A stretch of 64,000 nt of DNA from Patescibacteria group bacterium (lineage in GTDB: Bacteria > Patescibacteriota > Dojkabacteria > JAKAPS01): the NCBI GenBank assembly GCA_025450075.1, contig JANWIC010000016.1, positions 2,005 through 66,004 on the forward strand, in the 5' to 3' direction. Position numbers and translations under genes: made by a program. The notes under the pieces were generated by a model, which worked only from the letters and a program-made list of their open reading frames with translations, did no database searches and was not told the origin of the DNA. Within the stretch, counting starts at the first letter, position 1; each line of letters begins with the position of its first letter. This document shows positions 1 through 64,000 of this stretch, piece by piece.

Positions 1-21
1 TTTGAAGTATATGCAATTGAT

Positions 22-525
22 ATGACCTACAAAGAATCTGATAATGCAGAGATTCTCCTTTCCCACACAGCAACAGTCGTATTTACTTCAAATCAAATTA
101 CCAACATTATTACTCATATTGTCTCAACGCCAACACAAACACCAACTCCTTCCCCATCACCAATCAGTACTGTCATTCCAACTCTTACCCCAACACTTAT
201 CACTATTCCACAAACAACAGGTGTAATTGATGAAAACGGCAATGTATTCCAGTTTGGCGTATGTGATTCATTCGTTCTCTTTCTGTTGACTATGATTATC
301 TTCCTCATTCCTTACATTTGGATTTTGAAAAAACATATTGAAAAGCAGAAAAAGATACAAGAATTTGGTGTTTATTCCATCATACTCATTATTCTTGCAT
401 TCCTTTTAGAAGCATATTGTTTTCCACTTATCATAGTTGCGAGTATATGGATTGTTGTCTTAGGAATACTTAAAAAAGTATTTCCTGCAAGTTCTACAAG
501 CTCTGGCGAAGGTATTCCCCAGTAA
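22..525 (+). CDS. Hypothetical membrane protein with a Pro/Thr-rich linker (PTQTPTPSPSPISTVIPTLTPTL) followed by 3 predicted TM helices. The frame is open back to nt 1, so it may be 5'-partial. Its 3' end overlaps the uvrA stop by about 32 nt (convergent).
   Basis: ORF track; low-complexity P/T linker and hydrophobic C-terminal segments read from the translation; no family motif recognised. Confidence 0.35.
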   Translation: MTYKESDNAEILLSHTATVVFTSNQITNIITHIVSTPTQTPTPSPSPISTVIPTLTPTLITIPQTTGVIDENGNVFQFGVCDSFVLFLLTMIIFLIPYIWILKKHIEKQKKIQEFGVYSIILIILAFLLEAYCFPLIIVASIWIVVLGILKKVFPASSTSSGEGIPQ

Positions 526-3334
526 AGCTTTTATCACATTTCGCAACTGAGGCGATATCTCCCTGAATGAGCAGTTCACCTCCTTGATCACCTCCATGAG
601 GACCTAAATCAATAATCCAGTCGGCAGATCTGATAACATCAAGGTTATGTTCAATAACAAGAACAGTATTACCCTGGTCAACAAGTTTTTGGAGGACATA
701 CAGAAGCTTATCTACATCAGCAAAATGAAGTCCAGTAGTCGGTTCATCGAGGATATAGAAAGTGTTGCCGGTTGAACGTCTTGAAAGTTCTGTAGCAAGC
801 TTCACACGCTGCGCTTCCCCTCCGGACAGTGTCAAGGCACTTTGTCCTAAACGAATGTATCCAAGACCTACATCTTGGAGTGTTTCAAGTTTGTTTTTAA
901 TGCTGTATATATTTTCAAAAAATTCCAATGCTTCATCAACAGTCATTTCCAATACATCATAAATGCTTTTCCCTTTGTATAGGACAGAAAGTGCCTCTCT
1001 ATTGTATCTTTTACCATTACAAACATCACAGGTTACATATACATCAGGCAAAAACTGCATTTCAATTTTCATTACTCCATCCCCCTTACAATTTTCACAT
1101 CTTCCCCCTTTTACATTAAAACTGAATCTTCCTGGGGAATAACCGCGAATCTTTGCCTCTGGAACATTTGCAAAAGTATTCCGGATATCGGTAAACATGC
1201 CTGTGTATGTGGCAGGATTAGAGCGTGGGGTCCTTCCGATTGGAGACTGGTCAATAGAAATGACTTTATCAATATCATCATATCCTTTTATCTGTTTGTA
1301 TTTCCCTTCTTCTTTATGAGTGCCCATGATAAGATTCGATAGACTGTTATACAGAATCTGATTTACAAGAGTAGATTTACCGGATCCTGAAACTCCTGTG
1401 ACACAGGTAAATGTTCCTAACGGTATTTTTACGGAAATATTTTTCAAGTTATGTTCAGATGCTCCAATAATTTGAACCGCATCCTTTTTGCTTTTTCGAT
1501 GTTTGGATCGAATCTTACTTGTATTATCTTTTAAATATCTTCCGGTTATAGATTTCGGATTTTTTGCAAGTTCTTGCCATGTTCCAGTTCCGATGATCTC
1601 TCCCCCTAATTCACCGGCTTTTGGGCCAAGATCGATAACATAATCAGATGCCTTTATGGTATCTTCATCATGTTCAACAACAATAACGCTATTTCCCAGT
1701 TCTTTTAATGCATTTAGAGTGTGTAGCAGTCTTTCATTATCTTTTTGATGAAGACCAATTGATGGCTCATCAAGGACATACAAAACACCTGAAAGTCCTG
1801 TTCCGATTTGGGACGCAAGACGAATTCGTTGGGACTCTCCACCGGATAGTGTTCTTGCAGAACGATCAAGAGTTAAATAGTTAAGGCCGACTTCATCTAG
1901 AAATGTTAGCCGGGAAAGAATTTCCTTCATAATTTGTTTAGCAATAACGTTCTCGTTCTCAGATAAATGTGAAGGGAGAGATGTAAAATATGAAATGGCA
2001 TTTCGGATGCTTTGATGTGTTATATCAATGATTGATTTATCATTTACGCTGACTGCTAAAGCAATCGGGTTAAGTTTTTTCCCTTGGCATTCCGGGCATA
2101 TTTTATCCCGCATAAACCTCTCAATATCCCTTCTAACAAGGTCAGAATCTGTTTCATCATATTTTCTTTTTAATGTTGGTATTACTCCAGAAAAATTTGT
2201 ATGGTACGTTTTTGTTATCCCTTCCTTTGTTGTATAGACTATGGATATATCCTTTGTTGTACCATACAGGATCGCATTAAGTTGTTTTTCATTCATTGAT
2301 CCAAGTTTTTGTTTTAAGGTAAATCCATACATCCTTCCAAGTTCAGCGAGCTGGAGCATAACCCAAGATGAAGTGCTAACACTTCTGTTCCATGGGAACA
2401 ATCCACCTTCTCCAATTGTCAGATTCGGGTTATATACGAGTTCAGGATCAATTTCATTCAATACTCCCAATCCCTTACATAATGGACATGCTCCAAACGG
2501 TGAATTAAATGAAAAGGTATGCGGTTCAATTTGAGGAATTGAAATCTTATCATATGGACATGCAAGATTTTCACTAAAAAATGTAGCAGTATTTGTATCA
2601 ATATCCAAAAAAATCATTTCTCCTTCCGAAAGACGCACAGCTGTCTCTACTGAATCTGTTATCCGTTTCCTTAGTTCAGAATTCTCATCTTCTGTTTGGT
2701 CTTTTGATAGCACAATCCTATCTACAACAATTTCAATTGTGTGGCTTTTATATCTTCCCAATTTTATCTCTTCATCCAGTCCATAAATTTCTCCATCAAT
2801 TCTAACTCTTGCAAATCCTTTTGCATAATGTGACTGGAGAAGAGAATCATATTCTCCTTTTCTGTTTTTGATAACTGGAGCTAAAATCATTCCTTTTATT
2901 TCTTCCATTGCAAGGATTGCATTTGCAATATCTTCAATACTTTGATTTTTTACTTCCCTATGGCATATTGGGCAATGCGGATGCCCGACTCGTGCAAACA
3001 GTAGTCGCAGATAGTCATAAATTTCGGTAATTGTTCCGACTGTTGATCTTGGATTATGACCTGAAGATTTTTGGTCAATTGAAATTGCCGGTGATAACCC
3101 ATCGATATAGTCGACATCAGGTTTTTCCATAAGTCCCAAAAATTGCCTTGCATATGCGCTCAATGATTCAACATATTTTCTTTGCCCTTCTGCATAGATC
3201 GTATCAAAAGCAAGCGATGATTTCCCGGATCCTGACATGCCGGTAATGACGACTAATTTATTTTTTGGAATTTCAACATCAATATTTTTCAGATTATGGA
3301 CACGCGCACCTTTTACTGTTATCGAGTCTTTCAT
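494..3334 (-). CDS. uvrA: Excinuclease ABC subunit A (UvrA). The real start is most likely the ATG at 3334 ([15 protein letters not shown]...), not the 120-codon upstream extension shown in the ORF track.
   Basis: Two ABC ATPase modules with Walker A motifs ([16 protein letters not shown] and [11 protein letters not shown]), UvrA zinc-finger Cys clusters, about 946 aa from the ATG at 3332-3334, which is the typical UvrA size. Confidence 0.9.
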
Positions 3335-3371
3335 GACAAAAAATATAGTATAGAATAGGATTTTATCAAAA

Positions 3372-3968
3372 ATGGAGCTATTTTGGAAGATTGCATACTC
3401 ATGTTTGAAGCTATATAATCTCTCCACTATGTCAAACGAAAGAAATATATTACTAACATTAGATTGTGATCGACCCAGAATCCCAGGGGTTTTTAGGACA
3501 CTTGAGAATTTAGGGATTATTACCATGGATAGAAAACCGGTATTCTTTGATGGGTATGTATGTATACCTATTAAAGAAGTTAATATCGGAGCATTTGCAA
3601 CATTAGGTGAGGAAAATGGGATGTTTAACGGAATTGGTGCTGCATTGTGGTTACGGCAAATGGTAGATGTTGTTGCGATAATGCACGACGGCACACAGCT
3701 AATATTTTCACTTTGGGAACAATATTATGAGTTACATAAATTTAATCCAGTAGATGGCAGTTATGATAAGATGGAAAGTAGATATAATTTAACATATGAT
3801 GGCAAGCCATTTTGTATGTCACTTCTTGGAACAATGGGGTTTGATATTGGTGAGGGCTTACAAGCATATACAATTACTGAGCTTTATCTGTATGTGCCGT
3901 TAGATGTAGAATTGTCTCCACTTGAACCAGGTGGTATAATCCCCTTTCCACAAATGGATACTAGCTGA
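3372..3968 (+). CDS. Hypothetical protein (198 aa). An alternative start at 3426 (MSNERN...) is possible. No Shine-Dalgarno sequence precedes either start.
   Basis: ORF track only; no recognisable motif. The 3' end overlaps the following convergent glycosyltransferase gene by 8 nt. Confidence 0.3.
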   Translation: MELFWKIAYSCLKLYNLSTMSNERNILLTLDCDRPRIPGVFRTLENLGIITMDRKPVFFDGYVCIPIKEVNIGAFATLGEENGMFNGIGAALWLRQMVDVVAIMHDGTQLIFSLWEQYYELHKFNPVDGSYDKMESRYNLTYDGKPFCMSLLGTMGFDIGEGLQAYTITELYLYVPLDVELSPLEPGGIIPFPQMDTS

Positions 3969-5142
3969 TCATCTTAAAATATATTGCTTTTGCAAAAGCC
4001 TCCTCATATCCATCAGCAAGTTGTTTAACAGAAAAAAGGTTTTCAACTCGTTCACGTAATATTTCTGGCTTTTTCTTTCTAGCATCTTTAATATGTTTTG
4101 CTACCCTTTCGATATACTGCTCCTGATCTGGAGTAATTAAGGTATCCGTTTCATATATTTTTAAATCATTCGTCTGGATGATGATACCTGTCTTACCCAA
4201 CAACTCCGGAAGTGCACCTTTATCAGGTGCAATTACGGCAGTTCCTGATGCCATTGATTCTATCGATACTAATCCGAATGGTTCATGCCAAAGATTTGTC
4301 ATAAGGGTAACATAGGCATTTCGAAACAATTTGCTTTTTTCTTGTATTCCTAAAGGTGGATAAATCTTATCGTTTTTTTTTACATATGGCTGGATCATTT
4401 TTTGAAAATACTCTTTTTCATATACTTCATTTTGCATACCCATTAATCGGATAGGAAATCCAGCCTTATGCGCTGCATGAAGGGCAATATGTGCCCCTTT
4501 TTCTGGAGAATATCGACCAATCCAAAATACATATCTGTTTGGGTTATAAAATTTGGATGGACTTTTCGAAACTCTATACTGTTGGATATCAATGGCATTA
4601 TATACAGTCCCTAAATGCTGCCTTTTCATAAATGTATAGTATCGCTTTGCCTGGTCATGGCTGATGGTAATAAAATAATGTCCAAGGGATGCTAGTGAGG
4701 AAACAATATCCGGTAAATGATCTTTTGCTGGTCCGTGGAGGGTGTGCACAATTGGAATATCATTAGTTTCCAGCATAATATCCTCATTGATTGAAATTTT
4801 TGCAGGAGAACTGGCAGAATCAAAACGTTTGAGCATTTCCTGGCTATGCAACGCAAGAGTATGGTCCCAAATAAGATCAGGTCTTGCGGCAATTGCTTCT
4901 TTGTATGCCCTTTTGTTTGCCTGATGCTCTTTAATAAAAGATTCTCCAATCCCTATTGCCTTTTGGACTACAGGGACAAGGTGCGCTTTTGTTTCTGAAT
5001 CTCCTGATGCAAAAAGATAAACATCATGCCCACGTGCTACGAGTTCGTCCACTGCTAATGATATGACTAATTCTATTCCTCCATACAACTGTTTGCTCCC
5101 TACAACAGGAATAACAGTGGGAGCAATGACACATATCTTCAT
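3961..5142 (-). CDS. Glycosyltransferase, GT4 / group-1 family (retaining GT-B fold)
   Basis: N-terminal MKICVIAP...GGIE...ARGHDV and the C-terminal GT1 sugar-nucleotide-binding region (EPFGLVSIESMASGTAVIA) are typical of group-1 glycosyltransferases. Confidence 0.75.
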   Translation of the reverse strand: MKICVIAPTVIPVVGSKQLYGGIELVISLAVDELVARGHDVYLFASGDSETKAHLVPVVQKAIGIGESFIKEHQANKRAYKEAIAARPDLIWDHTLALHSQEMLKRFDSASSPAKISINEDIMLETNDIPIVHTLHGPAKDHLPDIVSSLASLGHYFITISHDQAKRYYTFMKRQHLGTVYNAIDIQQYRVSKSPSKFYNPNRYVFWIGRYSPEKGAHIALHAAHKAGFPIRLMGMQNEVYEKEYFQKMIQPYVKKNDKIYPPLGIQEKSKLFRNAYVTLMTNLWHEPFGLVSIESMASGTAVIAPDKGALPELLGKTGIIIQTNDLKIYETDTLITPDQEQYIERVAKHIKDARKKKPEILRERVENLFSVKQLADGYEEAFAKAIYFKMIS

Positions 5143-5209
5143 GCAAAAATGGTTATGCGTAAGCAGTATAGTACTTATTTGCTGGGCTTGTCCGTGATGT
5201 ATCTCACTA

Positions 5210-6358
5210 CTATTCTACCCAACTGAGTCTGGAGATCGAAGTTATTCCAGATTTAGTTGTAATGAGTTTGAAATTTTTGGGCACGATTGTTGTTGATCCT
5301 TGTTTTGTGACAGTAATTAAATCTTCTGTTGCAATATTAAAATCTGCATTGCTTTGGTCAATAAAAGCGATGTGTTTCCCATCCGGAGAAAAGACCGGCA
5401 TTGCATCTATTCCTTGGTGGACTAGAATTTTTGATTGGTAATCTTGCAAGAAAGCACTTTGCGGGTCCTTCATATCAAAATTAGAAAGATTGAAAGGCAT
5501 CATATATACATCAATATGGGAATTTGTAACCAAATCATTTGATTCTCTTTGTGTGAAGGTAAGATATGTTCCATCTGGAGAGAATGATGGCTGCAGTGAT
5601 CCGGAAAAATCAGGTGTGAGGGCGAAGCTCTGCTTGTTTTTACTATCTAGAATATATAGCTGTGCATAAGGCTGTGGTTGGTTTAATGCATAAATATATT
5701 TCGTATAGACAATATAGTTGCTGTCTAACGGATAATATGTCGGGTCAGCATCTCCGCCGGTATATGGATAGCCGTGGGTTAATTGTGTCGCTGAGGAAAT
5801 CAACTGATTTTTCATTTCAAATACACTTAAGTCTGATACACCGGAAACAAATTTACCTTTATCAGATATAAATGCAATCTTTGTTCCATCAAAAGAAAAT
5901 GTTGGGTCAACGTACCATATCTTTTGGTATAAATCATTATTATTTATCTGCTTAGTCAGCGCTTTGACACTTCCGGATGTCAAATCAATTAGGTTGATAT
6001 TTCCAAAATTATTATCCAGCTGAGTTGTGATTGCAGATTTGCCATCAGCTGAAACAGAAGCTTCATCAACTGACCCATTATGGGTAATCTGCATAATAGT
6101 AGATCCGGAAAGTTTCCATAAGTTTTTGTTTTGAACAAAATAAATCGTTCCGGGAATTGATACCTGGTTTGAAAGAGTTACATTTCCATTTGATGTCGTC
6201 TGTTGCTTAGTAATATAGCTGACAATTTTTTCAATTGTTCCGCTAAATTTTGCTGTACCTATGACTATTACTGCAAGAATAAGAAGGCAAAAGATTAGAA
6301 AGATAATGCAACAGGAATCTTTTTTCTTCGGTTGTGTATACTCTGCAGTTTGTAACAT
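5210..6358 (-). CDS. Membrane-anchored TolB-like beta-propeller protein (N-terminal TM followed by repeated 'SPDG..' blades)
   Basis: N-terminal hydrophobic anchor; repeated motifs FSPDGKHIAF, SFSPDGTYLTF and FSFDGTKIAF are typical of the TolB / WD40-like beta-propeller repeat. Confidence 0.5.
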   Translation of the reverse strand: MLQTAEYTQPKKKDSCCIIFLIFCLLILAVIVIGTAKFSGTIEKIVSYITKQQTTSNGNVTLSNQVSIPGTIYFVQNKNLWKLSGSTIMQITHNGSVDEASVSADGKSAITTQLDNNFGNINLIDLTSGSVKALTKQINNNDLYQKIWYVDPTFSFDGTKIAFISDKGKFVSGVSDLSVFEMKNQLISSATQLTHGYPYTGGDADPTYYPLDSNYIVYTKYIYALNQPQPYAQLYILDSKNKQSFALTPDFSGSLQPSFSPDGTYLTFTQRESNDLVTNSHIDVYMMPFNLSNFDMKDPQSAFLQDYQSKILVHQGIDAMPVFSPDGKHIAFIDQSNADFNIATEDLITVTKQGSTTIVPKNFKLITTKSGITSISRLSWVE

Positions 6359-6360
6359 AA

Positions 6361-7386
6361 TTAATGGGTAAATATTTGATCAAATAGCACTTTAATTTTG
6401 GTCATGTCTGGTTTGACAATATCTTGTTTTCCATCCGGAGAAAGTCCGTCAGAAGAATAAGTAGGTGGCGAGAGAATATATCGATGGATATCTTCTGTCT
6501 TAATGCTTGTCAAAAGAGGTGCAAGCTGTGACAGTTGAATTATGGACATGTCAGTAACGACACTTCCCTGCAGTTCATTTGCTAACTGAGGAATTTTTGA
6601 AATGACATTTGAATTCTCAATCACTTTTTTAAGTTGGAAAAGAACCTGTTGTTGTCTTGCGGAACGACCAAAATCTCCTTGCAGATCTCCATGTCGTGAT
6701 CTCACATACTCAAGAGCATGGATTCCTGATAAATGTTGAGGACCTGCAGGAATGTACAACCTGATTGCACTATATGGATCATTTCCTGATATATCATTTG
6801 GATATACATCATCAAGGACAGGATGGTTTACATCAATATCAATACCACCAAATGTATCAATAACTTTGACAAATCCCTGCAACCCTACCCATGCGTAATA
6901 ATCAATGTGAACTCCAAAATCTTTTTCGATCGTTTGTCTTGTCAGTGCAATACCGCCAAATCCACTTGCCTGATCAATCTTACCGTATCCTCCACTTACT
7001 CCGTCAATTGGAACCCAGAAATCTCTTGGTATTGAAATCATATTTACCTGATTCGTTTTTGTATTTAATGACACAATGATTATGGTTTGAGTTAATACGT
7101 TACTCGGGTTAAATTTCGCATCATTATCACTTCCTAATAGAAGGATATTTAAATATTGCGGTCCGTTATATGTATAGGTTAACCCCTGTTCAGTTTTAGT
7201 CCGTGGCACCTGTTTTTGTGTAGCTTGAAGAAGTGTTGGTATAACTGCAAGATAGGATCTGAAATAGAAGGCAATACCTGAAATGATCAAAATGAAGATG
7301 AAAATAATGAGGCAGCATCCATACATGTGTCTTCGTTTAGGTGGCTGTACAGCTGATTCATCTGGTTTTGGTATCGTAATATCCAT
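6361..7386 (-). CDS. LytR-CpsA-Psr (LCP) family cell-envelope polymer transferase, N-terminally membrane anchored
   Basis: Single N-terminal TM; LCP core LLLGSDND...TQTIIIVSLN...MISIPRDFWVPIDG with the conserved RD motif. Confidence 0.7.
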   Translation of the reverse strand: MDITIPKPDESAVQPPKRRHMYGCCLIIFIFILIISGIAFYFRSYLAVIPTLLQATQKQVPRTKTEQGLTYTYNGPQYLNILLLGSDNDAKFNPSNVLTQTIIIVSLNTKTNQVNMISIPRDFWVPIDGVSGGYGKIDQASGFGGIALTRQTIEKDFGVHIDYYAWVGLQGFVKVIDTFGGIDIDVNHPVLDDVYPNDISGNDPYSAIRLYIPAGPQHLSGIHALEYVRSRHGDLQGDFGRSARQQQVLFQLKKVIENSNVISKIPQLANELQGSVVTDMSIIQLSQLAPLLTSIKTEDIHRYILSPPTYSSDGLSPDGKQDIVKPDMTKIKVLFDQIFTH

Positions 7387-7468
7387 GAAAAAAAGCTCTT
7401 GAATTGGTAGCTTTGCGTACGTATATTATGATAGATTTCCCAGCTTTAGGCAAGTTGTTTAAAAGAGT

Positions 7469-9469
7469 TTAACGTAGACTTTCTAATTCTTTAATCTCAT
7501 CACGAATTTTCGCAGCCTGTTCAAATTGCATGTTTTGTGCAAAATAATGCATCTGAGTCTGAAGCTCATTAATTTTCTTTTCGAGTTCTTCTGGTGGAAT
7601 TTCTTCAATCATCTCCTCTGCAGCGATTTTTTCCTCTGCTGTACGTTTCAAGGTCACTTTTACTTCTTTAATTATTGCTGTAGGTTCAATTCCATGCTTT
7701 TTGTTATATGCTTCCTGGATATTTCTTCTTCTGTTTGTCTCATTTATTGCTCTTTCCATTGAACCTGTTATTTTATCAGCATACATAATGACAGTTCCTT
7801 CAATATGCCGGGCTGCTCGTCCGATAGTCTGGATTAAACTTTGTTCAGATCGTAAAAAGCCTTCTTTATCCGCATCAATAATTGCTACAAGTGAAACCTC
7901 CGGAAGGTCAATACCTTCCCGTAATAAATTGATACCGATTACTACATCAAATACCCCAAGCCGAAGATTCGTTAAGATTTCAGAACGTTCAATCGTTTCC
8001 ACATCAGAGTGGATATATGATACTTTTATCCCAAGTTCAATGAGATATTCTGTCAGTTCTTCTGCCATTCGCTTTGTAAGTGTTGTAATAAGAACGCGCT
8101 GATGTTTGAGAATTCTTCCCTCAATTTCTTTTATGAGATTGTCGATTTGATCTTTAGTTGATCTGATATCAATTTGAGGATCTACAATTCCTGTAGGACG
8201 AATGATTTGTTCAGTTACTCCATTTGCAGGAAATTCAACCGAATGGACTTGTTTGCTTGCTTCATTCGCAAGTCCTTTTTCATAATCATTTGGAGTTGCT
8301 GATACATAAATTGCTTGATGGATTCTGCTTCTGAATTCTTCAAAACGCAGTGGCCGGTTATCTAATGCTGATGGTAGTCTGAAACCATATTTGATAAGTG
8401 TTTCTTTTCGAGCCCTATCCCCGTTATACATTCCTCTAACTTGCGGAAGAGTCATATGAGACTCATCAACTACCAACAAGTAATCATCAGGGAAGTAATC
8501 CATTAATGTCGATGGAGGAGTACCTGCAGCTCTTCCTTCAATATGTCTCGAATAGTTTTCAATACCGTTACAATATCCTGTTTCTTGCATCATTTCCAAG
8601 TCAAACGTTGTTTTTTGATGCAGTCTATATGCTTCCAGCTCATACCCTGACCTTTTTAATTCTTCTTCTCTTTGAACTAATTCTTCCTCTATAGTTGAAA
8701 ATGCATTTTTCATCTTATCAAATGGAGTAACAAAATGTTTTGCAGGAAAGATTGTTAACTCTTTTGGTCTTTGCTGAATTTCACCTGTTAGTGGATCGAT
8801 GAGAAGAATGCGATCTATCGTGTCTCCAAAATATTCCACTCTTACTGCCCTATCTTCATAACTTGGGAAAATATCAAGTGTATCACCTTTTACTCGATAG
8901 GTTCCTCGCTTGAATTCAATATCATTTCTGTTATATTGTAAATCATTCAAATGAATTAAAAGTTTTGACCTTTGATAGCTGTCCCCCAATTTTAGAGTCC
9001 TTGCCATAGCAAGATAATCTTCAGGATTTCCAAGGCCATATATGCATGAAACTGATGCGACAATTAATACGTCTTCTCTTGTTAGCAGGGCTTGGGTGGC
9101 ACTGTTTCGATATTTTTCAATTTCTTCATTGATCTGACTTTCTTTTTCAATATATGTATCTGTTCTTGGAATATATGCCTCAGGCTGGTAATAGTCATAG
9201 TATGATACGAAGTATTGCACGCTATTCTCTGGAAAGAATTCTCTAAATTCTGCTGCAAGCTGTGCCGCAAGTGTTTTGTTGTGAGCAAGCACTAATGTCG
9301 GTTTTTGTACTCTTTCAATGACATTTGATATGGTGAAGGTTTTTCCAGTTCCCGTTGCTCCTAAAAGTACCTGATCGCTTACACCTTTTTCTATACCATA
9401 GGTAAGCTTGTCAATTGCTTTCGGCTGATCTCCTGCTGGTTTAAATGGATAATGGAGTTTAAACTTCAT
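7469..9469 (-). CDS. uvrB: Excinuclease ABC subunit B (UvrB)
   Basis: Helicase motif [15 protein letters not shown]-like DESH motif, C-terminal UvrB/UvrC interaction coiled coil ([19 protein letters not shown]), about 666 aa. Confidence 0.92.
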
Positions 9470-9623
9470 ATTATGCCTATAATGAACACATATTATACTA
9501 TGTTCTCCTATCTTGAGACAATCTGCACCTTCTGGTCAATATATTCATTTTCATGTAGAATCAGGGTGCAAAACTTGTATCATAGCGGTAAATCTGCTAA
9601 GATATGCCCGTTTACAACTTAAT

Positions 9624-9697
9624 GGTCGCGTGGTGTAGTGGTCAAACATGTTTCCCTGTCACGGAAAAGATCGAGGGTTCGAATCCCTTCGCGACCG
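9624..9697 (+). tRNA. tRNA-Asp (anticodon GTC)
   Basis: Hand-folded cloverleaf: acceptor GGTCGCG/CGCGACC, D-arm GTGT..ACAT, anticodon stem TTTCC/GGAAA with loop CTGTCAC, T-arm GAGGG-TTCGAAT-CCCTT, discriminator G. Confidence 0.85.
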
Positions 9698-9877
9698 AAT
9701 TGCAAATTCCCCTTAAATATCCTATGATATTTACAGTTACGAAACCCATCATGAAAAAAGACGACTTTCTTGTTTTCCTCATGCTAAGCAGTCTTTGCAT
9801 TGTACTACTTGTATTTTTGAACCTCTCAATAATCTGAAATTCCTGAATTTGGAGATATATTTATTAAGTATGAAAAA

Positions 9878-9949
9878 AGCGAAAGACGGGATTTGAACCC
9901 GCGACCTCTTCCTTGGGAAGGAAGCATTCTACCACTGAACTACTTTCGC
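9878..9949 (-). tRNA. tRNA-Gly (anticodon CCC)
   Basis: Reverse complement folds as GCGAAAG / D-arm GTTC..GAAT / anticodon stem CTTCC-(TTCCCAA)-GGAAG / T-arm GCGGG-TTCAAAT-CCCGT / CTTTCGC. Confidence 0.8.
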
Positions 9950-9958
9950 ATGTATCTT

Positions 9959-10032
9959 AGCCGATAGAGAGAGTCGAACTCTCGACCTTCACTTTACGAA
10001 AGTGCTGCTCTGGCCATCTGAGCTATATCGGC
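9959..10032 (-). tRNA. tRNA-Thr (anticodon CGT)
   Basis: Reverse complement folds as GCCGATA / D-arm GCTC..GAGC / anticodon stem GCACT-(TTCGTAA)-AGTGA with one mismatch at the top pair / T-arm GAGAG-TTCGACT-CTCTC / TATCGGC. Confidence 0.7.
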
Positions 10033-10075
10033 TTGATAATTCATCCATCTTAGGTATAAAATGAATTGTTATGGA

Positions 10076-10102
10076 ATTATACTAAAAATTCTGAATTTTG
10101 AA
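10076..10102 (-). promoter_or_regulatory. Candidate sigma70-like promoter for the minus-strand tRNA-Thr/tRNA-Gly pair (TTCAAA-15-TATAAT on the minus strand)
   Basis: A perfect TATAAT hexamer about 45 nt upstream of the tRNA-Thr 5' end and a TTCAAA -35-like hexamer 15 nt further upstream. Sequence-only. Confidence 0.25.
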
Positions 10103-10116
10103 CATTAAATCAACAA

Positions 10117-10752
10117 ATGACGAGTTTAACTTATACAACAAGAGTTCTTCCAGCTTTCACCTTATCTTTATTCATTGCTTCAATTGGATCTTTCATATCT
10201 CTTCATTGGAGTGGTTTCTTTTCTAAAATCCTTTTACAGATTGTAATTGTAGTTATCTTTTTTTTCATAACCCATGCTTGTCAGCATATTAAAAAGAAAC
10301 ATGAGGCAGGTGCAATGCTTTTGTATGTTTGGATGTTTATTGCAGGAATGATCTTAACAGTATTCATATATGATATTTTCCCATCATTTGGAGATATCTT
10401 TGTTCTTGAAGGTCTATTTCTGACCTTTGTTATGTATGTCATCCTTACTTCCAGACTTTATGGGAAAGACAGGTTTTCGCTTCAAGCAAAATCTTTTCTT
10501 ATTCTTGCTGGAATAGATATCATGATTGGATTGATCTTCTATCTCTTCTTTTCCTCCCCTCTTCTTTTGGTCATTGGAGATGCGGTAATTTTTTCCATAA
10601 TATCCATACTCTTTTATGGGAAAATTGAGCATCTAATGCGAGCGGGAGAAGATGATGACATTTATTCAGAAATCTTGGGAATGTATCTAGATTTTCCTTC
10701 ATTTCTTTCACATATCCGGCAGATGTTCGCGTTTATGGAAAGGAGAGCATAA
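10117..10752 (+). CDS. Hypothetical polytopic membrane protein (about 6 TM segments)
   Basis: Hydrophobic segments throughout; no family motif recognised. Confidence 0.45.
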   Translation: MTSLTYTTRVLPAFTLSLFIASIGSFISLHWSGFFSKILLQIVIVVIFFFITHACQHIKKKHEAGAMLLYVWMFIAGMILTVFIYDIFPSFGDIFVLEGLFLTFVMYVILTSRLYGKDRFSLQAKSFLILAGIDIMIGLIFYLFFSSPLLLVIGDAVIFSIISILFYGKIEHLMRAGEDDDIYSEILGMYLDFPSFLSHIRQMFAFMERRA

Positions 10753-11396
10753 TGGGATTGTTTGGCCTCGTGAAATTTATCACTACAAATTTTGATAAGT
10801 ACTTGTACCTAGTACTATTTATCCTTTTGTTTATCGAGGAAGCTGGAGTGCCTCTTCCGGTTCCAGGAGATATATATATTTTCCTCTCCGGATATCAAGT
10901 GGTAGTTCATCATGCAAGTCCAGTTTTTATCTTAATCGATGTTACATTAGCTTCAATACTTGGTTCCTCACTTCTTTTTTTCATAATTCTAAAAAAAGGT
11001 GAACCGCTTGTAGAAAAATATGGAAAATATATCCATATCTCAAAAGAAAGACTTGAACAAGGTAAATATTGGTTTGATAAACATGGAGAAATTGTAATTC
11101 TGGTAGGAAGATGGATACCCGGACTTCGTATTGTCCTGACTATTGTTGGTGGAATATTCCGTCTTGAATATTTTAAGTTCATTCTTGCAATGGGAATTTC
11201 TTCGCTTATGTGGTCAGGATTTTTTCTATATCTTGGTATAACATTTGGAAGACATCAGGATAAGATTTTAAATGTGTTTAAATATGTGAATACATATACG
11301 GGATATATCTTCTATCTTGTTATTCTCCTTCTGGTTACTGCTCTTTGCTACTTATATCTCAGAGCCCATCGTAGGAGGCAGGCCAACCCCAGGTAA
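10752..11396 (+). CDS. DedA / SNARE-associated (TVP38) family membrane protein
   Basis: Conserved DedA motif ...FIEEAGVPLPVPGD...LSGY... plus a GRW.PGLR.V segment. The start overlaps the stop of the upstream gene (ATGA). Confidence 0.65.
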   Translation: MGLFGLVKFITTNFDKYLYLVLFILLFIEEAGVPLPVPGDIYIFLSGYQVVVHHASPVFILIDVTLASILGSSLLFFIILKKGEPLVEKYGKYIHISKERLEQGKYWFDKHGEIVILVGRWIPGLRIVLTIVGGIFRLEYFKFILAMGISSLMWSGFFLYLGITFGRHQDKILNVFKYVNTYTGYIFYLVILLLVTALCYLYLRAHRRRQANPR

Positions 11397-11894
11397 ATGA
11401 TATAAAAGATATTTAAGATAAGAATTCTCAAAATGTCCTTTAAGAAGCATTCTCCAAGTAAAAAAAATATCAAGCAATTCTGCTTCTAAAATACTTCGAG
11501 AAATGCCTCTAATCATTCCTAATTCTACAAGCATAAATCTTGCTTCATTAAAAATTTCAATGGCATCTATATGGGGCATCTTTGCCATTTGTAAAATTCG
11601 ATTATCTCCATTATTTACGATTAACCAAAGAATTATATTACCCTCTTCATCAATTCGTGCTCGGCCGATACTTCGTAGGCATGTTGACGGGTGTAGTTTT
11701 CCTTCTTTAAGTTGAGATAATAAATCAGTAAAATTAGTTTCTACTTGTATTTCAGGTCCCATTGGTTCAGCAAAAATCTCAGCGATGGTTGGTATTCTTG
11801 TAGATTCTTGGTCACCTGCAATGAGAAAAGCACGAAGAGCATTACGGTCTACTTCTTGAGCTGGATGGAGATAGTAATCAGCTTTTAGTCCCAT
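11352..11894 (-). CDS. Hypothetical protein (180 aa). The C-terminal 15 codons overlap the 3' end of the DedA gene.
   Basis: ORF track only. Confidence 0.3.
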   Translation of the reverse strand: MGLKADYYLHPAQEVDRNALRAFLIAGDQESTRIPTIAEIFAEPMGPEIQVETNFTDLLSQLKEGKLHPSTCLRSIGRARIDEEGNIILWLIVNNGDNRILQMAKMPHIDAIEIFNEARFMLVELGMIRGISRSILEAELLDIFFTWRMLLKGHFENSYLKYLLYHLPGVGLPPTMGSEI

Positions 11895-11977
11895 AGCGAT
11901 ATTGTACTATATGATATTACATATCACAACAATACTCATTCTTGCAGCCACTACTAAAAATCCTATACAATGGTGAT

Positions 11978-12871
11978 ATGGTTATTAATGGAAAAACAAT
12001 CGCAGAGGAAGTATATTCAGAGCTCCAAACGTTACTGGATCGATATGATGTGCCTCGAAAACCAAAAATTGCAATCCTACTCATTGGAAATCGTGAAGAC
12101 AGCTTGAAATATATCAAGGGAAAAATGCGTAAATGTGAAGAACTGGGATTTTTGTCCGAACTTTTGCAATTTGATGAGACAAGTGATGTTCATGATGTCG
12201 TTAAACAAATTGATGTGCTAAATCATGATGAAAGTATTGACGGAATCCTTGTCCAGATGCCGCTTCCTTATCTTTTTATCGAAAAGAATAAAGTCCCTCA
12301 TACGGAGAGTGTTACCAGATATATACTAGATAGTATCGATCCGAATAAAGATATTGATGGATTAACAGCAACAAATATTGGAAAATATGTCGCTCATGAT
12401 AAAACAGGTTTTATACCTGCAACTGCTCAAGGAGTAATGAAGATTCTCCAATACATCTCAATTGATCTTACCGGGAAACATGTTGTCATCATTGGTCGGA
12501 GCCTTATTGTCGGAAAACCTATTGCACAATTGTGTCTTGAGAAAAATGCAGGAGTAACCATGCTGCATTCCCACGTGTCAGATATTTCTTACTATACAAT
12601 GAGTGCTGATGTCATTATACTGGCGGCTGGAAAACCCAACCTTCTTAATCGTGAAATGGTACATGATCAGGCTGTTGTTATTGATGTAGGTATCAGCGTA
12701 ACAGATGGGAAACTTTATGGCGATGCAGATTTTAGTCAATTGCAGGATTATGTGAAAGCTATTACACCAGTTCCCGGAGGTGTCGGACCATTGACTATTG
12801 CATATATTATGTATAATTTAGGTAAAGCATATATATACAACAATGACAGCACGAAAAATTCAGTATCATGA
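11978..12871 (+). CDS. folD: Bifunctional methylene-THF dehydrogenase / methenyl-THF cyclohydrolase (FolD). The ORF-track start at 11942 is probably an N-terminal over-extension.
   Basis: MVINGKTIAEEVY...ILIGN...SL.YI..K and the C-terminal ...PVPGGVGP.T motif are diagnostic of FolD. Confidence 0.85.
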   Translation: MVINGKTIAEEVYSELQTLLDRYDVPRKPKIAILLIGNREDSLKYIKGKMRKCEELGFLSELLQFDETSDVHDVVKQIDVLNHDESIDGILVQMPLPYLFIEKNKVPHTESVTRYILDSIDPNKDIDGLTATNIGKYVAHDKTGFIPATAQGVMKILQYISIDLTGKHVVIIGRSLIVGKPIAQLCLEKNAGVTMLHSHVSDISYYTMSADVIILAAGKPNLLNREMVHDQAVVIDVGISVTDGKLYGDADFSQLQDYVKAITPVPGGVGPLTIAYIMYNLGKAYIYNNDSTKNSVS

Positions 12872-13583
12872 AGAAGTCCGTCAGCAAAAAATGCTTTCAA
12901 TACTTAGAACAATTGTCTTTCTAAGTCTTTTTTTATGTTTTTGTATCGTTGCAATCTTTATTTTCTTTTTCTCTCCTCTTTTCCGAATTTCTCATATTAC
13001 TATTTTGGGTGAAAAATATGTGCAGGGAAGCCAGATTGAAAAATCTGTCTCTTATCTAATTCATCAACCGATTCTTCTTGCACAGGTTAATGTGCCGAGT
13101 TTGAAAAGTACGTATCCTCTCATTGAAAGTGTGAGTGTGGATAAGACATTTCCCTCAAATATTACCCTCCAAATCCATGAATATCCTCCAGTTGTATTGT
13201 TCCAGACCCAGTCATTAACGTATGTCGCCTCTACGAACGGGCAAATCATTGATCGGGTAGTAAATACCAGTAATAAATATAATCTGCCGCTTGTCGTATC
13301 AGAAGAAAATAATCCTGAAGCTATTCCGATGAAGGAAATTGCAGCATTTGTGCTGCAACTGGAAAATGATAAAAGTGAATTCATCACCAATTTTATATTT
13401 TTTCCTCCATATGAACTGGATGTAAGGACAGCATCTGGAAGAAGAATACGAATGTCATTGAATAAGGATAGTGGCGTTCAGATAAGCGAAATTGATGGGA
13501 TTAAAAAATATTTGGGAGAATCAAAATGTCTTTTGCTGGATATCAGATTTGACACGGTATTTTGTTCTGATGCCTCATCATAG
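12843..13583 (+). CDS. ftsQ: FtsQ/DivIB-like cell-division protein (single TM plus POTRA-like region); start uncertain (12843 or 12891)
   Basis: It sits directly upstream of ftsA-ftsZ; N-terminal TM helix followed by the segment ISHITILGEKYV. Confidence 0.55.
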   Translation: MTARKIQYHEEVRQQKMLSILRTIVFLSLFLCFCIVAIFIFFFSPLFRISHITILGEKYVQGSQIEKSVSYLIHQPILLAQVNVPSLKSTYPLIESVSVDKTFPSNITLQIHEYPPVVLFQTQSLTYVASTNGQIIDRVVNTSNKYNLPLVVSEENNPEAIPMKEIAAFVLQLENDKSEFITNFIFFPPYELDVRTASGRRIRMSLNKDSGVQISEIDGIKKYLGESKCLLLDIRFDTVFCSDASS

Positions 13584-13621
13584 TATAATGAGAAAAACTC
13601 AAGGGTAGTTTACAAATCCTC

Positions 13622-13650
13622 TTGATGTAAAAGCTTTTATTGTATATACT
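13622..13650 (+). promoter_or_regulatory. Candidate promoter upstream of ftsA (TTGATG-17-TATACT). A second candidate, TTGTTC-16-TATAAT, lies at about 13562-13589.
   Basis: Hexamer spacing read directly from the 93-nt ftsQ-ftsA intergenic region. Confidence 0.3.
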
Positions 13651-13676
13651 AGAACGTCTATATAAAAATTACCTAG

Positions 13677-14957
13677 ATGGCGAAAAAGTTACTGACTGTG
13701 ATCGACATAGGCTCCTCAAAGATCTGTACTGTAATTTCCAATATTGAAGAAGACGATAAGGTATCAGTCATCGGTGTGGCATCCTATCCTTCAAAAGGAA
13801 TCAAAAAAGGAGTTGTCATAAATATTGATGATGCGACTGATGCAATTGCAGAATGCTTGGAAGCAGCAGAGCGAATGGCAGGGGTTACTGTCTCTTCTGC
13901 AATTATCAGTATTGGTGGAAAACATATTGCAAGCACAAATAATAAAGGAGTTGTTGCTGTTTCAAAAGATGAAATTTCACCTGAAGATGTCGCACGTGCA
14001 ATTGAAAGCGCAAAAACCGTTTCAGTTCCCCCTTCCCGTGAAATATTACATGTGATTCCCCGTGAATTCATTCTTGATTCTCAAGGAGGAATAAAAGATC
14101 CGATTGGGATGAGCGGAATAAGGCTGGAAGTTGATACCCATATTATCTCTGCCACCTCAAGTGTTATGCATAATCTCTTAAAATGCGTGAACCAGGTAGG
14201 TTTGAGTGTCAGTGATGTGGTATTCGGCGGTTGGGTTGCAGCTGAAGCTGTCCTAACAAGTACGGAAAAAGAACTTGGCGTCATGCTTTTGGATATCGGA
14301 GGAGGTATTACAAATATCTGTATTTACCAGGATGAAGCTGTATTTTACAGTTCCAGTATCGATCTTGGAGGAAATAATATTACTAGTGATCTTGCCATTG
14401 GACTTCGATTGTCACTTACAGATGCTGAAAGGGTAAAATGCGAAGCAAATGTACTGGTAAAAAATGCTCGAGTAAGACGGGATAACACGAAGAAAAAATC
14501 AGAACATACCAAAGATGATGATAAGGATCTCATTTTAAATATTGCTGATCTTGGGATTGAAGGAGTTGGAACAAATGAAATACCTAAAGAGCTTTTTGAT
14601 GAAATCATTGATGCAAGACTTGAAGAAATATTTGATGCAGTGAAAGTACAACTTGCAAATTCAGGTGTATCAGCTAAATTTCCAGCAGGAATCGTCATTA
14701 CAGGTGGCACATCAAAACTTATTGATATTACAAAATCTGCTCAAAAATATTTATCTGGTCCGGTTCGGGTTGGATCTTCACAAGGATTATATGGCTTAAC
14801 CGATGAAATTACCGGCGCTGCTTATTCTGTTGTCCATGGTATGATACAATATGCAGTAAAATATGGAATAAATAATAAAGAGACAGGAAATTTTGGAGAT
14901 ACTTCCAAAAATATTGCAGATAGAGTAAAATCATGGATAAAATCTGTCATTCCGTAA
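13677..14957 (+). CDS. ftsA: Cell division protein FtsA
   Basis: Actin-fold ATPase; N-terminus [13 protein letters not shown]; phosphate-2 region DIGGG.T. About 426 aa. Confidence 0.9.
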
Positions 14958-14991
14958 ACACTGCTCACACTTTTTAGATTATACTAATACG

Positions 14992-16293
14992 ATGTTGATA
15001 CAACCAATTCTGGAGAGCAATGCAATAGCAAAAATTAAAGTTATTGGTGTAGGAGGAGGAGGAGGAAACGCAATTAATACTATGATCAAAGATCATAATA
15101 TTACCGGCGTTGAATTCATTGCTATTAATACTGATAAACAAGCACTTGATCAATCTCTTGCTGAAACAAAAATTCAAATAGGAACTGAACTTACCAAAGG
15201 TCTTGGATCAGGAGGGATGGCTTCTATTGGAAAACAAGCTGCAGAAGAAAGTGTAGATCTTATCCATGATGCACTGCAAGGTGCTGATATGGTATTTGTT
15301 ACGTGCGGTATGGGTGGTGGAACCGGAACTGGAGCTTCCCCTGTCGTTGCAGGTGTAGCAAGAAATCTTGGAGCTTTAACGGTTGGTGTTGTCACAAAGC
15401 CTTTTCTATTTGAAGGAAAAAGAAGACTTTCATCAGCACTGGAAGGAATTGATGAACTGAAAAATAAAGTCGATACCCTTATTGTTGTGCCAAACCAGAG
15501 AATACTTGAAATAATTGACAGGAAAGTCAGCTTTTTGGAAGCAATGAAACAAGTTGATAATGTTCTTGGCCACGGTGTCAAAAGTATTTCAGACCTGATC
15601 ACAAAACCAGGTATGATTAATGTTGATTTTGCAGATGTAAAGAGCATCATGAGTGAAGCAGGTACTGCATTAATGGGAATGGGTGTAGCAGAAGGTGAAA
15701 ACAGGGCAGTCGTTGCTACAAAGAACGCAATTAATAGTCCACTTCTTGAACTTTCCATTAACGGAGCAACCGGAATCCTTTTCAGTGTTACTGGTGGAGC
15801 TGATTTGTCGATGCTTGAAATAGATGAAGCAGCGCAACTCATTTCACAAAATGTTGACCCGAATGCAAATATCATTTTTGGAGCAACCATTAATGAAGAA
15901 ATGGCTGACGGATCAGTAAGTGTGATTGTTATCGCAACCGGATTTGATTCACTTTCAAGCGTTAAACATGATCTGATTTCAACCGATAGGACAATCCGAA
16001 TTGAACAGACACAGCAAAAGGTACAGGAAGAACTTTTTAATAAACCAAGAACTGAAAATGTTATTGAGCAAGAGACATATATTGAAGAAAAGGAAGAAAC
16101 TGTTATTGAAGAAACACCGGAAAGAAATGATGTTGTCCGACAGTCAAATGAAAAAACAGAAGAAAAGGCTCCTGAACAAAAACCTGAACCTGCTGAAGAA
16201 GCACCTCAGCCCAAAAAACAAAACCCACTTTTGGATGATGATGGCCAGATCCCTTCTTTCTTGAAAAGAAGATTTATGAATGGCCAGAATTAA
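14992..16293 (+). CDS. ftsZ: Cell division GTPase FtsZ with a long acidic/Lys-rich C-terminal linker
   Basis: Tubulin signature [21 protein letters not shown]7 loop NVDFADV, and the C-terminal peptide ([12 protein letters not shown]). Confidence 0.93.
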
Positions 16294-16299
16294 TATCTC

Positions 16300-17310
16300 A
16301 TGAACACTCCTGCACTTGCCTATACAGATATGTTCGTAAAAAATCTCCTGTCTATCACGGAGTCGAATGTCAGTTTACAGGATGCTTTCCAGGAAATTGA
16401 TAAAAATAATCCAAAATTTATTGAACTAGAAGAGACACTTAAAAGTGAGATACTTTTTCAATATATGCATTGTATAAATATTAGTATAGCATTTAAGGAC
16501 AGCAGAAAGTTTGCGCTTGGAATGAATAAACCTCCTGAAAATAGCAAAGAGCGGATGATGCTTAATATCCGAAATGTCCTTGATTATATCAATGCCTCAT
16601 TTACCAATGAGCGATTTGGTCTCCCTCTACTCGTACATTTGAATAAACTTGCTCTTGATGATATTAAAGATGTTTGGGAAATATCTAAGATGATAGTCAG
16701 CGAAGGAGAAATTGACTCATCGTTTGATTTTGAGAACAAGGATAAAGTAGTTATGCAAAATGATATGCCTTCATATATAAGATCTCTTGAAGATTATCTT
16801 GCAACAGCTCAACAGCCTGACATGGTAAAAATTGCAATGATTTTTTATGAAGTATCCCACTCACATTTATTTGCTTGCGGAAATGATGCCACAGCGCTTG
16901 CAATGATGCTATTTATGTATAGGAAAATCGGACTTCATCCGTATATAAACTTCAGTAAATGTTTGAACAATTTACAGCATGTTAGACAAAAAACAATGGA
17001 TGCCGAAAGTATGGAAGTTTGGCTTGAGATGTTCTTTTTTGAACTTGCAAAAGAAACAAAAGAATTACGATCACGCTTTTCCCCATTTCTTGAAGAAGTC
17101 CGAGTAGAACATACATCCTATGTCGACCTAAACCTCCGACAAATTAAAGGCCTTGCATATATAAAAGAAAAAGGAAAAATAAGTAGAGAAATTTATGGAC
17201 GCCTTAATAACGTCTCTCAGATTACCTCTTATCGCGATCTTACGGGACTTCTACAAAAAGGATATGTTCGAGTAGAAGGGATTGGTAAAGGAACAAAGTA
17301 TGTATTGTAA
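16300..17310 (+). CDS. Fic/Doc (Fido)-like protein with a degenerate active-site motif (HLFACGNDATA instead of HPFx[DE]GNGR) and a C-terminal winged-helix-like segment
   Basis: Position-by-position resemblance to the Fic core motif, and a C-terminal ...GKISREIYGRLNNVSQITSYRDLTGLLQKGYV... HTH-like region as in many Fic proteins. It lies 7 nt after the ftsZ stop. Confidence 0.4.
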   Translation: MNTPALAYTDMFVKNLLSITESNVSLQDAFQEIDKNNPKFIELEETLKSEILFQYMHCINISIAFKDSRKFALGMNKPPENSKERMMLNIRNVLDYINASFTNERFGLPLLVHLNKLALDDIKDVWEISKMIVSEGEIDSSFDFENKDKVVMQNDMPSYIRSLEDYLATAQQPDMVKIAMIFYEVSHSHLFACGNDATALAMMLFMYRKIGLHPYINFSKCLNNLQHVRQKTMDAESMEVWLEMFFFELAKETKELRSRFSPFLEEVRVEHTSYVDLNLRQIKGLAYIKEKGKISREIYGRLNNVSQITSYRDLTGLLQKGYVRVEGIGKGTKYVL

Positions 17311-17366
17311 AGCTTGACTATAGGGACACTATAGGCTACAATTGATGTCGCATTATTAAAAATTTT

Positions 17367-17723
17367 ATGTCAGATTTAGCTAATCCGGAAAAATGGCCAA
17401 TGCCAGGTGAACCATTGGAACCACACGGGAATCATGATATAGCAACATTTATTAAAGATACAGATGAGGCTATTGCAGGACAGAGAAGAAATAGATTAAT
17501 TATGGCTCGACTTGGGGAAGTCGCGAGTTTTGTAGTACCTGCTGGGGGAGGGTTGATTCTATCAAAAAATGATAATGCTTGCGAAGTAGTTAGTGTGATA
17601 GCTGCAATTGCGGTTTGTAGATTTGCGGTACGCATGACTGAAAGATACATAACTCCGTGGATAAATTCCCGCGCACAAGATAAACTGCGAAGAAGAGATA
17701 ATCGTGCTCGGCTTTATCATTAA
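17367..17723 (+). CDS. Hypothetical 118-aa protein, noticeably GC-richer than its surroundings
   Basis: ORF track; sampled 60-mers give about 42-47 % GC here against about 33-38 % in neighbouring genes (counted by hand on a few lines). Confidence 0.35.
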   Translation: MSDLANPEKWPMPGEPLEPHGNHDIATFIKDTDEAIAGQRRNRLIMARLGEVASFVVPAGGGLILSKNDNACEVVSVIAAIAVCRFAVRMTERYITPWINSRAQDKLRRRDNRARLYH

Positions 17724-18520
17724 GATTTAAGCACCTTATCTAGTTCCTGTTGGAAAGTAGAGTATGGATATGCTCCAAAGATAACATGTCCAGTTACAGT
17801 ATTTTTCTTGTGATCAATTTTTCCAATTAAGATAGTTGGTGTTCCTTGTACTCCGAGCTTGTTTCCTTGATCCATATCAGTATTCACATCATTTTGGTAT
17901 TTTGCATTTGTCAGACAATCATTAAATTGTGATGTATTAAGTCCCAGGTCTGATGCGTATTGTTCAATTTTTGTTGCATCATTAGTGCTTTGGTCTGTTG
18001 TATATAACTTATCATGCATTTCCCAGTATTTCCCCTGTTCTCCTGCACATCGTGCGCCTAATGCTCCAACCATTGCATTCGGATGAATGGAAGTAAGTGG
18101 AAAATCTTTAAATACATGGAATACTTTTCCGTTATCAAAATAGTTTTGGTGCAGTGAAGGAAGTGTGCTTTGGAATAGCTGTTGGCAATATGGGCATTGG
18201 TAATCGCTAAATTCTATAAAAGCAACTTTTGCATTTGCATTCCCTTGTGTATTTGCATCCGCAAGCGAGACGGTATATGTTTGGGTAGAAACAGCTGCCT
18301 GAGTCGGAGTAGCTGTAGTTGCCGTTGCAGCAGCTAAACTTGTAGCATTTGCAATATTTGCTGCCCGTCCATTATATAGGATAGCTCCTGCTACGATGGC
18401 TCCGGCTACAATAATGCTTAATGGAATTAAAAATGGATTTGGTCTGTATTCTTTACGAGGTTTTTCTTCTATAATATTTTCAATTTCAATGAATGTTTCT
18501 TCTTCCTTCTTTCTCTTCAT
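17720..18520 (-). CDS. DsbA-family thiol:disulfide oxidoreductase (thioredoxin fold, CPYC active site), N-terminally membrane anchored. The likely start is MKRKKEE at 18520 rather than the extended ORF at 18685.
   Basis: The motif FIEFSDYQCPYCQQ; a hydrophobic anchor (LIPLSIIVAGAIVAGAIL) just before the thioredoxin domain. Confidence 0.65.
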   Translation of the reverse strand: MKRKKEEETFIEIENIIEEKPRKEYRPNPFLIPLSIIVAGAIVAGAILYNGRAANIANATSLAAATATTATPTQAAVSTQTYTVSLADANTQGNANAKVAFIEFSDYQCPYCQQLFQSTLPSLHQNYFDNGKVFHVFKDFPLTSIHPNAMVGALGARCAGEQGKYWEMHDKLYTTDQSTNDATKIEQYASDLGLNTSQFNDCLTNAKYQNDVNTDMDQGNKLGVQGTPTILIGKIDHKKNTVTGHVIFGAYPYSTFQQELDKVLKS

Positions 18521-18630
18521 AAACGATTGGGATAATATACCTGCACCATTTTTACATATTATGTAGGGTATGTCAAAGTTTGACATGCATCCTTTTTGTG
18601 CTATATCATCCATATGTTTAATCATTTCCA

Positions 18631-18918
18631 ATGAAACTGACACGTACAGAACTAAAACATCTTGAAGGGCTTTCTCGAATTGCAATTGATGCGTCTAAAG
18701 AAGAAGAATACTTTAAAAAATTAAGCACGATTGTTGATTATATCAGTGTTCTTTCAAAAGTTGACACGGAAGGCATAAAACCGACATCTCAGGTAACTAA
18801 TCTTGAAAAAGGACTTCGAGATGATGAAGTTACACCTAGTATGAGCCAGGAAGATGTTTTGAAAAATTCAAAACATACATGGAAAGGATATTTTAAAATT
18901 CCAAAAGTTATTGAATAA
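18631..18918 (+). CDS. gatC: Asp-tRNA(Asn)/Glu-tRNA(Gln) amidotransferase subunit C
   Basis: Short (95 aa) protein with the GatC-type N-terminus (LTRTELKHLEGLSRIAIDASKEE), immediately upstream of and overlapping gatA. Confidence 0.8.
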   Translation: MKLTRTELKHLEGLSRIAIDASKEEEYFKKLSTIVDYISVLSKVDTEGIKPTSQVTNLEKGLRDDEVTPSMSQEDVLKNSKHTWKGYFKIPKVIE

Positions 18919-20356
18919 TATGATAAAAACGCTGCAAGACAAATTGAAAAACAAAGAAATTTCCAGCAGGGAACTTGCTGAGGAATATTTTCGTAATATC
19001 GAAAAATATGATCCTACATTGCAGGCATTTATGACGGTTACTCCTGAAAGAGGATTTGAAACAGCTGAGGAAATTGATAAGGCAGGGGTATATGAAGGTG
19101 TCTCTGGAATTCCAATGGCATTAAAAGACAATATCAGCGTTAAGGATATCCGTTTGACCGCTTCTTCCAGAATGCTTGAAGAATATATTTCCCCATATGA
19201 TGCTACAGTGGTAAAAAGACTGAAAGGCGGATTATTAATGGGAAAAACTAACCTAGATGCTTTTGCATTCGGAGCTTCTACTGAAAACTCTGGGTATATG
19301 GTAACAAAAAATCCATGGAATACAAAAAAAGTTGCAGGTGGATCAAGCGGAGGAAGTGCCGCAGCTGTTGCATCAGGAATGGCAGTATTCGCATTAGGGA
19401 CAGATACTGGCGGATCAATCCGTCAGCCTGCAGGATTTTGCGGTGTTGTAGGGTTAAAACCCACATATGGCCGATCTTCCCGTTATGGGTTAGCTGCTAT
19501 GGGATCTTCACTGGATTGTCCTGGTCCGATTACTACATCAGTTGAAGATGCAGCAATTGTACTGCAGCTAATCTCTGGAGTTGATCCGATGGATGCAACA
19601 AGTGTAGACATTCAGGTTCCTGATTTTAGGGTATTTGAAAGTATAAAAGGGAAAAAGGCAGGATTACCGAAAGAATTTTTTGATCCCTCTCTTGTTGAAG
19701 GACTTGATGCTGGTGTTAAAGAACAGGTTCTTGCAACTGTTAAACGATTACAAAAACTTGGAGTTGAAATCGTTGAAGTTTCAATGCCCTATTCTGTTTT
19801 TGCTCTCCCAGTCTACTATATCATTACCCCATCTGAGATCAGTGCAAATATGACCCGGTATGATGGTATCCGTTATGGTCATACAACGCTGCATCCTGAA
19901 GATTTACTTGACTTGTACAAAACGAGTCGTGCCTCTTTTGAAGATGAGGTAAAGCGAAGAATATTTGTTGGAAACTATGCACTTTCATCCGGATATTATG
20001 ATGCATATTACAACAAAGCAATGCAGGTACGAACACTTATCATTGAAGAAATGCATAAAACATTTGAGAAAGTTGATTTCATTGTTGGCCCTACTTCACC
20101 TACTCCAGCATTTGGTATTGGAGAAAATACGGATAATCCAGTTTCCATGTATTTGGAGGATATATATACCGTTACGGCAAACATTGCAGGTGTCCCTGCG
20201 ATATCCATTCCATGCGGTTTATCAGATGGACTTCCGGTAGGATTCCAGATCATTGCCAAACAGTTTGATGAAAAAACTATTCTTGATGTTTCATTTGCAC
20301 TGGAGCAGGATATTGCATTTGCGAAATCATATACACTAGATTTAACCAAGTTATGA
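18911..20356 (+). CDS. gatA: Glutamyl-tRNA(Gln) amidotransferase subunit A (amidase signature family)
   Basis: Amidase signature GGSSGGSAAAVA, Ser-cisSer-Lys triad context, 481 aa. It overlaps gatC and gatB, the typical operon arrangement. Confidence 0.9.
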   Translation: MNNMIKTLQDKLKNKEISSRELAEEYFRNIEKYDPTLQAFMTVTPERGFETAEEIDKAGVYEGVSGIPMALKDNISVKDIRLTASSRMLEEYISPYDATVVKRLKGGLLMGKTNLDAFAFGASTENSGYMVTKNPWNTKKVAGGSSGGSAAAVASGMAVFALGTDTGGSIRQPAGFCGVVGLKPTYGRSSRYGLAAMGSSLDCPGPITTSVEDAAIVLQLISGVDPMDATSVDIQVPDFRVFESIKGKKAGLPKEFFDPSLVEGLDAGVKEQVLATVKRLQKLGVEIVEVSMPYSVFALPVYYIITPSEISANMTRYDGIRYGHTTLHPEDLLDLYKTSRASFEDEVKRRIFVGNYALSSGYYDAYYNKAMQVRTLIIEEMHKTFEKVDFIVGPTSPTPAFGIGENTDNPVSMYLEDIYTVTANIAGVPAISIPCGLSDGLPVGFQIIAKQFDEKTILDVSFALEQDIAFAKSYTLDLTKL

Positions 20357-21816
20357 AAATTCGACCAATCATAGGGCTGGAAATTCATGTCCAGCTTAAA
20401 ACAAAATCAAAAATGTTTTGCGGATGCAGTGCACAATATTTTGGTGCGGAACCAAATACGCATATGTGTCCTGTTTGTCTTGCACTTCCAGGAGCTCTTC
20501 CGCGTGCAAACAAAAAAGCGTTGGAGAATGCTATTAAGGTTGGGATTGCACTTCATTGCCGCATTAACAACTTCTCAAAATTTGATCGCAAAAACTATAT
20601 GTATCCTGATCTTTTTAAAGGATACCAGATTACCCAATATGAAATTCCAATTTGTGAGGAAGGATATGTTGACTTGAAAAGAGGAGACGGATCTGCTCTT
20701 CGAGTTGGAATCATTCGTGCACACCAGGAAGAAGATACCGCAAAATCTATTCATGAAGATGGATACACGTTAGTTGATGGGAATAAGGCGGGAGTACCGC
20801 TTCTTGAAATTGTTTCTGCTCCAGATATGACATCTGTCGAAGATGCAACATTATTTGCTGAATATGTTTACACAACACTTCGCTTTATAGGTGTGTCGGA
20901 CTGTGATATGGAAAAGGGACAGATGCGGTTTGATGTGAATGTAAATGTTGAGATTGAACAAGATGAAAAAGATGGTAGAACAGAAAAGATAGCAACGCCA
21001 ATTGTAGAGATTAAGAACTTAAACTCTTTTCGATCAATGCAGCGTGCTTTAGCCTATGAGATTTCTAGACAGCAGGAAGAATATGAAAAGACAGGAATAG
21101 CTTTTGGGAAAGGAAACAAGACAACACGTGGATGGAGTGATGATAAAGGACATACATATTTGCTTCGATCAAAAGAAGAGGCTGAAGATTATCGATATTT
21201 TCCTGATCCCGATTTACCCCCAGTTGTTTTTAGTGATGAAGAAATAGAACAACTGAAAAATGAAATAGGAAAACTACCACATGAAATTCAACAAGAATAT
21301 ATATCTCTGGGACTTAATGCAGATACAGCACTTTATATGACTTCTGCACGAAGTTTATTTGCATATTTTGAAATAGGTAGAAAAATATATAACAAAGAAA
21401 AAAATCTGGCAAATTGGATGAAAGGTGATCTTGCATTTGCCATAAGCCAAAGAGGATTGGATGTGAAAGATATTCAGAAGATTTTGCCGGTTGACCAATT
21501 AGTTGGACTTTTACAGCAGATTGATTCTGGTGTCATTTCCCATACAGCAGGAAAAGAAGTGCTTGCTGATATGCTTGATACCCATGAAAGCGCCGAATCT
21601 ATAATTTCAAAAAAAGGACTGGCACAGGTTGGAGATAGTGATGAAATGAAGGTGATTGTAGAGAAAGTAATTGGAATGAACGAGTCAGCTGTAATAAATT
21701 ACAAAGCAGGGAAAAGCGGTGCCCTGATGTTTTTAGTAGGACAGGTTATGAAAGAGATGAAAGGTAAAGGAAATCCAGCTGTAATTACCTCTTTAATCGA
21801 ATCCATATTACAATAA
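20353..21816 (+). CDS. gatB: Asp/Glu-tRNA amidotransferase subunit B
   Basis: N-terminus IGLEIHVQL...MFCGC and a C-terminal GatB/YqeY domain; 487 aa. Confidence 0.9.
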   Translation: MKIRPIIGLEIHVQLKTKSKMFCGCSAQYFGAEPNTHMCPVCLALPGALPRANKKALENAIKVGIALHCRINNFSKFDRKNYMYPDLFKGYQITQYEIPICEEGYVDLKRGDGSALRVGIIRAHQEEDTAKSIHEDGYTLVDGNKAGVPLLEIVSAPDMTSVEDATLFAEYVYTTLRFIGVSDCDMEKGQMRFDVNVNVEIEQDEKDGRTEKIATPIVEIKNLNSFRSMQRALAYEISRQQEEYEKTGIAFGKGNKTTRGWSDDKGHTYLLRSKEEAEDYRYFPDPDLPPVVFSDEEIEQLKNEIGKLPHEIQQEYISLGLNADTALYMTSARSLFAYFEIGRKIYNKEKNLANWMKGDLAFAISQRGLDVKDIQKILPVDQLVGLLQQIDSGVISHTAGKEVLADMLDTHESAESIISKKGLAQVGDSDEMKVIVEKVIGMNESAVINYKAGKSGALMFLVGQVMKEMKGKGNPAVITSLIESILQ

Positions 21817-21820
21817 GCAT

Positions 21821-22417
21821 ATGAGAACTGCTGCCCGCCCATCATTTTTACCTACCATGATTCATTTTGGAAAAAAGGTACTGATTTCATTAAGTCTATT
21901 CATCTCCTTTTTCGCTTTCCCTCTCCATTCTGCACTTGCCCAATCAGTTGGAGTGAATGTAGGGTATGGTGTCCAATCATTGTTTAACAACCAGATCCCT
22001 CTCGATATGAATGTGACATCCCCTACCAGTTTTGATCAGGTTCGAGTTCAATGGATTATCCCTTTCGGGCTTGCTTCTGTTGCCGGGGAAACAACGGATT
22101 TTAGTTCTCCGCTTCTTGCAGATACTCCTCTTTATGATCATTATGTAGTTATCCCACAATACCAGGGAAGATATGCAGTAACCGTCAATGTTTCAGGGGT
22201 GTACTCAAATGGCCTCCAATTTAGCCGCAGCGCAACAGTATATTTAGATATTGACTCAAGCATGAATCTGGCTAATAATATGGGAGACCGGAACCTCAGA
22301 AGATTAGTATACGTTTTAATCTCACTACTTTGTTTACCAGTGTTTGTTATCATAATGAAAAGTGCGTACAAGAGTGTAAAAGAACGATTTGAATTGTGGC
22401 TAAATAAAGAAGCATAA
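21821..22417 (+). CDS. Hypothetical surface protein (N-terminal signal/anchor plus C-terminal TM)
   Basis: Hydrophobic N-terminus (LISLSLFISFFAFPLHSALA) and a C-terminal TM (LVYVLISLLCLPVFVIIM); no motif recognised. Confidence 0.4.
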   Translation: MRTAARPSFLPTMIHFGKKVLISLSLFISFFAFPLHSALAQSVGVNVGYGVQSLFNNQIPLDMNVTSPTSFDQVRVQWIIPFGLASVAGETTDFSSPLLADTPLYDHYVVIPQYQGRYAVTVNVSGVYSNGLQFSRSATVYLDIDSSMNLANNMGDRNLRRLVYVLISLLCLPVFVIIMKSAYKSVKERFELWLNKEA

Positions 22418-22422
22418 AATCC

Positions 22423-25400
22423 ATGGGAGTATTTACTCACTTGCATCTACATACTGAATATTCACTGCTTGACGGAGTATGCCACGTCAAAGAACTTGTT
22501 CCCTATCTCAAAGAGCATGGATTTGATTCCTGCGCAATTACAGACCATGGAGTTATGTATGGCGCATACCAGTTCTATAGCATCTGCAAAGAAAACGGTA
22601 TTAAACCAATTATCGGTTGTGAAATCTATCTTGCAAAAAGAAACAGGCTGGATAAAGATGCACGTAAAGATAGAGGTACCTTTCATATGACACTCCTTGC
22701 AAGAAACCTGGAAGGATACAAAAACCTGTTAAAAATCGTAACGATTGGCCAATTGGAAGGTATGTACTACAAACCACGGGTTGATCATGAGATTTTAAAA
22801 AAATACGGAAGCGGCATTATTGCTACATCAGGCTGTTTAAACGGCCAGATCCCGCGAGCATTGCAAGAGGGAAAGTATAATCAGGCAAAGAAACTTGTTG
22901 AAAAATTCCAGTCATATTTTGGGAAAGAATATTTTTTCATTGAAGTACAACGAAACGGAGTTGAAGATCAAAACAAGGTAAATGTATTGCTGGAACAACT
23001 TGCAATGGAAATGGATATTCCGATAGTTGCAACTTGTGACAGCCATTATATTTATCCTGATGATTATATTACCCAGGAAATATTGTGGTGTGTCGGAGAT
23101 GGAAAAAAATTAAGTGATCCTGATAGAAGAAGATATGAAACTACCGAGTTTTATGTCAAAACTCCGGAAGAAATGGTCGAACTATTCAAGGACCATCCTG
23201 AATATTTGGAAAATACGCAAAAAGTAGTCAGTCTAATTGAAGATTTTGATATAACATTCGGACGGGTTGAACCTGTCTTCAATTCACTTCCGGAAGGAAA
23301 AACAGCAGATTCATATCTGCGTGAACTTGTTTTTGCTGGTGCAAAAAAGCGTTATGGAAATCCTTTACCTAAGCATGTTGAAGAGCGAGTAGAATATGAG
23401 TTAAATCTTATCCACGATAAAAACTATGATAACTATTTCCTTGTTGTTCAAGACTATATCAAATGGGCGAAAGACCATGATATTATGGTCGGTTTCGGCA
23501 GAGGATCGGGAGTCGGATCCGTTGTCGCATATTCTCTTGAAATAACAGATATTGTTGATCCATTGTATTGGAATTTGCCTTTTGAGAGATTTTTAAATCC
23601 GGAGCGTCCGAGTCCACCGGATTTTGATGTTGATTTTGAAGATATCAGACGGGATGAAGTAGTCCAATATATGCGAGAAAAATATGGAGAAAAGAGAGTG
23701 GCAAATATTGCAGCAATAGGTCGAATGAAAACAAAAGCCGCGATACGAGATGTTGCAAGAGTTATGGGAATCGACCTGTCCATTGCAGATAAGTTATCAA
23801 AACTAGTCCCATCACATCAGGGCAAATCTCCACCGATTCAAGAGGCAGTTGATGCTATTCCTGAAATGCAGGAAATTATCAATCAATCACCTGAAGAATT
23901 AAACCAGTTAGTAAAGTATGTTGCAAAAGTTGAAGGGACGGCAAGGCATATTTCCAAACATGCGTGTGGAGTTGTTATCACAACTGGCGATGTTGTGGAA
24001 TTTACCCCATTACAAAAAGAATCACGAAATGCTGAAAGTATTATCACCCAATATGAAGGACCATATCTGGAATCCATTGGATTAATGAAATTCGACTTTC
24101 TTGGTTTATCCAACTTAACACAAATCAAAAACACTATCAGGTCAATCAAAAAAAACAGAGGAGAAATTTTGGATATTAACAATATACCTTTTGATGATGT
24201 GAAAACATATGAAGAGGTATTCCAAAAAGGTGAAACGTTAGGCGTATTCCAGTTTGAATCTGAAGGGATGCGAAAATATTTACGGGATCTTAAACCTGAA
24301 ACCATAGAAGAAATAGCTTTTATGGCTGCTGCCTATCGTCCTGGTCCTATGGCATATATTGAGCCATATATTGATTGTAAGTTCGGGAGGAAAAAGCCTG
24401 AATACTTACATAAAGATTTAATACCGGTACTTGAGGAAACTTACGGCTATCCTATATATCAGGAACAGATTATGCAAATAGCAGTGGTAATGGCAGGCTA
24501 TTCACTTGGAAGAGCAGACATTTTGCGAAAAGCGATGGGAAAGAAAAAAATAGAAGTACTGATGGCAGAACAAGAACCATTTGTAAAAGCGGTTGTAGCA
24601 AAAGGCTATGATGAGGAATTGGCAGTTAAGCTTTTTGACTATATGGTTCCATTTTCCAGCTATGGATTTAACAAAGCGCACAGCGCTTCTTATGCAGTGC
24701 TCGCCTACTTCACTGCATATCTCAAAGCCCACTATTTCCCTGAATATATGTCAGTACTTCTTGAAACTAATCTAGGAGATTTTGAGAAGGTGAACATGAT
24801 TAATGATGAATGCAGGGAAAAAGGAGTAAAGATACTACCGCCAGACGTGAACCTTAGTGATGCTGAATTTCTTATTGAAAATGGGAATATTAGATACGGA
24901 TTATATTCTCTAAAGGGAGGCAGTGCAAAAGCAATGGAGGAGATAATAGCGAAACGAAAATCTGGCCCATATACTGGATTAGAAGATGTATGTATGCGGG
25001 TAGATCTTTCAAAAGTCACTAAGAAAAACTTAGAACTTCTCATTAAATCCGGTAGCATGGATATGTTCGGCAAACGTTCAGCTCTACTTGCTATCTTGCC
25101 GGAGGTTTTTGAAAGGGCGCTGAGTGCAAGGAAAAATAAAGAAAATGGACAGATAAGTTTGTTTGATCAAATGAATGATTTTGAACCTGAAATCTTCAAA
25201 ATCCAACTTCCAAATATTCCTGAATCTAGCGAGAAACTAAGTTGGGAAAAAGAAATTCTAGGGATATATACTTCCTCCCATCCGTTACTTGATTTTACCC
25301 AAATGGCTGATAGAAAAACAGTCATAAAGATTAAAGATTTGAAAGATCAAAAAGGAAAGAAAAATATCAAATCTATTGGTATTATCACTTCATTAAAAAA

Positions 25401-25875
25401 GATCTTAACCAAAAAAGACGGTAAACCAATGGCGTTTGGAGTATTTGAAGATTTAAGCGGAAAAGTTGAACTTGTCATATTTCCAAATACATACGAAAAA
25501 TGCAGAGATAAGTTGCTTGTTGATGTTCCTGTTATTGTGAAAGGAAGTGTTGATGTGAAGACTAATCTTGATAAAAATGAAGAAGTAAAGTTCTTCCTAG
25601 AAGATATAGCTCAGCTTGATGATAAATTTCGGGATAAAGAACAGAAAATGACCCTGAAAGGTAAAATGATTATAGTGAATGTAAAACCTGATACAAACCT
25701 GTTGGCAAAACTTAAAGAGCTCATTAAAATGAATCCGGGTACAAGTGCAGTAAAGCTGTTAATTTCAAACAACGGAAATACTTCTGAGTTAATGCTTAAA
25801 GATAAAGTGAGCATTACTGACCTATTTCTAAAAGAATTATCTGCGGTTTCTGGTGCTGAATACAGCATCGAATAG
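22423..25875 (+). CDS. dnaE: DNA polymerase III alpha subunit (DnaE-type)
   Basis: N-terminal PHP domain (HLHLHTEYSLLDG), polymerase core motifs (..GRGSGVGSVVAYSL.ITD..), OB-fold C-terminus; 1150 aa. Confidence 0.92.
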   Translation: MGVFTHLHLHTEYSLLDGVCHVKELVPYLKEHGFDSCAITDHGVMYGAYQFYSICKENGIKPIIGCEIYLAKRNRLDKDARKDRGTFHMTLLARNLEGYKNLLKIVTIGQLEGMYYKPRVDHEILKKYGSGIIATSGCLNGQIPRALQEGKYNQAKKLVEKFQSYFGKEYFFIEVQRNGVEDQNKVNVLLEQLAMEMDIPIVATCDSHYIYPDDYITQEILWCVGDGKKLSDPDRRRYETTEFYVKTPEEMVELFKDHPEYLENTQKVVSLIEDFDITFGRVEPVFNSLPEGKTADSYLRELVFAGAKKRYGNPLPKHVEERVEYELNLIHDKNYDNYFLVVQDYIKWAKDHDIMVGFGRGSGVGSVVAYSLEITDIVDPLYWNLPFERFLNPERPSPPDFDVDFEDIRRDEVVQYMREKYGEKRVANIAAIGRMKTKAAIRDVARVMGIDLSIADKLSKLVPSHQGKSPPIQEAVDAIPEMQEIINQSPEELNQLVKYVAKVEGTARHISKHACGVVITTGDVVEFTPLQKESRNAESIITQYEGPYLESIGLMKFDFLGLSNLTQIKNTIRSIKKNRGEILDINNIPFDDVKTYEEVFQKGETLGVFQFESEGMRKYLRDLKPETIEEIAFMAAAYRPGPMAYIEPYIDCKFGRKKPEYLHKDLIPVLEETYGYPIYQEQIMQIAVVMAGYSLGRADILRKAMGKKKIEVLMAEQEPFVKAVVAKGYDEELAVKLFDYMVPFSSYGFNKAHSASYAVLAYFTAYLKAHYFPEYMSVLLETNLGDFEKVNMINDECREKGVKILPPDVNLSDAEFLIENGNIRYGLYSLKGGSAKAMEEIIAKRKSGPYTGLEDVCMRVDLSKVTKKNLELLIKSGSMDMFGKRSALLAILPEVFERALSARKNKENGQISLFDQMNDFEPEIFKIQLPNIPESSEKLSWEKEILGIYTSSHPLLDFTQMADRKTVIKIKDLKDQKGKKNIKSIGIITSLKKILTKKDGKPMAFGVFEDLSGKVELVIFPNTYEKCRDKLLVDVPVIVKGSVDVKTNLDKNEEVKFFLEDIAQLDDKFRDKEQKMTLKGKMIIVNVKPDTNLLAKLKELIKMNPGTSAVKLLISNNGNTSELMLKDKVSITDLFLKELSAVSGAEYSIE

Positions 25876-25878
25876 CTA

Positions 25879-27372
25879 TTGAATTTCCCTATAATCCGTA
25901 CTATAATGCCATTGGCAAATGTATATAATATGGCAATCGAAGCATCCGATCAACAACATAACATCCCCGAAATGCTAATTGTTGCAATACCTGGGAGTGG
26001 TATTACAACTTTGTGTATTATCGGTCCAAAAAGAGGTGATAGTCAGTGTGAAGACGTAATTGTAAAGGCTGTAACTCCAACCGCTCATGCTTGTGGAGTA
26101 ATTGATGTTATCAGCGGAAATAGCGAGGAATATGGTGTATTCCCAGGCACTATTCTTGCAGAACATTTCAGGAATGTTGTTGGCTCATTACCCCATGGTT
26201 TTTGGCAAAATTCACCACGAGACATTCAAGCATATTTAAGAAGAGCATTTGGGGTAGCAGATAAAGACGCATATAGAAGATTTAATACAATTGATGATAA
26301 ACCAATTGAACGTGAAAAAGGATTAGTTGGTGCAGTTGGAACTTTTTTAATTTATTCTCAACTTGAGGGGAAAATTATACGTGCAGAAGTTTCGGCAGGA
26401 GATTGTAGGAGATTAACTATATATCCGTTTACTGAAAGTAATTTGTTTCTTGAAGATGGATATATAAAAGCATGCTGCAGAGAATATCTAAAAGGTATGG
26501 ATTCTGAAGAAGTTGAAGTAATAACACGCGAGTTGCAAGCTGCGCTAAATGAATACTATTACGGACAGGATAAACTTGTTCCATGGATGGAATTATCGGT
26601 AAGAAGATTTATTGCTGCGTGTAAAAAACAGGGGATAAAAGTATTCGAAGGAATTAAACTTCATGAAGATGAAAAAACAGCTATTGCAATAATGAATCAG
26701 TTATTTAAAAATAGAAATCTTGTTGAAACGGCATTCGGCTTTGGTAATATAGAAGAACGTGGAAATGTAAATGTCGAATTAATTGATCGAAATCAGTATA
26801 GATTAGAAATAATGGCATCTGACGGGTTATGGGATTTGTTTCCGGAATCATTAGTTCGCGCAGTACTCCGATCTCCTTTTAGTGTGCAAAAAAAACTCTC
26901 GCTTATCTATGAAATGATCAAAATTGAAAGAGATTTAAGAAAACGGAAAGCAAAAGATGATGATTTTGTGGTGGCAATAACTGAAATCAACCCGTATTTT
27001 AGGCCATATTTAGGAAGCGTTGATGTGCAAGAATTATTAAATCAAAGCAATATTGCATATTATCTTGATGGAATGGTTGTAGATGGTAGAACTATCATGT
27101 ATAACAGTCCTGAATATGATGGATTGGTTGCTCAAGTTATAGAAAAAAGGATACAAAATGTCGAATCAATCAATGAATTAGCAGCTGCAATTGATCGTAT
27201 AGAAATTATTCCAAGTACCTCAACTATATGGCGATTTTTAACAGCAAATGAAGTTATTAACTTAATAAAAATTGCAATAAATGATCCTAAAAGGCGTCAA
27301 GATGCAATTAATGCAATCCCACGATCTTATGGGATAAGGCAGCGTTTTATGGATTTATTAGAAATAGAGTAA
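25879..27372 (+). CDS. Hypothetical two-domain protein. The N-terminal about 320 aa show PP2C-phosphatase-like motifs (…AFGFGN…, LEIMASDGLWDLF); the C-terminal about 180 aa are unknown.
   Basis: IMASDGLWD closely matches the conserved PP2C 'SDG(L/V)WD' motif, preceded by an (R)AFG(D)-like motif. The start codon is 4 nt after the dnaE stop. Confidence 0.35.
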   Translation: MNFPIIRTIMPLANVYNMAIEASDQQHNIPEMLIVAIPGSGITTLCIIGPKRGDSQCEDVIVKAVTPTAHACGVIDVISGNSEEYGVFPGTILAEHFRNVVGSLPHGFWQNSPRDIQAYLRRAFGVADKDAYRRFNTIDDKPIEREKGLVGAVGTFLIYSQLEGKIIRAEVSAGDCRRLTIYPFTESNLFLEDGYIKACCREYLKGMDSEEVEVITRELQAALNEYYYGQDKLVPWMELSVRRFIAACKKQGIKVFEGIKLHEDEKTAIAIMNQLFKNRNLVETAFGFGNIEERGNVNVELIDRNQYRLEIMASDGLWDLFPESLVRAVLRSPFSVQKKLSLIYEMIKIERDLRKRKAKDDDFVVAITEINPYFRPYLGSVDVQELLNQSNIAYYLDGMVVDGRTIMYNSPEYDGLVAQVIEKRIQNVESINELAAAIDRIEIIPSTSTIWRFLTANEVINLIKIAINDPKRRQDAINAIPRSYGIRQRFMDLLEIE

Positions 27373-27966
27373 CTTCTTAACAGGTTTGTAACTCTTTCGA
27401 TGAATTGGAGATATGCCATATTTTTGCAGCATTTCCAAATGCAATTTTGTTCCGTATCCCTTATGTTTTGCAAATCCATATGCTGGATAAAGTTTATCCA
27501 ATTCAATCATAATCTCATCCCTTGTATGTTTCGCAATAATAGATGCCGATGCAATTGCATACAGTAGCGCATCTCCGTCAATGACTGATTTTGCATGATC
27601 TGGAAATGTAGAAGGAGGAAAGTATCCGTCAATGAATGTTATCGTTGTCGGAAGTTTTGATATAATTGTATTCATTCCTTTCGTTACAGCCTTCCCTATC
27701 CCTATCTTATCAATTTCTTCTGGTTCAATAATTACTACTTCATATGTATATTGTGCTATTAATTGATTATATAATTCTTTACGTTTTTTTTCCGATATCT
27801 TTTTTGAATCATCTATTCCGTCTACGACTGGTGAGTTTGGGGTCAGAATGACTCCTGCAATGACCACTGGACCGGCCCAGGGGCCTCTTCCAGCTTCATC
27901 AATACCTAGAATTGTGTTAGTGGCTACTGAACTCAAAATTGCTTGTTCGTTTGGATGAAAATGCAT
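27358..27966 (-). CDS. rnhB: Ribonuclease HII. The ORF-track start at 28017 is probably over-extended; the likely start is MHFHPNEQ.. or a nearby ATG.
   Basis: ILGIDEAGRGPWAGPVVIAGV (DEAGRG catalytic motif of RNase HII); about 200 aa. Confidence 0.8.
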   Translation of the reverse strand: MHFHPNEQAILSSVATNTILGIDEAGRGPWAGPVVIAGVILTPNSPVVDGIDDSKKISEKKRKELYNQLIAQYTYEVVIIEPEEIDKIGIGKAVTKGMNTIISKLPTTITFIDGYFPPSTFPDHAKSVIDGDALLYAIASASIIAKHTRDEIMIELDKLYPAYGFAKHKGYGTKLHLEMLQKYGISPIHRKSYKPVKKLLYF

Positions 27967-28046
27967 AAAAAAAATCATATCATCCCCATGATATGATTCC
28001 TTAGACACACAAGGCAAGTAGAAACTAGATACCTTGGTTGGTTGGC

Positions 28047-28394
28047 TTATTTAGCTTTAATAAACATTGCTTTCTTACCAATTCTTTCTCTCATGTAATA
28101 CAACTTTGCTCTTCGTACACTTCCAGTCTTGATGACATCAATTTTTGCAATGTTTGGTGAATGAAGTGGAAAGATTTTCTCTACTCCAATTCCATTACTG
28201 ATTCTTCTCACGGTAAAAGTCTTTCTTGTTCCTGATCCTTTAATAGCTAGGACAATACCTTCAAATAACTGAATTCGTTGCTTTTCTCCCTCAATAATTT
28301 TTGTGTGCACTTTAATCGTATCTCCAACTGAGAATGCAGGAAGATTTTCCTTTAAATATCCTTGTTCAATTTTAGATAGTAATATCGTATTCAT
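28047..28394 (-). CDS. rplS: 50S ribosomal protein L19
   Basis: Full-length match to the L19 pattern (..[23 protein letters not shown]...RG......FTVRRIS.GIGVE..FPLHSP). Confidence 0.9.
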
Positions 28395-28400
28395 AGGTTT

Positions 28401-28688
28401 TTATTTATGTGTTATTGTAGTACTTTGTTCAACAATATCGACAAAGCGTCGTGCATGTACTTTTCCAGGAAGTGTTCTAAATTGAACGATTCCTTCTTTA
28501 AGGGCAAAAAGTGTAAAATCTCTTCCGATTCCAACATTTCTTCCTTTATGGAATTGTGTTCCTTTTTGTCTGACAATAATGCTGCCTGCTTTAGCAAGCT
28601 GGCCTGCATACAATTTAATTCCTCTTCGTTTTCCCGGTACATTGCCTCCTTGTCGAACTTTTCCGGCTCCGGCTTTTACGTGTGACAT
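28401..28688 (-). CDS. rpmA: 50S ribosomal protein L27 (no N-terminal pro-peptide)
   Basis: [10 protein letters not shown]...[12 protein letters not shown]...[19 protein letters not shown] matches L27. Confidence 0.9.
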
Positions 28689-28689
28689 G

Positions 28690-29595
28690 TTATAGTTTTT
28701 CTAATATAAATATATCCCGTAGCACAACTGCTTTCGGTCTAAAATATAATAAATCCGGGCTTTTGTCAATATCGAGCGTATCTAATAGATTCACTCGTTT
28801 AAAACTGAATCTGTTAAATCTCTCGCTTATTTCCAGTTTTGCAATACCTTTCATTGTTTTAAACTGAGGAATAATAATGACTATTCTTCTCCCTGGCTCA
28901 AGTATTGCTGAAGCATTCTTGATTGCCGATGAAATAAGTTCATTTACCTTTTTCAGATTCTGATTATCTTGTGACCCCATCCTTAAAGGTTTATGAACTG
29001 GTTTTCCAAGATATGGTTCGGTGACAATTGCATCAATATGTTTTGATCGAAGCAACTGTGTATCTAAATATCTGACATCAGAGATAAAAAATTCGTCTTC
29101 GATATGTGAAAGACCATATTCTGACCTAACCCACTTTGCATTCGTCTTTGCATCATCTACTGTTTTTTTATCAACATCAGATCCGATTCCATGAATTCCT
29201 AATACATTTGCCTCCGTTATTATTGTTCCTCCACCGCAAAAGGGGTCATATAATCTTTTGACTCCATGTTTTGTATAAGAGAGATTTATGAGCATCTTCG
29301 CTAATTTTGAAGGAAGAAGGCCTGATTTAGGATCAACTCTGGGTTTTTTAAATTCACGCTTCTTATATTGTTTAATATTAGGGGTAAATATTTCACCCGT
29401 ACTAATATCCTCAATTGCGCGTGTTCCCCCAAGAATCTGGATGAAAACCTCAGGATTTATATATTTTATTTCAATGTGCAATGCTGTAAGATCTGTAGAC
29501 AATACTTTATATAGTATTGATTCAGATTCTAAAACATTTAAAATTTCAGCGAGTGACAAAAATGGATGTGACCCAAGCTGAAGTATATACTCCAT
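28690..29595 (-). CDS. Class-I SAM-dependent N-methyltransferase of the UPF0020 / Trm11-like family (N2-guanine or N6-adenine), THUMP-less
   Basis: Motif [13 protein letters not shown], (D/N)PPY-type motif [11 protein letters not shown], and an upstream [12 protein letters not shown] segment as in Trm11/RlmL-type RNA methylases. Confidence 0.5.
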
Positions 29596-29897
29596 TAAAT
29601 GCTTTTTATTTCAATTAGGCTATATGTCTGCCTATGTCCAATATGTCTTCGATGTCGTGATTTTGCTTTAAATGTTCGAATATGTATCTTTTCACCTTTT
29701 ACTTCTTTTACGACAGATGCCTTTACTGTAGTCTTTAATAATGGCTTGCCAATAGTAATTTTACCACCTTTGCTCGTCATTAGAGTTTCAAGTTCCAACA
29801 CATCCTTCGGGTCTTTTATCTTCTCTATTTCAATAGTATCACCAACGCCTACTCGGTATTGCTTCCCTCCGCTTTGTACAATTGCAAAATCTGCCAT
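29595..29897 (-). CDS. rplU: 50S ribosomal protein L21
   Basis: MADFAIVQSGGKQYRV..GDTIEIEKI... matches the L21 pattern; 100 aa. Confidence 0.9.
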   Translation of the reverse strand: MADFAIVQSGGKQYRVGVGDTIEIEKIKDPKDVLELETLMTSKGGKITIGKPLLKTTVKASVVKEVKGEKIHIRTFKAKSRHRRHIGHRQTYSLIEIKSI

Positions 29898-29957
29898 ATA
29901 TGTATGAATTAAAGTCCAATGGATTATAGCATAGGATCCGGATTAATCGCAACTAGG

Positions 29958-30389
29958 TTATTCAGGGATATTATTGGGGTGAGGAGTAGTTGTCTTGAAT
30001 TTCTTTGCAGTCGCAATATGCAGGTTTGCCAACTTAATTTGGGCTTTCAATCTCATGATCTCCACGTTATTATCAATTTCTTTAATTAATGCTTCTGCGC
30101 GTTCCTTTGCCTCCTGAGCACGCTGCAAGTCAATATCTCTTGGATGGATTACTTCATCAAGGAGTACGTCTGTTTCTCCTTCCTTAACGTAAAGAAATCC
30201 TTCTGATATTGCGTATTCCTGTGTTTTACCATCTTTCATATATCGCAATATGCCAGGATGCACCCGAGAAATATATGGGGCATGATTAGGTAAAATCACT
30301 TCTTCCCCTTCATCAGTAATAAGGGAAAGATAGGTTGATTCTCCTGTAAATATAACTTTTTCCGGCGTTGCAATAGTTAGTTGAAACAT
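29958..30389 (-). CDS. atpC: F1 ATP synthase epsilon subunit
   Basis: Position directly after atpD; beta-sandwich N-terminus (L.I.TPE...F.GE......T.EGE..ILP.H.P) plus helical C-terminus. Confidence 0.85.
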   Translation of the reverse strand: MFQLTIATPEKVIFTGESTYLSLITDEGEEVILPNHAPYISRVHPGILRYMKDGKTQEYAISEGFLYVKEGETDVLLDEVIHPRDIDLQRAQEAKERAEALIKEIDNNVEIMRLKAQIKLANLHIATAKKFKTTTPHPNNIPE

Positions 30390-30390
30390 A

Positions 30391-32725
<2,335 letters not shown>

Positions 32726-32726
<1 letters not shown>

Positions 32727-34264
32727 TATACTGTATAATTTTGTGTATATTCTGCAACTATTTTTTTAGTCTTTTCCAATAACTCATCGCTGAATGCTTT
32801 CTTTTCCTGCAGTTCATCTATAATATCTTTATGCTGCGCTTCAAAAAACATGATAAGATCATGCTCATAATCATGGATTTTTTCAATTGGGAGAGAATCG
32901 AGATAGCCATTAACTCCTGCGAGTATGATTAATACCTGATAAACAACACCCATTGTCTGGTATTGTTTTTGTTTTAAAATTTCTGTTAATCTCGCCCCCC
33001 GGTCAAGCAGTGCTTTTGTTGCTGGGTCAAGGTCTGATCCGAATTGAGCAAATGCTGCCATATCTCGAAATTGTGCCATATCCAGCTTTAGCTTTCCTGC
33101 TACCTGCTTCATTGCCTTTATTTGTGCTGCACTACCTACTCGAGAAACGGATACTCCTACATTTACTGCAGGCCGCATTCCTGAATAGAAAAGGTCAGAT
33201 TCAAGAAATATCTGACCATCCGTAATGGAAATTAGGTTTGTCGGAATATATGCGCTCACATCTCCGGCTTGGGTTTCAATAATTGGTAATGCAGTGAGAG
33301 ATCCTCCACCGAATTTTTCATCTAATCTTGCAGCTCTTTCAAGTAGTCTAGAGTGAAGATAGAAAATATCTCCAGGATACGCTTCACGTCCTGATGGACG
33401 ACGCAAAAGGAGAGAAATCTGTCTGTAAGCCCATGCGTGTTTTGTTAAATCATCATATACTACCAATGCATCCATGCCATTATCTCTGAAATATTCACCC
33501 ATTGTGCATGCTGCATAAGGGGCTAAATATTGAAAAGTTACAGGATCAGATGCGGATGCACTAACGATAATGGTGTAATCCATTGCATGGTTCTTTTCAA
33601 GGATTGCAGCGGTTTGTGCAATCTTTGATGTCTTTTGTCCGATAGCGCAATAGATACAAATTACAGGTTTTTGTCCGCTTTCTTTTGCGGCTTTTCCCTG
33701 ATTAATAATGGTATCGATGACGAGTGCTGTTTTACCGGTTGCACGATCACCGATTACAAGCTCACGCTGACCTCTTCCAATTGGAATAATTGCATCAATC
33801 ACTTTAATTCCAGTTTGTAATGGTTCTGTTACTCCTTTTCTCGTAATGACACCAGGTGCAATTTTTTCCAAAGGGGAGGTTTGTTTTGTCTGCACATCTC
33901 CTTTGCCATCAATAGGTAAGCCGAGAGGCGATACAACACGTCCGACTAGGTTTTCACCTACGGGAACTGAAAGGATCTTTCCGGTAGATCTGATTTCATC
34001 ACCTTGTTCAATATGAATATCGCTTCCTAGAACAATAATCCCCACTGATCCTTCCTCTAAGTTTAATGCAAGACCTTCAATTTGATCTCCGCCTTTTGTT
34101 TGAACAGTAACAATTTCACCATACATAACATGGGATAATCCCGAAGCAATAATAATACCATCCCCCACTTCCTCAACATATCCGATATTGCTCATATCTG
34201 GATTATTTCTTGTTTGTGCAATTGTTTGTTGAATCTGTCCTAAAATTTCTTCTGTTTGTGTCAT
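32726..34264 (-). CDS. atpA: F1 ATP synthase alpha subunit
   Basis: Walker [10 protein letters not shown]; 512 aa; placed between atpH and atpG. Confidence 0.95.
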
Positions 34265-34656
34265 GATGTATAGTATGTAAGGTAACGTTTAATTGTATTA
34301 TCAATAATATCCCAACCTGATTGCACTTTTATACCTGCAATAACATCGGGATCTTGTGAAAATGTAATATATTTCTTTTTAAATCTTTTTTTTAATGTTT
34401 CATCAAATATTCGCATTTCATGGGTAGGAATTTCAATTGCAGTTGTAACACTTACACTATCCTCAATGAATGCATTCTTTATCCCCCTCCTGTAATATTG
34501 TAGAAGAGGAACAACATATGTCTTTTCAATAATATCACCTTTTTGTATTGATAAAAGAATTTGCTGTACTTTTTCCAAATCAATATGTCCTGATTGATCC
34601 AAAGAATGCATGGATAATGATTTCGCTAATTGTTGAATTTCCTTTTTAGATCTCAT
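34261..34656 (-). CDS. atpH: ATP synthase delta (OSCP) subunit, unusually short (131 aa)
   Basis: Operon position between atpF and atpA; the C-terminal ..[21 protein letters not shown] resembles the delta-subunit C-terminal motif. Confidence 0.6.
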
Positions 34657-35147
34657 GAAATTTCTTCTATTGTCTTATGTAATATCTTCTCCTGTTCTTC
34701 TTGTGTAAGGCTTCCTTTTAATGTTTTTGATAATGCAGTTCCAATTAAGGAAGAAATATCACCTTTGATTTGTGCAAACATAGCATTTTTCTCAAGTGAA
34801 ATTTCTTCCCTTGCCTTTTGGATTATTCTATCTGCTTCATCTTTTGCTTCTATTTGAAGTTTTTTAGCAATGATTTCACTTTGTTCGATTGCCTGTTGGA
34901 TAATCCTTTGAGATTCCAACTGCGCTTCATGCAGTACTTTTCGCTGCTGTTCTTCAGCATCTTGCTTTTGTTTTGCGATTAATTCTGAATCCTTAATGGT
35001 TTGTTCAACCATCTGGCGTCTTTTATCAAGAACACGAAGTACAGGCTTATACACAAAAATTCTCAAAATGATCAGAAGAAGCAAAAAGTTTATTGTTGCC
35101 TCAATAAGTTGTATCCAATTAACTCCAAAATTACTTAAAATTTGCAT
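34653..35147 (-). CDS. atpF: Fo ATP synthase subunit b
   Basis: Single N-terminal TM followed by a long charged coiled coil; operon position. Confidence 0.8.
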   Translation of the reverse strand: MQILSNFGVNWIQLIEATINFLLLLIILRIFVYKPVLRVLDKRRQMVEQTIKDSELIAKQKQDAEEQQRKVLHEAQLESQRIIQQAIEQSEIIAKKLQIEAKDEADRIIQKAREEISLEKNAMFAQIKGDISSLIGTALSKTLKGSLTQEEQEKILHKTIEEIS

Positions 35148-35163
35148 AAAAATATTTCAAAAA

Positions 35164-35376
<213 letters not shown>

Positions 35377-35390
35377 TCACCTCCTGTAAC

Positions 35391-36125
35391 TTAATGTAGT
35401 TTTTGCGTTAATATACTTGTAAATGCAAGGGTTAACATGGCAAACACTGCAGCCTGTACAAACCCAACAACAATCTCCAGCCCCATAAATGGTAACGGTA
35501 GTAATAATCCGACAAGACTTGAGAATGTTAAGATAACAATATCACCAGCTAAAATATTTCCATATAACCGGAAAGATAGCGAAATGACTTTTGTAAATTC
35601 TGAAACCAATTCTAATATACCAACAAAAAGATTAATTGGATTTAGACTGAAATATCGTTTTAAATGTTCTACAATTCCCACATACTTGATTGCATAATAT
35701 TGTGTTGCAACTGTTGATATGATAGCAAGTGCAAGTGTAATATTCAAATCACTATTTACCGGTTTTAGTAAAGGAGTAAAAACACCTTTCCCATGCGTAA
35801 ATGAATCAAAAAAACCTACTGTATTAAAGATTGGGAGTAACCCAAACCAGTTTGAAATCAAAATAAAAAGGAAAAATGTTGCAATAAGCGGGAAGAAGTC
35901 CCTTGTCTTCCTATCTTCCCCAACCGTCTCTTGAGCGGTATTGAACATGAATTCAATAATGAACTCTATAATATTTTGAAATTTCCCAGGTATTAAAGAT
36001 ACCTTTCTTGAAAACACATATCCTGTAATGATTAAGAACAAAGATGCAATAAGTGTAGCAAGAAACGTATTTGTAATTGGTATATTCCCTATGTATGCGA
36101 TTTTATCCGCAGTAATCTCTAACAT
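35391..36125 (-). CDS. atpB: Fo ATP synthase subunit a
   Basis: Five TM helices; conserved Arg in ..LSFRLYGNILAGD..; first gene of the atp operon. Confidence 0.9.
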   Translation of the reverse strand: MLEITADKIAYIGNIPITNTFLATLIASLFLIITGYVFSRKVSLIPGKFQNIIEFIIEFMFNTAQETVGEDRKTRDFFPLIATFFLFILISNWFGLLPIFNTVGFFDSFTHGKGVFTPLLKPVNSDLNITLALAIISTVATQYYAIKYVGIVEHLKRYFSLNPINLFVGILELVSEFTKVISLSFRLYGNILAGDIVILTFSSLVGLLLPLPFMGLEIVVGFVQAAVFAMLTLAFTSILTQKLH

Positions 36126-36404
36126 GAATTCATTTAAACAAACGGCTACGTATTATACCATAAAAGTATTTGTTAGCAAATAATATATACGTGCAAGATA
36201 TACATACATATTCCAACTATGGTTCATACGTTGTCTTTTCAATTAAAGTATACTATACTAACTCATCTAAATACTATCCATATGTCTGAATTACGTAAGA
36301 ATTTATCATTAGTGAAATTTCAGGAAGAAATGGAATGTATTTATTCCCTGCGAATGTTTCTAAATGTAGCAGTAATTTCCAATTCATATCATTGTTTTTA
36401 AATC

Positions 36405-37130
36405 ATGAGTAGTAATGGAGAAGATTTTGGTCAAGATGAAAGAGATCTTTTAATGGACTGTACACATCAAGCAGAAGAAATCATTCGATCTTTTCCTCTT
36501 TGTAACTTGCCCTTTAATTCTTTAGTATTTACAAACTGCTCTGGTGAAAAGATTAAATTTACAAGAGGTAAAGATTCTATTAGAATTCTAATTACAGATT
36601 CTAACGGTCAAGAGAAGGTAAAATTCATAACTTCTACAAAGAATAAACTTCCAATTGTAGCCATAGGAGATGAAGATGTTTTATCCAAAAACCTTGAAGC
36701 ACTTCAAAGCTACTTCTCACGTGACAATAGGATTACAGATTATACAGGCTTACTACCCTTAGATTTTATTCCATCGATTGAAGTAGAAAACTGTGAAGAA
36801 ATTGAAACTGATGAAACCATTATAATTGCAGCACATTATGCATATATGATTGCCTTGCACATTGGGAAAAGGGATGGATATTGTATGCGAATTCCAGGCA
36901 CTTATCAAACAGTAGTATTGCAAAAAATTAACGAAAGATTTGAATTAAAGTTACAAACTTCTGATAAAGTAACTTTGGCAAAGATTGCGTTTTCATTAAA
37001 AGATAATATTATTTGTTCTTTAAATGGTGAGGGAGATATAAATGCCCTATATGAAATATTGGATGATGCTTTAGTATTAAGGATATACTTAGGAGTAAGT
37101 TTAGGCAGAGATGAAATTAATAGAAATTAA
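36405..37130 (+). CDS. Hypothetical cytoplasmic protein (241 aa), first of a tandem pair of unknowns
   Basis: ORF track; no signal peptide and no recognised motif. Divergent from the atp operon. Confidence 0.4.
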   Translation: MSSNGEDFGQDERDLLMDCTHQAEEIIRSFPLCNLPFNSLVFTNCSGEKIKFTRGKDSIRILITDSNGQEKVKFITSTKNKLPIVAIGDEDVLSKNLEALQSYFSRDNRITDYTGLLPLDFIPSIEVENCEEIETDETIIIAAHYAYMIALHIGKRDGYCMRIPGTYQTVVLQKINERFELKLQTSDKVTLAKIAFSLKDNIICSLNGEGDINALYEILDDALVLRIYLGVSLGRDEINRN

Positions 37131-37147
37131 CTATTAGTAATCAAACT

Positions 37148-37858
37148 ATGGGAGAGATTTGTAGTCAAGAATTAGATAATTTAAATTCATGGGAAGCAGC
37201 TGCAATGCAAGGTTTTAAAATATATAACCAAATGAATAAACCCGGTTGTATTGGTACTATTGTGCTACAGGTTCCAGATGCTGAAAGAATAATAACGATT
37301 ACATTAGAAGAAAATCAAGTATATAGTATCATTACCGAGCCTCAAGAAAATAATACGACGTTATTAGTATTTCAATCAAATGGAGTTTCATTTAGTCTTG
37401 TAGAATATGGAGGAAATTTAACAGAATTGCTAGGTGATCTAAAAGAAATAATGACAGGACTTACTTCAACTCCACAACAAGTAAGGAGAAATTCTTTAAG
37501 TGGTCGAGATTTAGATAGAAGAAGGAATCTAAAAAGAGCAATTGCATTAGCAAATAATGCATATTACGCAATAGAGGCATATTCCCTTTTATGGAAGGAA
37601 CATCATGATTGGCCAATTGATTTCCCTTATCTTAAAGGTAAAATACAATTCAGCAATCTTGATAATACGTACAGAATATCATATATAGTAGATGGAAATA
37701 TAGAAGCTTTTTTTGCATTTACAGCTTTTGACAATATCACAGATATGAAAGGTATTCGATTAGGAGAAATATATGGAAATACTGCGGCCATTGAAATTGC
37801 TGTTCATTATTTGTTTGATCAAATATATAATGGTGTCTTAAAGCCATCACTAAATTGA
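37148..37858 (+). CDS. Hypothetical cytoplasmic protein (236 aa), second of the tandem pair; possibly a distant paralogue of the first
   Basis: ORF track; similar length and a loosely similar central segment (IAAHYAYMIALHIG vs ALANNAYYAIEAYSLL). Confidence 0.4.
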   Translation: MGEICSQELDNLNSWEAAAMQGFKIYNQMNKPGCIGTIVLQVPDAERIITITLEENQVYSIITEPQENNTTLLVFQSNGVSFSLVEYGGNLTELLGDLKEIMTGLTSTPQQVRRNSLSGRDLDRRRNLKRAIALANNAYYAIEAYSLLWKEHHDWPIDFPYLKGKIQFSNLDNTYRISYIVDGNIEAFFAFTAFDNITDMKGIRLGEIYGNTAAIEIAVHYLFDQIYNGVLKPSLN

Positions 37859-38656
37859 TTACAAGTTAATCCCTTGTTCTTCTAGCAGTTTTTTCATTTG
37901 ATAACGATATGCCCTGCCAATTTCAATTTGTCTTCCAGCACTTGTTTTAATATTTATCCTGATTCCCATTTTCCCATCAGATAAAGATTCAAGTCCTAAG
38001 ACTTCAGTTTTTCCTAATATAAACGGCTTTGTTTTTTCTTCTTGTTCAATATTTTCACCTGCTTGCTGCATTATGGAAATTATTTGATCAACTGGATTGT
38101 TTGCAGAAATGATAAATGTCATATCAAACATTGACCAATCTTTACTCAGGTTTGTAATTTGCGTGATGGAGCTATTAGAAAATGTAGTGACATTTCCAGA
38201 CAAATCACGGATTGTAATAGTTCGAAGGGTAATATCAATAATTACACCGACAAGCAGCCCAACCTGTACGGTATCCCCTACCCCAAATTGGTCTTGGATA
38301 AGAAAGAAAAAACCTGTAATAATGTCTTTCACCAAAGATTGCGCTCCGAAAGACACAGCAAGTCCAAAAATTCCTGCACTTGCAAGAAGTGGCTGGATAT
38401 CAAAAAAATTATTGAGAAGAATAAAGAAGCCAATGATAATGGCAATTGATATTGCCAAGTTATTCTCAACTTCAATTATTGTTTGTACCCGGCGCTGGAT
38501 TCTAGTTTGCGGTTCATTCTTTTGGATTTGTTTGCGTAAATATATCTTATTTATGACAAGAGCAAATACAATACGGATAATGGAAATGATAGCAACAATG
38601 AGTGCAAGATGGATGATACTAGCTATGAATACGTTTAGTGTAAATACTTTCATTAT
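37859..38656 (-). CDS. mscS: Small-conductance mechanosensitive channel (MscS family). The start at 38656 is preferred over 38707, which overlaps mraY.
   Basis: TM3 pore-helix pattern (..AGIFGLAVSFGAQSLVKDIITGFFFLIQDQFGVGD.V) and the beta-domain motif. Confidence 0.75.
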   Translation of the reverse strand: MMKVFTLNVFIASIIHLALIVAIISIIRIVFALVINKIYLRKQIQKNEPQTRIQRRVQTIIEVENNLAISIAIIIGFFILLNNFFDIQPLLASAGIFGLAVSFGAQSLVKDIITGFFFLIQDQFGVGDTVQVGLLVGVIIDITLRTITIRDLSGNVTTFSNSSITQITNLSKDWSMFDMTFIISANNPVDQIISIMQQAGENIEQEEKTKPFILGKTEVLGLESLSDGKMGIRINIKTSAGRQIEIGRAYRYQMKKLLEEQGINL

Positions 38657-39750
38657 ATTAGTGAAATCCACAATGAAATAACAAGAAAGATCATGGAAAA
38701 GATCCAAAATCGCATAACTACCTTCTCTTCACTCCATCCTAACATCTCAAAATGGTGATGTAAAGGCGCCATTAAAAAGATTTTTTTGTCTAAAAACTGC
38801 TTTGCAAGTTTTTGTAAAATAACAGATGCAATTTCAATAATAAATATAAAGCCTGCAAACAAAAGAATAATTTCCCTGTGCAACAAGATGGCAATAGTTG
38901 CCAACATTGCTCCTAACGCAAGAGATCCTACATCTCCCATCTGAAATCTTGCCGGTTTTATATTAAAATACAAATAGGTTAAAAGAGCACCAATAGTGGT
39001 AGCACATAATTCAGCGATTCTTGGATTATTTAATTGTGTAGCAATAATCATAAAAGCTGCGTATGCACTTAATAATAGCCCTCCTGATAATCCATCCATT
39101 CCATCAGATATATTTACCGCATTTGCCATAAATATAACCATAAAAATCACAACCGGGATTAAAAATATACCGAGGTGAATATAAGTACCTCCAGGAATCC
39201 AAAGAAGTGTCCAATGGATTTTAAAGTACATCCAGAATGCAATTATGCATCCTGCTACAAACTGGACAAGCACTTTCTCATGTGGATGCAATCCTGTTCC
39301 AATTCTTGATCCGAAATGGTAAAACATTGATTTATATGCACTCCATGGAATTAACAGGGCGAAATAGAGGCGTCTAGCAGGTTTTGCATGATGCAGCGCC
39401 AGTTTGATTGTTAACCGAAGTTTTCGTACTGGTCGTTTTCTTCCATAGATATTTAACAGATCATCTAATGCTCCAATAATTGCACAAAGCGTTAATACCG
39501 ATAAAGGCAAAAGTGTATAGCTTCTTGATACATTAAAAATACTTGTGATAATTATAATTGTAAGAATAATGATGACACCTCCCATTATAGGCACCCCCGC
39601 TTTTTCCCGTCTGGAAGGAATTTGCGAGAATGTATCATCGTATTCGCCTGATCGGACAATCTTGTATTTATACAAAAGAGAAGTAATAGGAAATGTAATG
39701 ATAAATGATAAGATTAAAGAACCTAATATGTATGTGAGAAGTCTAAACAT
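38653..39750 (-). CDS. mraY: Phospho-N-acetylmuramoyl-pentapeptide transferase (MraY)
   Basis: ANAVNISDGMDGLSGG and the C-terminal APLHHHFEMLGWSEEKVVMRFWIFS are MraY signatures; about 10 TM segments; 365 aa. It lies far from ftsQAZ. Confidence 0.8.
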   Translation of the reverse strand: MFRLLTYILGSLILSFIITFPITSLLYKYKIVRSGEYDDTFSQIPSRREKAGVPIMGGVIIILTIIIITSIFNVSRSYTLLPLSVLTLCAIIGALDDLLNIYGRKRPVRKLRLTIKLALHHAKPARRLYFALLIPWSAYKSMFYHFGSRIGTGLHPHEKVLVQFVAGCIIAFWMYFKIHWTLLWIPGGTYIHLGIFLIPVVIFMVIFMANAVNISDGMDGLSGGLLLSAYAAFMIIATQLNNPRIAELCATTIGALLTYLYFNIKPARFQMGDVGSLALGAMLATIAILLHREIILLFAGFIFIIEIASVILQKLAKQFLDKKIFLMAPLHHHFEMLGWSEEKVVMRFWIFSMIFLVISLWISLI

Positions 39751-40459
39751 GTGTATTTGTTAAAAATAAAGGCCGACGGATTCCATTATCATTTACTCTT
39801 CTTCGGATTAATTCATTTGGTTGATATTTCAATCTTTCAATCTGATTCCAATCCTGATCTGTTATGGATTTAGTATCATCAGTGATTGTTATCTTCCCCA
39901 TACAAACACCTTTTCCAGTTGAGGATTGAATATATTCGATCTCAGCAACTTTCCCCCCATTTTTTTTAATTGTAGTGATCATGACGACATGTTTTCCACC
40001 TGACATTCTGATTAAATCCATTGGCTTTACCTGTGATACAGGTATCTCTTGACAGTTTATCTTTGAAGTTAAGGTATCGGCATTTAACTTTGCGGTATCT
40101 GGTTTAATTGCATACAAAACCAGCAAGAACGGATTTAAAGTGGGACGTTTAAAAAAAGATTTTGCATGTTTTTGAAGTCTTGAAAGGGTAAACTGTTCAT
40201 AAATATCAAGAACAAGTCCTGAACAGTCTATGCCAATATTATTATCTTTTAATAGTGAATATCCATCCTTTTCAGGATATATTTCCTGTAATTCATTGAG
40301 AACTTTTTGTATTTCTTCTTTTCTTCCTTTTCCTTTGTAAACTCTTCTTTTTAAAGAAATGCTTCCTTTACCGATAAAATATGGAACAGGTATAGATAAA
40401 AACCAATCACATAACTGTTGCAAATCTTGAGGGATTGTTTGCGTATCATCTTGGCTCAT
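39743..40459 (-). CDS. Cytoplasmic NlpC/P60-family cysteine peptidase/amidase (papain-like fold) with an N-terminal about 70-aa extension
   Basis: Catalytic Cys motif GIDCSGLV, a His region KPMDLIRMSGGKHVVMI about 75 aa downstream, no signal peptide. It is the last gene of a three-gene minus-strand operon. Confidence 0.6.
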   Translation of the reverse strand: MSQDDTQTIPQDLQQLCDWFLSIPVPYFIGKGSISLKRRVYKGKGRKEEIQKVLNELQEIYPEKDGYSLLKDNNIGIDCSGLVLDIYEQFTLSRLQKHAKSFFKRPTLNPFLLVLYAIKPDTAKLNADTLTSKINCQEIPVSQVKPMDLIRMSGGKHVVMITTIKKNGGKVAEIEYIQSSTGKGVCMGKITITDDTKSITDQDWNQIERLKYQPNELIRRRVNDNGIRRPLFLTNTHV

Positions 40460-41829
40460 GCGGTATCAATAGTTTTTGTTTTTGCCTGTATTGTTGCAAT
40501 AATGTTGAGGATATTATCATCAATATGTTCCATATCTTTTAATACATTTCCTCTTACACTTATCTTTAAAAAGTCATCTCCTTGCCCTATCATTCTACCC
40601 TCAATAGCCTCCAGTATCAATGCCCTTGATGTTGAATATATTTCATCAATTGCGTAGGCATCTTCCTTTTTTGTTACAGATTCAATATCGTAAAGTCCTC
40701 CATATGATTCAAGAACCTGGAATGGTTTTGCATGATTTCTTACAATTAATGCTGATGCATCAATGGGTTGCGCATTATTCTTGTTATATTGTTCGATATC
40801 AATTGAAAATGGAATCTGTAAAAGTTCTAATAAATTGATGACTGCTAATGGAATCTCTTCATTTTCCAGCTGTAGTTTTGTGAAATCCTGGATGGATGCA
40901 GTTTGTCTTGCATTTATCTCAAGAATATATAACTCTTCTCCGGTAATGGAAAAATCAACTCCAAAAAATCCTCTATACCCTAACGTATAGAAATATTCCC
41001 CTAACAGTTTCGTCAATGCTACTGCCTCTTCTCTTATCTGATCAGTAACTCCCAGTTGATACCAATTGTTTCCGCAAGTTTCTCCCCGAAGAGCTCCAAG
41101 TTCCTGTAAACCCGTCATCTGGTTACACAATCCACCCACATAGGTGCCGTTTATTGTTGCAACACCATTTGTTGTGATGAAATGAAATGCGCATGTTTGG
41201 ACAAACTTCATCATCATATTTGTACGAAAATATTCATTCTTGAATGTATCAAACTCTTCTTTCGAATGAATAAAGAATGTGCTATTTCCAGAATGTCCAA
41301 CATCGAACTGGACAACAAAAGATGAACCCAACTCTTTGACTAATGAGTCAAAATCTACTTCAGAAATACGTTTTAAAATTGCTTTCGGCAGATTATCTCC
41401 AAAGCCACCTTCTTGAAGAAGCTGGTATTGGGTGATTTTGTTTTCAATTTTTCCTGCAATTCTTGCATCCGGATTAAGAACAATATTATCTCCTGAAGCA
41501 ACTTCTAAAGCTCTTGAAGGTTTGAAATACATGAGGTGGGCTTTGTTTCTTGTGTTTTTAGTAATATATTCCTGCACTTTCGAATCTTTTATCAGTTGCA
41601 AAGATGAGGAAAGCTCTGGTTGGGTAAGCATTACTTCTATTCCTCTTTCTTCAAGAAGACGAATTGTGTATGAGTTTTGTCCTGTGATGATATAAAAATG
41701 TCTAAGAAGATTTTCCAATCCAAAAGATCTTTCAATATTTTTTGTCAGATAAAAGATTGGCGAGCCAAGTGTCGCTTTGTTTATCATTTCTATATATTCT
41801 CGTATCATTATATTCCGGTTAAAATACAA
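40456..41829 (-). CDS. ATP-grasp family carboxylate-amine ligase (457 aa, with an N-terminal pre-ATP-grasp region)
   Basis: ATP-grasp C-terminal signature ..YILEINARQTASI.. and the upstream Gly-rich/phosphate-binding region (FVVQFDVGHSGNSTFF). It overlaps both neighbouring genes. Confidence 0.6.
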   Translation of the reverse strand: MYFNRNIMIREYIEMINKATLGSPIFYLTKNIERSFGLENLLRHFYIITGQNSYTIRLLEERGIEVMLTQPELSSSLQLIKDSKVQEYITKNTRNKAHLMYFKPSRALEVASGDNIVLNPDARIAGKIENKITQYQLLQEGGFGDNLPKAILKRISEVDFDSLVKELGSSFVVQFDVGHSGNSTFFIHSKEEFDTFKNEYFRTNMMMKFVQTCAFHFITTNGVATINGTYVGGLCNQMTGLQELGALRGETCGNNWYQLGVTDQIREEAVALTKLLGEYFYTLGYRGFFGVDFSITGEELYILEINARQTASIQDFTKLQLENEEIPLAVINLLELLQIPFSIDIEQYNKNNAQPIDASALIVRNHAKPFQVLESYGGLYDIESVTKKEDAYAIDEIYSTSRALILEAIEGRMIGQGDDFLKISVRGNVLKDMEHIDDNILNIIATIQAKTKTIDTA

Positions 41830-42734
41830 ATGGCAGAATGTATCTCATGATTTTTCTTTGCTTCTTTTAAACCTGCAATTGCTAGGGCACTATCATATGA
41901 TATTTCTTTTTTCTCAAAAGAAAGCATATCTTCTAACGCATCTTGTATCTGGTTATCACGGATTGCATAAGCATCTCCCCCGGTTCGCTTGATTAATTCA
42001 ACCACTTTTTGTTCGTGTGGAGTATAGTATGTTGATACTGCTGTTGCAAGAGAAGAATCAGTTGAAATAATCTCATGTGAAAAATGGTCAGCAATTGGAT
42101 GGATCTTAGTCGTTTGAATGGCATAAAGTGGAGGAATATCATCAAGTCCTGCAACTAATCCTAAAAGTCCAGTCCCTGAACTTATGGGCATACATAAAGC
42201 ATCAACATTTTGAGGCAATTGTTTTTGTATTTCTTTCCCTAAACTTGAATATCCCTCTATGGCATTCGGGTCTTTTGATCCCACAAGATTAATCGCTTGA
42301 TTCTCTTTTGCAAATTGAAAGGCATCTTTTCTTGCGCGTGGAGAATAATGAATTGTGCACAAGTCAGTATGCGTCCCTATTATTTCCAATAATCTTTTCC
42401 TTTTATTTTCATCGGTATGAGAAGAAAGGAAAATATCAAGATATACACGATAAAAAATACAATACATTGCTGCAGATATTGCTGCATTTCCCGATGAAGA
42501 TATGACAAAATTATTTTTCCCTTCTTTGATCCAGTGTTGAAGTTGATAGGAAATGGCTCTATCTTTAAAAGATCCTGAAGGGTTTTGTGTCTCATCTTTT
42601 AAATATATATGATTCAAACCATATGCATGTGCAAGATTGACCGCCTCGTAAAGAGGTGTGTTCCCTTCAGCTGGTAAAGGGAGAGATTGAAAATTATTCG
42701 TAAAGTGTGTAGAATTACTACTATTGTTGACCAT
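41808..42734 (-). CDS. PLP-dependent enzyme, fold type II (Trp-synthase-beta / threonine-synthase / cysteine-synthase superfamily)
   Basis: PLP-lysine motif ..LKDETQNPSGSFKDRA.. preceded by GNTPLY; a glycine-rich loop ISSGTGLLGL; 308 aa. Confidence 0.7.
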   Translation of the reverse strand: MVNNSSNSTHFTNNFQSLPLPAEGNTPLYEAVNLAHAYGLNHIYLKDETQNPSGSFKDRAISYQLQHWIKEGKNNFVISSSGNAAISAAMYCIFYRVYLDIFLSSHTDENKRKRLLEIIGTHTDLCTIHYSPRARKDAFQFAKENQAINLVGSKDPNAIEGYSSLGKEIQKQLPQNVDALCMPISSGTGLLGLVAGLDDIPPLYAIQTTKIHPIADHFSHEIISTDSSLATAVSTYYTPHEQKVVELIKRTGGDAYAIRDNQIQDALEDMLSFEKKEISYDSALAIAGLKEAKKNHEIHSAICILTGI

Positions 42735-42760
42735 TATTTCGTATTATACAATTTTTACCT

Positions 42761-42931
42761 ATGAAAGACAAAACAGTTTTATGCCCTGAATGCCAAAATA
42801 CCACAGAACTTGAAAATGAAATTCGAGTTGGTGACATCGTTGAATGTCCTCATTGCGGATCAGAACTTCGGGTCGCTGATTTTGATTCTGATGGAAAGAT
42901 CCTTGTAAAGGTTATCCAGGAAGAGAAATAA
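42761..42931 (+). CDS. Small (56 aa) 4-Cys zinc-ribbon protein with an acidic C-terminal tail, LysW/ArgW (amino-group carrier protein)-like. It is not in the supplied ORF track because it is shorter than 60 aa.
   Basis: Own translation: MKDKTVLCPECQNTTELENEIRVGDIVECPHCGSELRVADFDSDGKILVKVIQEEK. The CPEC..(E.LEN.E)..V.C..CG.EL.V layout parallels my recollection of Thermus LysW. It is divergently transcribed from the PLP/ATP-grasp/NlpC-P60 operon. Confidence 0.4.
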   Translation: MKDKTVLCPECQNTTELENEIRVGDIVECPHCGSELRVADFDSDGKILVKVIQEEK

Positions 42932-43012
42932 TACACGGAACTATCATAATCCTATTTCTTTGCAATCACAGCAATCTTTAAGTATACTGCTGAATAATTT
43001 ACCATAGATATT

Positions 43013-45775
43013 TTGGGTCATATTCAACCGCAAATAGCACAGATGGAAACACAAGCAATTCCAGAAGGAATGCTTTACGGTACCTCTACACTTCTCGAAG
43101 CATTTCTACAAAATAATGGTGTTGGAACACTTCCAGTTTTTATTTTAGCAGCAGTACAAGCTGGCATAGTTAATTCTGAAGAAGAAGGTATACGCCGTGC
43201 AGTTGAAATTCTATCTCGATTTCAACCCAATGTTGATGTTTTAACTAAATACGGCTCACACTATAGTGATAACTGGCATCCACAAGGTGTTCGAGAATTA
43301 ATTAATACGATACATAGAAGAGAAGGTGAAAAAGTCCTCTATCCTCAAATTATTGCTTCAAGGGTTGGAGCAATTTCCCATGAATGTATTGCCAATTTGC
43401 TCACAGGTAATCTTGCACAATATCCCTCTCCTATTCAAACATCCCACATGCAATCAGAACTTCCAGGATTTGAATCTTTAAAATGTAATAGCATATTTGA
43501 TAGTAATCCAAATATATATGAGGATGCAATAACTAGAAATAATTCTGTATCCGATAAACATTTAGAACTTATTAATGATCATCGCCTTGCAATTCTTGCT
43601 GCGCTTTCTATATCTCCTCCTGATTATTGGAGAGCGAATGAAGCAGCTCGAGAATTAGCTTATCTTCTTATGCCAATATTCCATATTGTAAATAGAAAGC
43701 AGAAAAATCCTATTCAAGAAATACTTCGTCTTACCCATTCATTGGGAGGTATGCTCCCCAGTGTCATGATGAATCTTGCGAATGCCGCTGTTGCATATTA
43801 TGGCACTGATGCATTTAGAATCCCTCGAGCAATATTTGCCGAAGTACCTGTTTTATCGCAGCCAGGTGTTCGTGCGGGTAGAGCAGATCTAGTTGAGGTT
43901 GTTGCAATCAATGGACGTAAGCCTTCTTCTTCCGAAATAGAGCTAATTCGAGCATTTGCAAAAACAGCACGCGGATCGCTAGGATCTATTCATCAAAAAC
44001 TTAAAGAATTGCTCGGTGCGGATATCACATGGGAAATTTCTGACAATAAGTTTGCAATTGGTGATAACAATCCTCGATTCCGTCATCTTGCAATTCCTCG
44101 GGATGCAATAGCAAATGGGCCATTTGGTAAACACGAAATTCAAGTTAAAGCATATCATACTTTAGCAACTGTTGATGTTGCGATGGTATTAAACGATATG
44201 GAAAATCCATTCGGTAATGGTGCAATTAGTTGTGTACATCTACTTTATCGAATTGGAGATACCCTAGATGAAGCTGAAAAGATTACTTTTCAAATGAGTT
44301 CAGAAGAAATGCGAGAGTTTTTCAGAATTCATTATGGTAATCGACATAGTCGTGCAGAGCTTGAAGCTGTTTTTCGCATGTGGGGAGGTGTATTGCTTGC
44401 TGAAGCAAGAAGATATCTTGGTGTAAGTAATATTGTTAGACGTCCTAAGGAGAGCCCTGAATCAACAGGTCAAATGCCACTCATTAATGATGAAACTACT
44501 GGGAAATTTACAAGATTAATTGAAGAATCTCGTGAATTTTATCATCCTGAGAAATTAGAAAGACTTTTTCGTATTGAAGGGAGAAGAAGAAGCGGTGAAC
44601 CTAAATTGGTAATGGATTATAATTTGCTACTCCAATTAATTGTAGCTGGGAAAATTCAAGTGAGTGAAGATTTCGGTCCTTTAATAGGCGGCTTTATCCA
44701 TTGTCCACTTCATGAATTTGTACTTGCCGATCAAGGTTTACCACCTAAACTTGATGAATCTCCTTCATTTCATATTTTTGGCAATGGAAGATGGCATTGT
44801 TTTAGTTGTAATGCAGGAGGATCTATAGATCCTACTTCATTTCCTCCAGGTTGGAAAGGTGGAACAATTAAAGTTCGTACAAGAAAATCAAAAAGACAAC
44901 ATGCAATTACAAATGAAATGTTGGATGAAAGTCAAGTCGCTGTTTTGAATGATCTTTTTTTGATTCTCCAAGAGATATATAAATCCTCTACAAATGCACA
45001 AAACTATTTACAAGAAATCAGAGGATTAACTCCTGAGATATTAGCAAAATATGGAGTTGGATATTGGCCACCTGGTGCTCAGGGAAAAATATTAGAAAAG
45101 CTGATTGAGCAGGGATATACAATGGAGGATATTGATCGTGCAGGAATTAGGGTGCTTGTAAAACCAAAAAGATATAGAGATGAGGAGGGAAATGTATTTA
45201 CTTCTACCCCATACTATTGGTTTCCACTTAATGGTACAGTAGTTTTTAAGATCGGAGATGGTAAGGATGGTGATATGAATTTGTATGGAAGGAATGCATA
45301 TAAGACGCCAAAATCTTTATGGAGAAAAAATCCAAGAACTGGAAAGCCACAAAGGCCACGCGAACATTGGAAACTACAAACAAAAGTTCCTCATGGAGTA
45401 TTTAATCAACAAGTACTTAATGGCGAAATAAAATCAAAAAAAGTTGTCGTATTTGAAGCCGTAATTGATGCGTTGTCATATATGATTTTAACTGGAGAAG
45501 AAGATGTAGTAGCTATCATTGGTACACTAAATCATTATGCAGTAAGAAAGCTAAAAGATCTTGCATTACAAGGTGTACAAATTTGCCTTGCACTGGATAA
45601 CGACAGTACCGGGCAACTGACGATAAAACGGATTATTGCTGAATTAGAATCTTATGGGTGTGGAGAAATGGTATTTAATTATACTGAAATTTTAAAACAG
45701 CTTTTTCAAGAGCTTTCTTCTTTGAAAGATTTAAATGAGGTCCTTCTATTCCGAATTCAAGATCGACGGTCTTGA
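43013..45775 (+). CDS. Large (920 aa) protein. The C-terminal about 370 aa form a DnaG-type primase core (CHC2-like zinc finger plus TOPRIM); the N-terminal about 550 aa are an uncharacterised domain.
   Basis: Zinc-finger segment CPLHEFVLADQGLPPKLDESPSFHIFGNGRWHCFSCNAGGS (compare DnaG CPFH.E.TPSF.V.....YHCFGCG..GN); TOPRIM Glu (VVVFEAVIDALSYM) and DxD (CLALDNDSTGQ). It appears GC-richer than the flanking genes. Confidence 0.6.
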   Translation: MGHIQPQIAQMETQAIPEGMLYGTSTLLEAFLQNNGVGTLPVFILAAVQAGIVNSEEEGIRRAVEILSRFQPNVDVLTKYGSHYSDNWHPQGVRELINTIHRREGEKVLYPQIIASRVGAISHECIANLLTGNLAQYPSPIQTSHMQSELPGFESLKCNSIFDSNPNIYEDAITRNNSVSDKHLELINDHRLAILAALSISPPDYWRANEAARELAYLLMPIFHIVNRKQKNPIQEILRLTHSLGGMLPSVMMNLANAAVAYYGTDAFRIPRAIFAEVPVLSQPGVRAGRADLVEVVAINGRKPSSSEIELIRAFAKTARGSLGSIHQKLKELLGADITWEISDNKFAIGDNNPRFRHLAIPRDAIANGPFGKHEIQVKAYHTLATVDVAMVLNDMENPFGNGAISCVHLLYRIGDTLDEAEKITFQMSSEEMREFFRIHYGNRHSRAELEAVFRMWGGVLLAEARRYLGVSNIVRRPKESPESTGQMPLINDETTGKFTRLIEESREFYHPEKLERLFRIEGRRRSGEPKLVMDYNLLLQLIVAGKIQVSEDFGPLIGGFIHCPLHEFVLADQGLPPKLDESPSFHIFGNGRWHCFSCNAGGSIDPTSFPPGWKGGTIKVRTRKSKRQHAITNEMLDESQVAVLNDLFLILQEIYKSSTNAQNYLQEIRGLTPEILAKYGVGYWPPGAQGKILEKLIEQGYTMEDIDRAGIRVLVKPKRYRDEEGNVFTSTPYYWFPLNGTVVFKIGDGKDGDMNLYGRNAYKTPKSLWRKNPRTGKPQRPREHWKLQTKVPHGVFNQQVLNGEIKSKKVVVFEAVIDALSYMILTGEEDVVAIIGTLNHYAVRKLKDLALQGVQICLALDNDSTGQLTIKRIIAELESYGCGEMVFNYTEILKQLFQELSSLKDLNEVLLFRIQDRRS

Positions 45776-47181
45776 ATGGCAATAGATTGGGAAAATGGAT
45801 GAATCAATGGTCCGTTCATTGTGGGTATGTAAGGATTTTGCCAAAAGCTAATTATCCTTTTCCTGCGAAGAAATTCAACAACAAATAGCATCATTTCTAG
45901 CATTGCAACTTTTTCTCCTACACAGCTTCTTGACCCCCCTCCAAATGCAGAGAACGGTGGTTCATATCTTTTTCCGTGAGGATGTGTAGTTAGTCTTTGC
46001 TGATACCTTTCAAAATGAAATGAATCTGGATCAGGATAATATTCCTGCATTCGCTGTGTTCTACCAGGCATTAAAAATACAAGTGTCTTTTCGGCTACCC
46101 GATATAACTGAATTGATCCATCTTTGGTATCTACTGGAATAATCATTTCATGTATTGTTTTTCTAGGAAGAGGTGAAACTTGGGGATGGAGACGTAGCGT
46201 TTCATGAATGCATGCTGCAAGTGTTGGCAAATTTGCCAGTGAGTCAGGAGTACATGGTTCACCTGGATGATATTTATCTTCTATTTCTCTTTCTAAATGG
46301 TGATATGCATCAGGATGCCTTTCAAGTTCCTTAAATAAAAATGTTAAAGTATTTGTTGTCGTATCATGGGCAGCATAAATTACCATTAGCAAATTATTTA
46401 TGATTTCTTCATCTGTTAATTTCCGATTCTGTTCAAAGGGATACTGAACTTGCATTAATTGGCCAAGTATATCATCCTGAGGTGGCATTTCTCTTCTTTT
46501 ATCAATAATTCCTTTAAGGATCTCTACGAGCTTTTCACGAGATTGCATTGCATAGCGGTATGGTAAAAGCGGATTATTTGGTTGTCTAAAAATATCGAAT
46601 GCTGCAAGAGAAAAGGAATGCCAAAGTTTTTTCAACTTTGCAACAAGTAACTTATCTTCTCCTTCTGTTGAAAGTGCAAGATAAATTGCATATTTGAACG
46701 TAATATCTTGCGCAAGTTTCAAAATATTTACTCTTCCGGAAAGTGAAGTGAAAGCTTCAGCCATACATTGAAGAAGAAAATTACAATCTTCCTGTTGAAA
46801 TTTTCTGGGAGTGAGTCTTTCCAATACTGCATGTCGCAATTGGTCATGTATTTCTCCATCAGAAGTCAGTACACCTTGTGGAAACATTTCTCTTGCAATA
46901 ATATGGTATCCCCCACCTTCTCCAAAGATAAAATCGGATGAGTGAGTCAGAACGTACTTTTCTGCTTCTGCACCTAATAGAACTAGCGCAGGTTCTCCAT
47001 CGATCCAGTTGACCCAAAATGCATTACTTCCAGATTTTTCTTGTAATGAGGCTGGAAAACTATTTGGCCTTGCAATTAATTGATAAAATTGCAAAAAAGA
47101 GAATAAATCATGGCAAAAATTTGGAGCATCTCTCGCATCTAATGGACCTGTTTGAGTGAGCTGTTCGTTATCTTCATACAT
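45757..47181 (-). CDS. Cytochrome P450 monooxygenase
   Basis: Heme-thiolate loop FGGGSRSCVGEKVA, I-helix AAHDTT, ExxR (ETLRLHP) and PERF-like FHFERY; 474 aa. The 3' end overlaps the primase-like gene by 19 nt (convergent). Confidence 0.88.
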   Translation of the reverse strand: MYEDNEQLTQTGPLDARDAPNFCHDLFSFLQFYQLIARPNSFPASLQEKSGSNAFWVNWIDGEPALVLLGAEAEKYVLTHSSDFIFGEGGGYHIIAREMFPQGVLTSDGEIHDQLRHAVLERLTPRKFQQEDCNFLLQCMAEAFTSLSGRVNILKLAQDITFKYAIYLALSTEGEDKLLVAKLKKLWHSFSLAAFDIFRQPNNPLLPYRYAMQSREKLVEILKGIIDKRREMPPQDDILGQLMQVQYPFEQNRKLTDEEIINNLLMVIYAAHDTTTNTLTFLFKELERHPDAYHHLEREIEDKYHPGEPCTPDSLANLPTLAACIHETLRLHPQVSPLPRKTIHEMIIPVDTKDGSIQLYRVAEKTLVFLMPGRTQRMQEYYPDPDSFHFERYQQRLTTHPHGKRYEPPFSAFGGGSRSCVGEKVAMLEMMLFVVEFLRRKRIISFWQNPYIPTMNGPLIHPFSQSIAIQDRRS

Positions 47182-47183
47182 TG

Positions 47184-48734
47184 TTATTCAAAAGTCCAGA
47201 TCTTATGGTTAATATTGAAAGCAATCGCATTTACAATGGCAAAAGTAAACCAGACTTGCATAACATACAGGGTAGAAAAGGCGCTGTACTGGAGAAGTAA
47301 TCCAGCAAAAGCAGCAATAAACCCAATAAATACAGTTTTTGTATACACATCTGTTTTCTTCTTGAGTGCATTGAAAACGTTGAATATTATTACAAGTATG
47401 AATACCGCGAATGCTGAAAACCCAATAATTCCATTTTCTGTAAGTATTTCCAGATACTCGTTATTTACAATTCTCCAACCGATATCTTGTCCATACACAG
47501 ATGGGATCTGATATGGATTTGGCGCTTCATAAGGCCCGAAACTACCAGTACCTATTCCAAGTATTGGATGGGAACTAAAATAGTGAAGAGCTGCATTGCT
47601 AGTTATCGTCCTGTCTGAATCTTCTAAGGCAGTAGCGCGTTGCGTTAAGGTCTCAAGGGTTATTGGAGAATGGGTATAATGCAGAACAAAAATAAAGCCG
47701 GTAATAATAACTGTTAAAAGAATAGCACTCGTGATTATAACTTTTACATTAAGAATCCTTTTAATATTAAACAGAATAACTAATCCAACGGAAAAAGCTG
47801 CAGAATACCATGCTCCCCGGGAAAATGTCATTAATAAGTTAATGAGGCATAAGATAAATACAAGCGTACTTATAAAGATTAGCCTGAATGGAATACTCCT
47901 CTGAAAGAGTTGTCTTTGCTTTCTTCCCAACGATACAACCAGAACTGAAAGAGAAAGAGATACGGGAATAATGAGAAAATTTCCCCAGAATTGTGGTTCC
48001 GATTCTGTTGCCTGTACCCGTGGAAATCCAAATACTACTTTTGTATAGCCTTCACGAAGTCCTGATATTGCAGTAGGCAAGTTTAATGTCCCCGCGATAA
48101 ATTGAAAGACACCATATAGACAGACAATGAGTGATACACCAAGGAGAGCCCAAACTGTTTTTCGCAAAATATCTTTTGAGACAAAGAGATTGGAAATAAG
48201 AATGTAAGTAAAAAAGATAAAAAGATCAAATGAAAGCACAAAAAGACTTCTTGACTTGTTTATCGCATCAACAATAGAGGCAATTGTAATAATACTAAAA
48301 AGAATAAGAATATAAAATGAAGCGTCTTTTTTTATTCGTATTCCTAAAATATGATTTTTCTTATCGGTAAATATCACATAAAATGTGTATGCAATGAAGG
48401 TGAGTACAGTAAATACCTGAGTAAGCCGTAAGTTAAATGACGCATATGTTAGTGCTCCAATTCGTTCAAAAGGTAAAAAAAAGGCAATGATAGGAATTCC
48501 CATTTCTGGTCTTTCAAGTACTTTGCTTACTAAATAGATAATAAAGATTGCTCCAAGAATTATCGGAAATAATAAAAGGAAATAAAGCGCATTGCTTTTT
48601 GGAGAAAAATAATTGATTAAGAGAATACAAACAATTAATAGTAATGATACTTCAAGAAAATATTTTCTTTTCGTTGTTAATATAGTCGAGTTCCCCAGGT
48701 CTTGAAGAATTTTTCTGATATTATTTGCTGCCAT
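47184..48734 (-). CDS. O-antigen-ligase / Wzy-like polytopic membrane protein
   Basis: More than 10 TM segments; ...MTFSRGAWYSAAFSVGL... resembles the O-antigen ligase (Wzy_C) periplasmic-loop motif. It stops 3 nt before the P450 start, so the two are probably co-transcribed. Confidence 0.55.
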   Translation of the reverse strand: MAANNIRKILQDLGNSTILTTKRKYFLEVSLLLIVCILLINYFSPKSNALYFLLLFPIILGAIFIIYLVSKVLERPEMGIPIIAFFLPFERIGALTYASFNLRLTQVFTVLTFIAYTFYVIFTDKKNHILGIRIKKDASFYILILFSIITIASIVDAINKSRSLFVLSFDLFIFFTYILISNLFVSKDILRKTVWALLGVSLIVCLYGVFQFIAGTLNLPTAISGLREGYTKVVFGFPRVQATESEPQFWGNFLIIPVSLSLSVLVVSLGRKQRQLFQRSIPFRLIFISTLVFILCLINLLMTFSRGAWYSAAFSVGLVILFNIKRILNVKVIITSAILLTVIITGFIFVLHYTHSPITLETLTQRATALEDSDRTITSNAALHYFSSHPILGIGTGSFGPYEAPNPYQIPSVYGQDIGWRIVNNEYLEILTENGIIGFSAFAVFILVIIFNVFNALKKKTDVYTKTVFIGFIAAFAGLLLQYSAFSTLYVMQVWFTFAIVNAIAFNINHKIWTFE

Positions 48735-48777
48735 ATCTGCAAAATGATATTTCTTAGCTGTTATTGTAGCACATTTA

Positions 48778-48850
48778 TGGGTAATGCAGGACTTGAACCT
48801 GCGGCCCTACGAATGTGAATCGTATGCTCTACCAGCTGAGCTAATTACCC
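48778..48850 (-). tRNA. tRNA-Val (anticodon CAC)
   Basis: Reverse complement folds as GGGTAAT / D-arm GCTC-AGCTGGTA-GAGC / anticodon stem TACGA-(TTCACAT)-TCGTA / T-arm GCAGG-TTCAAGT-CCTGC / ATTACCC, discriminator A. Confidence 0.8.
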
Positions 48851-48911
48851 GTGTGCTTATTATACTAAAATTCTTTATAAGCCTAAAGAAATTTGAAATT
48901 ATTCGGTAGGG

Positions 48912-49688
48912 TTGGGTATAATACAACCGATGCAAAACATAAATTATTTCACAGCCTTCCTGTTTGGATTGCTTGCCTTTCTTTCTCCTTGCACATTCCC
49001 ATTAGTGCCTTCCTTTTTGGCATTTCTTGTCGGAGTCAGTGTTCAAAACCTTGAAGATAGTGTCTATACGAAAACACACAGGAACAAGATTATGCTGCAT
49101 GTCTTCTTATATATCCTAGGAGCAAGTTTGGTTCTTGTGGTACTTGGATCAGCAGCGGGATCTGTCGGATATACATTACGGGTTAATCGCTATCTCCTTC
49201 AGCAAATTGGAGGGGTAATCGTAATAGTATTCGGACTCTCCCTAATTGTCTCTTCACGAATTTTACTATTTGCCCGGACTTATCAGATGAATAAGATTAT
49301 TGAAAAAGTTAAAGTTTTCAGATCTTCACATCCCTCAAGCCAGCCATTTATCTCTTTTCTACTAGGAGTGGTTTTTACCCTTGGATGGATTCCCTGTCTT
49401 TCACCAATCCTAGGAGGAATACTCGTACTTGCCTCTTCTTCATCAAGTACATTGTATGGAGCAACTCTGTTATTCATATATGCACTTGGACAAAATCTTC
49501 CCCTTCTTTTTATCGCTTTTTTGTTAAGCAGCTATCTGGGATACTTGAAAAAAATACGTCAACATATATCCTTTATTTCTAATTTTGCTGGAATTATCCT
49601 CATTCTTACCGGGATAATACTACTCTTCGGAGGATTTTCAAATCTTACAAAAATTTTCTATTCCCTCGGAAATTCCCTCAATATTTGA
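48912..49688 (+). CDS. ccdA: CcdA / DsbD-family thiol:disulfide electron-transfer membrane protein
   Basis: Two conserved TM cysteines, FLSPCTFPLVPSFLAF and GWIPCLSPILGG; 6 TM segments; 258 aa. Confidence 0.75.
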   Translation: MGIIQPMQNINYFTAFLFGLLAFLSPCTFPLVPSFLAFLVGVSVQNLEDSVYTKTHRNKIMLHVFLYILGASLVLVVLGSAAGSVGYTLRVNRYLLQQIGGVIVIVFGLSLIVSSRILLFARTYQMNKIIEKVKVFRSSHPSSQPFISFLLGVVFTLGWIPCLSPILGGILVLASSSSSTLYGATLLFIYALGQNLPLLFIAFLLSSYLGYLKKIRQHISFISNFAGIILILTGIILLFGGFSNLTKIFYSLGNSLNI

Positions 49689-49711
49689 CTCATATGGATT
49701 TTTAGGTGCAT

Positions 49712-49740
49712 TTGACATTCCTTAATTAGGGGTATATATT
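49712..49740 (+). promoter_or_regulatory. Canonical sigma70-type promoter upstream of nrdR (TTGACA-17 nt-TATATT)
   Basis: Read directly: ttgaca at 49712-49717 and tatatt at 49735-49740, with a 17-nt spacer. Confidence 0.4.
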
Positions 49741-50232
49741 GTGGTTATAAATTTAACTACCACAACATGTTGTATGAGATGCCCACATTGTAAACACCAT
49801 GAATCCAAAGTCGTAGATAAGCGAGATATTTTTGATTCGGGTATTATTCGCCGAAGAAGAGAATGTCTGTCTTGTTCAAAACGTTTCACAACTTATGAAA
49901 AAATTGATACGACGGATATTATGGTTATCAAAAAAGATGGAAGAAGAGAATCATTTGATGCTGAGAAATTAAAACGAGGATTAATGCGTGCTTGTGAAAA
50001 ACGTCCTATCAATATGAAACAAATTGATAAGATGACGGATGAAATTGAGGAATATATCCGAAAACTTAATGTTTCAGAAGTTACTTCAGATACCATCGGT
50101 GACCAGGTCGTACAGGCATTACAAAAAATAGATAAGGTAGCTTGTGTAAGATTCGCATCTGTGTATAAATCATTTCAAAATATAACTGAATTTGAAGAAG
50201 AAGTGCAGGCCCTGCTTCAAACTAATCCATAA
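49741..50232 (+). CDS. nrdR: Transcriptional repressor NrdR (zinc ribbon plus ATP-cone). The start is either GTG 49741 or, more likely given the promoter position, ATG 49774 (MRCPHC...).
   Basis: MRCPHCKHHESKVVDKRD...CLSCSKRFTTYE (zinc ribbon) followed by an ATP-cone; it is immediately upstream of nrdAB. Confidence 0.85.
   Translation: MVINLTTTTCCMRCPHCKHHESKVVDKRDIFDSGIIRRRRECLSCSKRFTTYEKIDTTDIMVIKKDGRRESFDAEKLKRGLMRACEKRPINMKQIDKMTDEIEEYIRKLNVSEVTSDTIGDQVVQALQKIDKVACVRFASVYKSFQNITEFEEEVQALLQTNP
49762..49773 (+). promoter_or_regulatory. Perfect 12-bp palindrome ACAACATGTTGT, an NrdR-box-like operator candidate, abutting the ATG of nrdR
   Basis: Palindrome read directly; it is similar to the NrdR box consensus (acaCwAtATaTwGtgt). 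Confidence 0.3.
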
Positions 50233-50251
50233 TTATTTTATCTGTACTGCC

Positions 50252-52978
50252 ATGATTGACACAATAAAAAAAAGAGATGGAAGAATAGTACGATTTGATA
50301 GAGAAAAAATCGAACGGGCAATTACGAAAGCATATATTGCAACCAGTACAGAGATAAATACGGATCTGATAACACATATCACGGATAGTGTCATCTCCGA
50401 CCTGTCAAAACATCAAGATAGAACTCCTGAAGTTGAAGAAATACAAGATTTAGTTGAGAGACAAATTGCTTCAAGTGGACTTTTTGAAGTTGCAAAAGCA
50501 TATATTTTGTATCGACATGAACATGAAAAAATACGTGTAGAAGAAAAACTTGAAAAAATAGAAACACGCCAACTGCAGGTTGTTTCACGGGATGGTTCCT
50601 CTTCTCCATTTTCACCATCAATCGTTCGAAACTTCCTAAAAAAAATTACGCATGAGAGGCTTTCGGCTACTGAAATATTAGAAATTATTCATGAAATAAC
50701 AAATGGTGTTTATGATGGTATTTCATCAAAAGAAATAACCAGAATTATCATTATGTCATTTATTGCAAGGGTGGAGCGAGACCCGATCTATTCTAAAATT
50801 GCAGCAGATATTCTTTTGAATGCAATGTATAAAGATGTCATTGGGGTTGATGAATTTGATAAAAACTTTGAAAAGAAATATCGTGAATCACTAGAGTCAC
50901 AAATGAAATTGGGGGTTTCAATCCAGCGCCTTGATCCAAGATTATTGGAATATGATTATGCAATGTTAAGTAAGGCGATGGTACTTAATCGAGATCATAT
51001 CTTCAATTATATGGGGATAGAAACCTTGTATGAGAGATATTTTACGCATGATTTTGAACAACATGTCATAGAACTTCCACAACATTACTATATGAGACTG
51101 GCTATGGGATTTGCTTTAAACGAAAAAGATAAGAACTCATGTTGCCTCGACTTCTATAACCTGCTTTCAACACTTCGATATGTTCCATCAACACCAACCC
51201 AGTTTCATGCAGGAACACTTCATCCACAGATGAGTTCATGCTATTTAACGACGGTAGAAGATGACCTTGCACATATTTTTAAATGTATTGGTGATAATGC
51301 CCAATTATCAAAATGGTCTGGAGGTCTAGGAAATGATTGGACAAATATTCGAGGAACCGGAGCTTTAATTAAAGGAACAAATGTCGGAAGCCAGGGAGTG
51401 ATCCCCTTCTTAAAGATTGATGATGCTACAACTGCCGCCATTAACAGAAGCGGAAAAAGACGAGGTGCTGCTTGTGTCTATCTTGAAACATGGCATTATG
51501 ATATTGAAGAATTTATTGAACTGCGAAAAAATACCGGAGATGAAAGAAGAAGAATCCATGATACTGATACAGCAAACTGGATTCCTGACCTATTCATGAA
51601 AAGAGTATTGGAGAATGGCGATTGGACATTATTTTCTCCTGATGAAACTCCTGAACTTCACCATGTATATGGTAAACAATTTGAAAAAATATATACCTCA
51701 TACGAGAAAAAAGCTGAAGAAGGAAAAATCCAACTTTATAAAAAAATTAGCGCACAATACCTTTGGCGGAAAATGATTAGTATGTTGTTTGAAACGGGTC
51801 ATCCATGGATAACTTTTAAAGACCCATGCAATCTTCGTTCTCCTCAAGATCACGTAGGAGTAGTTCATTCATCAAACTTATGTACTGAAATCACCCTTAA
51901 TACATCTGCAGATGAAACCGCTGTGTGTAATTTAGGCTCCATTAACCTTCCTGTCCATATGGGTAAAAACGGTAAAATTAATAAGAAAATGCTTAGCCAG
52001 ACAATTTCTTTTGCGATGCGGATGCTTGATAATATTATCGACTATAATTTTTATCCCACAATAGAAGCAGAACATGCAAACTATCGACATCGTCCTGTTG
52101 GACTTGGCATTATGGGGTTACAAGATATTTTCTTCGTGATGGGAATGCGTTTTGACAGTAACAAAGCTGTGGAATTTTCTGATGAACTGATGGAGTTTGT
52201 ATCTTATCATGCTATTCTTTCTTCTTCCCGCTTAGCAAAAGAAAAGGGACAATACCAAAGCTACCCTGGTTCAAAATGGGATAGAGGTATATTCCCCATT
52301 GATACGCTCGCCATTCTTGAAAAAGAACGAGGTATGAAAACAGGTATATCAAAAACTGGAAAGATGGATTGGACTCCTGTTCGGGAACATGTGAAAAAAT
52401 ATGGGATGAGAAATTCAAATTGTATGGCAATCGCTCCAACTGCAACTATATCAACAATTGCAGGAACATATCCATCAATTGAACCGATTTATGAGAACCT
52501 GTATGTAAAGTCAAATCAAACTGGGGAGTTTACAATTATGAATGAGTATCTGGTTAAAGATTTAAAGAAATTGCGTCTTTGGAATGAAGCAATCAGGACA
52601 AAATTAAAATATTTTGATGGATCTTTGCAAAAAATCCCTGAAATACCACAAAATTTAAAAGATATGTATAAAGAAGCTTTTGAGATTGATCCATTATGGG
52701 TTATTAAGCATGCGGCATATCGGGGGAAATGGATTGATCAGTCGCAATCTATCAATATATTTTCGTCAACTGTTTCTGGAAAAGAAATTTCTGATATCTA
52801 TATGGCAGCGTGGCAAATGGGATTAAAAACCACCTATTACCTGAGAAGTTTAGGAGCATCTAGAATTGAAAAAAGTACAATAGATATAAATAAGAAGTAT
52901 GAGAATGAAGAAGAAATAATTGTTGAAGAAATTAAAGCTTGCAGAATCGATGATCCTGAATGCGAAGCTTGCCAATGA
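50252..52978 (+). CDS. nrdA: Class I ribonucleoside-diphosphate reductase alpha subunit (with N-terminal ATP-cones)
   Basis: ATP-cone start MIDTIKKRDGRIVRFDREKIERAI, catalytic-core motifs (..SNLCTEI..; C-terminal CxxC ..CEAC), about 909 aa from the ATG at 50252. Confidence 0.9.
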   Translation: MIDTIKKRDGRIVRFDREKIERAITKAYIATSTEINTDLITHITDSVISDLSKHQDRTPEVEEIQDLVERQIASSGLFEVAKAYILYRHEHEKIRVEEKLEKIETRQLQVVSRDGSSSPFSPSIVRNFLKKITHERLSATEILEIIHEITNGVYDGISSKEITRIIIMSFIARVERDPIYSKIAADILLNAMYKDVIGVDEFDKNFEKKYRESLESQMKLGVSIQRLDPRLLEYDYAMLSKAMVLNRDHIFNYMGIETLYERYFTHDFEQHVIELPQHYYMRLAMGFALNEKDKNSCCLDFYNLLSTLRYVPSTPTQFHAGTLHPQMSSCYLTTVEDDLAHIFKCIGDNAQLSKWSGGLGNDWTNIRGTGALIKGTNVGSQGVIPFLKIDDATTAAINRSGKRRGAACVYLETWHYDIEEFIELRKNTGDERRRIHDTDTANWIPDLFMKRVLENGDWTLFSPDETPELHHVYGKQFEKIYTSYEKKAEEGKIQLYKKISAQYLWRKMISMLFETGHPWITFKDPCNLRSPQDHVGVVHSSNLCTEITLNTSADETAVCNLGSINLPVHMGKNGKINKKMLSQTISFAMRMLDNIIDYNFYPTIEAEHANYRHRPVGLGIMGLQDIFFVMGMRFDSNKAVEFSDELMEFVSYHAILSSSRLAKEKGQYQSYPGSKWDRGIFPIDTLAILEKERGMKTGISKTGKMDWTPVREHVKKYGMRNSNCMAIAPTATISTIAGTYPSIEPIYENLYVKSNQTGEFTIMNEYLVKDLKKLRLWNEAIRTKLKYFDGSLQKIPEIPQNLKDMYKEAFEIDPLWVIKHAAYRGKWIDQSQSINIFSSTVSGKEISDIYMAAWQMGLKTTYYLRSLGASRIEKSTIDINKKYENEEEIIVEEIKACRIDDPECEACQ

Positions 52979-52995
52979 TTTAATCAAATAACTTT

Positions 52996-54003
52996 ATGAA
53001 AACCATAAAAAAAACAATCCTTAATGCATCAGCAACAGATCCAAATAAAATATTGCCGATGAAGTATAAATGGGCGCGTGAATTCTATAAACAGGGAGTT
53101 GCAAATAACTGGGTTCCTGAAGAAGTCATTATGCAAAATGATGTGGAAACATGGAAATCTACCAAGGGATTAAGTGATGATGAGCGACGGCTCATCATGT
53201 GGAATATGGGATTTTTTTCAACTGCAGAAAGTCTTACCGCAAACAATATTGTCCTTTCAATGTATCGGCATATCACCAATCCTGAATGCAGGCAATATCT
53301 CCTTCGTCAAGCGTATGAAGAGGCTGTCCATACTGATACGTTTATCTATTGCTGTGATACATTGGGTCTGGACCCTGACAAGGTATATTCCATGTACAAT
53401 GAAATACCGAGCATTAAAGCAAAAGATGATTTTGTAGTAAATATGACTAAATCAATTCTTGACGAAAATTTCTCAACAAAAGGAGCAATAAATATACAGC
53501 GTTTTGTACATGATCTTGTCGGATTTTATATCATTATGGAAGGAATATTTTTTTATGCAGGATTTGTCATGATGCTTTCAATGCTCAGGCAAAGAAAAAT
53601 GGTTGGGGTTGGAGAACAGTTCCAGTTTATCCTTCGGGATGAATCTGTACACTTAGCCTTTGGCACAGAACTTATTAAAACTATATTTGCTGAAAATCCC
53701 GAAGTGTTAACAAAAGAATTTGCAGATACAATTCGAGTGGATATTCTTACAGGTGTTGAACTAGAATATGCATATGCTAAGGATTGTCTTCCTCACGGAA
53801 TTCTTGGATTGCAAGCAGATACTATTTTGCAATATTTACAATACATTGCTGACCGTAGACTGGAAAGGATAGGATTTAAAAAAGAATTTGGATCTAAAAA
53901 TCCATTTCCATGGATGAGCGAGATAATTGATCTTCGTAAAGAAAAGAATTTTTTTGAAACAAGAGTAACAGAATATCAAACAGGATCTCTAAGCTGGGAT
54001 TAA
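52996..54003 (+). CDS. nrdB: Class I ribonucleotide reductase beta (R2) subunit, di-metal/tyrosyl radical
   Basis: Ferritin-like di-iron ligands (..EEAVHTDTF.. and ..DESVHLAFG..); 335 aa; directly downstream of nrdA. Confidence 0.9.
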   Translation: MKTIKKTILNASATDPNKILPMKYKWAREFYKQGVANNWVPEEVIMQNDVETWKSTKGLSDDERRLIMWNMGFFSTAESLTANNIVLSMYRHITNPECRQYLLRQAYEEAVHTDTFIYCCDTLGLDPDKVYSMYNEIPSIKAKDDFVVNMTKSILDENFSTKGAINIQRFVHDLVGFYIIMEGIFFYAGFVMMLSMLRQRKMVGVGEQFQFILRDESVHLAFGTELIKTIFAENPEVLTKEFADTIRVDILTGVELEYAYAKDCLPHGILGLQADTILQYLQYIADRRLERIGFKKEFGSKNPFPWMSEIIDLRKEKNFFETRVTEYQTGSLSWD

Positions 54004-54045
54004 TTCAAATGATTTTTCCTTCAAAGAAAAGATAGTGTATACTGG

Positions 54046-55470
54046 TTGGTATCTGCTATGTCAAAGTTTTTACGTGAAAAAATTCAACTAATTCTTGCTC
54101 TGATGCTAATCTGCTCAGTAATTGGCTTTTCATTAGCAGGGACACCGCATGGTCATGTGAAAGGAGCAAGCGCACTTTCCATCCCATTTGTCGCATCTAT
54201 TGATACGATGAAAGAAAGTAGAGATACTGAAACGTTTCCACTTACATTTACACAGATTGCGGATGATGTGAATCTTTCATCTTCACTGTATGCCAACTAT
54301 ATCACAGTTGATACTCATTGGGATTATCCTAATTACGCACTTTCCTGGGTAAAAGCGATTCGCGCTGCAGGAAAACATGTTTGGTTTCGTATGGCTCCAA
54401 ACCAATGGGAGAATAATAATGGTGTAACAGGAATAATGACTCCAAGTGCATATGAGAGTGCCCTTCAAACCTTTATCACATCTAATCCAGGACTTTTCCA
54501 ATCAGGCGACATTTTCGATCCTTGTCCTGAACCGGAAAATGGGCATTATTGGGTAAGTACATATGGATCTCAATGGAGCTGGCATGCTCCAAATGCAGCT
54601 ACTGCAGATTTTAATCAATTTATCCGTACGACATCTGATGTTGCCGACAGTGCATTTAACCAAATCGGAGTACATGGAGTAATCACATCTATTCGATCTA
54701 CCAATTCATTTTTTGCAACGCATCCGGAAGATTTAGAGCAGGCAACAGTTGATAAGTTTGGTCTGATTACTTTTGATTCCTATCCGGAAAGTACCACAAC
54801 TGATCCTGCAACAGCAACGAATTTACGCATTTCGGAAATCCAGCAAGTAGAAAATACCTGGCATGTGCCAATTGTACTCGGAGAGGTCGGGTATAGCAAT
54901 GCAGTTGCAGTAGATGATGTAACACAAGAATCTGTTGTTAAAGCAGAACTACAAGGTATTGCGGCTCTCCCATATATTATTGGAATGAACTATTGGGTTG
55001 GGGCGGGAACAAACAATTCGGGAGGATATACCCATATCTTTGCCGGAAGTAATGGGAACTGGTCTCTTCGTCCAGCAGCAGCAGATGTCGCAAGTTTTTA
55101 CGCTTCACAACAGCCTGTTGTCACTTCTGCTACACCTCCAATTACTCAAACAATTCCCGACATTACTGCTCCTCAATCACAATTAACATTAAGCCCCCCT
55201 ATCACTCCAAGTATTAAGAATAAGGTTGAAACCTCAACAGCAATACCTCCTACAATTTCTCCCTCCATTGTTGCAACTATTCTTCCCTCTCCACAGATAA
55301 CGGAGAAACCGGTTCAAAAAGTGCAATTAACGGGAAAGAAAAAAGCTAAAATCATTACTAAACATAATCACAAATTTACCACAGTTCAGGATGTACAAAG
55401 TTTTGAAGAATCCTTTCTTGGAAATATCCTCCATATGATAGAATCAGTATTGACCAATGGAACGAAATGA
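54046..55470 (+). CDS. Secreted/anchored protein: N-terminal signal/TM, a TIM-barrel-like putative glycoside hydrolase domain (candidate nucleophile in PIVLGEVGYS), and a Pro/Thr/Ser-rich C-terminal region
   Basis: N-terminal hydrophobic segment; GEVG-type motif typical of clan GH-A nucleophiles; low-complexity P/T/S stretch (TPPITQTIPDITAPQSQLTLSPPITPSI..). Confidence 0.35.
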   Translation: MVSAMSKFLREKIQLILALMLICSVIGFSLAGTPHGHVKGASALSIPFVASIDTMKESRDTETFPLTFTQIADDVNLSSSLYANYITVDTHWDYPNYALSWVKAIRAAGKHVWFRMAPNQWENNNGVTGIMTPSAYESALQTFITSNPGLFQSGDIFDPCPEPENGHYWVSTYGSQWSWHAPNAATADFNQFIRTTSDVADSAFNQIGVHGVITSIRSTNSFFATHPEDLEQATVDKFGLITFDSYPESTTTDPATATNLRISEIQQVENTWHVPIVLGEVGYSNAVAVDDVTQESVVKAELQGIAALPYIIGMNYWVGAGTNNSGGYTHIFAGSNGNWSLRPAAADVASFYASQQPVVTSATPPITQTIPDITAPQSQLTLSPPITPSIKNKVETSTAIPPTISPSIVATILPSPQITEKPVQKVQLTGKKKAKIITKHNHKFTTVQDVQSFEESFLGNILHMIESVLTNGTK

Positions 55471-55705
55471 AGAAAAATTAATTCAAAATTTAATAAAGTC
55501 TCTGTATATGGTGTATGGGAGTAAAAGAAATTTCTTTTTGAGAAATTTTGTTGGCGGGATGATATATGGAATAGGTGCAACTGTAGGAGTCTCGCTTTTT
55601 TTGCTCTTTCTTGGCTTTATTGCGCATCTTCTCGGAGCATTACCATTTATCGGGCAATTTTTAGGGAGCTTTGTAAATGAAGTAACAAAAAATTCTCATC
55701 ATTAA
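55457..55705 (+). CDS. Small hypothetical membrane protein (82 aa, 2 TM segments)
   Basis: ORF track plus hydrophobic helices. Confidence 0.3.
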
Positions 55706-55953
55706 GAAACAGGATCATATCCACCTTTAGAAAATGGATTGCATCGAAGTATGCGATAAGTTCCCATTATCCCACCTTTCACCAGTCCATATTTTGTTAT
55801 TGCTTGATAAGTATATTCTGAACATGATGGATCATATTTACAATAACCTTGGGGAAATCGATGTTTGAATATGCCATGATCGGGTGAAAGTGTTTTTTGA
55901 TATCCCTTGATAATAACAAGAGCAATTTCTTTGGGAATATGGTAAATTTTCAT
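55702..55953 (-). CDS. yidD: Membrane protein insertion efficiency factor YidD
   Basis: ..[10 protein letters not shown]...[18 protein letters not shown]...G...[16 protein letters not shown] is the YidD family pattern; 83 aa. Confidence 0.75.
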
Positions 55954-56945
55954 TAATTTGTACCGATAAAATCCTGCACAAACATTTTACCATGAATCCC
56001 TCCATCGATTACACCAACACCTATCTGCGAATAATGAGAATCAAGGATATTTGCCTTATGCTCAGGGCTATTCATAAAACCGGTATCTGCAGCATCAACA
56101 TCAGGCGCTTTTGCAATATTCTCTCCCATATAGGTAAAAAAGATATTGGTCTGCTTTACTCTGTCAAAAGGTGATTGTCCAGAGGGAGTAATATGTGAAA
56201 AGAATCCGTTTGCAAACATGTATTTTCCATAATCTCGTGCTACTTGTTGTAAAGTTGAATTCATAGTAAGTTTTGGAAGATGATTTTGAACTCTTTGCAT
56301 GTTCACAAAATTAAACATAGTTATTTCATCCTGCTGATCAATTGTAGTAGTGGTAAGTGTATATCCAAGATACAATAGTTTTTCTGTTGGGTTCGAGTTG
56401 TTTTGCAGTGAATTCGGGATAAGGGAAATCTGCTGAAGAGTGGAAGTCAAGGAGGTAGATAGTTCTCCCCCGAATTTTTCTTCTAAGGTTTGTGTTGCAT
56501 TGATGATTTTTCCTCCAAGAAATGAATGGATCATATCTGCATGTAAATTTGCCGGTAATGGGAAAATATAGAGAACAAAAAGAACAATACTGACAAGAAC
56601 TATCCCTTTAATCGCAGAACCTGCTACTCCAATAATCTTATTTGGAAGAGAATGAGAAATAAAGGGGGGAATGAGACGGATAATGAAAGGTGCAATCAGG
56701 TAATACAAAAACATGGAGATGGTCCAAGTTAAAGCAATCCCGATAGTATCCTGATATGCTTTGGGAATTGAATTTTGCGCATAATGCGCAACAATACCCG
56801 CCCCAAGATATGAATATTTTAATGCTAATAAATAAGACACAACATATCCGGCAAGTTCTACAATAATGGAGATAATTCCTTGGGAATAGCCGCGCAATGC
56901 ATAAAATGCAATGATTATAAATATCACTAGATCAATCCAATTCAT
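55953..56945 (-). CDS. Fusion protein: N-terminal CvpA-family membrane domain (4 TM segments) plus C-terminal CAP (SCP/PR-1-like, YkwD-type) extracytoplasmic domain
   Basis: CvpA-like N-terminus ([25 protein letters not shown]...); the C-terminal CAP motifs [10 protein letters not shown]... and ...[21 protein letters not shown]. Confidence 0.55.
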
Positions 56946-57071
56946 GCTGAAGAAGGTTAGCTCTTTCCTATCTTTTATACATCACTTTCATGTTTTACGC
57001 AACAAATCTGCATTTTGACAGATTAGATCTTTCCGATATATTATATGTCTAGAATACATTAGAAGAAGTAT

Positions 57072-58301
57072 ATGGAAGAAATTCAACAATCCCCAGTTGT
57101 GGAAGAACAACAAACTACCATGCATCGATCTACGCTTATCAAATATTTAGTACTTTTCTCAATTGCTTCAATTATACTATCTGCAATTATAGGAGGTATC
57201 ATAGGTGGAATAGCCGGGGGTGTTGTCGCAAAGTTCTTTCCGAATAACGGAACAGTACAAAACCAGCCGTTAAAAGTTGTAAATGAACAATCAGCTGTGA
57301 TTGATGCAGTGAAAAAAGCTAATCCTGCTGTTGTAAGTATTATCATTTCAAAAAACCTTCCAAGTACATATAACCCGCTTGACCCGTTCGGTTTTCTGAA
57401 TAATGGAGGAAGCGGTGGAACATCTCAACAAGAAGTTGGAGGAGGATCAGGATTTATCATCACTTCTGACGGTTTAATAGTGACGAATAAACATGTTGCA
57501 TCAGATACATCTAGCACATATACAGTTATTTTAACATCAGGAAAGCAATATAACGGGAAAATAGTTGCAACAGATCCTACTAATGATATTTCTATCATAA
57601 AAATAGAAGCTTCAAATCTTCCAACCGTAACACTTGCAAGTTCTACTTCTCTGCAATTGGGTGAAAGCGTCATTGCAATAGGTAATGCACTAGGACAATA
57701 TCAAAATACTGTTGATGTCGGGGTAGTATCTGGAATAAACAGAGTTGTAACTGCTTCTGACCCGACTGGAAATACAAATGAAACATTGCATAACGTCATC
57801 CAAACAGATGCACAGATAAATCCTGGCAATTCAGGTGGACCATTATTAAACCTTGAAGGACAAGTGATTGGCATAAATACTGCAGTTGCACAAAATGCCC
57901 AGGGAATTGGTTTTGCAATTCCAATAGATCAGGCAAAAGCTGATATTACGCAAGTGCAATCGACAGGAAAGATCATAAAGCCGGAATTAGGTGTCCGATA
58001 TATCCCAATAGATAATAACTATATCGCAGCACATCCGAATATACCATATACGTATGGAGCCATTGTTACAACCAATGATTCCTCTCCTGCAGTAGTATCC
58101 GGAAGTCCAGCTGATAAGGCAGGTATTGTATCAGGGGATATTATCCTTGAGGTAAACGGAGTAAAAATTGATGATACAAATTCACTTGCAAGTCTTATCC
58201 AAAGCCATAACGTTGGTGATACAATTACTCTAAAGATTTATCACAACAATGCTGAAAAAACAGTTAGTGTAAAACTGGACCAGGCATTTAGTAGCCAATA
58301 A
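57072..58301 (+). CDS. htrA: HtrA/DegP-family serine protease (trypsin-like domain plus one PDZ domain), N-terminally membrane anchored
   Basis: Catalytic His region GSGFIITSDGLIVTNKHV, Ser region GNSGGPLLN, a PDZ domain at the C-terminus; N-terminal TM. Confidence 0.85.
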   Translation: MEEIQQSPVVEEQQTTMHRSTLIKYLVLFSIASIILSAIIGGIIGGIAGGVVAKFFPNNGTVQNQPLKVVNEQSAVIDAVKKANPAVVSIIISKNLPSTYNPLDPFGFLNNGGSGGTSQQEVGGGSGFIITSDGLIVTNKHVASDTSSTYTVILTSGKQYNGKIVATDPTNDISIIKIEASNLPTVTLASSTSLQLGESVIAIGNALGQYQNTVDVGVVSGINRVVTASDPTGNTNETLHNVIQTDAQINPGNSGGPLLNLEGQVIGINTAVAQNAQGIGFAIPIDQAKADITQVQSTGKIIKPELGVRYIPIDNNYIAAHPNIPYTYGAIVTTNDSSPAVVSGSPADKAGIVSGDIILEVNGVKIDDTNSLASLIQSHNVGDTITLKIYHNNAEKTVSVKLDQAFSSQ

Positions 58302-59004
58302 ATATTTCAGTCTTGATTTGCGATTCAGGAATAGAAAGAGCAGTTACTTCTTCTCTCATTCCCTGCACCATAGACATTGACCCTGAAATATAAAATAAAC
58401 TTGAGGAATAATCTGGTATGATTCTCTTCAAATCTTCTTTACCTACCCGTCCGGTTTTTCCTTTCCAGGTTGAATGGATACCGGTAATTGTTGGAATATA
58501 TTGAAAATTCGGGTTTTCTTTTTCCATATGAAGAAATTCTTCATGGAAAAGCATTTCTTCTTCATGAGAATATGATGCAATGAGAGTTATGGGAGTTTGT
58601 TTCTTTGCAAATGTTGCATCAAGAACCATACTTCGAAATGGTGTAATGCCTATTCCTCCGGAAAGAAACACATGATGTCCTTCATTTACCATTACAAATT
58701 TTCCTAACGGTCCGAATGCATTCAAAATGCTTCCCTCCTTTAACGTTGCTAATGCAAACTTATAACTGCTTTGCAAAATACGAGTTGTTATCATATAGGT
58801 ATCTTCCTGTGGTGCAGAACAAAGAGAGAAAAAACGATTTATCCCTCTTTCATCTACTCCTTCATGAGGATAAGTAATCCGGATAAATTGTCCTGCAGTA
58901 TATTCCATTTCTGTTTTTTGAAAGAAAAATGAATATGTAGTTGGATTACGGATAAGTCTTTTTATAAGTGTTAAAGTATGTTGCTGGGGAGGATTCATTG
59001 ACAC
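58288..59004 (-). CDS. FAD/NAD(P)-binding oxidoreductase of the ferredoxin-NADP+ reductase (FNR-like) family
   Basis: FAD-binding R-x-F-S motif (RFFSLCSAP), the GG-x-G-x-TP NAD(P) motif (SGGIGITPFRSM), and ..YISGSMSM..; 238 aa. Confidence 0.65.
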   Translation of the reverse strand: MSMNPPQQHTLTLIKRLIRNPTTYSFFFQKTEMEYTAGQFIRITYPHEGVDERGINRFFSLCSAPQEDTYMITTRILQSSYKFALATLKEGSILNAFGPLGKFVMVNEGHHVFLSGGIGITPFRSMVLDATFAKKQTPITLIASYSHEEEMLFHEEFLHMEKENPNFQYIPTITGIHSTWKGKTGRVGKEDLKRIIPDYSSSLFYISGSMSMVQGMREEVTALSIPESQIKTEIFIGY

Positions 59005-59065
59005 GTGTAAATAATGTGCAATTATGATACCATACTTATATGCATGAAAAAAGGAGGTGAATGTT

Positions 59066-59257
59066 ATGTGTTATAACTGTGGATGCGGACTTCCTGATGA
59101 TCCAATGGGACAAGGAAGTGCAGGAAAAGATCCTGATGGAAAATCTATCACAACAGCAACTTTTGAAGCAGCAGCAGCATCACAAGGAATGAGTGTTGAA
59201 GAATCAATGCAAAATACTCTCAATTTGCTGCAAGCTGAACTTGCTAAAAAAGCATAA
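59066..59257 (+). CDS. Small Cys-rich protein (MCYNCGCGLPDD...; about 63 aa) with a strong Shine-Dalgarno sequence. The ORF-track GTG start at 59057 lies inside the SD and is unlikely.
   Basis: AAGGAGGTG (59051-59059) sits 6 nt upstream of the ATG at 59066; N-terminal C-x2-C-x-C cluster. Confidence 0.45.
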   Translation: MCYNCGCGLPDDPMGQGSAGKDPDGKSITTATFEAAAASQGMSVEESMQNTLNLLQAELAKKA

Positions 59258-59262
59258 AATAT

Positions 59263-59288
59263 CAAGAAAGTTATATTTTTCTTTCTTG
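59263..59288. terminator. Inverted repeat CAAGAAAG-(10 nt)-CTTTCTTG between convergent genes; a possible bidirectional terminator that overlaps the last codons of the minus-strand gene
   Basis: 8-bp perfect stem read directly; there is a T-run in the loop region. Confidence 0.3.
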
Positions 59289-60158
59289 TTTCCTATCTAA
59301 ATGAATAGGTCTACTTTTTGGGCCTCGATAAATAAGGTATCGTGAAGTTTTGCCTTGTAATTCACCTGATTCAATTACATCTACCTTTTGAAATTTTAAT
59401 CTTCTTTCAATCTCATCAAGAATTTCATGCGGGTTTGGATATCTACTCATAAGTTCTTCTCTAAATCGAAGATAATCAGCAAAATATATACCATCATTCG
59501 TCAGCATTAATGCAATTTTAAAAATATCATGTTCCGGTATATTTGACCAAAAAATTGCTGCAAAATGTTCATGAATTATCGTCACATGTTGATAGGGATC
59601 AATATATGAACCGTTTGGAAGTTTTATTTTACCTCCTCTAAAATGAATATATTGAACCAGTTGTTGATATTTATTTAGAAAATCTTTTACTTCATCAGCA
59701 AGTTTTGAAAAAAATAATGAATCATGTATGTTTGGAATATATTCTAAATTAGCTACCACAAAAATTATTTTTCCTGCACGTATCTTCTGTTCATAATATG
59801 CTGCAAGTTTAACCCAACTTAAACCAATTAATCCACCAATGTCCATAATGATAAGAGGTTGATCACTATTTGTTCTACTTTCATCTTCTAAATACATATC
59901 TATTTGTGAAGCAAGGTCGCTTTCGAATCCATGGAGATAGTGTAAACTTTCTGTTCCCATATTTTGGAAATCTCCTTCTGCTGGACGATTCATGCTGAAA
60001 TATGAATAATCACCTTCGATAACCTTAAATCCTGGTCTATTATCTCCCAATGTCTTTTCGGCTATTTGTTGAACCCTGAGACGAATTGAAAAAGTAGATT
60101 GAGCCCTAGTTATTTGTTCTACAGGAATAAATTGCTCCATAGCAGCATTTAATGGCAA
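59271..60158 (-). CDS. Hypothetical protein (295 aa)
   Basis: ORF track; the segment IIMDIGGLIGLSW weakly resembles a SAM-methyltransferase motif I, but this is not convincing. Confidence 0.35.
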   Translation of the reverse strand: MPLNAAMEQFIPVEQITRAQSTFSIRLRVQQIAEKTLGDNRPGFKVIEGDYSYFSMNRPAEGDFQNMGTESLHYLHGFESDLASQIDMYLEDESRTNSDQPLIIMDIGGLIGLSWVKLAAYYEQKIRAGKIIFVVANLEYIPNIHDSLFFSKLADEVKDFLNKYQQLVQYIHFRGGKIKLPNGSYIDPYQHVTIIHEHFAAIFWSNIPEHDIFKIALMLTNDGIYFADYLRFREELMSRYPNPHEILDEIERRLKFQKVDVIESGELQGKTSRYLIYRGPKSRPIHLDRKQERKI

Positions 60159-60188
60159 TCATTATACCAAATATTGAGGAGGTTGTCT

Positions 60189-61046
60189 TTAAATGAATTC
60201 TTTATACAGCTCAGAAATATCTATATTTGATATATTCTGCTTCACTAATGGAAGAGGTTTGATTTGAGGTAAATCATCCTGATAAGTATCTTTGTTTTCT
60301 TCGTAAAAAAGTCCTAATGGAATTTTATCTCCCCATTCAATAGCTTTTTCATATGCTTTCGTACTGTCATGAGGAGTATAGTTGCCTTCTTCCAGCTTAT
60401 ATATCCTTTCTCTATACCATGGATAAGTATGGATATGGTTAAAACTGACACATGGTTGTAATACATTTACAAATGAAAAGCCTTCATGCTTTATGCCGTC
60501 AACAATAAGCTTGGTAGTATAGGTAGGATCCCCTGCAAAACCACGTGCAACATATGTGGCTCCTTGTGTTATTGCAGTTACAAGCGGGTTTAGACGGACT
60601 TCAATTACCCCTAATGGCGTTGATTTCGATTTGAATCCCTTATCAGATGTGGGAGCCGTTTGACCTGTTGTAAGACCATATACCTGATTGTCATGCAAAA
60701 TAACCGTAATATTTGGATTCCCTCTACATGCAGTAATAAAATGAGAAAGACCCTCTCCTAAGAGATCGCCGTCTCCTCCAACTACAATAACCGGTATTTC
60801 ATGGTTTGCAATTTTAATCGCTTCAGCAACGGGTATTGCACGGCCATGTAAGCCATGGAATCCGTATGCATTGATAAAGCTGCACATATTTCCTGAACAG
60901 CCGACTCCATACACCATCATGACATTATGTGGTTCAAAATCCATTGAGACTAAAGCATTTTTTATCGAAGCCCATATACCAAAATCCCCACATCCTGGAC
61001 ACCAGGTAGGAAAAATAGGTGATGTGAAATCATTTACGCTAACCAT
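60189..61046 (-). CDS. porB: Pyruvate/2-oxoacid:ferredoxin oxidoreductase beta subunit (TPP-binding)
   Basis: WCPGCGDFG start; TPP-binding GDG-x(n)-N region (VVGGDGDLLGEG...); 285 aa; overlaps porA. Confidence 0.85.
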   Translation of the reverse strand: MVSVNDFTSPIFPTWCPGCGDFGIWASIKNALVSMDFEPHNVMMVYGVGCSGNMCSFINAYGFHGLHGRAIPVAEAIKIANHEIPVIVVGGDGDLLGEGLSHFITACRGNPNITVILHDNQVYGLTTGQTAPTSDKGFKSKSTPLGVIEVRLNPLVTAITQGATYVARGFAGDPTYTTKLIVDGIKHEGFSFVNVLQPCVSFNHIHTYPWYRERIYKLEEGNYTPHDSTKAYEKAIEWGDKIPLGLFYEENKDTYQDDLPQIKPLPLVKQNISNIDISELYKEFI

Positions 61047-62842
61047 TTTTTTAGTCCTTTCTGATTTTTAATTGCTCGTATTCGCTGTACTAATTCTTCA
61101 GGGAAGAATGGTCTTCCGTCGTATTTAAGAATTTTGTTCCCAATCTCATACCCGGTATACTCACTAATGAGGCTTCCAAGCTGTGCAGTCATGTTATTCT
61201 CAATAAGGATAGGGGTCTTGCATATTTCCAATAATTCATTCACTCGCTTTGCTGGGAACGGAGAGATATAGAGAATATGGAGAAGATTAACACTTACGTT
61301 TTCTCTCCGAAGAATTTCCATAGCTTCAAGTATCGGTCCCTTTGTTGATCCCCATGCAAAAATGGTAAAATCCGCTTTTGCGGGACCATACAATACTGGT
61401 TCAGGAAGCTCAGCACTTGCGGCAATAAATTTCTTAAATCTCTTATCCACCATATTGATACGCATTTCTGATTCTTCATTCGAAAAGCCATGTTCATCAT
61501 GTTCATCGCTATTTGCAAGGAAAATACCATTTTTCATACCCGGCAAGGTTCTAAGTGATACCCCATCTTTTGCTTGAAGGTCAAATCGTTTATATATTCC
61601 AATTGCCTGAAGTTGTTCAGGTGTTGCAATTTTCCCCCTCTGTATTTTTATATTCTTATCATCAAAAGGGTATGTACTTTTTGGACTTTCTGCCAAGAAT
61701 TTATCGGATAAGATAATGACCGGCAGTTGGTATGTCTCAGCTAGATTGTGGGCTTGTATAGTGACATAAAAGCACTCTTCAGTATCTCCCGGTGCAACGA
61801 CTATACGAGGAAATTCTCCCTGCGAGGCATGTAGAACAAATTTCAAATCTCCCTGGTCAGTCCAAGTTGGAAGTCCCGTTGCAGGTCCCGGTCTTTGTAC
61901 AACAACATACACCATCGGTGTTTCAGTAATTGCAGCAAGTCCCAGTGATTCAACCATTAATGAAAACCCTCCTCCTGCAGTGCCAGTCATAGCTCGAACT
62001 CCTGCGTAATATGCTCCGATTGCCATATTAGCTGCAGAAATTTCGTCTTCAGTATGTTTCACTACAATATTGTATTGCAATTGCTTTGATGCCATATACT
62101 GCAATAATGTAGAAGAAGGAGTCATAGGATATCCCGCGTAGAATTTTACACCTGCTTTAATGGCACCCATGCCAATGGCTTCATTTCCGCCTAATACCAT
62201 TTGCGTTTGAGAATGTTTTTCGTTTTTTTCCAATCTGTATGGATATGAGCTGTTATCAAAGTGCTCTTTAATATAGTCAAATCCTGCTTTAGCTGCCCTA
62301 ATATTTAAATCGATGACTTCCTGTCCTTTATCTGCAAATACTTCTTTAAACAATTCATCCAGGATTGTTAAATCATATGCAAGAATTGCCATACTTGCAC
62401 CCATTGCAACCGTATTTCTCATCAATCTATCTGCCCCTGAGTTTTTTGAAAGGATTGCTAAAGGAACTGGGCATAAAACAAGATCTTTTCTGGAAGAAGT
62501 TTCAGTTGCAATATCATTCTCATCAGGATCAAACATGATAAGAGCCTTTTCACTTAATTCAAAGAGATGTTTTGTGACACTTTCCTTATTGAGAGCAATC
62601 AAAAAATTTACTGTCTTGAATGGAGCATATACCTTTGAATCTCTGACCGTTAACTGGAACGTATTATGTCCTCCTCTGATAAGGGAAGGATATTCGGAAT
62701 AAGAATGGACAAATAATCCTCCTCTTGTGCATATCTTGGAAAAAAGTACTCCGGATACAGCTATACCAAATCCCGCCTCACCGGCGATTTTCCATGTCAT
62801 GTTATTGATTATGTTGGGCTTTTTTTTGCTGGACAGTTTCAT
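61034..62842 (-). CDS. porA: Pyruvate/2-oxoacid:ferredoxin oxidoreductase alpha subunit with an N-terminal gamma-subunit fusion (the start may be the internal MTWKIAGEAG..)
   Basis: Gamma-like N-terminus (..W.IAGEAGFGI..) followed by the alpha-subunit transketolase-like domains; 602 aa. Confidence 0.85.
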   Translation of the reverse strand: MKLSSKKKPNIINNMTWKIAGEAGFGIAVSGVLFSKICTRGGLFVHSYSEYPSLIRGGHNTFQLTVRDSKVYAPFKTVNFLIALNKESVTKHLFELSEKALIMFDPDENDIATETSSRKDLVLCPVPLAILSKNSGADRLMRNTVAMGASMAILAYDLTILDELFKEVFADKGQEVIDLNIRAAKAGFDYIKEHFDNSSYPYRLEKNEKHSQTQMVLGGNEAIGMGAIKAGVKFYAGYPMTPSSTLLQYMASKQLQYNIVVKHTEDEISAANMAIGAYYAGVRAMTGTAGGGFSLMVESLGLAAITETPMVYVVVQRPGPATGLPTWTDQGDLKFVLHASQGEFPRIVVAPGDTEECFYVTIQAHNLAETYQLPVIILSDKFLAESPKSTYPFDDKNIKIQRGKIATPEQLQAIGIYKRFDLQAKDGVSLRTLPGMKNGIFLANSDEHDEHGFSNEESEMRINMVDKRFKKFIAASAELPEPVLYGPAKADFTIFAWGSTKGPILEAMEILRRENVSVNLLHILYISPFPAKRVNELLEICKTPILIENNMTAQLGSLISEYTGYEIGNKILKYDGRPFFPEELVQRIRAIKNQKGLKKWLA

Positions 62843-62909
62843 ATGCGTTATGCTTCATTATATGCAAAATCTTCTTATCTTTGCAAATGATTTGCTATAT
62901 TTCCATTTG

Positions 62910-64000
62910 TTAGTGCACATTAATACTTGCACTAAACACTTCATCAAGGATTGCCTGTGCATCGCTTCCATTTACTGGTCTTGGTTGTGCGTAATCATAC
63001 AGAAGTGTTGGAATGAGTTCTGATGAAATGAGATTCTTCCCGTAGAATGTATGGCGAACAATATCATTCTGTCGTTTTTCCGGTACTTCCATCTGGTCGA
63101 AAAATAAATTACCTAATCCGAAGAACACCGTTTTATTATTATAGAACATGATGCCTTGAGGACGATGCGCTTGAGAACCTGTTACCACATCAGCTCCGGC
63201 ATCTATAGCCGCCTTACTAATAGTAACTTGTGAATCTGAAGCCTCAAGATTGTTCTCATTTTCCCATTGTACATCTACAAAAACTACATCTGCAATTTTT
63301 TTTGCATTCTGAATATCTTGTACCATGGTATTTACATCTAATTTTGCTGCTCCTGGAGTTGTTGGTGTAGCAAAAGCTGCAGCCGGTCCAGGTTCGTTAT
63401 ACCCCAGAAATGCAAATGTAATTCCACCAAGATCAAAAATGGCAGGGAATCTTGCAGCAGTAGCATTTACTCCTCCTCCAAAATGCTTAATCCCATTTGC
63501 ATCATAAATTTTTAATGAATCAAAATCAGCTTGTGTTCCCCAGTCATTATTATGGTTTCCTGTCAATTCTACCAAATTCACACCTGCATATTGCAGCGTT
63601 TTAATAAAATTTGGATAGGAACAGAATGTCAGAGTTCCAACCTGTTGGGTACAATCTGAGGAAAAAGAAACTTCGTTACTCACATGGACGATATCCCCTG
63701 TCTTCATGATTGGAGCGACATATTGTGCCGGGTACTGTGTCCCATATGTATTAATCCTGAAATATACTCCCCTTGCCATTGCAGTTGTTCCAGTCATAAT
63801 TATGGTATGGATATTTTTAGGATCATAATTTGTATAGCTATGTCCGATTATATATTTCATATCTTTTGCGGGTAATGCAGACTTTGTAAAAACTGCATAG
63901 GTTATGGCTAATGGATAATTATCAAGATTAAAATTTTTTTGAATTGGAGAATTTCCATCAATATATATCGATCTGTACCTATTTGTAAGAGAGGTAAAAT
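62910..64000 (-). CDS. CapA/PgsA-family protein (metallophosphoesterase-like, poly-gamma-glutamate/capsule synthesis type). It is 5'-partial: the reading frame stays open upstream to the window end.
   Basis: ..VNLVELTGNHNNDWG.. and the downstream His/Asp motifs typical of CapA; I translated 63861-64000 in frame and found no stop. Confidence 0.55.
   Translation of the reverse strand, partial: FTSLTNRYRSIYIDGNSPIQKNFNLDNYPLAITYAVFTKSALPAKDMKYIIGHSYTNYDPKNIHTIIMTGTTAMARGVYFRINTYGTQYPAQYVAPIMKTGDIVHVSNEVSFSSDCTQQVGTLTFCSYPNFIKTLQYAGVNLVELTGNHNNDWGTQADFDSLKIYDANGIKHFGGGVNATAARFPAIFDLGGITFAFLGYNEPGPAAAFATPTTPGAAKLDVNTMVQDIQNAKKIADVVFVDVQWENENNLEASDSQVTISKAAIDAGADVVTGSQAHRPQGIMFYNNKTVFFGLGNLFFDQMEVPEKRQNDIVRHTFYGKNLISSELIPTLLYDYAQPRPVNGSDAQAILDEVFSASINVH

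What the first reader, a model, noticed from the sequence alone, without database searches (positions are those of the whole stretch)
39743..42931. Three-gene PLP-enzyme / ATP-grasp ligase / cytoplasmic NlpC-P60 amidase operon with a divergent LysW-like zinc-ribbon gene
Three genes overlap each other and read on the minus strand as a unit. First is a PLP-dependent fold-II enzyme (GSFKDRA). Second is a 457-aa ATP-grasp ligase (YILEINAR). Third is an NlpC/P60 papain-fold amidase (DCSGLV...GKHVVMI) that lacks any signal peptide, so it is not a secreted peptidoglycan hydrolase. A 56-aa 4-Cys protein with a Glu-rich C-terminus is transcribed divergently, 26 nt from the PLP gene.

This architecture makes and breaks an amide bond: a ligase plus an opposing papain-fold amidase, as in the bifunctional glutathionylspermidine synthetase/amidase where a CHAP domain is fused to an ATP-grasp-like synthetase. 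The PLP enzyme could supply a non-standard amino acid or a beta-substituted product. If the zinc-ribbon protein is a LysW/ArgW-type amino-group carrier, the ATP-grasp would be a LysX-like ligase working on a protein-tethered intermediate. NlpC/P60 enzymes typically cut gamma-glutamyl amides, so this one would be the releasing hydrolase. That would be a non-canonical variant of carrier-protein-mediated amino-acid or metabolite biosynthesis, in a lineage where it is not described.

Alternatives are a gamma-glutamyl-conjugate (polyamine or thiol) synthetase/amidase cycle, or a link to the CapA-like gene at the window end.
Basis: partly seen in the sequence, partly recalled or inferred. Interest (0 to 1): 0.78.

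Follow-up and report, generated by a model that had tools for sequence, protein, structure and literature searches.

The report
Cell-wall gene module with LysW-like protein
A small zinc-binding protein that always ends in lysine, a vitamin-B6 enzyme, an ATP-driven ligase and a cytoplasmic peptidase form an uncharacterised gene set that sits among the cell-wall genes of hundreds of ultra-small (CPR) bacteria and may stand in for the usual enzymes that make the D-Ala-D-Ala end of the wall peptide.

Summary
A 56-aa LysW-like zinc ribbon is divergent, 26 nt away.

The set is conserved in about 85 other loci, nearly all Patescibacteria/CPR. It lies among peptidoglycan genes (MurB, MraY, MurC/E/F, Fem-like, FtsW, MurG), in some lineages inside a complete dcw cluster.

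It is not a LysW/LysX system:
- All 53 small proteins end in Lys, not Glu.
- The ligase is PylC/PurK/L-amino-acid-ligase-like, not RimK/LysX-like.
- No LysZ/Y/J/K genes occur nearby.

The peptidase is a canonical C40 fold, closest to MepS, AvPCP and YkfC. It also occurs in three related loci that lack the other three genes. Those three are the only loci with canonical ddl: two intact, one an alr-ddl deletion remnant.

Best reading (about 0.35): the zinc ribbon, PLP enzyme and ATP-grasp are a non-orthologous alternative to Alr plus Ddl, or otherwise supply a stem-peptide building block just before MraY. The peptidase would be a general cytoplasmic wall-peptide peptidase. The chemistry at the invariant C-terminal Lys is unresolved. 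I found no description in the searched literature.

The parts
42761..42931 (+). LysW-like zinc-ribbon protein: 56 aa, 4 Cys, net charge about -6, tail ...VIQEEK with an invariant C-terminal Lys
   Evidence: Pfam PF21344 gives 44.3 bits against a cut-off of 27. The best PDB matches are LysW 5k2m_E (E 3.8e-5) and 3wwl_A. Homologues lie beside the PLP gene in 53 of 57 loci and all 53 end in K, against 10.6% of background small ORFs. It is called as a gene in NCBI.
42735..42760 (.). 26-nt divergent intergenic gap between the zinc-ribbon gene and the PLP gene
   Evidence: Sequence read. A promoter-like hexamer pair for the minus-strand operon spans 42771-42743 (consensus match only).
41808..42734 (-). 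ThrC-like fold-II PLP enzyme, 308 aa; PLP Lys57 in NPSGSFKDR, carboxylate loop SSSGNAA
   Evidence: Pfam PALP 164 bits. The best NCBIfam hits are ThrC models, at 63-91 bits against cut-offs of 167-421. A family profile matches threonine synthases 2zsj/6cgq best (E 1e-35). By that alignment the ThrC phosphate-binding Arg and the GNAGN loop are replaced.
40456..41808 (-). ATP-grasp ligase (450 aa from the ATG at 41808; the ORF extends to a TTG at 41829); three-domain PylC/PurK/L-amino-acid-ligase type with an extra C-terminal beta domain
39743..40459 (-). Cytoplasmic NlpC/P60 (C40) cysteine peptidase, 238 aa; Cys79-His157 plus a third polar residue (Gln in the window, His in most); family-specific N-terminal helical region with PYY...GKGxPEEI
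38653..39750 (-). MraY (phospho-MurNAc-pentapeptide transferase); overlaps the peptidase gene by 8 nt, so it is in the same operon
   Evidence: TIGR00445 gives 199 bits against a cut-off of 192. MraY lies within 700 bp of the peptidase gene in 33 of the 41 loci that hold both.
37859..38707 (-). MscS-like channel gene at the operon tail; probably not part of the function
   Evidence: Pfam MS_channel_2nd 53.6 bits. It follows MraY only in the closest relatives, L001 and L007.

Best explanation
This is a conserved module of peptidoglycan-precursor synthesis, typical of Patescibacteria/CPR-like bacteria. It is co-transcribed with MraY.

The trio (LysW-like protein, ThrC-like PLP enzyme, PylC/L-amino-acid-ligase-type ATP-grasp) most likely takes the place of alanine racemase plus D-Ala-D-Ala ligase. 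The PLP enzyme would make the D- or otherwise non-standard amino acid. The ATP-grasp would form the amide bond of the unit that is added to the end of the UDP-MurNAc-peptide before MraY acts.

The acidic LysW-like protein would be the obligatory protein partner. Its flexible tail ends in an invariant Lys, and ...Glu-Lys-COOH has the same end as a stem tripeptide. The tail is either the covalent handle on which the amino acid is held (an amide at the Lys epsilon-amine or alpha-carboxylate), or it is inserted into the PLP enzyme's active site as the SAT tail is inserted into CysK.

The NlpC/P60 protein would be a cytoplasmic peptidase for peptides that end in Lys/DAP(-D-Ala), of gamma-D-Glu-diamino-acid or L,D-carboxypeptidase type. 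It is shared with relatives that keep Ddl.

Shown: gene content, folds, catalytic residues, conservation, genomic context, and alternation with ddl in the sampled loci. Inferred: every chemical step.
For: 1. Context. MraY is in the same operon in the window. Across 86 non-redundant loci, the peptidase gene lies next to MraY in 33 of 41. A Mur, MraY or MurB gene is present in 43 of the 62 loci with at least 8 genes. In nine loci the four genes sit inside a full dcw cluster: RsmH-FtsI-MurE-...-MurA-MraY-[NlpC-ZnR-PALP-GRASP]-FtsW-MurG-FtsA-FtsZ.

2. Alternation with ddl. A search with E. coli DdlB, Alr and MurI over 1.03 Mb of these loci finds canonical Ddl in only three: L047 (MurF-Ddl-MraY), L057, and L050 (a deletion remnant holding Alr residues 2-101 plus Ddl residues 237-305). 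These three have the peptidase but no ATP-grasp, PLP enzyme or zinc ribbon. None of the roughly 69 ATP-grasp loci has Ddl within 8 kb. In an MraY tree the Ddl-type loci are interleaved with ATP-grasp-type loci.

3. Same enzyme classes as Alr plus Ddl: a PLP enzyme and an ATP-grasp. The ATP-grasp's nearest structures include dipeptide-forming L-amino-acid ligases and PylC. The best PDB sequence hits to the ATP-grasp profile include 7r8p, deposited only as an 'ATP-grasp domain-containing protein' (SAOUHSC_02373), and BesA.

4. Partner protein. It is LysW-like and acidic. It is adjacent to the PLP gene in 36 of 39 loci, and 53 of 53 copies end in Lys.

5. ATP-grasp and peptidase are adjacent in 50 of 65 loci and fused in one, L051.

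6. MurF in three ATP-grasp-type loci scores below the TIGR01143 cut-off (223-249 against 288.6). MurF in Ddl-type locus L047 scores above it (296). This is weak evidence.
Against: - Only three Ddl-type loci were found, one of them a remnant. Whole genomes could not be read, so ATP-grasp-type genomes may carry ddl or alr elsewhere.
- The PLP enzyme is much closer to threonine synthase (125 bits) than to fold-II racemases (59-72 bits). No ThrC-like alanine racemase is known.
- A simple racemase-plus-ligase pair needs no carrier protein, so the best-conserved and oddest feature, the C-terminal Lys, is not explained by this reading alone.
- ATP-grasp paralogues occur without the other genes (L003, L016, L034).
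- A protein-lysine-methyltransferase-like gene inside the operon in 16 loci has no role in this scheme.
Confidence: 0.35

Rival explanations
1. A true carrier-protein pathway. An amino acid is ligated by the ATP-grasp to the C-terminal Lys of the LysW-like protein. Alternatively the Lys itself is the cargo: alkylated on its epsilon-amine by PLP beta-replacement, methylated in some lineages, clipped off by NlpC/P60 and replaced by the ATP-grasp. The product would be a non-standard (di)amino acid for stem position 3 or for the cross-bridge.
Against: The peptidase also occurs without carrier, PLP enzyme or ATP-grasp in the Ddl-type loci, so it is not a dedicated release enzyme. No kinase, reductase or aminotransferase genes are present. 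The residue before the Lys varies (E, G, M). A PLP enzyme cannot act on an amino acid whose alpha-amine is in an amide bond.
Confidence: 0.2
2. Salvage or editing of wall peptides. The cytoplasmic NlpC/P60 (YkfC- or LdcA-like) cuts imported or recycled stem peptides. The ATP-grasp re-ligates pieces. MurC/Mpl-like ligases attach them to UDP-MurNAc. The PLP enzyme and zinc ribbon only supply or regulate.
For: The fold is closest to MepS (also an L,D-carboxypeptidase), AvPCP and YkfC. A cytoplasmic NlpC/P60 recycles DAP in Chlamydia (PMC9928106, listed; title and abstract only). Neighbouring MurC genes score almost equally on the mpl model. CPR bacteria are amino-acid scavengers (own knowledge). 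ATP-grasp and peptidase are adjacent and once fused.
Against: It gives no role to the LysW-like protein or its Lys. It does not explain the alternation of the trio with ddl. No peptide transporter recurs in the neighbourhoods.
Confidence: 0.15
3. A regulatory device with no covalent metabolite carrier. One version: the tail Lys plugs the PLP enzyme's active site, as the SAT C-terminus plugs CysK. The other: the terminal Lys is removed by the papain-fold peptidase and put back by the ATP-grasp, as Tyr is on alpha-tubulin (vasohibin/TTL). Either would couple wall synthesis to Lys or ATP supply.
For: The zinc ribbon and PLP gene are the tightest pair (36 of 39 adjacent). The PLP enzyme keeps the carboxylate-binding Asn loop. 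The ligase-plus-papain-fold-peptidase pair and the acidic -EEK tail parallel -EEY of tubulin (own knowledge). The terminal residue is invariant.
Against: It leaves the catalytic role of the PLP enzyme unexplained. The peptidase exists without the small protein. No precedent exists in bacteria.
Confidence: 0.1
4. A canonical LysW/LysX alpha-aminoadipate or arginine pathway, or a glutathionylspermidine-type thiol/polyamine conjugate cycle, or a RiPP/secondary-metabolite cluster.
For: LysW-type ribbon. A ligase and an amidase occur together. A weak BesA hit.
Against: The terminal residue is Lys, not Glu. The ATP-grasp is not in the RimK/LysX clade. No LysZ/Y/J/K, no GspS-type synthetase, and CHAP is only a distant match. 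The module is present in hundreds of reduced genomes inside dcw clusters, which is core metabolism, not accessory.
Confidence: 0.04

Closest known systems
LysW/LysX amino-group carrier protein system (Thermus, Sulfolobus, Thermococcus lysine/arginine synthesis)
   Same: A small acidic 4-Cys zinc-ribbon protein with a flexible C-terminal tail, encoded with an ATP-grasp ligase and a hydrolase. The ribbon is homologous to LysW (Pfam 44.3 bits; best PDB hits are LysW). Some tails keep LysW's DPL motif.
   Different: The tail ends in an invariant Lys instead of EDWGE/Glu. The ATP-grasp belongs to another clade (PylC/PurK/L-amino-acid-ligase type). There is no kinase, reductase, aminotransferase or M20 hydrolase. 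The partner is a ThrC-like PLP enzyme. The context is peptidoglycan, not amino-acid biosynthesis.
Alanine racemase plus D-Ala-D-Ala ligase (Alr/Ddl) branch, and VanT/VanC/VanXY-type variants
   Same: A PLP enzyme plus an ATP-grasp ligase (plus a peptidase in van clusters), located in or beside the dcw cluster next to MurF/MraY. The trio and canonical ddl alternate among related loci.
   Different: The PLP enzyme is fold II (ThrC-like), not fold III. The ATP-grasp is not a Ddl family member. An extra LysW-like protein is needed. The peptidase is papain-fold, not a zinc D,D-peptidase.
PylC and L-amino-acid ligases (BacD, RizA, BL00235, LdmS, PGM1, BesA)
   Different: Sequence identity is 9-15%. 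The CPR enzyme has its own N-domain motif (ER..G.E) and a C-terminal beta domain. Its substrates are unknown.
YkfC / AvPCP / MepS NlpC-P60 peptidases (gamma-D-Glu-L-diamino-acid endopeptidases, L,D-carboxypeptidase)
   Same: The same catalytic fold and Cys-His-polar triad. Like YkfC and the chlamydial enzyme, it is cytoplasmic.
   Different: It has a family-specific N-terminal helical region with invariant PYY and GKG.PEEI motifs. It falls below the Pfam cut-off. It is encoded in dcw clusters and is once fused to the ATP-grasp.
CysK-SAT complex and CysO-CysM-Mec pathway
   Same: A fold-II PLP enzyme that takes the C-terminus of a small partner protein into its active site, either as regulator or as nucleophile. 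A protease then releases the product in the CysO system.
   Different: No sequence relation of the partner (zinc ribbon against SAT tail or ubiquitin fold). The terminal residue is Lys, not Ile or Gly-Gly. Activation would be by an ATP-grasp, not an E1-like adenylase.

Membership tests
LysW/LysX amino-group carrier system | LysW-type zinc-ribbon globular domain | tested here: met
   PF21344 gives 44.3 bits against a cut-off of 27. The best PDB hits are LysW 5k2m_E and 3wwl_A. NCBIfam LysW models give 30-35 bits, below their cut-offs of 53-75.
LysW/LysX amino-group carrier system | C-terminal Glu (EDWGE-type tail) whose gamma-carboxylate carries the substrate | tested here: not met
   All 53 homologues end in Lys. 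The residue before it is E, G or M.
LysW/LysX amino-group carrier system | RimK/LysX-clade ATP-grasp ligase | tested here: not met
LysW/LysX amino-group carrier system | Partner genes LysZ (kinase), LysY (reductase), LysJ (aminotransferase), LysK (M20 hydrolase) | tested here: not met
   None appears among the recurrent neighbour families in 86 loci.
LysW/LysX amino-group carrier system | Covalent loading of the carrier by the ligase | not testable with these tools
   This needs mass spectrometry of the small protein. Multimer modelling was not available.
NlpC/P60 (MEROPS C40) | Papain-like fold with a Cys-His-polar catalytic triad | tested here: met
NlpC/P60 (MEROPS C40) | Secreted cell-wall hydrolase (signal peptide) | tested here: not met
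   There is no hydrophobic N-terminal segment in 42 family members. It is cytoplasmic, like YkfC.
Threonine synthase (ThrC) | Passes curated ThrC models; phosphate-binding residues for O-phosphohomoserine | tested here: not met
   Scores are 63-91 bits against cut-offs of 167-421. In the alignment to 2zsj the Arg of NPYRIEG is Ala, and the GNAGN loop is SSGT. The PLP Lys and the fold are conserved.
D-Ala-D-Ala ligase (Ddl) | Sequence membership in the Ddl family | tested here: not met
D-Ala-D-Ala ligase (Ddl) | Functional role: makes the dipeptide substrate of MurF; encoded in the dcw cluster | tested here: inconclusive
   The dcw location and the alternation with ddl are seen. The activity and genome-wide absence of ddl could not be tested.
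Glutathionylspermidine synthetase/amidase | CHAP amidase fused to a GspS-type synthetase | tested here: not met
MraY | Passes the TIGR00445 equivalog cut-off | tested here: met
   199 bits against a cut-off of 192.

The most novel reading that the evidence does not exclude
A LysW-type carrier protein has been recruited to cell-wall synthesis. In much of the CPR radiation, the D-aminoacyl end of the peptidoglycan stem (or another stem building block) would be made on, or with, a small zinc-ribbon protein through its invariant C-terminal Lys. A ThrC-derived PLP enzyme and a PylC/L-amino-acid-ligase-type ATP-grasp would do the chemistry, replacing alanine racemase and D-Ala-D-Ala ligase. That would be a protein-assisted step in a pathway thought to use only soluble small molecules.
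Probability: 0.25. Interest if true: 0.9.

Novelty: new variant of a known kind. Interest (0 to 1): 0.8.

Why it matters
Peptidoglycan precursor synthesis is among the best-mapped and most drug-targeted pathways in bacteria, and it is taken to be uniform. Here a conserved, unnamed gene set sits between MraY and its neighbours. The peptidase alone forms at least 625 protein clusters, all 'hypothetical'. The set occurs across Saccharibacteria, Dojkabacteria, Paceibacteria-type lineages and the unclassified lineage of this window.

If it replaces Alr/Ddl or adds a new step, three things follow:
- It changes how CPR cell walls, and their sensitivity to D-cycloserine or glycopeptides, should be predicted.
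- It extends the LysW carrier principle beyond amino-acid biosynthesis, and to a Lys-ended carrier.
- It gives a ThrC-derived enzyme a new reaction.

The question is directly testable by complementation and by mass spectrometry of a 56-aa protein.

Tried and rejected
- **Canonical LysW/LysX pathway:** rejected on the tail, the ATP-grasp clade and the missing partner genes.
- **GspS-like synthetase/amidase:** rejected; CHAP is only a distant match.
- **Bona fide ThrC, CysK, SbnA or IlvA:** rejected by curated cut-offs and by active-site differences inferred from alignment.
- **Split ThrC-like enzyme with an N-terminal zinc ribbon:** among the best 150 of 3380 relatives, the longer proteins show no Cys-ribbon extension.
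- **Biotin-carboxylase/PurK-type bicarbonate activation (Lys to DAP carboxylation idea):** the motif after the Mg ligands is EINARQTAS and, judged from my memory of the BC and PurK motifs, lacks the BC Glu/His and the PurK His-Asn-Ser-Gly-His. This rests on sequence inspection of A5. Kept only as a remote idea.
- **Link to the PGA_cap gene at 62910-63860:** that gene is 20 kb away and never recurs.
- **Peptidase as the dedicated release enzyme:** weakened, because it also occurs with Ddl and without the trio.

Steps that led nowhere:
- The word-indexed protein search found only 9-10 ATP-grasp relatives.
- The first alignment was too divergent for locus finding.
- The AFDB fold library was unavailable.
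- Ten literature searches found no description of this gene set.
- The Iyer et al. 2009 amidoligase paper was not held.
- The organism name could not be recovered.

Full report
**1. Observation**

- 41808-42734(-) encodes a 308-aa fold-II PLP enzyme: Pfam PALP 164 bits, PLP lysine in NPSGSFKDR.
- 40456-41829(-) encodes an ATP-grasp protein: ATP-grasp_3 31.7 bits, above its cut-off.
- 39743-40459(-) encodes a 238-aa NlpC/P60-like protein: 19.8 bits, just under Pfam's cut-off of 23.
- 42761-42931(+) encodes a 56-aa 4-Cys protein that passes Pfam's Zn_ribbon_LysW model: 44.3 bits against a cut-off of 27.

The PLP gene's stop overlaps the ATG of the ATP-grasp (TAATG). That ATG, at 41808, is the start used for the 450-aa NCBI product P0001. 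ATP-grasp and NlpC/P60 overlap by 4 nt. The divergent gap is 26 nt.

The NlpC/P60 gene overlaps by 8 nt a gene that passes the MraY equivalog model (TIGR00445, 199 bits against 192). An MscS-like gene follows.

**2. It is a conserved unit, and it belongs to CPR-type bacteria**

The word-indexed protein search found only 9-10 relatives of the ATP-grasp. Their contigs already showed the same order: zinc ribbon (divergent), PALP, ATP-grasp, a 230-260-aa protein.

A pattern scan of species-representative genomes gave 32 loci. Nearly all are from Patescibacteria MAGs: Dojkabacteria, Saccharibacteria, Nomurabacteria, Magasanikbacteria, Colwellbacteria. A metagenome scan with the peptidase profile gave 49 more.

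Counts over 86 non-redundant loci:

| Gene or pair | Loci |
|---|---|
| Peptidase | 80 |
| ATP-grasp | 69 |
| PLP enzyme | 57 |
| MraY | 42 |
| ATP-grasp adjacent to peptidase | 50 of 65 |
| Zinc ribbon adjacent to PLP gene | 36 of 39 |
| Peptidase within 700 bp of MraY | 33 of 41 |

ATP-grasp and peptidase are fused in one locus (L051, 623 aa). The peptidase family alone has 625 clusters at 90% identity. All are unnamed or 'hypothetical protein'.

The window's own proteins are singletons from an 86.7-kb NCBI contig without a name. Its closest relatives are L001 (51% identity) and L007, an unclassified 'bacterium' MAG. L007 is syntenic with the window from RNR through NrdR, DsbD and Wzy_C to the cassette, MraY, MscS and ATP synthase.

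**3. The small protein**

- It is a real LysW homologue. Its best matches among solved structures are LysW of Thermococcus and Thermus (E 3.8e-5 and 3.9e-4), aligned over the ribbon only.
- It is strongly acidic, with net charge -6 to -17.
- In one lineage the tail keeps LysW's 'DPL' motif.
- The tail is different from LysW. All 53 four-Cys small ORFs found within 2.5 kb of a PLP gene end in Lys. The tails are EEEK (24), DEGK (9), [IV]EEK (8), DMMK/EMMK/DMIK (4) and others. Only 10.6% of background small ORFs end in Lys.
- Only the terminal Lys is invariant. The residue before it can be Glu, Gly or Met.
- Six or seven Dojkabacteria loci have a longer ribbon variant with the same ending.
- LysW chemistry uses the gamma-carboxylate of a terminal Glu. 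That defining feature is not met.

**4. The ATP-grasp**

- An AlphaFold model from 11 sequences has pLDDT 90.4.
- These rank above Ddl (18.7), RimK (16.8-17.5), LysX/ArgX (17.1, 16.5) and graspetide ligases (12-14).
- The only sizeable curated hit is NF005096, named 'biotin carboxylase', at 129 bits against a cut-off of 684.
- So this is a three-domain ligase of the group that joins an amino-acid or bicarbonate carboxylate to an amine. It is not a LysX.
- About 100 C-terminal residues form an extra beta domain with no match.

**5. The PLP enzyme**

- A family profile matches threonine synthases best (2zsj and 6cgq, E about 1e-35). Threonine dehydratases, serine and aspartate racemases, SbnA and CysK/CysM follow at 48-79 bits.
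- All curated ThrC models are missed by a wide margin.
- The PLP lysine, the EGNTP motif and the carboxylate loop SSSGNAA are conserved.
- By alignment, the Arg that binds the substrate phosphate in ThrC is Ala, and the PLP-phosphate loop GNAGN is SSGT.
- So it acts on an alpha-amino acid with a free amine and carboxylate, and probably not on O-phosphohomoserine.
- A full HMMER scan of 1.84 billion representatives gives 86 relatives at E<=1e-30. The longer ones carry no zinc-ribbon extension, so the small protein is not a split-off domain.

**6. The peptidase**

- Cys79 (GIDCSG) and His157 are invariant. The third residue is His in most members and Gln in the window.
- There is no hydrophobic N-terminus in 42 members, so it is cytoplasmic.
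- By family knowledge, its relatives cut gamma-D-Glu-|-L-Lys/DAP or DAP-|-D-Ala. These are bonds next to an L-diamino acid, which is what the small protein's tail ends in.

**7. Context**

Neighbours that recur:
- MurB.
- MurC/Mpl-like, MurE and MurF ligases.
- FemAB-like and arginyltransferase/Fem-like genes right after MraY.
- In nine loci, a whole dcw cluster: RsmH, FtsI, MurE, MurC, MurA, MraY, [NlpC/P60, zinc ribbon, PALP, ATP-grasp], FtsW, MurG, FtsA, FtsZ.

Gene order is reshuffled between lineages (four arrangements), yet the set stays with Mur genes. That argues for function rather than inherited order.

CPR MurE proteins in L018 and L022 keep the Arg of the DAP-type DNPR motif (EDPR) and pass the DAP-ligase model.

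In 16 loci a membrane-anchored methyltransferase lies between the PLP gene and the ATP-grasp. Its best solved relatives are the Sulfolobus protein-lysine methyltransferase aKMT (E 9e-9).

**8. The most informative result**

I searched all 1.03 Mb of these loci and the whole window with E. coli DdlB, Alr and MurI. Canonical Ddl turns up in three loci only:
- L047: FtsI-MurE-x-[NlpC/P60]-MurF-Ddl-MraY-FtsW-MurG-FtsA-FtsZ.
- L057.
- L050, where only Alr residues 2-101 and Ddl residues 237-305 remain side by side. This is a deleted alr-ddl pair.

All three have the peptidase. None has the ATP-grasp, the PLP enzyme or a Lys-ended zinc ribbon. Conversely, none of the roughly 69 ATP-grasp loci has Ddl within 8 kb, and that includes the complete dcw clusters.

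In an MraY tree the Ddl-type loci are interleaved with ATP-grasp-type loci in one clade.

MurF of the Ddl-type locus L047 passes TIGR01143 (296 against 288.6). MurF of three ATP-grasp-type loci does not (223-249).

Two conclusions follow:
- The peptidase is not a dedicated partner of the small protein.
- The trio (zinc ribbon, PLP enzyme, ATP-grasp) behaves like an alternative to Alr plus Ddl, which are themselves a PLP enzyme and an ATP-grasp.

The sample is small (three loci, one a remnant). I could not read whole genomes, so this is a lead, not a proof.

**9. Mechanism**

Shown: folds, catalytic residues, the invariant Lys, operon structure, peptidoglycan context, and the alternation with ddl in the sample.

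Inferred: the trio supplies the D-aminoacyl unit, or another stem-peptide building block, used just before MraY. The PLP enzyme would make the unusual amino acid and the ATP-grasp would make the amide.

The small protein is an obligatory partner through its terminal Lys. I cannot decide between two modes:
- A covalent handle. PylC and D-aspartate ligase are precedents for ATP-grasp ligation to a Lys epsilon-amine. LysW, RimK and TTL are precedents for ligation at a protein C-terminus.
- Tail insertion into the PLP active site. The CysK-SAT complex is the precedent, and CysM-CysO is the precedent for a protein C-terminus acting as nucleophile.

I put the Alr/Ddl-replacement reading at about 0.35. 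The broader claim that this is a peptidoglycan-precursor module I put at about 0.8.

Rivals are a carrier pathway to a new (di)amino acid (0.2), peptide salvage (0.15), a regulatory Lys switch or plug (0.1), and the canonical LysW, GspS or RiPP readings (0.04 together).

**10. Novelty**

Ten full-text searches found no paper describing this gene set. All database names are 'hypothetical', 'ATP-grasp domain-containing' or 'amidase domain-containing'.

The parts are known folds and the carrier principle is known. The combination, the Lys-ended LysW homologue, and its place in the dcw cluster are new. I file it as a new variant of a known kind. If the protein-assisted route is real, it would count as a new step in a textbook pathway.

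Noticed in passing
window 43013-47181: A 920-aa DnaG-like protein has a roughly 580-aa unmatched N-terminal region, with Toprim and primase core only at the C-terminus. A cytochrome P450 gene sits beside it. Together they occupy the slot where the syntenic relatives L001 and L007 have MurB. P450 is unusual for a small-genome, CPR-like organism.
   Followed up: partly
L005:7496-8005, L040:8023-8538 and 14 other loci: A 170-aa protein with an N-terminal membrane helix and an aKMT-like protein-lysine methyltransferase domain is inserted between the PLP gene and the ATP-grasp in Saccharibacteria and Dojkabacteria. Its target is unknown. It could be the invariant Lys of the small protein.
   Followed up: partly
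L051:6870-8738: A single 623-aa ORF fuses the ATP-grasp (residues 102-294 matched) to the NlpC/P60 domain (377-597), directly upstream of MraY.
   Followed up: partly
L050:5716-6253: An alr-ddl deletion remnant: only Alr residues 2-101 and Ddl residues 237-305 are left. It lies between MurF and the NlpC/P60 gene in a CPR dcw cluster.
   Followed up: yes
L003:8001-9500 (GCA_017880035.1), L016, L034: ATP-grasp paralogues occur without the PLP, peptidase or zinc-ribbon genes. In L003 the paralogue lies between PrgI/TraC-like (type IV secretion-like) genes and ParA, 6 kb upstream of MurC-MraY.
   Followed up: no
window 36405-37858: Two adjacent plus-strand ORFs of 241 and 236 aa have no Pfam match. 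They lie between the ATP synthase a-subunit gene and the MscS-like gene, in the lowest-GC stretch of the window (0.31).
   Followed up: no
window 11942-16293: The order is FolD-FtsQ-FtsA-FtsZ, with no ddl, murC or murB in front of ftsQ. No Ddl, Alr or MurI homologue occurs anywhere in the 64-kb window.
   Followed up: partly
L018:6354-6962 (also L023, L027): A protein-L-isoaspartate O-methyltransferase gene lies between the zinc-ribbon gene and the PLP gene in some Dojkabacteria loci.
   Followed up: no
window 25879-27372, 54046-55470, 59271-60158: Three sizeable ORFs (497, 474 and 295 aa) have no Pfam family at E<=1e-4.
   Followed up: no
L036 (CAZNAO010000004.1): This contig is labelled 'uncultured Gammaproteobacteria'. 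It carries the same gene order as the Magasanikbacteria locus L035 and nearly identical proteins, so it is probably mis-binned or mislabelled.
   Followed up: no

Follow-up and report, generated by a model that had tools for sequence, protein, structure and literature searches.

A LysW-like zinc-ribbon protein ending in an invariant lysine, a candidate carrier protein among wall-precursor genes of Patescibacteria

To our knowledge, amino-group carrier proteins have been described only for the making of lysine and arginine, in Thermus and archaea, and for a few secondary-metabolite pathways of Streptomyces, and all of them have a C-terminal glutamate. A small ORF from a Patescibacteria group bacterium encodes a protein which resembles these carriers and ends in lysine, and this raises the question of whether it could serve as a carrier as well, and for which chemistry. 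The ORF lies in a stretch of 64,000 nucleotides, called the window here. The remainder of the window is ordinary housekeeping chromosome, with UvrA/B, FtsQ/A/Z, GatA/B, DnaE, F-ATPase and ribonucleotide reductase.

Re-translation of the plus strand, from the start codon ATG at 42761 to the stop codon TAA at 42929-42931, gave MKDKTVLCPECQNTTELENEIRVGDIVECPHCGSELRVADFDSDGKILVKVIQEEK, which is identical to the 56-aa product with two CxxC knuckles that had been translated by hand in the first-pass annotation. With a pI of 4.5 and a net charge of -6, the protein is strongly acidic. No ORF of at least 40 aa overlapped the gene on the opposite strand, and no RNA family was matched in an Rfam scan of 42300-43300. 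Two promoter-like sites were found by consensus scan (Table 1). The one upstream of the zinc-ribbon gene is weak evidence because it did not outscore shuffled sequences (no enrichment), and the one of the divergent operon is also weak as evidence for a promoter. The ORF is a real, conserved gene.

Table 1. Positions of the zinc-ribbon gene, its sequence elements and its neighbours in the window
Feature	Position	Strand	Basis and remarks
MraY (phospho-MurNAc-pentapeptide transferase)	38653..39750	-	TIGR00445, 199 bits against a cut-off of 192; 8-nt overlap with the hydrolase gene
NlpC/P60-like cysteine hydrolase, basic, 238 aa, GIDCSG...H	39743..40459	-	Start overlaps the ATP-grasp stop (ATGA)
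ATP-grasp ligase, 450 aa	40456..41808	-	PF02655; its start and the PLP-enzyme stop share 1 nt (TAATG)
Threonine-synthase-like fold-type-II PLP enzyme, 308 aa, head-to-head with the zinc-ribbon gene	41808..42734	-	PF00291, 6.6e-48
Promoter-like site TTGAAA-17-TAGAAT, 46 nt 5' of the zinc-ribbon ATG, within the 5' end of the PLP-enzyme gene	42687..42715	+	Consensus scan, 10/12
Promoter-like site TTGTCT-17-TATAAT, assigned to the divergent PLP/ATP-grasp operon; the zinc-ribbon gene overlaps it with its first codons	42743..42771	-	Consensus scan, 10/12
Acidic zinc-ribbon protein, 56 aa, LysW-like globular domain, tail ...VIQEEK	42761..42931 (stop included)	+	Translation, PF21344, hhalign
First zinc knuckle, C8-P-E-C11	42782..42793	+	C8 and C11 invariant in the 41-sequence alignment A1; codons checked
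Second zinc knuckle, C29-P-H-C32	42845..42856	+	C29 and C32 invariant in alignment A1; codons checked
C-terminal E54-E55-K56	42920..42928	+	K56 invariant and E54 nearly invariant in alignment A1

The product is homologous to the globular domain of LysW. It was matched by the Pfam model Zn_ribbon_LysW (PF21344) with E=1.4e-11 and 44.3 bits (gathering score 27), and its best solved-structure matches were LysW of Thermococcus (5k2m_E, E=3.8e-5) and of Thermus (3wwl_A, E=3.9e-4). The profile of its family could be aligned by hhalign to that of EDWGE-tailed LysW over 51 columns with a probability of 99.3%. The similarity proposed at first pass was borne out in this way by profile alignment, and the Thermus LysW sequence given there was reproduced in the 3wwl_A alignment. 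Both NCBIfam LysW models failed: NF041070 gave 34.9 against a cut-off of 75, with the match ending at model position 51 of 57, and TIGR01206 gave 30.1 against 53.2, with the match ending at position 38 of 54. In fact, all LysW-model, PDB and hhalign matches end short of the C-terminus, and about four residues follow the last beta-strand in the family of the window protein versus about ten in LysW (hhalign). The protein, as judged by these scores, is not a LysW/ArgW orthologue, and the LysW/ArgW likeness proposed at first pass holds for the zinc-ribbon domain but not for orthology.

In a phmmer search, run exhaustively on 1.84 billion representative proteins, 139 matches were obtained. Those of only 49-78 aa have, in their overwhelming majority, the ending [I/V/L][I/V/L]-E-E-E-K, and true LysW with the EDWGE tail rank lower. 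With a family profile, 1,215 clusters were found among 5.8 billion proteins at E<=1e-5, and the window protein itself matched the family HMM with E=7.5e-25. Alignment A1, of 41 sequences, has no invariant columns besides C8, C11, C29, C32 and K56, with E54 nearly invariant. The terminal lysine was present in 151/151 members inspected, comprising all 41 sequences of A1 and all 110 further profile matches listed; the latter end in EEEK (64), DEGK (40), EEGK (4), QEEK (1) and ELEK (1). Divergent forms of 110-126 aa with a split ribbon, which end in EPSDMIK and EPSDMMK, were found at two loci (L009 and L023), and a split-ribbon variant ORF at a third (L018) ends in ...TLNEK. Since the variants lacking EEE keep the lysine, the conserved feature is the terminal lysine itself, with a variable penultimate residue (E, G, I or M); an acidic residue is kept at position -2 or -3 before it. 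The suspicion raised at first pass that a terminal lysine could mean a different chemistry is strengthened by its invariance throughout the family, and K56 is proposed as a candidate reactive or attachment residue.

All organisms named for the family sequences are Patescibacteria. In databases the genes are labelled as hypothetical, LysW, RpoP, Elf1, ribosomal protein L37AE/L43A or 'sulfonate ABC transporter', and the named labels, LysW included, are misnomers. By its alignments, this group is a family of its own, for which the name 'K-terminal LysW-like' family of Patescibacteria is put forward, with a LysW-like ribbon, an invariant C-terminal lysine and the tail [E/D]-E-[E/G]-K; the window protein has C8, C11, C29, C32, E54, K56 and the gene neighbourhood that go with it. 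No description of the family was found in the literature searched on LysW-like proteins, PF21344, Patescibacteria ATP-grasp/MraY, C-terminal-lysine scaffold peptides and Saccharibacteria, and it is described neither in the Lipocone paper nor in the paper on pseudomurein clusters (PMC11915815).

The gene starts only 26 nt from the start codon of a divergent operon on the minus strand, in which the genes for the PLP enzyme, the ATP-grasp ligase, the hydrolase and MraY are chained by overlapping start and stop codons, with MscS beyond. The ATP-grasp gene, noticed at first pass as lying about 1 kb away, is indeed there, about 950 nt from the start of the ORF and with the PLP-enzyme gene in between. 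No defence system was matched by the four cluster genes in PADLOC. The best NCBIfam and PDB matches of the PLP enzyme are threonine synthases, well under the family cut-offs, and the PLP-lysine motif SFKDR and the SSGN and SSG loops are kept in 29 orthologues. This enzyme, which the first-pass annotation did not mention, is the tightest partner of the zinc-ribbon gene.

The zinc-ribbon gene was found head-to-head with the PLP-enzyme gene in about 35 informative loci, usually followed by ATP-grasp, hydrolase and MraY, and the PLP enzyme adjoins it in every one of them. A scan of 185,579 GTDB species-representative genomes seeded with the ATP-grasp profile gave 19 loci, all from Patescibacteria (Dojka-, Sacchari-, Magasanik- and Spechtbacteria), with a best identity of 36% to the ATP-grasp of the window; a zinc-ribbon gene of the family lay beside the PLP enzyme in all ten loci having both the enzyme and the upstream region. 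A metagenome scan, for which a tighter alignment of 22 zinc-ribbon sequences served as seed, gave 24 true loci. Here the PLP enzyme adjoins the zinc-ribbon gene wherever upstream sequence is available (19/19), ATP-grasp is present in 11/11 loci reaching past the PLP enzyme, and the hydrolase in six of the seven reaching still further. In addition, the zinc-ribbon/PLP-enzyme linkage was seen in 5/5 further contexts by exact-protein look-ups. For the closest homologues (46-64% identity; L001, L002 and L004) the zinc-ribbon gene is divergent from the PLP enzyme, then comes ATP-grasp, and hydrolase, MraY and MscS are next wherever the contig is long enough. The gene order of the window is repeated in L002, L011, L013, L025, L026 and others. 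Thus the zinc-ribbon gene is tied first to the PLP enzyme and next to the ATP-grasp/NlpC-P60 pair. It had been left undecided whether the small gene travels with the ATP-grasp or with the primase-like gene downstream; across loci it is linked with the ATP-grasp operon, and never with the primase-like gene.

The wider surroundings belong to wall synthesis. MraY follows the hydrolase in the window and in L002, L011, L013, L017, L019-L022 and L053, and also in L018, there across a gap of 1.4 kb, and in L054 it follows a gene in which ATP-grasp and hydrolase are fused. In the lineage with DEGK tails, ATP-grasp, hydrolase and MraY are succeeded by an arginyltransferase-like protein and a MurC/Mpl-like ligase, then by the zinc-ribbon gene on the opposite strand, the PLP enzyme and a MurD-like ligase. 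Ligases of the MurC/Mpl-like and MurD-like types flank the zinc-ribbon/PLP pair in L053, L054, L055 and the P0202 contig, and MurB lies directly upstream in L002. The zinc-ribbon gene therefore sits within a peptidoglycan-precursor neighbourhood of Patescibacteria, although conserved neighbours carry less weight as evidence when genomes are very small and compact than when they are large. A parallel by gene position exists in the pseudomurein clusters of methanogens, in which an uncharacterised ATP-grasp, a suspected stem-peptide ligase, lies directly beside an MraY-family transferase within a wall-precursor cluster; those clusters are archaeal, and a zinc-ribbon protein, a PLP enzyme or an NlpC/P60 partner was not reported there, and the words 'zinc', 'NlpC' and 'carrier' do not occur in that paper (PMC11915815).

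The ATP-grasp enzyme is PurK/biotin-carboxylase-like and not of the RimK/LysX type. The first 50 Foldseek matches of its AF2 model (pLDDT 82) are PurK, biotin carboxylase, PurT and PurD, with neither LysX nor RimK among them, and no RimK or LysX model matched its sequence at E<=0.01, PF02655 being the only match. These folds are generic and gave no clue to the substrate, and a PDB sequence search found just a match of 57 residues to BesA. The idea that this enzyme would be the partner of a LysW-type carrier has therefore fared unevenly, as the gene linkage holds across loci but the enzyme is not of the RimK/LysX type. The basic hydrolase (pI 9.2) was assigned to NlpC/P60 because of invariant Cys/His motifs and weak Pfam matches: C79, H157 and S179 are invariant in alignment A3, and among 14 members PF00877 was weakly matched in nine and Amidase_6 in four. 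A PDB profile search with it gave as best match 17 residues of LytE (E=0.26), and its single-sequence structure model had a pLDDT of 38.6. In L054 one ORF fuses the ATP-grasp and the NlpC/P60-like domain, and the two enzymes thus act together as a functional pair.

The reading tentatively preferred here, and thought somewhat short of probable, is that the ORF encodes a small acidic carrier or scaffold derived from LysW, of which the working end is a C-terminal lysine instead of glutamate. The terminal -Glu-Lys would present a lysine with its alpha-amine blocked and its epsilon-amine and alpha-carboxylate free. In the classical pathway LysW-gamma-lysine is the product-loaded state, the last carrier-bound intermediate. 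The -X-Lys end chemically matches the way in which lysine is presented there, and it is therefore proposed that the carrier may be 'born loaded' with lysine. The PLP enzyme could then carry out a beta- or gamma-replacement with either the exposed epsilon-amine or an amino acid that has been ligated to it. Precedents for the PLP step are CysM, which acts with the terminus of CysO, and SbnA, which takes glutamate as amine nucleophile. The modified residue could be freed by the NlpC/P60-like amidase, analogous to LysK, and the amide cut by the amidase would be formed by the ATP-grasp enzyme, either in reloading of the carrier (compare LysX) or in ligation of the product. The product, for example an unusual diamino acid or a cross-bridge residue, would enter the UDP-MurNAc-peptide/MraY pathway.

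Parts of this scheme have counterparts in other systems. In the CysO-CysM-Mec+ system of Mycobacterium tuberculosis, the carrier C-terminus is the nucleophile for a fold-type-II PLP enzyme acting on a phospho-amino acid, and a dedicated hydrolase then frees the product from the carrier. The proposed scheme would share with it the C-terminus of a small carrier, the fold-type-II PLP enzyme and the releasing hydrolase, whereas the carrier of that system is a beta-grasp protein (ThiS/MoaD) with a GG-thiocarboxylate end, the hydrolase is a JAMM metalloprotease, and no ATP-grasp is known to take part. In Gss of E. coli (glutathionylspermidine synthetase/amidase) an ATP-grasp-type ligase is fused with a cysteine amidase of the CHAP/NlpC-P60 superfamily, and both act on the same amide bond. 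The pairing of ligase and amidase is the same, here as overlapping adjacent genes or, in L054, as a fusion, but domain order and sequence families differ, and Gss has small-molecule substrates and is not known to work with a protein carrier or a PLP enzyme. In PEARL systems (3-thiaglutamate, ammosamides) and in RimK-S6, a small molecule is built or extended on the C-terminal residue of a ribosomal peptide, and from scaffold peptides of the PEARL type the product is cleaved off and the scaffold could be charged again. The C-terminal residue of a ribosomal product would be the building site in the proposed scheme too. The differences are that PEARLs are LanB-like and tRNA-dependent and RimK is known to add only Glu, and we know of no PEARL or RimK-S6 system with a LysW-fold scaffold or a threonine-synthase-like enzyme.

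The most specific version of the carrier reading looks quite improbable as it stands. Here the carrier would be pre-loaded with lysine, the epsilon-amine of which would be alkylated by the PLP enzyme. Either a cross-bridge unit would result or a diamino-dicarboxylic acid of the lysinoalanine type, standing in for DAP; the amidase would release this product, the ATP-grasp would recharge the carrier with free lysine, and the product would join UDP-MurNAc-peptide synthesis just upstream of MraY. Two points weigh against the carrier reading in general. Fold-type-II PLP enzymes normally require a free alpha-amine on their own substrate, and for this reason lysine as the incoming nucleophile is a guess. 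The stretch of about four residues after the last beta-strand also counts against a carrier, as so short a tail may not easily enter a buried active site.

The short tail of the zinc-ribbon protein would fit a subunit that regulates the PLP enzyme or supports its structure non-covalently. Its zinc ribbon would dock on the enzyme and its terminal lysine would plug or gate the active site or an allosteric site, with no covalent chemistry at the tail. This alternative, which is unlikely, also agrees with the PLP enzyme being the sole universal neighbour, encoded head-to-head, and with locus L020, where ATP-grasp, hydrolase and MraY are present and no zinc-ribbon or PLP gene was found within 5.8 kb downstream, so that the ligase/amidase pair may function without the carrier. 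Against a subunit stands the end of the protein. An invariant last residue after a variable penultimate one is typical of chemically active termini, and termini that undergo chemistry are found in LysW, ubiquitin-like proteins, Pup and S6. The protein moreover descends from a covalent carrier. Two gene arrangements also point away from a subunit of the PLP enzyme alone: in L046, which has no hydrolase beside the ATP-grasp, the zinc-ribbon gene lies 6 nt upstream of the ATP-grasp and is co-directional with it, and in L018 the zinc-ribbon variant sits between hydrolase and MraY.

Another possible partner is the ATP-grasp, of which the zinc-ribbon protein could be the substrate or tag; the NlpC/P60-like enzyme would then undo the modification or process it. 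Residues might be added, or a Glu/Asp-Lys lactam formed, in a RimK- or graspetide-like way, or the tail might be ligated to a target amine. The constant presence of ATP-grasp in the extended loci, the ligase-amidase fusion and the conserved acidic residue two or three positions ahead of the lysine would suit such a role, and systems of a small peptide and an ATP-grasp are a known theme (Iyer et al. 2009, Mol Biosyst 5:1636). Even so it is a rather unlikely role, which leaves the universally linked PLP enzyme without a function and the MraY/Mur context unexplained, and the ATP-grasp is of neither the RimK nor the graspetide type. In particular, the protein does not qualify as a graspetide/RiPP precursor: the ATP-grasp is of another type, the 'leader' is a folded and highly conserved zinc ribbon, unlike RiPP leaders, and only one lysine is conserved.

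A canonical LysW/ArgW carrier for lysine or arginine biosynthesis, which the PF21344 match, the LysW structures as top PDB matches and the nearby ATP-grasp and hydrolase could suggest, is very improbable and was refuted at the level of family membership. Besides the failed NCBIfam models, no domain of the LysZ/LysY/LysJ/LysK types (AA-kinase, semialdehyde-dehydrogenase, class-III aminotransferase, M20 deacylase) was found among the window ORFs scanned, namely those of at least 100 aa not nested in a longer ORF, except 3372-3968, and no LysZ/ArgB, LysY/ArgC, LysJ/ArgD or LysK/ArgE was found in the gene lists of related loci. What is shared with LysW (3wwl, 5k2m and Sulfolobus 3vpb) is the globular domain with a four-Cys zinc ribbon (PF21344), the small size (about 55 aa), the acidity, the strict conservation of the C-terminal residue, and the coupling of the gene to an ATP-grasp ligase and an amide hydrolase; the charge pattern of an acidic carrier protein and its partners is also alike, the hydrolase being basic here. 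LysW, however, ends in EDWGE with a terminal Glu, and the present tail, [E/D]-E-[E/G]-K, with its invariant lysine, is about five residues shorter. Its partner ATP-grasp is of the RimK/LysX type, versus a PurK/biotin-carboxylase-like clade here, and its hydrolase is an M20 enzyme (LysK), versus an NlpC/P60-like one. LysZ/Y/J are absent here and the obligate partner is a threonine-synthase-like PLP enzyme, the setting is one of MraY, Mur ligases and MurB instead of amino-acid biosynthesis, and all named taxa are Patescibacteria.

The first-pass annotation had also considered a structural zinc ribbon serving the primase-like gene downstream, whose listed ORF does begin on the same strand 81 nt past the zinc-ribbon stop (TTG 43013), but the probability of a detached zinc module of this 920-aa Toprim/DnaG-like protein is close to nil and it was ruled out, for that protein has its own DnaG-type CHC2 finger (CPLH-x28-CFSC, aa 564-599) and its gene its own promoter-like site (consensus scan), the small ORF is C4 and not CHC2, no homologue of the large protein occurs in the 24 loci L001-L024, and no Toprim gene lies beside the zinc-ribbon gene in the other contexts looked up.

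The carrier reading bears on the biology of Patescibacteria, which are a very large radiation of ultra-small bacteria with reduced biosynthetic capacity. The K-terminal family is best seen as a variant of the amino-group carrier proteins in which new chemistry is a real prospect, and it comprises more than 1,000 sequence clusters of LysW homologues with a different invariant end, lysine, and different partner enzymes. From its constant terminal lysine and its gene neighbourhood, the family probably marks a carrier-protein step in wall synthesis. If the protein is a carrier, the carrier-protein principle would be extended to a new chemistry, and an unrecognised, lineage-specific step of wall synthesis would be indicated, which is a possible selective target and could be approached in the few Saccharibacteria that are culturable and genetically tractable. 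If the specific version with a pre-loaded lysine holds, the synthesis of peptidoglycan precursors would have its first step that depends on a carrier protein, and for the first time an amino-group carrier would have its initial substrate encoded genetically.

In the related locus L054, the ATP-grasp and the NlpC/P60-like hydrolase were fused in a single open reading frame directly upstream of MraY, with the ATP-grasp domain at aa 50-386 and the hydrolase domain at aa 515-751 (called gene 746 aa, open frame 774 aa). The fusion links the two enzymes in Rosetta-stone fashion. In L046 (926-3584), the zinc-ribbon gene runs in the same direction as the ATP-grasp gene, 6 nt upstream of it, and still adjoins the divergent PLP enzyme; the hydrolase was not detected downstream in this locus.

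The genes between 38640 and 42763 of the window are very tightly packed. Overlaps were found at the junctions of PLP enzyme/ATP-grasp (TAATG), ATP-grasp/hydrolase (ATGA), hydrolase/MraY (8 nt) and MraY/MscS (TAATG). Since the start codons of the zinc-ribbon and PLP-enzyme genes are separated by only 26 nt, the candidate promoter of each lies inside the other gene.

Terminal Lys was kept in all three divergent zinc-ribbon variants; in two of them (L009 and L023), about 40 inserted residues interrupt the ribbon.

Several related loci carried extra genes. In loci of the lineage whose zinc-ribbon proteins end in DEGK, an ATE_C transferase-like gene lies between MraY and the MurC/Mpl-like ligase. 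Its products in L053 and L055 (216-222 aa, NCBIfam arginyltransferase E about 1e-8) could be Fem-like transferases on a wall precursor, or could act on a protein terminus. Five loci possessed a small gene (169-173 aa) between the PLP-enzyme and ATP-grasp genes, which is absent from that position in the window. Four of them formed one BLAST cluster, and the L004 protein showed a hydrophobic N-terminus and weak matches to class-I methyltransferases (CARME, Methyltransf_31); the fifth, from L025, had no Pfam match and was grouped by position and size only. In L012, L013 and L024, an unrelated gene for a membrane-anchored acidic protein of about 180 aa separates the zinc-ribbon gene from the PLP gene.

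Downstream of the zinc-ribbon gene, the Toprim/DnaG-like protein has an N-terminal extension of about 560 aa before its CHC2 zinc finger, and its primase part matched the PADLOC 'RTasDnaG-like' DRT model (E=4.5e-18). This gene, along with the P450 gene, stands at the place taken by MurB on the syntenic contig L002, and thus may be an insertion; synteny with L002 extends to the Wzy_C-like gene but not to the P450 gene. Apart from the P450 gene, an unusual find in genomes so reduced, the window resembles a small Patescibacteria-type chromosome. Several sizeable window ORFs (236-497 aa) had no Pfam match.

Locations of the features in the window and in related loci (L numbers)
Feature	Locus	Position	Strand	Remark
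ATP-grasp/hydrolase fusion	L054	13045-15369	-	
Toprim/DnaG-like protein	window	43013-45775	+	920 aa; CHC2 aa 564-599; Toprim aa 810-890
Cytochrome P450	window	45757-47181	-	PF00067, E=7e-51
Wzy_C/IctB-like membrane protein	window	47184-48734		adjoins P450 gene
Arginyl/leucyl-tRNA-protein transferase-like	L053	11640-12308	-	ATE_C; NCBIfam arginyltransferase
Arginyl/leucyl-tRNA-protein transferase-like	L055	10023-10673	+	ATE_C; NCBIfam arginyltransferase
Small gene	L004	9490-10008		
Small gene	L007	710-1246		
Small gene	L009	7205-7723		
Small gene	L023	7309-7824		
Small gene	L025	6497-7018		173 aa
Divergent zinc ribbon	L009	5772-6170	-	long acidic N-terminal extension, split ribbon; tail EPSDMIK
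Divergent zinc ribbon	L023	5996-6340	-	long acidic N-terminal extension, split ribbon; tail EPSDMMK
Divergent zinc ribbon	L018	3822-4037	+	short split ribbon; tail ...TLNEK; between hydrolase and MraY
PGA_cap protein	window	62910-63860	-	20 kb away
ORF without Pfam match	window	25879-27372	+	
ORF without Pfam match	window	36405-37130	+	
ORF without Pfam match	window	37148-37858	+	
ORF without Pfam match	window	54046-55470	+	
ORF without Pfam match	window	59271-60158	-	

An ATP-grasp paralogue of about 500 aa (about 36% identical) was revealed in L005/L008 (Dojkabacteria JAOAGR010000010.1), L014 and L015, and zinc-ribbon, PLP and hydrolase genes were absent from these loci. The L005/L008 copy immediately precedes a PGA_cap (CapA-like) gene. 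This neighbourhood, together with the PGA_cap gene of the window, may be a hint that the ATP-grasp family handles glutamate-type substrates.

Follow-up and report, generated by a model that had tools for sequence, protein, structure and literature searches.

Organization of the locus

The 64-kb window, that is, the whole stretch of DNA that was analyzed, contains an open reading frame for a 920-amino-acid protein in which a nuclease-like N-terminal domain precedes a DnaG-type primase module (Table 1). Family profiles for the two parts score this frame with E values of 1.6e-109 (N-profile) and 2.1e-74 (C-profile). The two parts are joined by a small linker domain which, in the alignment, is present in the fusions and missing from stand-alone N-domain proteins, the latter ending at about residue 480. 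The genes dnaE, RNR, and nrdR lie within 25 kb, and no second primase could be detected in the window. The promoter-like hexamers upstream of the frame are a match to the consensus only, and the count of such TTGCAA/TATACT-type sites in the region does not exceed the shuffled expectation.

Table 1. Features of the fusion gene and its upstream region
Feature	Position	Strand	Basis or remarks
Promoter-like hexamers TTGCAA-17-TATACT	42960..42988	+	~25 nt upstream of the ORF; consensus match only
Complete ORF, 920 aa	43013..45775	+	Uninterrupted frame; TTG start, alternative ATG at 43043; nuclease-like N-domain, then DnaG-type primase module
N-terminal helical region, aa 1-130	43013..43402	+	Secondary structure of AF2 model; contains invariant G119xxxH123
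G119xxxH123 motif	43367-43381	+	Counterpart of RecB nuclease motif I (GxxLHxxxE); RecB alignment invariants G22/H26
Predicted PD-(D/E)XK (RecB-type) nuclease core, aa 247-470	43751..44422	+	pLDDT mostly >90, Foldseek matches, conservation
E277, in predicted nuclease core (aa 247-470)		+	Conserved residue
G289-R-A-D292, in predicted nuclease core	43877-43888	+	Conserved residues
D344-N-K346...G350-D351, in predicted nuclease core	44042-44065	+	Conserved residues
H374..Q377..Y381, in predicted nuclease core	44132-44155	+	Conserved residues
Small alpha/beta linker domain, aa 495-555	44495..44677	+	Model: H495-506, E519-524, E530-534, H536-544
CHC2 zinc ribbon, DnaG type (C564, H567, C596, C599)	44690..44827	+	Motifs; family profile vs 1d0q, 2au3
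N-subdomain of primase RNA-polymerase domain (DNAG_N-like; YGR760, H785-W-K787-L)	44945..45412	+	Pfam DNAG_N 658-715, PDB profile matches
TOPRIM domain (E815, D862xD864, D906)	45440..45742	+	Toprim_2 E 2e-12

The primase module

The C-terminal 360 amino acids form a complete DnaG-type primase module, with a CHC2 zinc ribbon, an RNA-polymerase subdomain, and a TOPRIM domain that carries its Glu, DxD, and Asp. As the first-pass annotation had proposed, the DnaG zinc motif lies far from the N terminus, at residues 564-603 (CPLHEF...SPSFHIF..GRWHCFSCNAGG), and the TOPRIM glutamate (VVVFEAVIDALSY, E815) and DxD (LALDNDSTGQ, D862/D864) follow ~215 amino acids later. In the zinc ribbon, a lineage-specific insertion of ~10 amino acids separates the His from the SPSF motif. 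The C-terminal part does match a TOPRIM profile (Toprim_2, E of 2e-12), while two other Pfam families fall below threshold in the 920-amino-acid protein yet are found in its relatives, namely DNAG_N (E of 8e-4, against 1e-10 to 3e-8 in relatives) and Zn_ribbon_DnaG (E of 0.24, significant in relatives). The family profile aligns to residues 34-316 of Aquifex DnaG (2au3) with an E value of 1e-25, spanning the zinc-binding and polymerase domains, and to the zinc-binding domain 1d0q with an E value of 8e-10. The score of the protein against TIGR01391 is 45 bits, under the curated equivalog cutoff of 283.6.

Primase residues are kept in 42 to 47 of 47 homologues: the zinc cysteines in 47/47, the zinc histidine in 42/47, and the TOPRIM acidic residues in 44 to 47. 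The family-conserved Arg742 is replaced by Thr in the 920-amino-acid protein, so its primase may be weakened. The protein stops 56 amino acids past the DxD, and neither it nor its relatives matched the DnaB_bind or DnaG_DnaB_bind profiles, in agreement with the earlier claim that a C-terminal DnaB-binding domain is missing. The C-terminal part is thus a genuine DnaG-type primase core which sits behind a large unrecognized domain and has no helicase-binding tail.

The N-terminal domain

The ~550 N-terminal residues had been described as having no known motif and, indeed, residues 1-555 are unmatched in Pfam, NCBIfam, PHROGs, PADLOC, and PDB sequences. Twelve members of the fusion family gave no match in Pfam at E ≤ 10, a profile search of the PDB with this domain returned nothing, and the hhalign comparison with the RecB nuclease profile had an E value of 0.15, with an alignment that covers motif II only.

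A structure search, suggested by the first-pass annotation for residues 1-550, returned mostly PD-(D/E)XK nuclease folds. The AlphaFold (AF2) model of residues 1-555 has a pLDDT of 87.4 and a pTM of 0.89, and in the viral structure library its best Foldseek matches are mostly PD-(D/E)XK, RecB-family, Cas4-like, and RecE exonucleases, with probabilities up to 0.98-0.99 and E values from 8e-4. Against the PDB the top four matches are all the Argonaute-associated Cas4-family protein ACE1, with Exo5 and the RecB nuclease lower; these matches are not significant, and the TM-scores for the domain model are low (0.15-0.41). A two-helix insert of 45 amino acids lies between strands 2 and 3 of the predicted nuclease core.

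Eight positions are near-invariant among 120 homologues, a set that includes stand-alone forms: G119, H123, D292, and K346 (each 120/120), D/E344 (119/120), Q377 (117/119), Y381 (119/119), and E277. Their order is that of the invariant residues H26, D137, D150/K152, and Q180/Y184 in the RecB nuclease domain alignment. No column of the N-domain has more than 17% Cys among the 120 sequences. From the model and these residues, the N-terminal ~470 residues are predicted to form a RecB-type PD-(D/E)XK nuclease fold with a complete, near-invariant set of putative metal-binding and catalytic residues (His123, Glu277, Asp292, Asp/Glu344, Lys346, and Gln377/Tyr381).

A conserved family from uncultivated bacteria

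At 50% identity, more than 110 clusters consist of proteins of 850-980 amino acids that have this whole architecture. Of 210 matches in the representative library, more than 110 are full length (850-980 amino acids) and match both the N and C profiles with E values of 1e-50 to 1e-165, whereas canonical DnaGs match the C profile only (1e-18 to 1e-37). In total the family comprises ~125 clusters at 50% identity. It is conserved, had not been described before, and comes from uncultivated bacteria, mapping at least partly to Patescibacteria-like genomes. The 920-amino-acid protein is its most divergent member, with 25-30% identity. The N-domain also occurs alone, in ~11 proteins that carry no primase, so the genomes with such genes need a different gene for their primase activity.

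The neighbors of the relatives are housekeeping genes, and some synteny persists (GroEL, ThyX-LemA, and atpB); no conserved operon partner that would point to a pathway was found. One Saccharibacteria-like contig (L131) carries the family gene and, 3.7 kb away, a canonical dnaG (569 amino acids) that is directly followed by rpoD; coexistence of the two genes is based on this single contig, from a different organism. Since that contig has both the family gene and a separate dnaG-rpoD pair, the gene described here is probably not the housekeeping dnaG, as the first-pass annotation had proposed.

Base composition

The gene had also been regarded as compositionally atypical, which does not hold at its full length: its GC content is 0.370, compared to 0.362±0.023 for the 47 open reading frames of the window, it lies at an unremarkable tetranucleotide distance from the window (z=+0.31, rank 41/123), and its GC3 of 0.193 lies below the mean of 0.261 for the same 47 frames. 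What stands of the claim that it is GC-richer than its neighbors is a local bump of 0.445-0.45 (200-nt windows, 43700-44000) in the first part of the predicted nuclease core. By codon position, the bump shows a GC1 of 0.60, a GC2 of 0.455, and a GC3 of 0.255, and it arises from codon positions 1 and 2, i.e., from amino acid content. The N-domain is indeed richer in Ala, Arg, and Gly, as had been stated, if only modestly (0.225 for the three together, versus 0.177±0.025) and chiefly in Arg.

Comparison with known systems

The fusion shares with DnaG (TIGR01391/COG0358; 2au3, 1dd9, 4e2k) the CHC2 zinc ribbon, the DNAG_N-type subdomain (FPL...YGR...K-L), and the TOPRIM Glu, DxD, and third Asp. 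It differs in that its zinc ribbon begins at residue 564 rather than at the N terminus, in the missing C-terminal DnaB-binding domain, and in that its gene does not adjoin rpoD.

With RecB-family nucleases (the RecB C-terminal domain, AddA/AddB, Exo5, Cas4, ACE1, and phage RecB-like/RecE enzymes), the N-domain has in common its predicted fold and the motif order G..H, strand-1 Glu, G.(I)D, (D/E)xK, and Q...Y. In contrast to these enzymes, with which it has no significant sequence or profile similarity, it has a helical insert that separates the Asp from the (D/E)xK strand, and it is joined to a primase, not to a helicase. The Cas4 family is defined by four conserved cysteines that bind an Fe-S cluster (PMC5704561). 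This conserved four-Cys Fe-S module of Cas4, AddB, and Exo5 is absent from the N-domain.

T7 gp4 primase-helicase and Twinkle likewise join a DnaG-type primase covalently to a second DNA-processing enzyme, and the TOPRIM part weakly matches T7 gp4 structures as well as PHROG 47/239. In those proteins, however, the partner is a C-terminal helicase, whereas here it is an N-terminal nuclease-like domain, and the fusion gene is chromosomal. LigD, of bacterial nonhomologous end joining, unites end processing and synthesis, either de novo or template-dependent, within a single polypeptide. The concept of combined nuclease and priming/polymerase modules is similar, as an analogy only: LigD is built from an archaeo-eukaryotic-type primase-polymerase, a phosphoesterase, and a ligase and shares no homologous domain with the fusion.

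Origin and function

A horizontal or plasmid/phage origin, as first proposed, would make the gene a primase or replication initiator left behind by a plasmid, phage, or integrative element. Among its weak best profile matches are the phage primase PHROG 47 (E of 4e-12) and a reverse-transcriptase-associated DnaG-like model (63 bits), and the 3' end of a tRNA-Val located 3 kb downstream points toward the gene, which itself shows the GC bump. However, GC, GC3, and tetranucleotide usage are native, genes for a Wzy-type ligase and a P450 stand between tRNA-Val and the gene, and neither an integrase nor an att-like repeat of the tRNA-Val 3' end flanking the gene was found, the sole match to that end being an 11-nt chance identity inside the reading frame of the fusion itself. 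The N-domain matched none of 50,697 phage records, the full-length protein matched 72,556 plasmid records through its primase part only, and the two motif matches found in 2.9 million scanned viral contigs were both due to chance. Together with the housekeeping neighborhoods and residual synteny of the relatives, this makes a mobile origin very improbable. An anti-phage defense effector, in which the nuclease and the primase-like TOPRIM module would act on invading DNA by degrading or marking it, has rather more in its favor and is still quite unlikely. PD-(D/E)XK and TOPRIM domains are common in defense systems, an Argonaute-associated Cas4-family protein tops the PDB fold matches, and PADLOC models of defense-reverse-transcriptase-associated DnaG-like proteins match the primase part (E of 5e-18 to 7e-23). 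This match nevertheless involves only the generic primase domain, with no match for any of the N-only proteins; the neighbors are housekeeping genes, not defense islands, and a conserved partner gene is absent. The full zinc ribbon and polymerase subdomain are also retained, unlike in nuclease-type TOPRIM defense proteins.

The protein could instead be the organism's only, replicative primase, the fusion having replaced canonical dnaG and reaching the fork without the usual DnaB-binding tail. The lack of a second primase in the window, the native composition, the chromosomal setting with dnaE, RNR, and nrdR nearby, and the intact TOPRIM and zinc residues would all be consistent with this and, since the protein is a divergent outlier, the coexistence seen on L131 need not carry over to its lineage. 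On the other hand, 64 kb is a small fraction of a genome, a related genome has canonical dnaG-rpoD on the very contig of its family gene, a helicase-binding domain is absent, N-only versions occur in other genomes, and ~125 clusters fall well short of the number that a replication gene universal in a large clade should form; we consider this reading improbable. Ranked just after it, and so doubtful too, is an extended form in which a divergent lineage has replaced DnaG by the fusion as its replicative primase, bringing a RecB-type nuclease into the replisome (e.g., for primer or flap processing), and the family would more generally represent a new "cut-and-prime" class of bacterial replication and repair enzymes. 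The alternative to which we give the most weight, though we still hold it unlikely, is an N-domain that is nuclease-folded but noncutting and binds DNA or protein, for example recruiting the primase to particular DNA structures. Other proteins are known to contain inactive PD-(D/E)XK domains, and both the undetectable sequence similarity to active nucleases and the insert that separates core strands 2 and 3 would fit such a role. Against it, the His, Glu, Asp, Asp/Glu-x-Lys, and Gln...Tyr constellation is kept in 117 to 120 of 120 sequences, stand-alone forms included, which is the pattern expected of an active site under selection.

We favor, at somewhat better than even odds, a native, vertically inherited chromosomal two-enzyme fusion that serves as a helicase-independent accessory nuclease-primase beside the replicative dnaG and is not mobile cargo. 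What was observed is the architecture, the conservation of residues, the native composition, the chromosomal setting, and, in one relative, a dnaG-rpoD pair beside the family gene. An accessory role in repair or re-priming is probable; we infer both activities, their coupling, and the pathway. Acting independently of the DnaB helicase, the fusion would thread or cut a single-stranded DNA end or flap with its predicted nuclease domain, and the tethered primase could then lay a short RNA primer on the exposed single strand. Such a "cut-and-prime" activity might serve replication restart, gap or end repair, or the conversion of incoming single-stranded DNA.

Implications

Bacterial primases are regarded as uniform, each built of a zinc ribbon and a polymerase domain followed by a helicase-binding tail. 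This family departs from that pattern while being conserved and chromosomal, with both predicted active sites under strong selection, and it appears to provide a second primase alongside the normal one. Such genes should not be annotated as "dnaG," nor should local GC bumps driven by amino acid content be taken for horizontal transfer. The family couples a predicted RecB-type nuclease to a DnaG primase that is unable to dock on DnaB in the known way. If this coupling is true, it would give a role to a domain of 470 residues unrecognized by current sequence libraries and would reveal a helicase-independent re-priming or end-processing route in small-genome uncultivated bacteria.

A nuclease-like domain fused to a DnaG-type primase

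The primase gene of the window is one uninterrupted ORF (see table). All the motifs quoted in the first-pass annotation (zinc motif, TOPRIM glutamate, and DxD) were found in its product and, as also noted there, the C-terminal DnaB-binding domain is missing. Pfam reported Toprim_2 (E 2e-12), with DNAG_N and Zn_ribbon_DnaG under threshold, the dnaG equivalog model of NCBIfam, whose cut-off is 283.6 bits, gave 45 bits, and PHROG 47 ("DNA primase") aligned with residues 583-882. Residues 1-555, where the annotation recognized no motif, are covered by no library model: they had no match in Pfam, NCBIfam, PHROGs, or PADLOC, nor with any PDB sequence.

HMMER gave 210 matches among 1.84 billion cluster representatives, and we built separate profiles from residues 1-555 (N) and 556-920 (C). 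Over 110 of the representatives, 850-980 aa long, matched both profiles along their full length (E 1e-50 to 1e-165), and canonical DnaGs matched the C profile alone (1e-18 to 1e-37). Homologues of the N-domain do occur alone, in about 11 proteins of 475-520 aa; the two that we checked are genuine stand-alone genes in other genomes, one of them on a 215-kb NCBI contig. The single apparent C-only protein was an artefact of a gene cut by the contig end. Within the family the window protein diverges most, sharing 25-30% identity with every other member. Matches of deviating length or architecture include P0060 (817 aa), P0105 (1159 aa), with a weak N-domain and primase within a longer protein, and P0108 (2203 aa), which shares a short TOPRIM match with the window protein and matched neither family profile.

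The family profile matched Aquifex DnaG (2au3) over the zinc-binding and polymerase domains (E 1e-25), as well as other DnaG structures and, weakly, T7 gp4. The zinc ligands, R760, H785, K787, E815, D862, D864, and D906 are conserved in 42 to 47 of 47 sequences, and the window protein has every one of them; it deviates at three other family-conserved positions (D79K, R742T, and P746K). The primase half is predicted to be catalytically intact across the family.

Fold and predicted active site of the N-domain

The AlphaFold2 model of residues 1-555, from an alignment of 85 homologues, was confident (pLDDT 87.4, pTM 0.89). Foldseek found no significant match in the PDB; the best four entries of this non-significant list were ACE1, an Argonaute-associated Cas4-family protein, with human Exo5 and the RecB nuclease domain lower down. 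When predicted viral structures were searched, the top ranks went mostly to PD-(D/E)XK nucleases, RecB-family or Cas4-like exonucleases, and RecE, with probabilities up to 0.98-0.99 and E values from 8e-4. No sequence profile picks up this relationship, and hhalign against a RecB nuclease profile aligned the G-x-I-D motif alone (E 0.15).

The near-invariant residues of the N-domain are exactly those predicted for a RecB-type active site, in the right order. Our alignment of nine RecB nuclease domains shows the same invariant series (G22/H26, E90, G134/D137, D150/K152, and Q180/Y184). The N-domain differs in carrying a 45-residue two-helix insert between the Asp strand and the (D/E)xK strand, and it lacks the conserved cysteine cluster of Cas4, which therefore rules out Cas4 proper. 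We consider it probable that the N-domain has a nuclease fold.

Features of the window, the window protein, and compared loci
Feature	Position	Strand	Remarks
UvrA ORF	494-3694	-	1066 aa; UvrA models match only from residue 120 on
ORF directly downstream of dnaE	25879-27372	+	497 aa; no Pfam/NCBIfam match
Most deviant composition	35000-39300		GC about 0.31; highest tetranucleotide distance
Adjacent ORFs within it	36405-37130, 37148-37858		GC 0.313; no Pfam match
PLP-dependent enzyme, ATP-grasp, NlpC/P60-like genes	40456-42734	-	divergent from LysW-like ORF
LysW-like zinc-ribbon ORF	42761-42931	+	56 aa; PF21344, E 1e-11; directly upstream of primase gene
Primase gene	43013-45775	+	920 aa; start TTG; in-frame ATG at 43043
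Cytochrome P450 gene	45757-47181	-	convergent; 19-nt overlap with primase 3' end (45757-45775)
nrdR	49741-50232	+	41-nt overlap with next ORF
Ribonucleotide reductase class I large subunit	50192-52978	+	two ATP-cone domains
ORF directly downstream of ribonucleotide reductase genes	54046-55470	+	474 aa; no Pfam/NCBIfam match
Helical N-terminal region	within residues 1-555		model
Disordered loop	about residues 140-170		model; followed by more helices
Alpha/beta core	strands 274-279, 290-299, 338-347, 405-413, 422-426		model; flanking helices
Disordered linker	between core and small domain		model
Small alpha/beta domain	residues 495-555		model
Conserved Gly	G119		120/120 homologues
Conserved His	H123		120/120 homologues
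Conserved Glu	E277		118/120 homologues
Conserved Asp	D292		120/120 homologues
Conserved Asp/Glu	D/E344		119/120 homologues
Conserved Lys	K346		120/120 homologues
Conserved Gln	Q377		117/119 homologues
Conserved Tyr	Y381		119/119 homologues
Zinc motif	C564-P-L-H567...SPSF...C596-F-S-C599		window protein
TOPRIM glutamate	E815		window protein
DxD	D862/D864		C-terminus 56 residues beyond
Stand-alone N-domain gene, locus L082	10001-11491		496 aa; primase half not nearby
Stand-alone N-domain gene, locus L084	888-2453		521 aa; primase half not nearby; small GIY-YIG gene directly upstream
Fusion gene, contig L131	10001-12646
Canonical dnaG-rpoD, contig L131	16319-19243

Genomic setting and origin

The window is ordinary bacterial chromosome, with uvrA, uvrB, ftsA, ftsZ, dnaE, RNase HII, F-type ATP synthase genes, nrdR with a class I ribonucleotide reductase, htrA, a 2-oxoacid:ferredoxin oxidoreductase, and gatA together with a homologue of the gene adjoining gatA in L016, another compared locus. 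Its content exceeds that of typical Patescibacteria in an LCP protein, DsbA-like proteins, the oxidoreductase, and the P450, the last unusual for the small-genome lineages where most primase-family relatives seem to live; the organism may therefore be a member of a neighbouring lineage. The first 120 residues of UvrA are either an N-terminal extension or the product of an ORF over-long from an upstream GTG. The LysW-like ORF and the divergent genes beside it could be a small cluster of the amino-group-carrier-protein type; the usual EDWGE-like acidic C-terminus is missing. A Wzy-type ligase gene and tRNA-Val lie downstream of the primase gene.

The first-pass annotation had read an atypical composition as pointing to horizontal or mobile-element origin. 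Its GC counts hold locally (0.445-0.45 in 200-nt windows at 43700-44000), and the N-domain is modestly enriched in Ala, Arg, and Gly (0.225 versus 0.177+/-0.025). In that stretch GC1 (0.60) and GC2 (0.455) are high but GC3 is 0.255, and the bump is therefore due to Ala/Arg/Gly codons and not to foreign DNA. Taken as a whole, the gene is ordinary in GC (0.370, where 47 ORFs of the window have 0.362+/-0.023), in GC3 (0.193, lower than the 0.261 that the window averages), and in tetranucleotide distance (z=+0.31 relative to the average of the window, which ranks it 41st among 123 equal-size windows), and it is therefore compositionally native. Foreign or fast-evolving DNA is more plausibly sought at 35000-39300 than in the primase gene.

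No integrase was found in the window, and the tRNA-Val 3' end recurs just once, as 11 identical nt within the codons for the zinc finger of the primase ORF, which is a chance match and not an att-like repeat. The N-domain had no match among 50,697 phage records, and in 72,556 plasmid records the full-length protein was matched solely via its primase part. A back-translated DWKFA[VI]GD pattern, which covers about one-third of family members, gave two matches in 2.9 million viral contigs, both by chance. In metagenome contigs it gave 43 stretches, 21 of them with true family genes, in DNA of 36% to 63% GC; by record names, some are from 0.1-um-filtered groundwater and from an aquifer data set. 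GroEL lies about 8-9 kb upstream of the family gene in three loci, ThyX-LemA adjoin it in three related loci, and atpB in another. The neighbourhoods compared hold housekeeping genes, are conserved just loosely, and contain no recurring operon partner, a pattern compatible with a vertically inherited chromosomal gene. That the primase gene is a mobile-element relic is highly improbable, and these results correct the earlier inference of horizontal transfer.

Role of the fusion protein

On L131, a 51.8-kb contig, the family member P0061 is encoded 3.7 kb upstream of a canonical dnaG (569 aa) followed directly by rpoD. The stretch between them holds a pair of ABC transporter genes and, on the opposite strand, the gene of an Obg GTPase. 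This dnaG shares 50% identity, and this rpoD 81%, with its counterpart in a MAG that bears the label Candidatus Saccharibacteria; other Patescibacteria follow as the next-best matches. At least one genome thus carries two primase-like genes, the housekeeping one and that of the fusion protein; their proximity is possibly a remnant of in-situ dnaG duplication.

A primase profile search found no second primase within the 64-kb window, as would be expected if the fusion protein were the sole replicative primase of its lineage, but the coexistence with dnaG-rpoD on L131, the missing helicase-binding domain, and the N-only versions make this quite unlikely. For the same three reasons an accessory role is the best reading. 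Use of the nuclease fold for DNA binding without catalysis is unlikely, and a function as a defence effector is very unlikely, the PADLOC matches being confined to the generic primase domain.

RecB-type nuclease domains usually thread a single-stranded end to the metal site, and a single-stranded template is what the DnaG zinc ribbon and polymerase domain require. That the two are covalently fused and that a tail for helicase docking is missing suggests an enzyme whose nuclease domain would create or capture a single-stranded end or flap, on which the fused primase would then prime. Replication restart, gap or end repair, and the handling of incoming single-stranded DNA are pathways that would fit.

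A fusion of a RecB-like nuclease with a DnaG primase was not described in any paper that our literature search found. Since both halves belong to known superfamilies, the protein is a new combination of known kinds rather than categorically new, and the family represents a conserved, well-defined, and testable fusion of two predicted enzymes.

Follow-up and report, generated by a model that had tools for sequence, protein, structure and literature searches.

A very divergent cytochrome P450 gene stands where sister lineages carry murB in a CPR bacterial genome

The features described here (Table 1) lie within a window of 64 kb, which is the whole stretch of DNA that was analysed. The P450 open reading frame is a bona fide, intact cytochrome P450 gene, as the earlier note on this DNA had claimed, and a very divergent one. 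Its product matches the Pfam profile PF00067 with 173.8 bits (cutoff 22.8) over profile positions 14-431 of 462, all four of the motifs quoted for it are present, and a P450 fold is predicted with confidence (AF2 model, pLDDT 81.7 and pTM 0.86; low confidence at residues ~398-417, beside the Cys loop). The model aligns with CYP51, CYP725A4 and CYP120A1 at TM 0.77-0.86. Cys420 (codon TGT, 45922-45924) is the thiolate haem ligand, and an alignment with 14 relatives shows the residues E327, R330, R392, F413, G416, C420 and G422 unchanged throughout; with Cys and ExxR both intact, the concern that this might prove to be a pseudo-P450 was not borne out. The meander motif does deviate, with Phe390 in place of the usual Pro. 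The chance of a 474-codon open frame at the GC content of the window (36%) is P = 1.9e-15. The product is soluble, with no N-terminal membrane anchor (hydropathy maximum of 0.75 within the first 60 aa), and given its haem-thiolate site and canonical Asp-Thr pair each turnover should require O2 and two electrons.

Table 1. Coordinates of features at the P450 locus and elsewhere in the window.
Feature	Position	Strand	Details
Polyprenyl-phosphate sugar transferase	38653-39750		Glycos_transf_4
Genome-specific segment	42932..47183	.	4,252 bp; primase-like gene and P450 gene only
Primase-like gene	43013..45775	+	920 aa; convergent with P450 gene; Toprim_2 47.7 bits
Inverted repeat ATTCAAGA-N7-TCTTGAAT	45755..45777	.	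covers stop codons of both convergent genes
Cytochrome P450 gene	45757..47181	-	474 aa, ATG start; ORF and PF00067
Haem-binding loop FGGGSRSCVG	45916..45945	-	residues 413-422; F413, G416, C420, G422 invariant
Meander motif FHFERY	46003..46020	-	residues 388-393; R392 conserved
K-helix ExxR motif ETLRLHP	46183..46203	-	residues 327-333; E327 and R330 invariant
I-helix oxygen-activation motif AAHDTT	46357..46374	-	residues 270-275; acid-alcohol pair D273-T274
Wzy_C-family polytopic membrane protein	47184..48734	-	PF04932 72.8 bits (cutoff 31.7); directly upstream of P450 gene
tRNA-Val(CAC)	48778..48850	-	43 nt upstream of Wzy start
NrdR, NrdA, NrdB	49741..54003	+	O2-dependent class I ribonucleotide reductase
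FNR/Fre-type FAD/NAD(P)-binding reductase module	58288..59004	-	238 aa; NAD_binding_1 62 bits
Two-subunit 2-oxoacid:ferredoxin oxidoreductase (OFOR)	60189..62842	-	alpha/gamma 61034-62842, beta 60189-61046

The 3' end of the P450 gene overlaps the convergent primase-like gene by 19 nt, as previously described. The inverted repeat at this junction occurs once in the window, where none is expected by chance, and extends to a hairpin of -15 to -20 kcal/mol (z about -2.4) with no U-tract; it is a candidate for a 3' hairpin shared by the two genes. Only residues ~545-890 of the primase-like protein are DnaG-like (CHC2 zinc finger, Toprim), and nothing matches its N-terminal ~540 aa. It scores 45 bits against TIGR01391 (cutoff 283.6), matches phrog_47 and shares 21-27% identity with primases in phage and plasmid records; among 5.8 billion proteins it matched only itself and is thus an orphan.

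At its other end the P450 gene directly follows the Wzy gene, as was noted before; the gap is however 2 nt (TAAcaATG) and not 3, the latter being the difference between the coordinates. A TATAAT box is located 8 nt upstream of tRNA-Val(CAC), and this is the probable start of a transcription unit that would include the P450 gene, with no terminator-like site detected on the minus strand from the tRNA to the P450 stop. There is no Shine-Dalgarno site before the P450 gene, which is uninformative as such a site precedes only 2 of 49 genes. Co-transcription of the Wzy and P450 genes, proposed earlier, is plausible from the 2-nt gap and the absence of a terminator-like site.

The genome is that of a CPR organism, in agreement with its first description as CPR-like. 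The best DnaE matches are a sister lineage (74%), another relative (53%) and then Candidatus Dojkabacteria (~48%, the best named match), the best NrdA matches are from CPR phyla, and the gene order GatCAB-DnaE-ATP synthase-MscS is common to the sister, the other relative and Dojkabacteria genomes. Three sister-lineage contigs (L038-L040, GC 35-37%) were available for comparison, of which two reach beyond Wzy, and in both of these murB (~1.1 kb) comes directly next. The order in the sister lineages is tRNA-Val - [GT] - Wzy - murB. One flank common to the sister contigs is NrdR (70%)-DsbD (54%)-tRNA-Val (94.7%, to the copy on L039)-GT-Wzy (56%), and the other is Wzy (55-57%)-MurB-LysW-like (42%)-PALP (46%). 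The slot flanked by the conserved LysW-like and Wzy genes that murB occupies in the sisters is here filled by the genome-specific segment. The Wzy orthologs on all three contigs are 55-57% identical to the one studied here, and three Wzy proteins are equidistant (57, 54 and 53%). No P450 match was found at any of 41 Wzy loci, and at the more distant of these loci Wzy is followed by neither murB nor a P450 gene.

Identity to orthologs in the nearest sister is typically ~62% (range 35-91%), and even poorly conserved hypothetical genes retain 35-47% identity, so a vertically inherited P450 ortholog would have been detected. The gene does not belong to a P450 clade ubiquitous in this lineage. As the sister contigs carry murB in the same slot and no protein exceeds 33% identity, the suggestion that the P450 was acquired stands; it is an accessory gene, outside the core genome of this CPR lineage. 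The polarity of the exchange is probable from two-of-three parsimony and the universality of murB, although the distant Wzy loci also lack murB after Wzy. Its GC3 (0.232 vs 0.260 +/- 0.037) and codon distance (0.094 vs 0.127 +/- 0.033) are native, so the gain is either old or came from a donor of similar composition; no integrase, flanking repeats or compositional transfer signal was found around the segment.

When searched against 5.8 billion clusters the P450 matched only itself. An exhaustive HMMER scan across 1.84 billion representative proteins gave best full-length non-self matches of 28-33% identity, and nothing above 33% was found among 15 billion proteins, sister assemblies included. 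Under the 40% identity rule it would thus receive a new CYP family name. In a neighbour-joining tree it falls within a 24-member clade with CYP120-like relatives, on the 15th longest of 107 pendant branches, and its identity to the nearest neighbour in the trimmed alignment is 0.29 (median 0.42). The nearest relatives are themselves CYP120-like (P0017 and P0021 score 294.9 and 212.8 bits against 2ve3). Family and phylogeny searches thus place it, as judged by sequence, as an orphan long branch in the bacterial CYP120/CYP51 neighbourhood. Its named near matches are from Chloroflexota, Bacteroidota and Actinomycetota, and none is from a CPR organism.

CYP120A1, the retinoic acid hydroxylase of Synechocystis (PDB 2VE3), is likewise a soluble bacterial P450 of ~450 aa and aligns with the model at TM 0.76-0.84, but the two are only ~22% identical (76.9 bits). 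Some unnamed CYP120-like bacterial P450s have the same AAHDTT I-helix variant; these relatives however carry an N-terminal PPGxxGxP motif that is missing here, lack the insertions that the present protein has near its residues 343-352 and 396-410, and are hosted by cyanobacteria or Chloroflexota rather than CPR. The sterol 14-alpha-demethylase CYP51 of Methylococcus capsulatus (PDB 6MI0/6MCW) is the top PDB match in both sequence (93 bits, E 1.6e-25) and fold (TM 0.78-0.86), and its B'-helix region is partly similar (Y..I.....F..GV...D). Identity is nevertheless only 21-24%, the I-helix signature of M. capsulatus CYP51 is AGHHTS, the signature His being replaced here by Asp273, and there is no sterol-pathway context.

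No ferredoxin or flavodoxin gene is present within the 64-kb window, although two candidate electron sources are. The enzyme that had been called a PFOR is indeed a ferredoxin-reducing oxidoreductase, but is better named a two-subunit OFOR (602 and 285 aa; domains POR_N, POR, PFOR_II and PFO_beta_C; PRK11866 364.7 bits, TIGR02177 349.1 bits against a cutoff of 261.9), and is a candidate source of reduced ferredoxin for the P450. The module previously described as FNR-like is of FNR/Fre type, falls under the cutoff of every NCBIfam family, and is a candidate alternative donor. Class IV P450 systems, in which an OFOR and a ferredoxin serve the P450, are documented (PMC11173547). As with CYP119 of Sulfolobus, the host has an OFOR of the same two-subunit architecture that could feed the P450 through ferredoxin without NAD(P)H; unlike in that system, the OFOR is unlinked, 14 kb away, no ferredoxin gene accompanies it in the window, and the P450 is unrelated to CYP119 (NF041177, 19 bits). 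The class I ribonucleotide reductase reported earlier was also recovered (NrdB, 284.9 bits), and as this enzyme is O2-dependent the organism encounters oxygen.

The reading that we favour, and consider rather probable, is that this is a functional soluble P450 on a long CYP120/CYP51 branch, and an old accessory gain that replaced murB together with the primase-like gene. Within an envelope-glycan operon, the 4.25 kb segment would have taken over the 3'-terminal position of murB. Transcription from the tRNA-Val/Wzy promoter would read through into the P450 gene, whose translation would be coupled to the Wzy stop codon, so that the P450 would use the expression slot that murB has in the sisters. 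Electrons may be supplied by a ferredoxin encoded outside the window and reduced by the OFOR, in a class IV-like manner, or by the FNR-like reductase, and haem is presumably scavenged. The substrate may be a hydrophobic isoprenoid- or lipid-like molecule from a host or the surroundings; this is weakly suggested, at 20-24% identity, and only by the nearest characterised folds all oxidising sterols, terpenoids or retinoids.

It was proposed earlier that the P450, being next to the Wzy-like gene, oxidatively tailors an envelope lipid or glycan, or a host-derived substrate. On this view the two proteins would be functional partners in a dedicated module, and the target would be an envelope lipid, a glycan that is undecaprenyl-linked, or an envelope substrate obtained from a host. 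This seems unlikely, despite the tight coupling of the two genes on one strand (2-nt gap, no terminator), the envelope-glycan cluster found here in relatives, the polyprenyl-phosphate sugar transferase in the window, and the fact that polyprenols are isoprenoids, the type of substrate taken by the nearest characterised folds. Only this genome has the pairing: Wzy orthologs of 55-57% identity are followed by MurB, and those of 33-35% by a second Wzy_C gene and an amidase. In none of the lineages compared, sister or more distant, does Wzy have a P450 as its partner; it is found with a GT1 glycosyltransferase, MurB, a Wzx-type flippase, a second Wzy_C or an amidase. A Wzy_C gene occurs in none of the seven genomic contexts of P450 relatives examined. 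The arrival of the P450 with an unrelated primase-like gene also fits insertion over a co-evolved module, and the adjacency looks like the outcome of an insertion at the 3' end of a pre-existing operon. We hold it just as improbable that the P450 is ancestral in the CPR clade and vertically inherited, in which case its absence from the sisters would be due to loss or to replacement by murB, and its orphan status to no more than fast evolution and poor sampling. Its fully native codon usage and GC3, the lack of mobility signatures, the high divergence frequent among CPR proteins and the distant Wzy loci without murB would all agree with this. It is opposed by murB filling the slot in two of the three equidistant lineages, by the identity ceiling of 33% among 15 billion proteins where even poorly conserved hypothetical genes keep 35-47% identity to the sister, and by near matches that include Chloroflexota, Bacteroidota and Actinomycetota but no CPR.

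A marginally less likely reading still is that the gene is a relic, with an intact frame but a protein that is unexpressed, or inactive for want of haem or a redox partner. CPR genomes generally lack haem biosynthesis, and the window holds no ferredoxin; the protein is moreover an orphan and its meander motif is altered, and the gene has no promoter of its own. Against this can be set the stop-free frame, improbable by chance at 36% GC, and the retention of all catalytic motifs despite residence long enough for native codon usage. Haem proteins also occur in CPR, namely cytochrome b5-like families (10.1101/2021.11.17.468889) and a terminal oxidase (PMC13293708). An assembly or binning artefact, in which foreign DNA became part of a CPR contig, is very improbable. 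The contig is metagenome-assembled and the segment consists of two orphan genes, but genes within 100 bp on both sides are syntenic with the sister contigs, a chimera would take two joins at gene boundaries, and the GC, GC3 and codon usage of the segment cannot be told apart from those of the remaining window.

Taken as an accessory gain in the slot of murB, the P450 is an unusual accessory gene rather than a novel type of system. The literature searched yielded no P450 assigned to a CPR genome. Other laterally acquired O2-linked traits are sparse in CPR (cytochrome o oxidase of Saccharibacteria, PFOR, cytochrome b5-like proteins), and the P450 is likewise a patchy, lineage-specific, haem- or O2-linked accessory in an otherwise minimal genome. 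It differs from them in that its gain is traceable to a defined replacement at a single locus, and what is new is the comparison with the sister contigs, in which the P450 segment stands where murB does.

The protein encoded by the P450 gene matches Pfam family PF00067 with 173.8 bits (cutoff 22.8) over profile positions 14-431 of 462, and a stop-free frame of this length would arise by chance at 36% GC with P of about 2e-15. The four signature motifs quoted in the earlier note were all located, with the haem-ligand cysteine and the ExxR motif intact. When the P450 was aligned with its 14 best relatives (15 sequences), E327 and R330 of ExxR and the meander arginine (R392) were invariant, as were F413, G, C420 and G422 of the haem loop, which conforms to FxxGxRxCxG. 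The acid-alcohol pair of the I-helix pattern (A/G)Gx(D/E)T(T/S) is present (A270-A-H-D273-T274-T), with Ala in place of the usual Gly, likewise in the relatives P0017 and P0025. The sole motif deviation lies in the meander (F388-H-F390-E-R392-Y), where Phe390 occupies the site of the PERF proline, a residue that is Pro in at least 90% of the relatives. The AF2 model (pLDDT 81.7, pTM 0.86) has a P450 fold and was matched by Foldseek to solved P450s at TM 0.77-0.86 and E of about 1e-22; no N-terminal membrane anchor was found in the sequence. The profile score, the motif set and the modelled fold all identify the gene as a genuine member of the cytochrome P450 superfamily, and, because the Asp-Thr pair is kept, the enzyme is predicted to be of the conventional monooxygenase type by mechanism.

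Features of the P450 locus, of other genes discussed and of the sister-lineage contigs (window positions unless a protein or contig is named)
Feature	Position	Strand	Remarks
P450 ORF	45757-47181	-	474 aa, ATG start
AAHDTT	P450 residues 270-275		I-helix
ETLRLHP	P450 residues 327-333		K-helix ExxR
FHFERY	P450 residues 388-393		meander
FGGGSRSCVG	P450 residues 413-422		haem-thiolate loop, ligand Cys420
Wzy_C protein (Wzy)	47184-48734	same as P450	stop codon 2 nt from P450 ATG
Primase-like ORF	43013-45775	convergent with P450	920 aa, 19-nt overlap with P450
Palindrome	45755-45777
P450 + primase-like segment	42932-47183		4,252 bp
LysW-like gene	42761-42931		56 aa
PLP-dependent enzyme (PALP)	41808-42734
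2-oxoacid:ferredoxin oxidoreductase (OFOR)	61034-62842 + 60189-61046		two-subunit type, not classical PFOR
FNR/Fre-type reductase	58288-59004	-	238 aa
NrdA	50192-54003		class I RNR
Sigma-70-like promoter	48893-48922		TTGAAA-18-TATAAT, 11/12
LysW-like cluster	40456-42931
CvpA-CAP/SCP fusion	55953-56945
PGA_cap protein	62910-63860
L039 gene order			NrdR (70% identical) - DsbD (54%) - tRNA-Val(CAC) (94.7% at DNA level) - GT1 glycosyltransferase - Wzy (56%)
L040 gene order			Wzy (55%) - 387-aa ORF - LysW-like zinc-ribbon gene (42%) - PLP-dependent enzyme (46%)
L038 gene order			Wzy (57%) - 388-aa ORF; different sample
murB	L038 1202-2368; L040 660-1823		after Wzy
LysW-PALP pair	L040 1824-2929

The P450 has no near relatives. 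Among 5.8 billion clusters its only close match was itself, and HMMER, run exhaustively over 1.84 billion representatives, returned 22,698 P450 matches, the best full-length ones being 28-33% identical to the query. The top-scoring matches of ~1,000 aa were rejected as close relatives: they are tandem P450 gene models of eukaryotes (oomycetes, a chytrid and a snail), whose scores add up those of several domains. The few named close matches are from Ktedonobacterales and other Chloroflexota, Chitinophagales and Streptomyces, or carry the name 'retinoid hydroxylase', and no organism from the Candidate Phyla Radiation (CPR) is among them. A scan of species-representative genomes, a collection that does not hold the source genome, gave no relative. 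The nearest neighbours are CYP120-like, with P0017 and P0021 scoring 295 and 213 bits against Synechocystis CYP120A1, and a neighbour-joining (NJ) tree (Poisson distance, 107 single-domain matches) puts the query within a 24-member clade holding CYP120-like proteins. There it pairs with the relative P0052 (26.5% identity, 53/60 bootstraps), another long branch, and the pairing may be long-branch attraction; the 4 kb contig of P0052 shows an ABC exporter only.

By nomenclature convention, members of one CYP family share at least 40% identity. Despite its CYP120-like neighbours the query is itself only ~22% identical to CYP120A1 (76.9 bits), and membership of CYP120 was rejected. CYP51 was rejected likewise, at 20-24% identity and 93 bits at best (Methylococcus CYP51); AAHDTT aligns to AGHHTS of M. 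capsulatus CYP51, so that Asp273 stands where the CYP51 signature AG[Q/H]HTS has its His. The query also falls far below the cutoff of every NCBIfam P450 subfamily. The family assignment proposed in the earlier note, carried out by HMM, sequence search and NJ tree, gave a CYP120-like neighbourhood but reached no known family at 40%, and since the best match anywhere is at most 33% identical, the P450 would by this convention found a new CYP family.

The electron supply that the earlier note had sketched is partly present. Its 'PFOR' is indeed a 2-oxoacid:ferredoxin oxidoreductase but not the classical enzyme, while the FNR/Fre-type reductase, co-oriented with and downstream of the OFOR genes, and the class I RNR genes were found as described. 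The ferredoxin gene it had suggested looking for did not appear: the 64-kb window holds no ferredoxin or flavodoxin ORF, so the immediate donor to the P450 must be encoded elsewhere. In class IV P450 systems an OFOR stands in for the NAD(P)H reductase (PMC11173547); this genome likewise encodes an OFOR, but differs in that no ferredoxin ORF was found in the 64 kb. Electrons could come from the OFOR, by analogy and through a donor encoded outside the window, or from the FNR/Fre-type reductase, and an OFOR- or FNR-fed putative redox chain is plausible. Exposure of the host to oxygen would fit the class I RNR. Haem would need to be scavenged; CPR are known to possess haem proteins (10.1101/2021.11.17.468889; PMC13293708). 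The nearest characterised folds (CYP51, CYP725A4 and CYP120A1, at 20-24% identity) all oxidise sterol, terpenoid or retinoid skeletons, which hints weakly at a substrate that is hydrophobic and isoprenoid- or lipid-like. Between the OFOR and FNR-like genes lies a 295-aa ORF (59271-60158) with no Pfam or NCBIfam match, which could belong to the same electron-transfer cluster.

The window is ordinary chromosome, encoding UvrAB, FtsA/FtsZ, GatAB, DnaE, RNase HII, F-type ATP synthase, MscS and NrdAB. DnaE is closest to that of a sister contig in ENA (74%), followed by GCA_021806925.1 (53%) and then many Candidatus Dojkabacteria (WS6) at ~48%, and the order GatCAB-DnaE-ribosomal proteins-ATP synthase-MscS is common to the window, the ENA sister and GCA_021806925.1. 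This ranking and the shared gene order place the host in a sparsely sampled CPR lineage near Dojkabacteria, in agreement with the CPR-like host assumed at the outset. CPR, Dojkabacteria especially, are described as having a minimal and mostly fermentative metabolism with sparse and patchy oxygen-related traits (10.1101/2019.12.18.881540); the metabolic complement of Dojkabacteria is described as extremely minimal, and oxygen-related traits and PFOR in CPR as sparse and thought to be laterally acquired (10.1101/2019.12.18.881540; PMC13293708). In the closest sister contig (L028 7221-12502; ENA ERZ25039496 contig_22189) the gene calls for GatB and DnaE are each broken in two, probably through assembly frameshift errors, and the absence of a gene from that assembly should therefore be read with caution. 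A scan with NrdA returned matches of at most 60% identity, none of them sharing synteny; they come from CPR, DPANN and other phyla. Loci L001-L024 hold copies 52-60% identical in several CPR phyla as well as in DPANN archaea (Nanoarchaeia, Woesearchaeota), Nitrososphaerales, Planctomycetota and others, which points to extensive horizontal exchange of the O2-dependent class I RNR among small-genome lineages.

Flanks of 10 kb around DnaE in ERZ25039496 contig_22189 and GCA_021806925.1 end at MscS, ~7 kb short of the P450 locus. Scanning metagenome contigs with the Wzy-like protein gave three sister-lineage contigs of matching GC (35-37%), L038, L039 and L040, and the window flanks match these on both sides, with NrdR-DsbD-tRNA-Val-Wzy on one and LysW-like-PALP on the other. 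The ORF that follows Wzy in L038 and L040 is MurB (MurB_C 87-95 bits plus the FAD-binding domain). In the window the P450 and the primase-like ORF are the only genes in the interval between the Wzy stop and the LysW-like stop. The three Wzy proteins lie at equal distances from one another (57, 54 and 53% identity), and because murB, a universal gene, fills the slot in two of the three lineages of this trichotomy, the P450 state is most simply read as derived. Orthologs of the host genome and its sister are 35-91% identical (median near 62%), so a vertically inherited P450 would show there far above the 33% ceiling. The acquisition proposed in the earlier note is therefore supported, both by the murB in the slot in L038 and L040 and by the identity of at most 33% to anything else, and the replacement of murB by the P450 and primase-like genes appears cleanly mapped at one envelope locus. 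GC3 (0.232) and codon-usage distance (0.094) of the P450 are both inside the range of the window, and accordingly either the gain is not recent or its source was similar in composition. The syntenic flanks on both sides and the uniform composition make a chimeric assembly very unlikely. No murB was found within the 64-kb window; the gene of the host may have moved elsewhere in the genome or been lost, and loss would matter for peptidoglycan synthesis.

As to how the segment arrived, its absence from the same locus in relatives, where L038 and L040 carry murB, is as in a genomic island. The segment has no integrase or recombinase gene among its two genes, no junction repeats of at least 8 nt at its ends, no att-like repeat and no deviant GC3 or codon usage; the tRNA-Val gene is also present in the sister contig and is separated from the segment by Wzy. 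Repeat D12 (18 nt, 83% identical, with 11 nt identical), whose arms lie in the tRNA-Val 3' end and in zinc-finger codons of the primase-like gene, was rejected as an island signature and judged to be chance. A viral origin of the P450 found no support: IMG/VR viral contigs hold no relatives, PHROGs has nothing for the P450 or Wzy, and the viral P450s in BFVD are only 14-18% identical to the query with folds no closer than cellular ones. The primase-like protein matched only itself among 5.8 billion clusters. Its DnaG-type likeness (CHC2 zinc finger, Toprim) is limited to residues ~545-890, the C-terminal third, where identity to the DnaG/CHC2 primases of phage and plasmid records is 21-27%. 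For the N-terminal ~540 aa no family, phage or plasmid gave a match, and the AF2 model made from the single sequence (pLDDT 34) is not usable. We consider it improbable that the P450 and primase-like genes are the surviving cargo and replication gene of an undescribed CPR mobile element, with the P450 acting as a ferredoxin/OFOR-driven (class IV-like) monooxygenase. If this were true, an otherwise fermentative episymbiont would have gained a means of altering host-derived isoprenoid lipids with oxygen, and no P450 system of this sort would have been described in the CPR before.

The 19-nt overlap of the P450 with the convergent primase-like ORF, borne out by the ORF coordinates, sits in the near-perfect palindrome ATTCAAGATCGACGGTCTTGAAT, and both proteins consequently share the C-terminal hexapeptide IQDRRS-stop. 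This palindrome occurs only once in the window and lies within a hairpin of -15 to -20 kcal/mol that lacks a U-tract; it could be a shared terminator, a stabiliser or a protein-binding site.

Co-transcription of the P450 with Wzy, as the earlier note had expected, is probable from the 2-nt gap and because the minus strand shows no terminator-like site from tRNA-Val to the P450 stop. Wzy starts 43 nt past tRNA-Val, and a TATAAT box lies 8 nt upstream of this tRNA. The P450 has no Shine-Dalgarno site, which is uninformative since only 2/49 genes of the window have such a motif; many starts have a TATAAT-like box within ~15 nt upstream (e.g. 41808-42734, 59271-60158 and 61034-62842), which suggests that leaderless or very short-leader mRNAs are widespread in this CPR genome. 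murB likewise abuts or overlaps the Wzy stop in L038 and L040, and the P450 appears to have taken over this existing expression slot. The further proposal that P450 and Wzy form a functional module is not supported by comparison: none of the 41 Wzy loci examined has a P450, a Wzy_C gene is missing from all seven genomic contexts seen for P450 relatives, and the slot belongs to murB in the sisters. What those seven contexts hold is typical of large genomes of diderms: ABC transporters, GH3/MFS, two-partner secretion, sensor kinases, and a lipid A acyltransferase together with a halogenase. More distant CPR-like loci have Wzy in a cluster of Wzx flippase - Wzy_C - Wzy_C - muramoyl-alanine amidase, and no sequence relative of the Wzy-like protein was detectable in the PDB. 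The strongest sigma-70-like promoter of the region overlaps the TTG (48912) taken as the DsbD/CcdA start, and the true start probably lies further downstream.

An intact haem monooxygenase in a CPR genome means that the cell must obtain haem and low-potential electrons and must meet oxygen at least at times, and that even genomes undergoing strong reduction can acquire accessory oxidative chemistry. No paper attributing a P450 to a CPR genome was found in the literature searched. Three things make the gene noteworthy: haem monooxygenases are rare in CPR, it is an orphan, and the replacement is cleanly mapped, a concrete case of CPR genomes remodelling an envelope locus. As a family-level orphan it is a candidate for new P450 chemistry. 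It adds a new member, at family level, to a superfamily that is very well known, and does so in an unusual host, but is not a new kind of system; with no substrate clue and no conserved context, the explanatory value of one such gene is limited for now.

Further genes of the window were recorded alongside. ORFs of 236-497 aa with no Pfam or NCBIfam match lie at 25879-27372, 36405-37858 and 54046-55470, in addition to the one at 59271-60158. The LysW-like zinc-ribbon carrier (PF21344, 44 bits) adjoins the threonine-synthase-like PLP-dependent enzyme and an ATP-grasp ligase, and the LysW-PALP pair is kept in L040; this cluster may encode a pathway that uses an amino-group carrier protein, which one would not expect of a minimal genome. 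Two more genes are surface-related: one fuses a CvpA (colicin V production) membrane domain with a CAP/SCP domain, and the other, next to the OFOR genes, encodes a CapA-like PGA_cap protein (poly-gamma-glutamate capsule synthesis).
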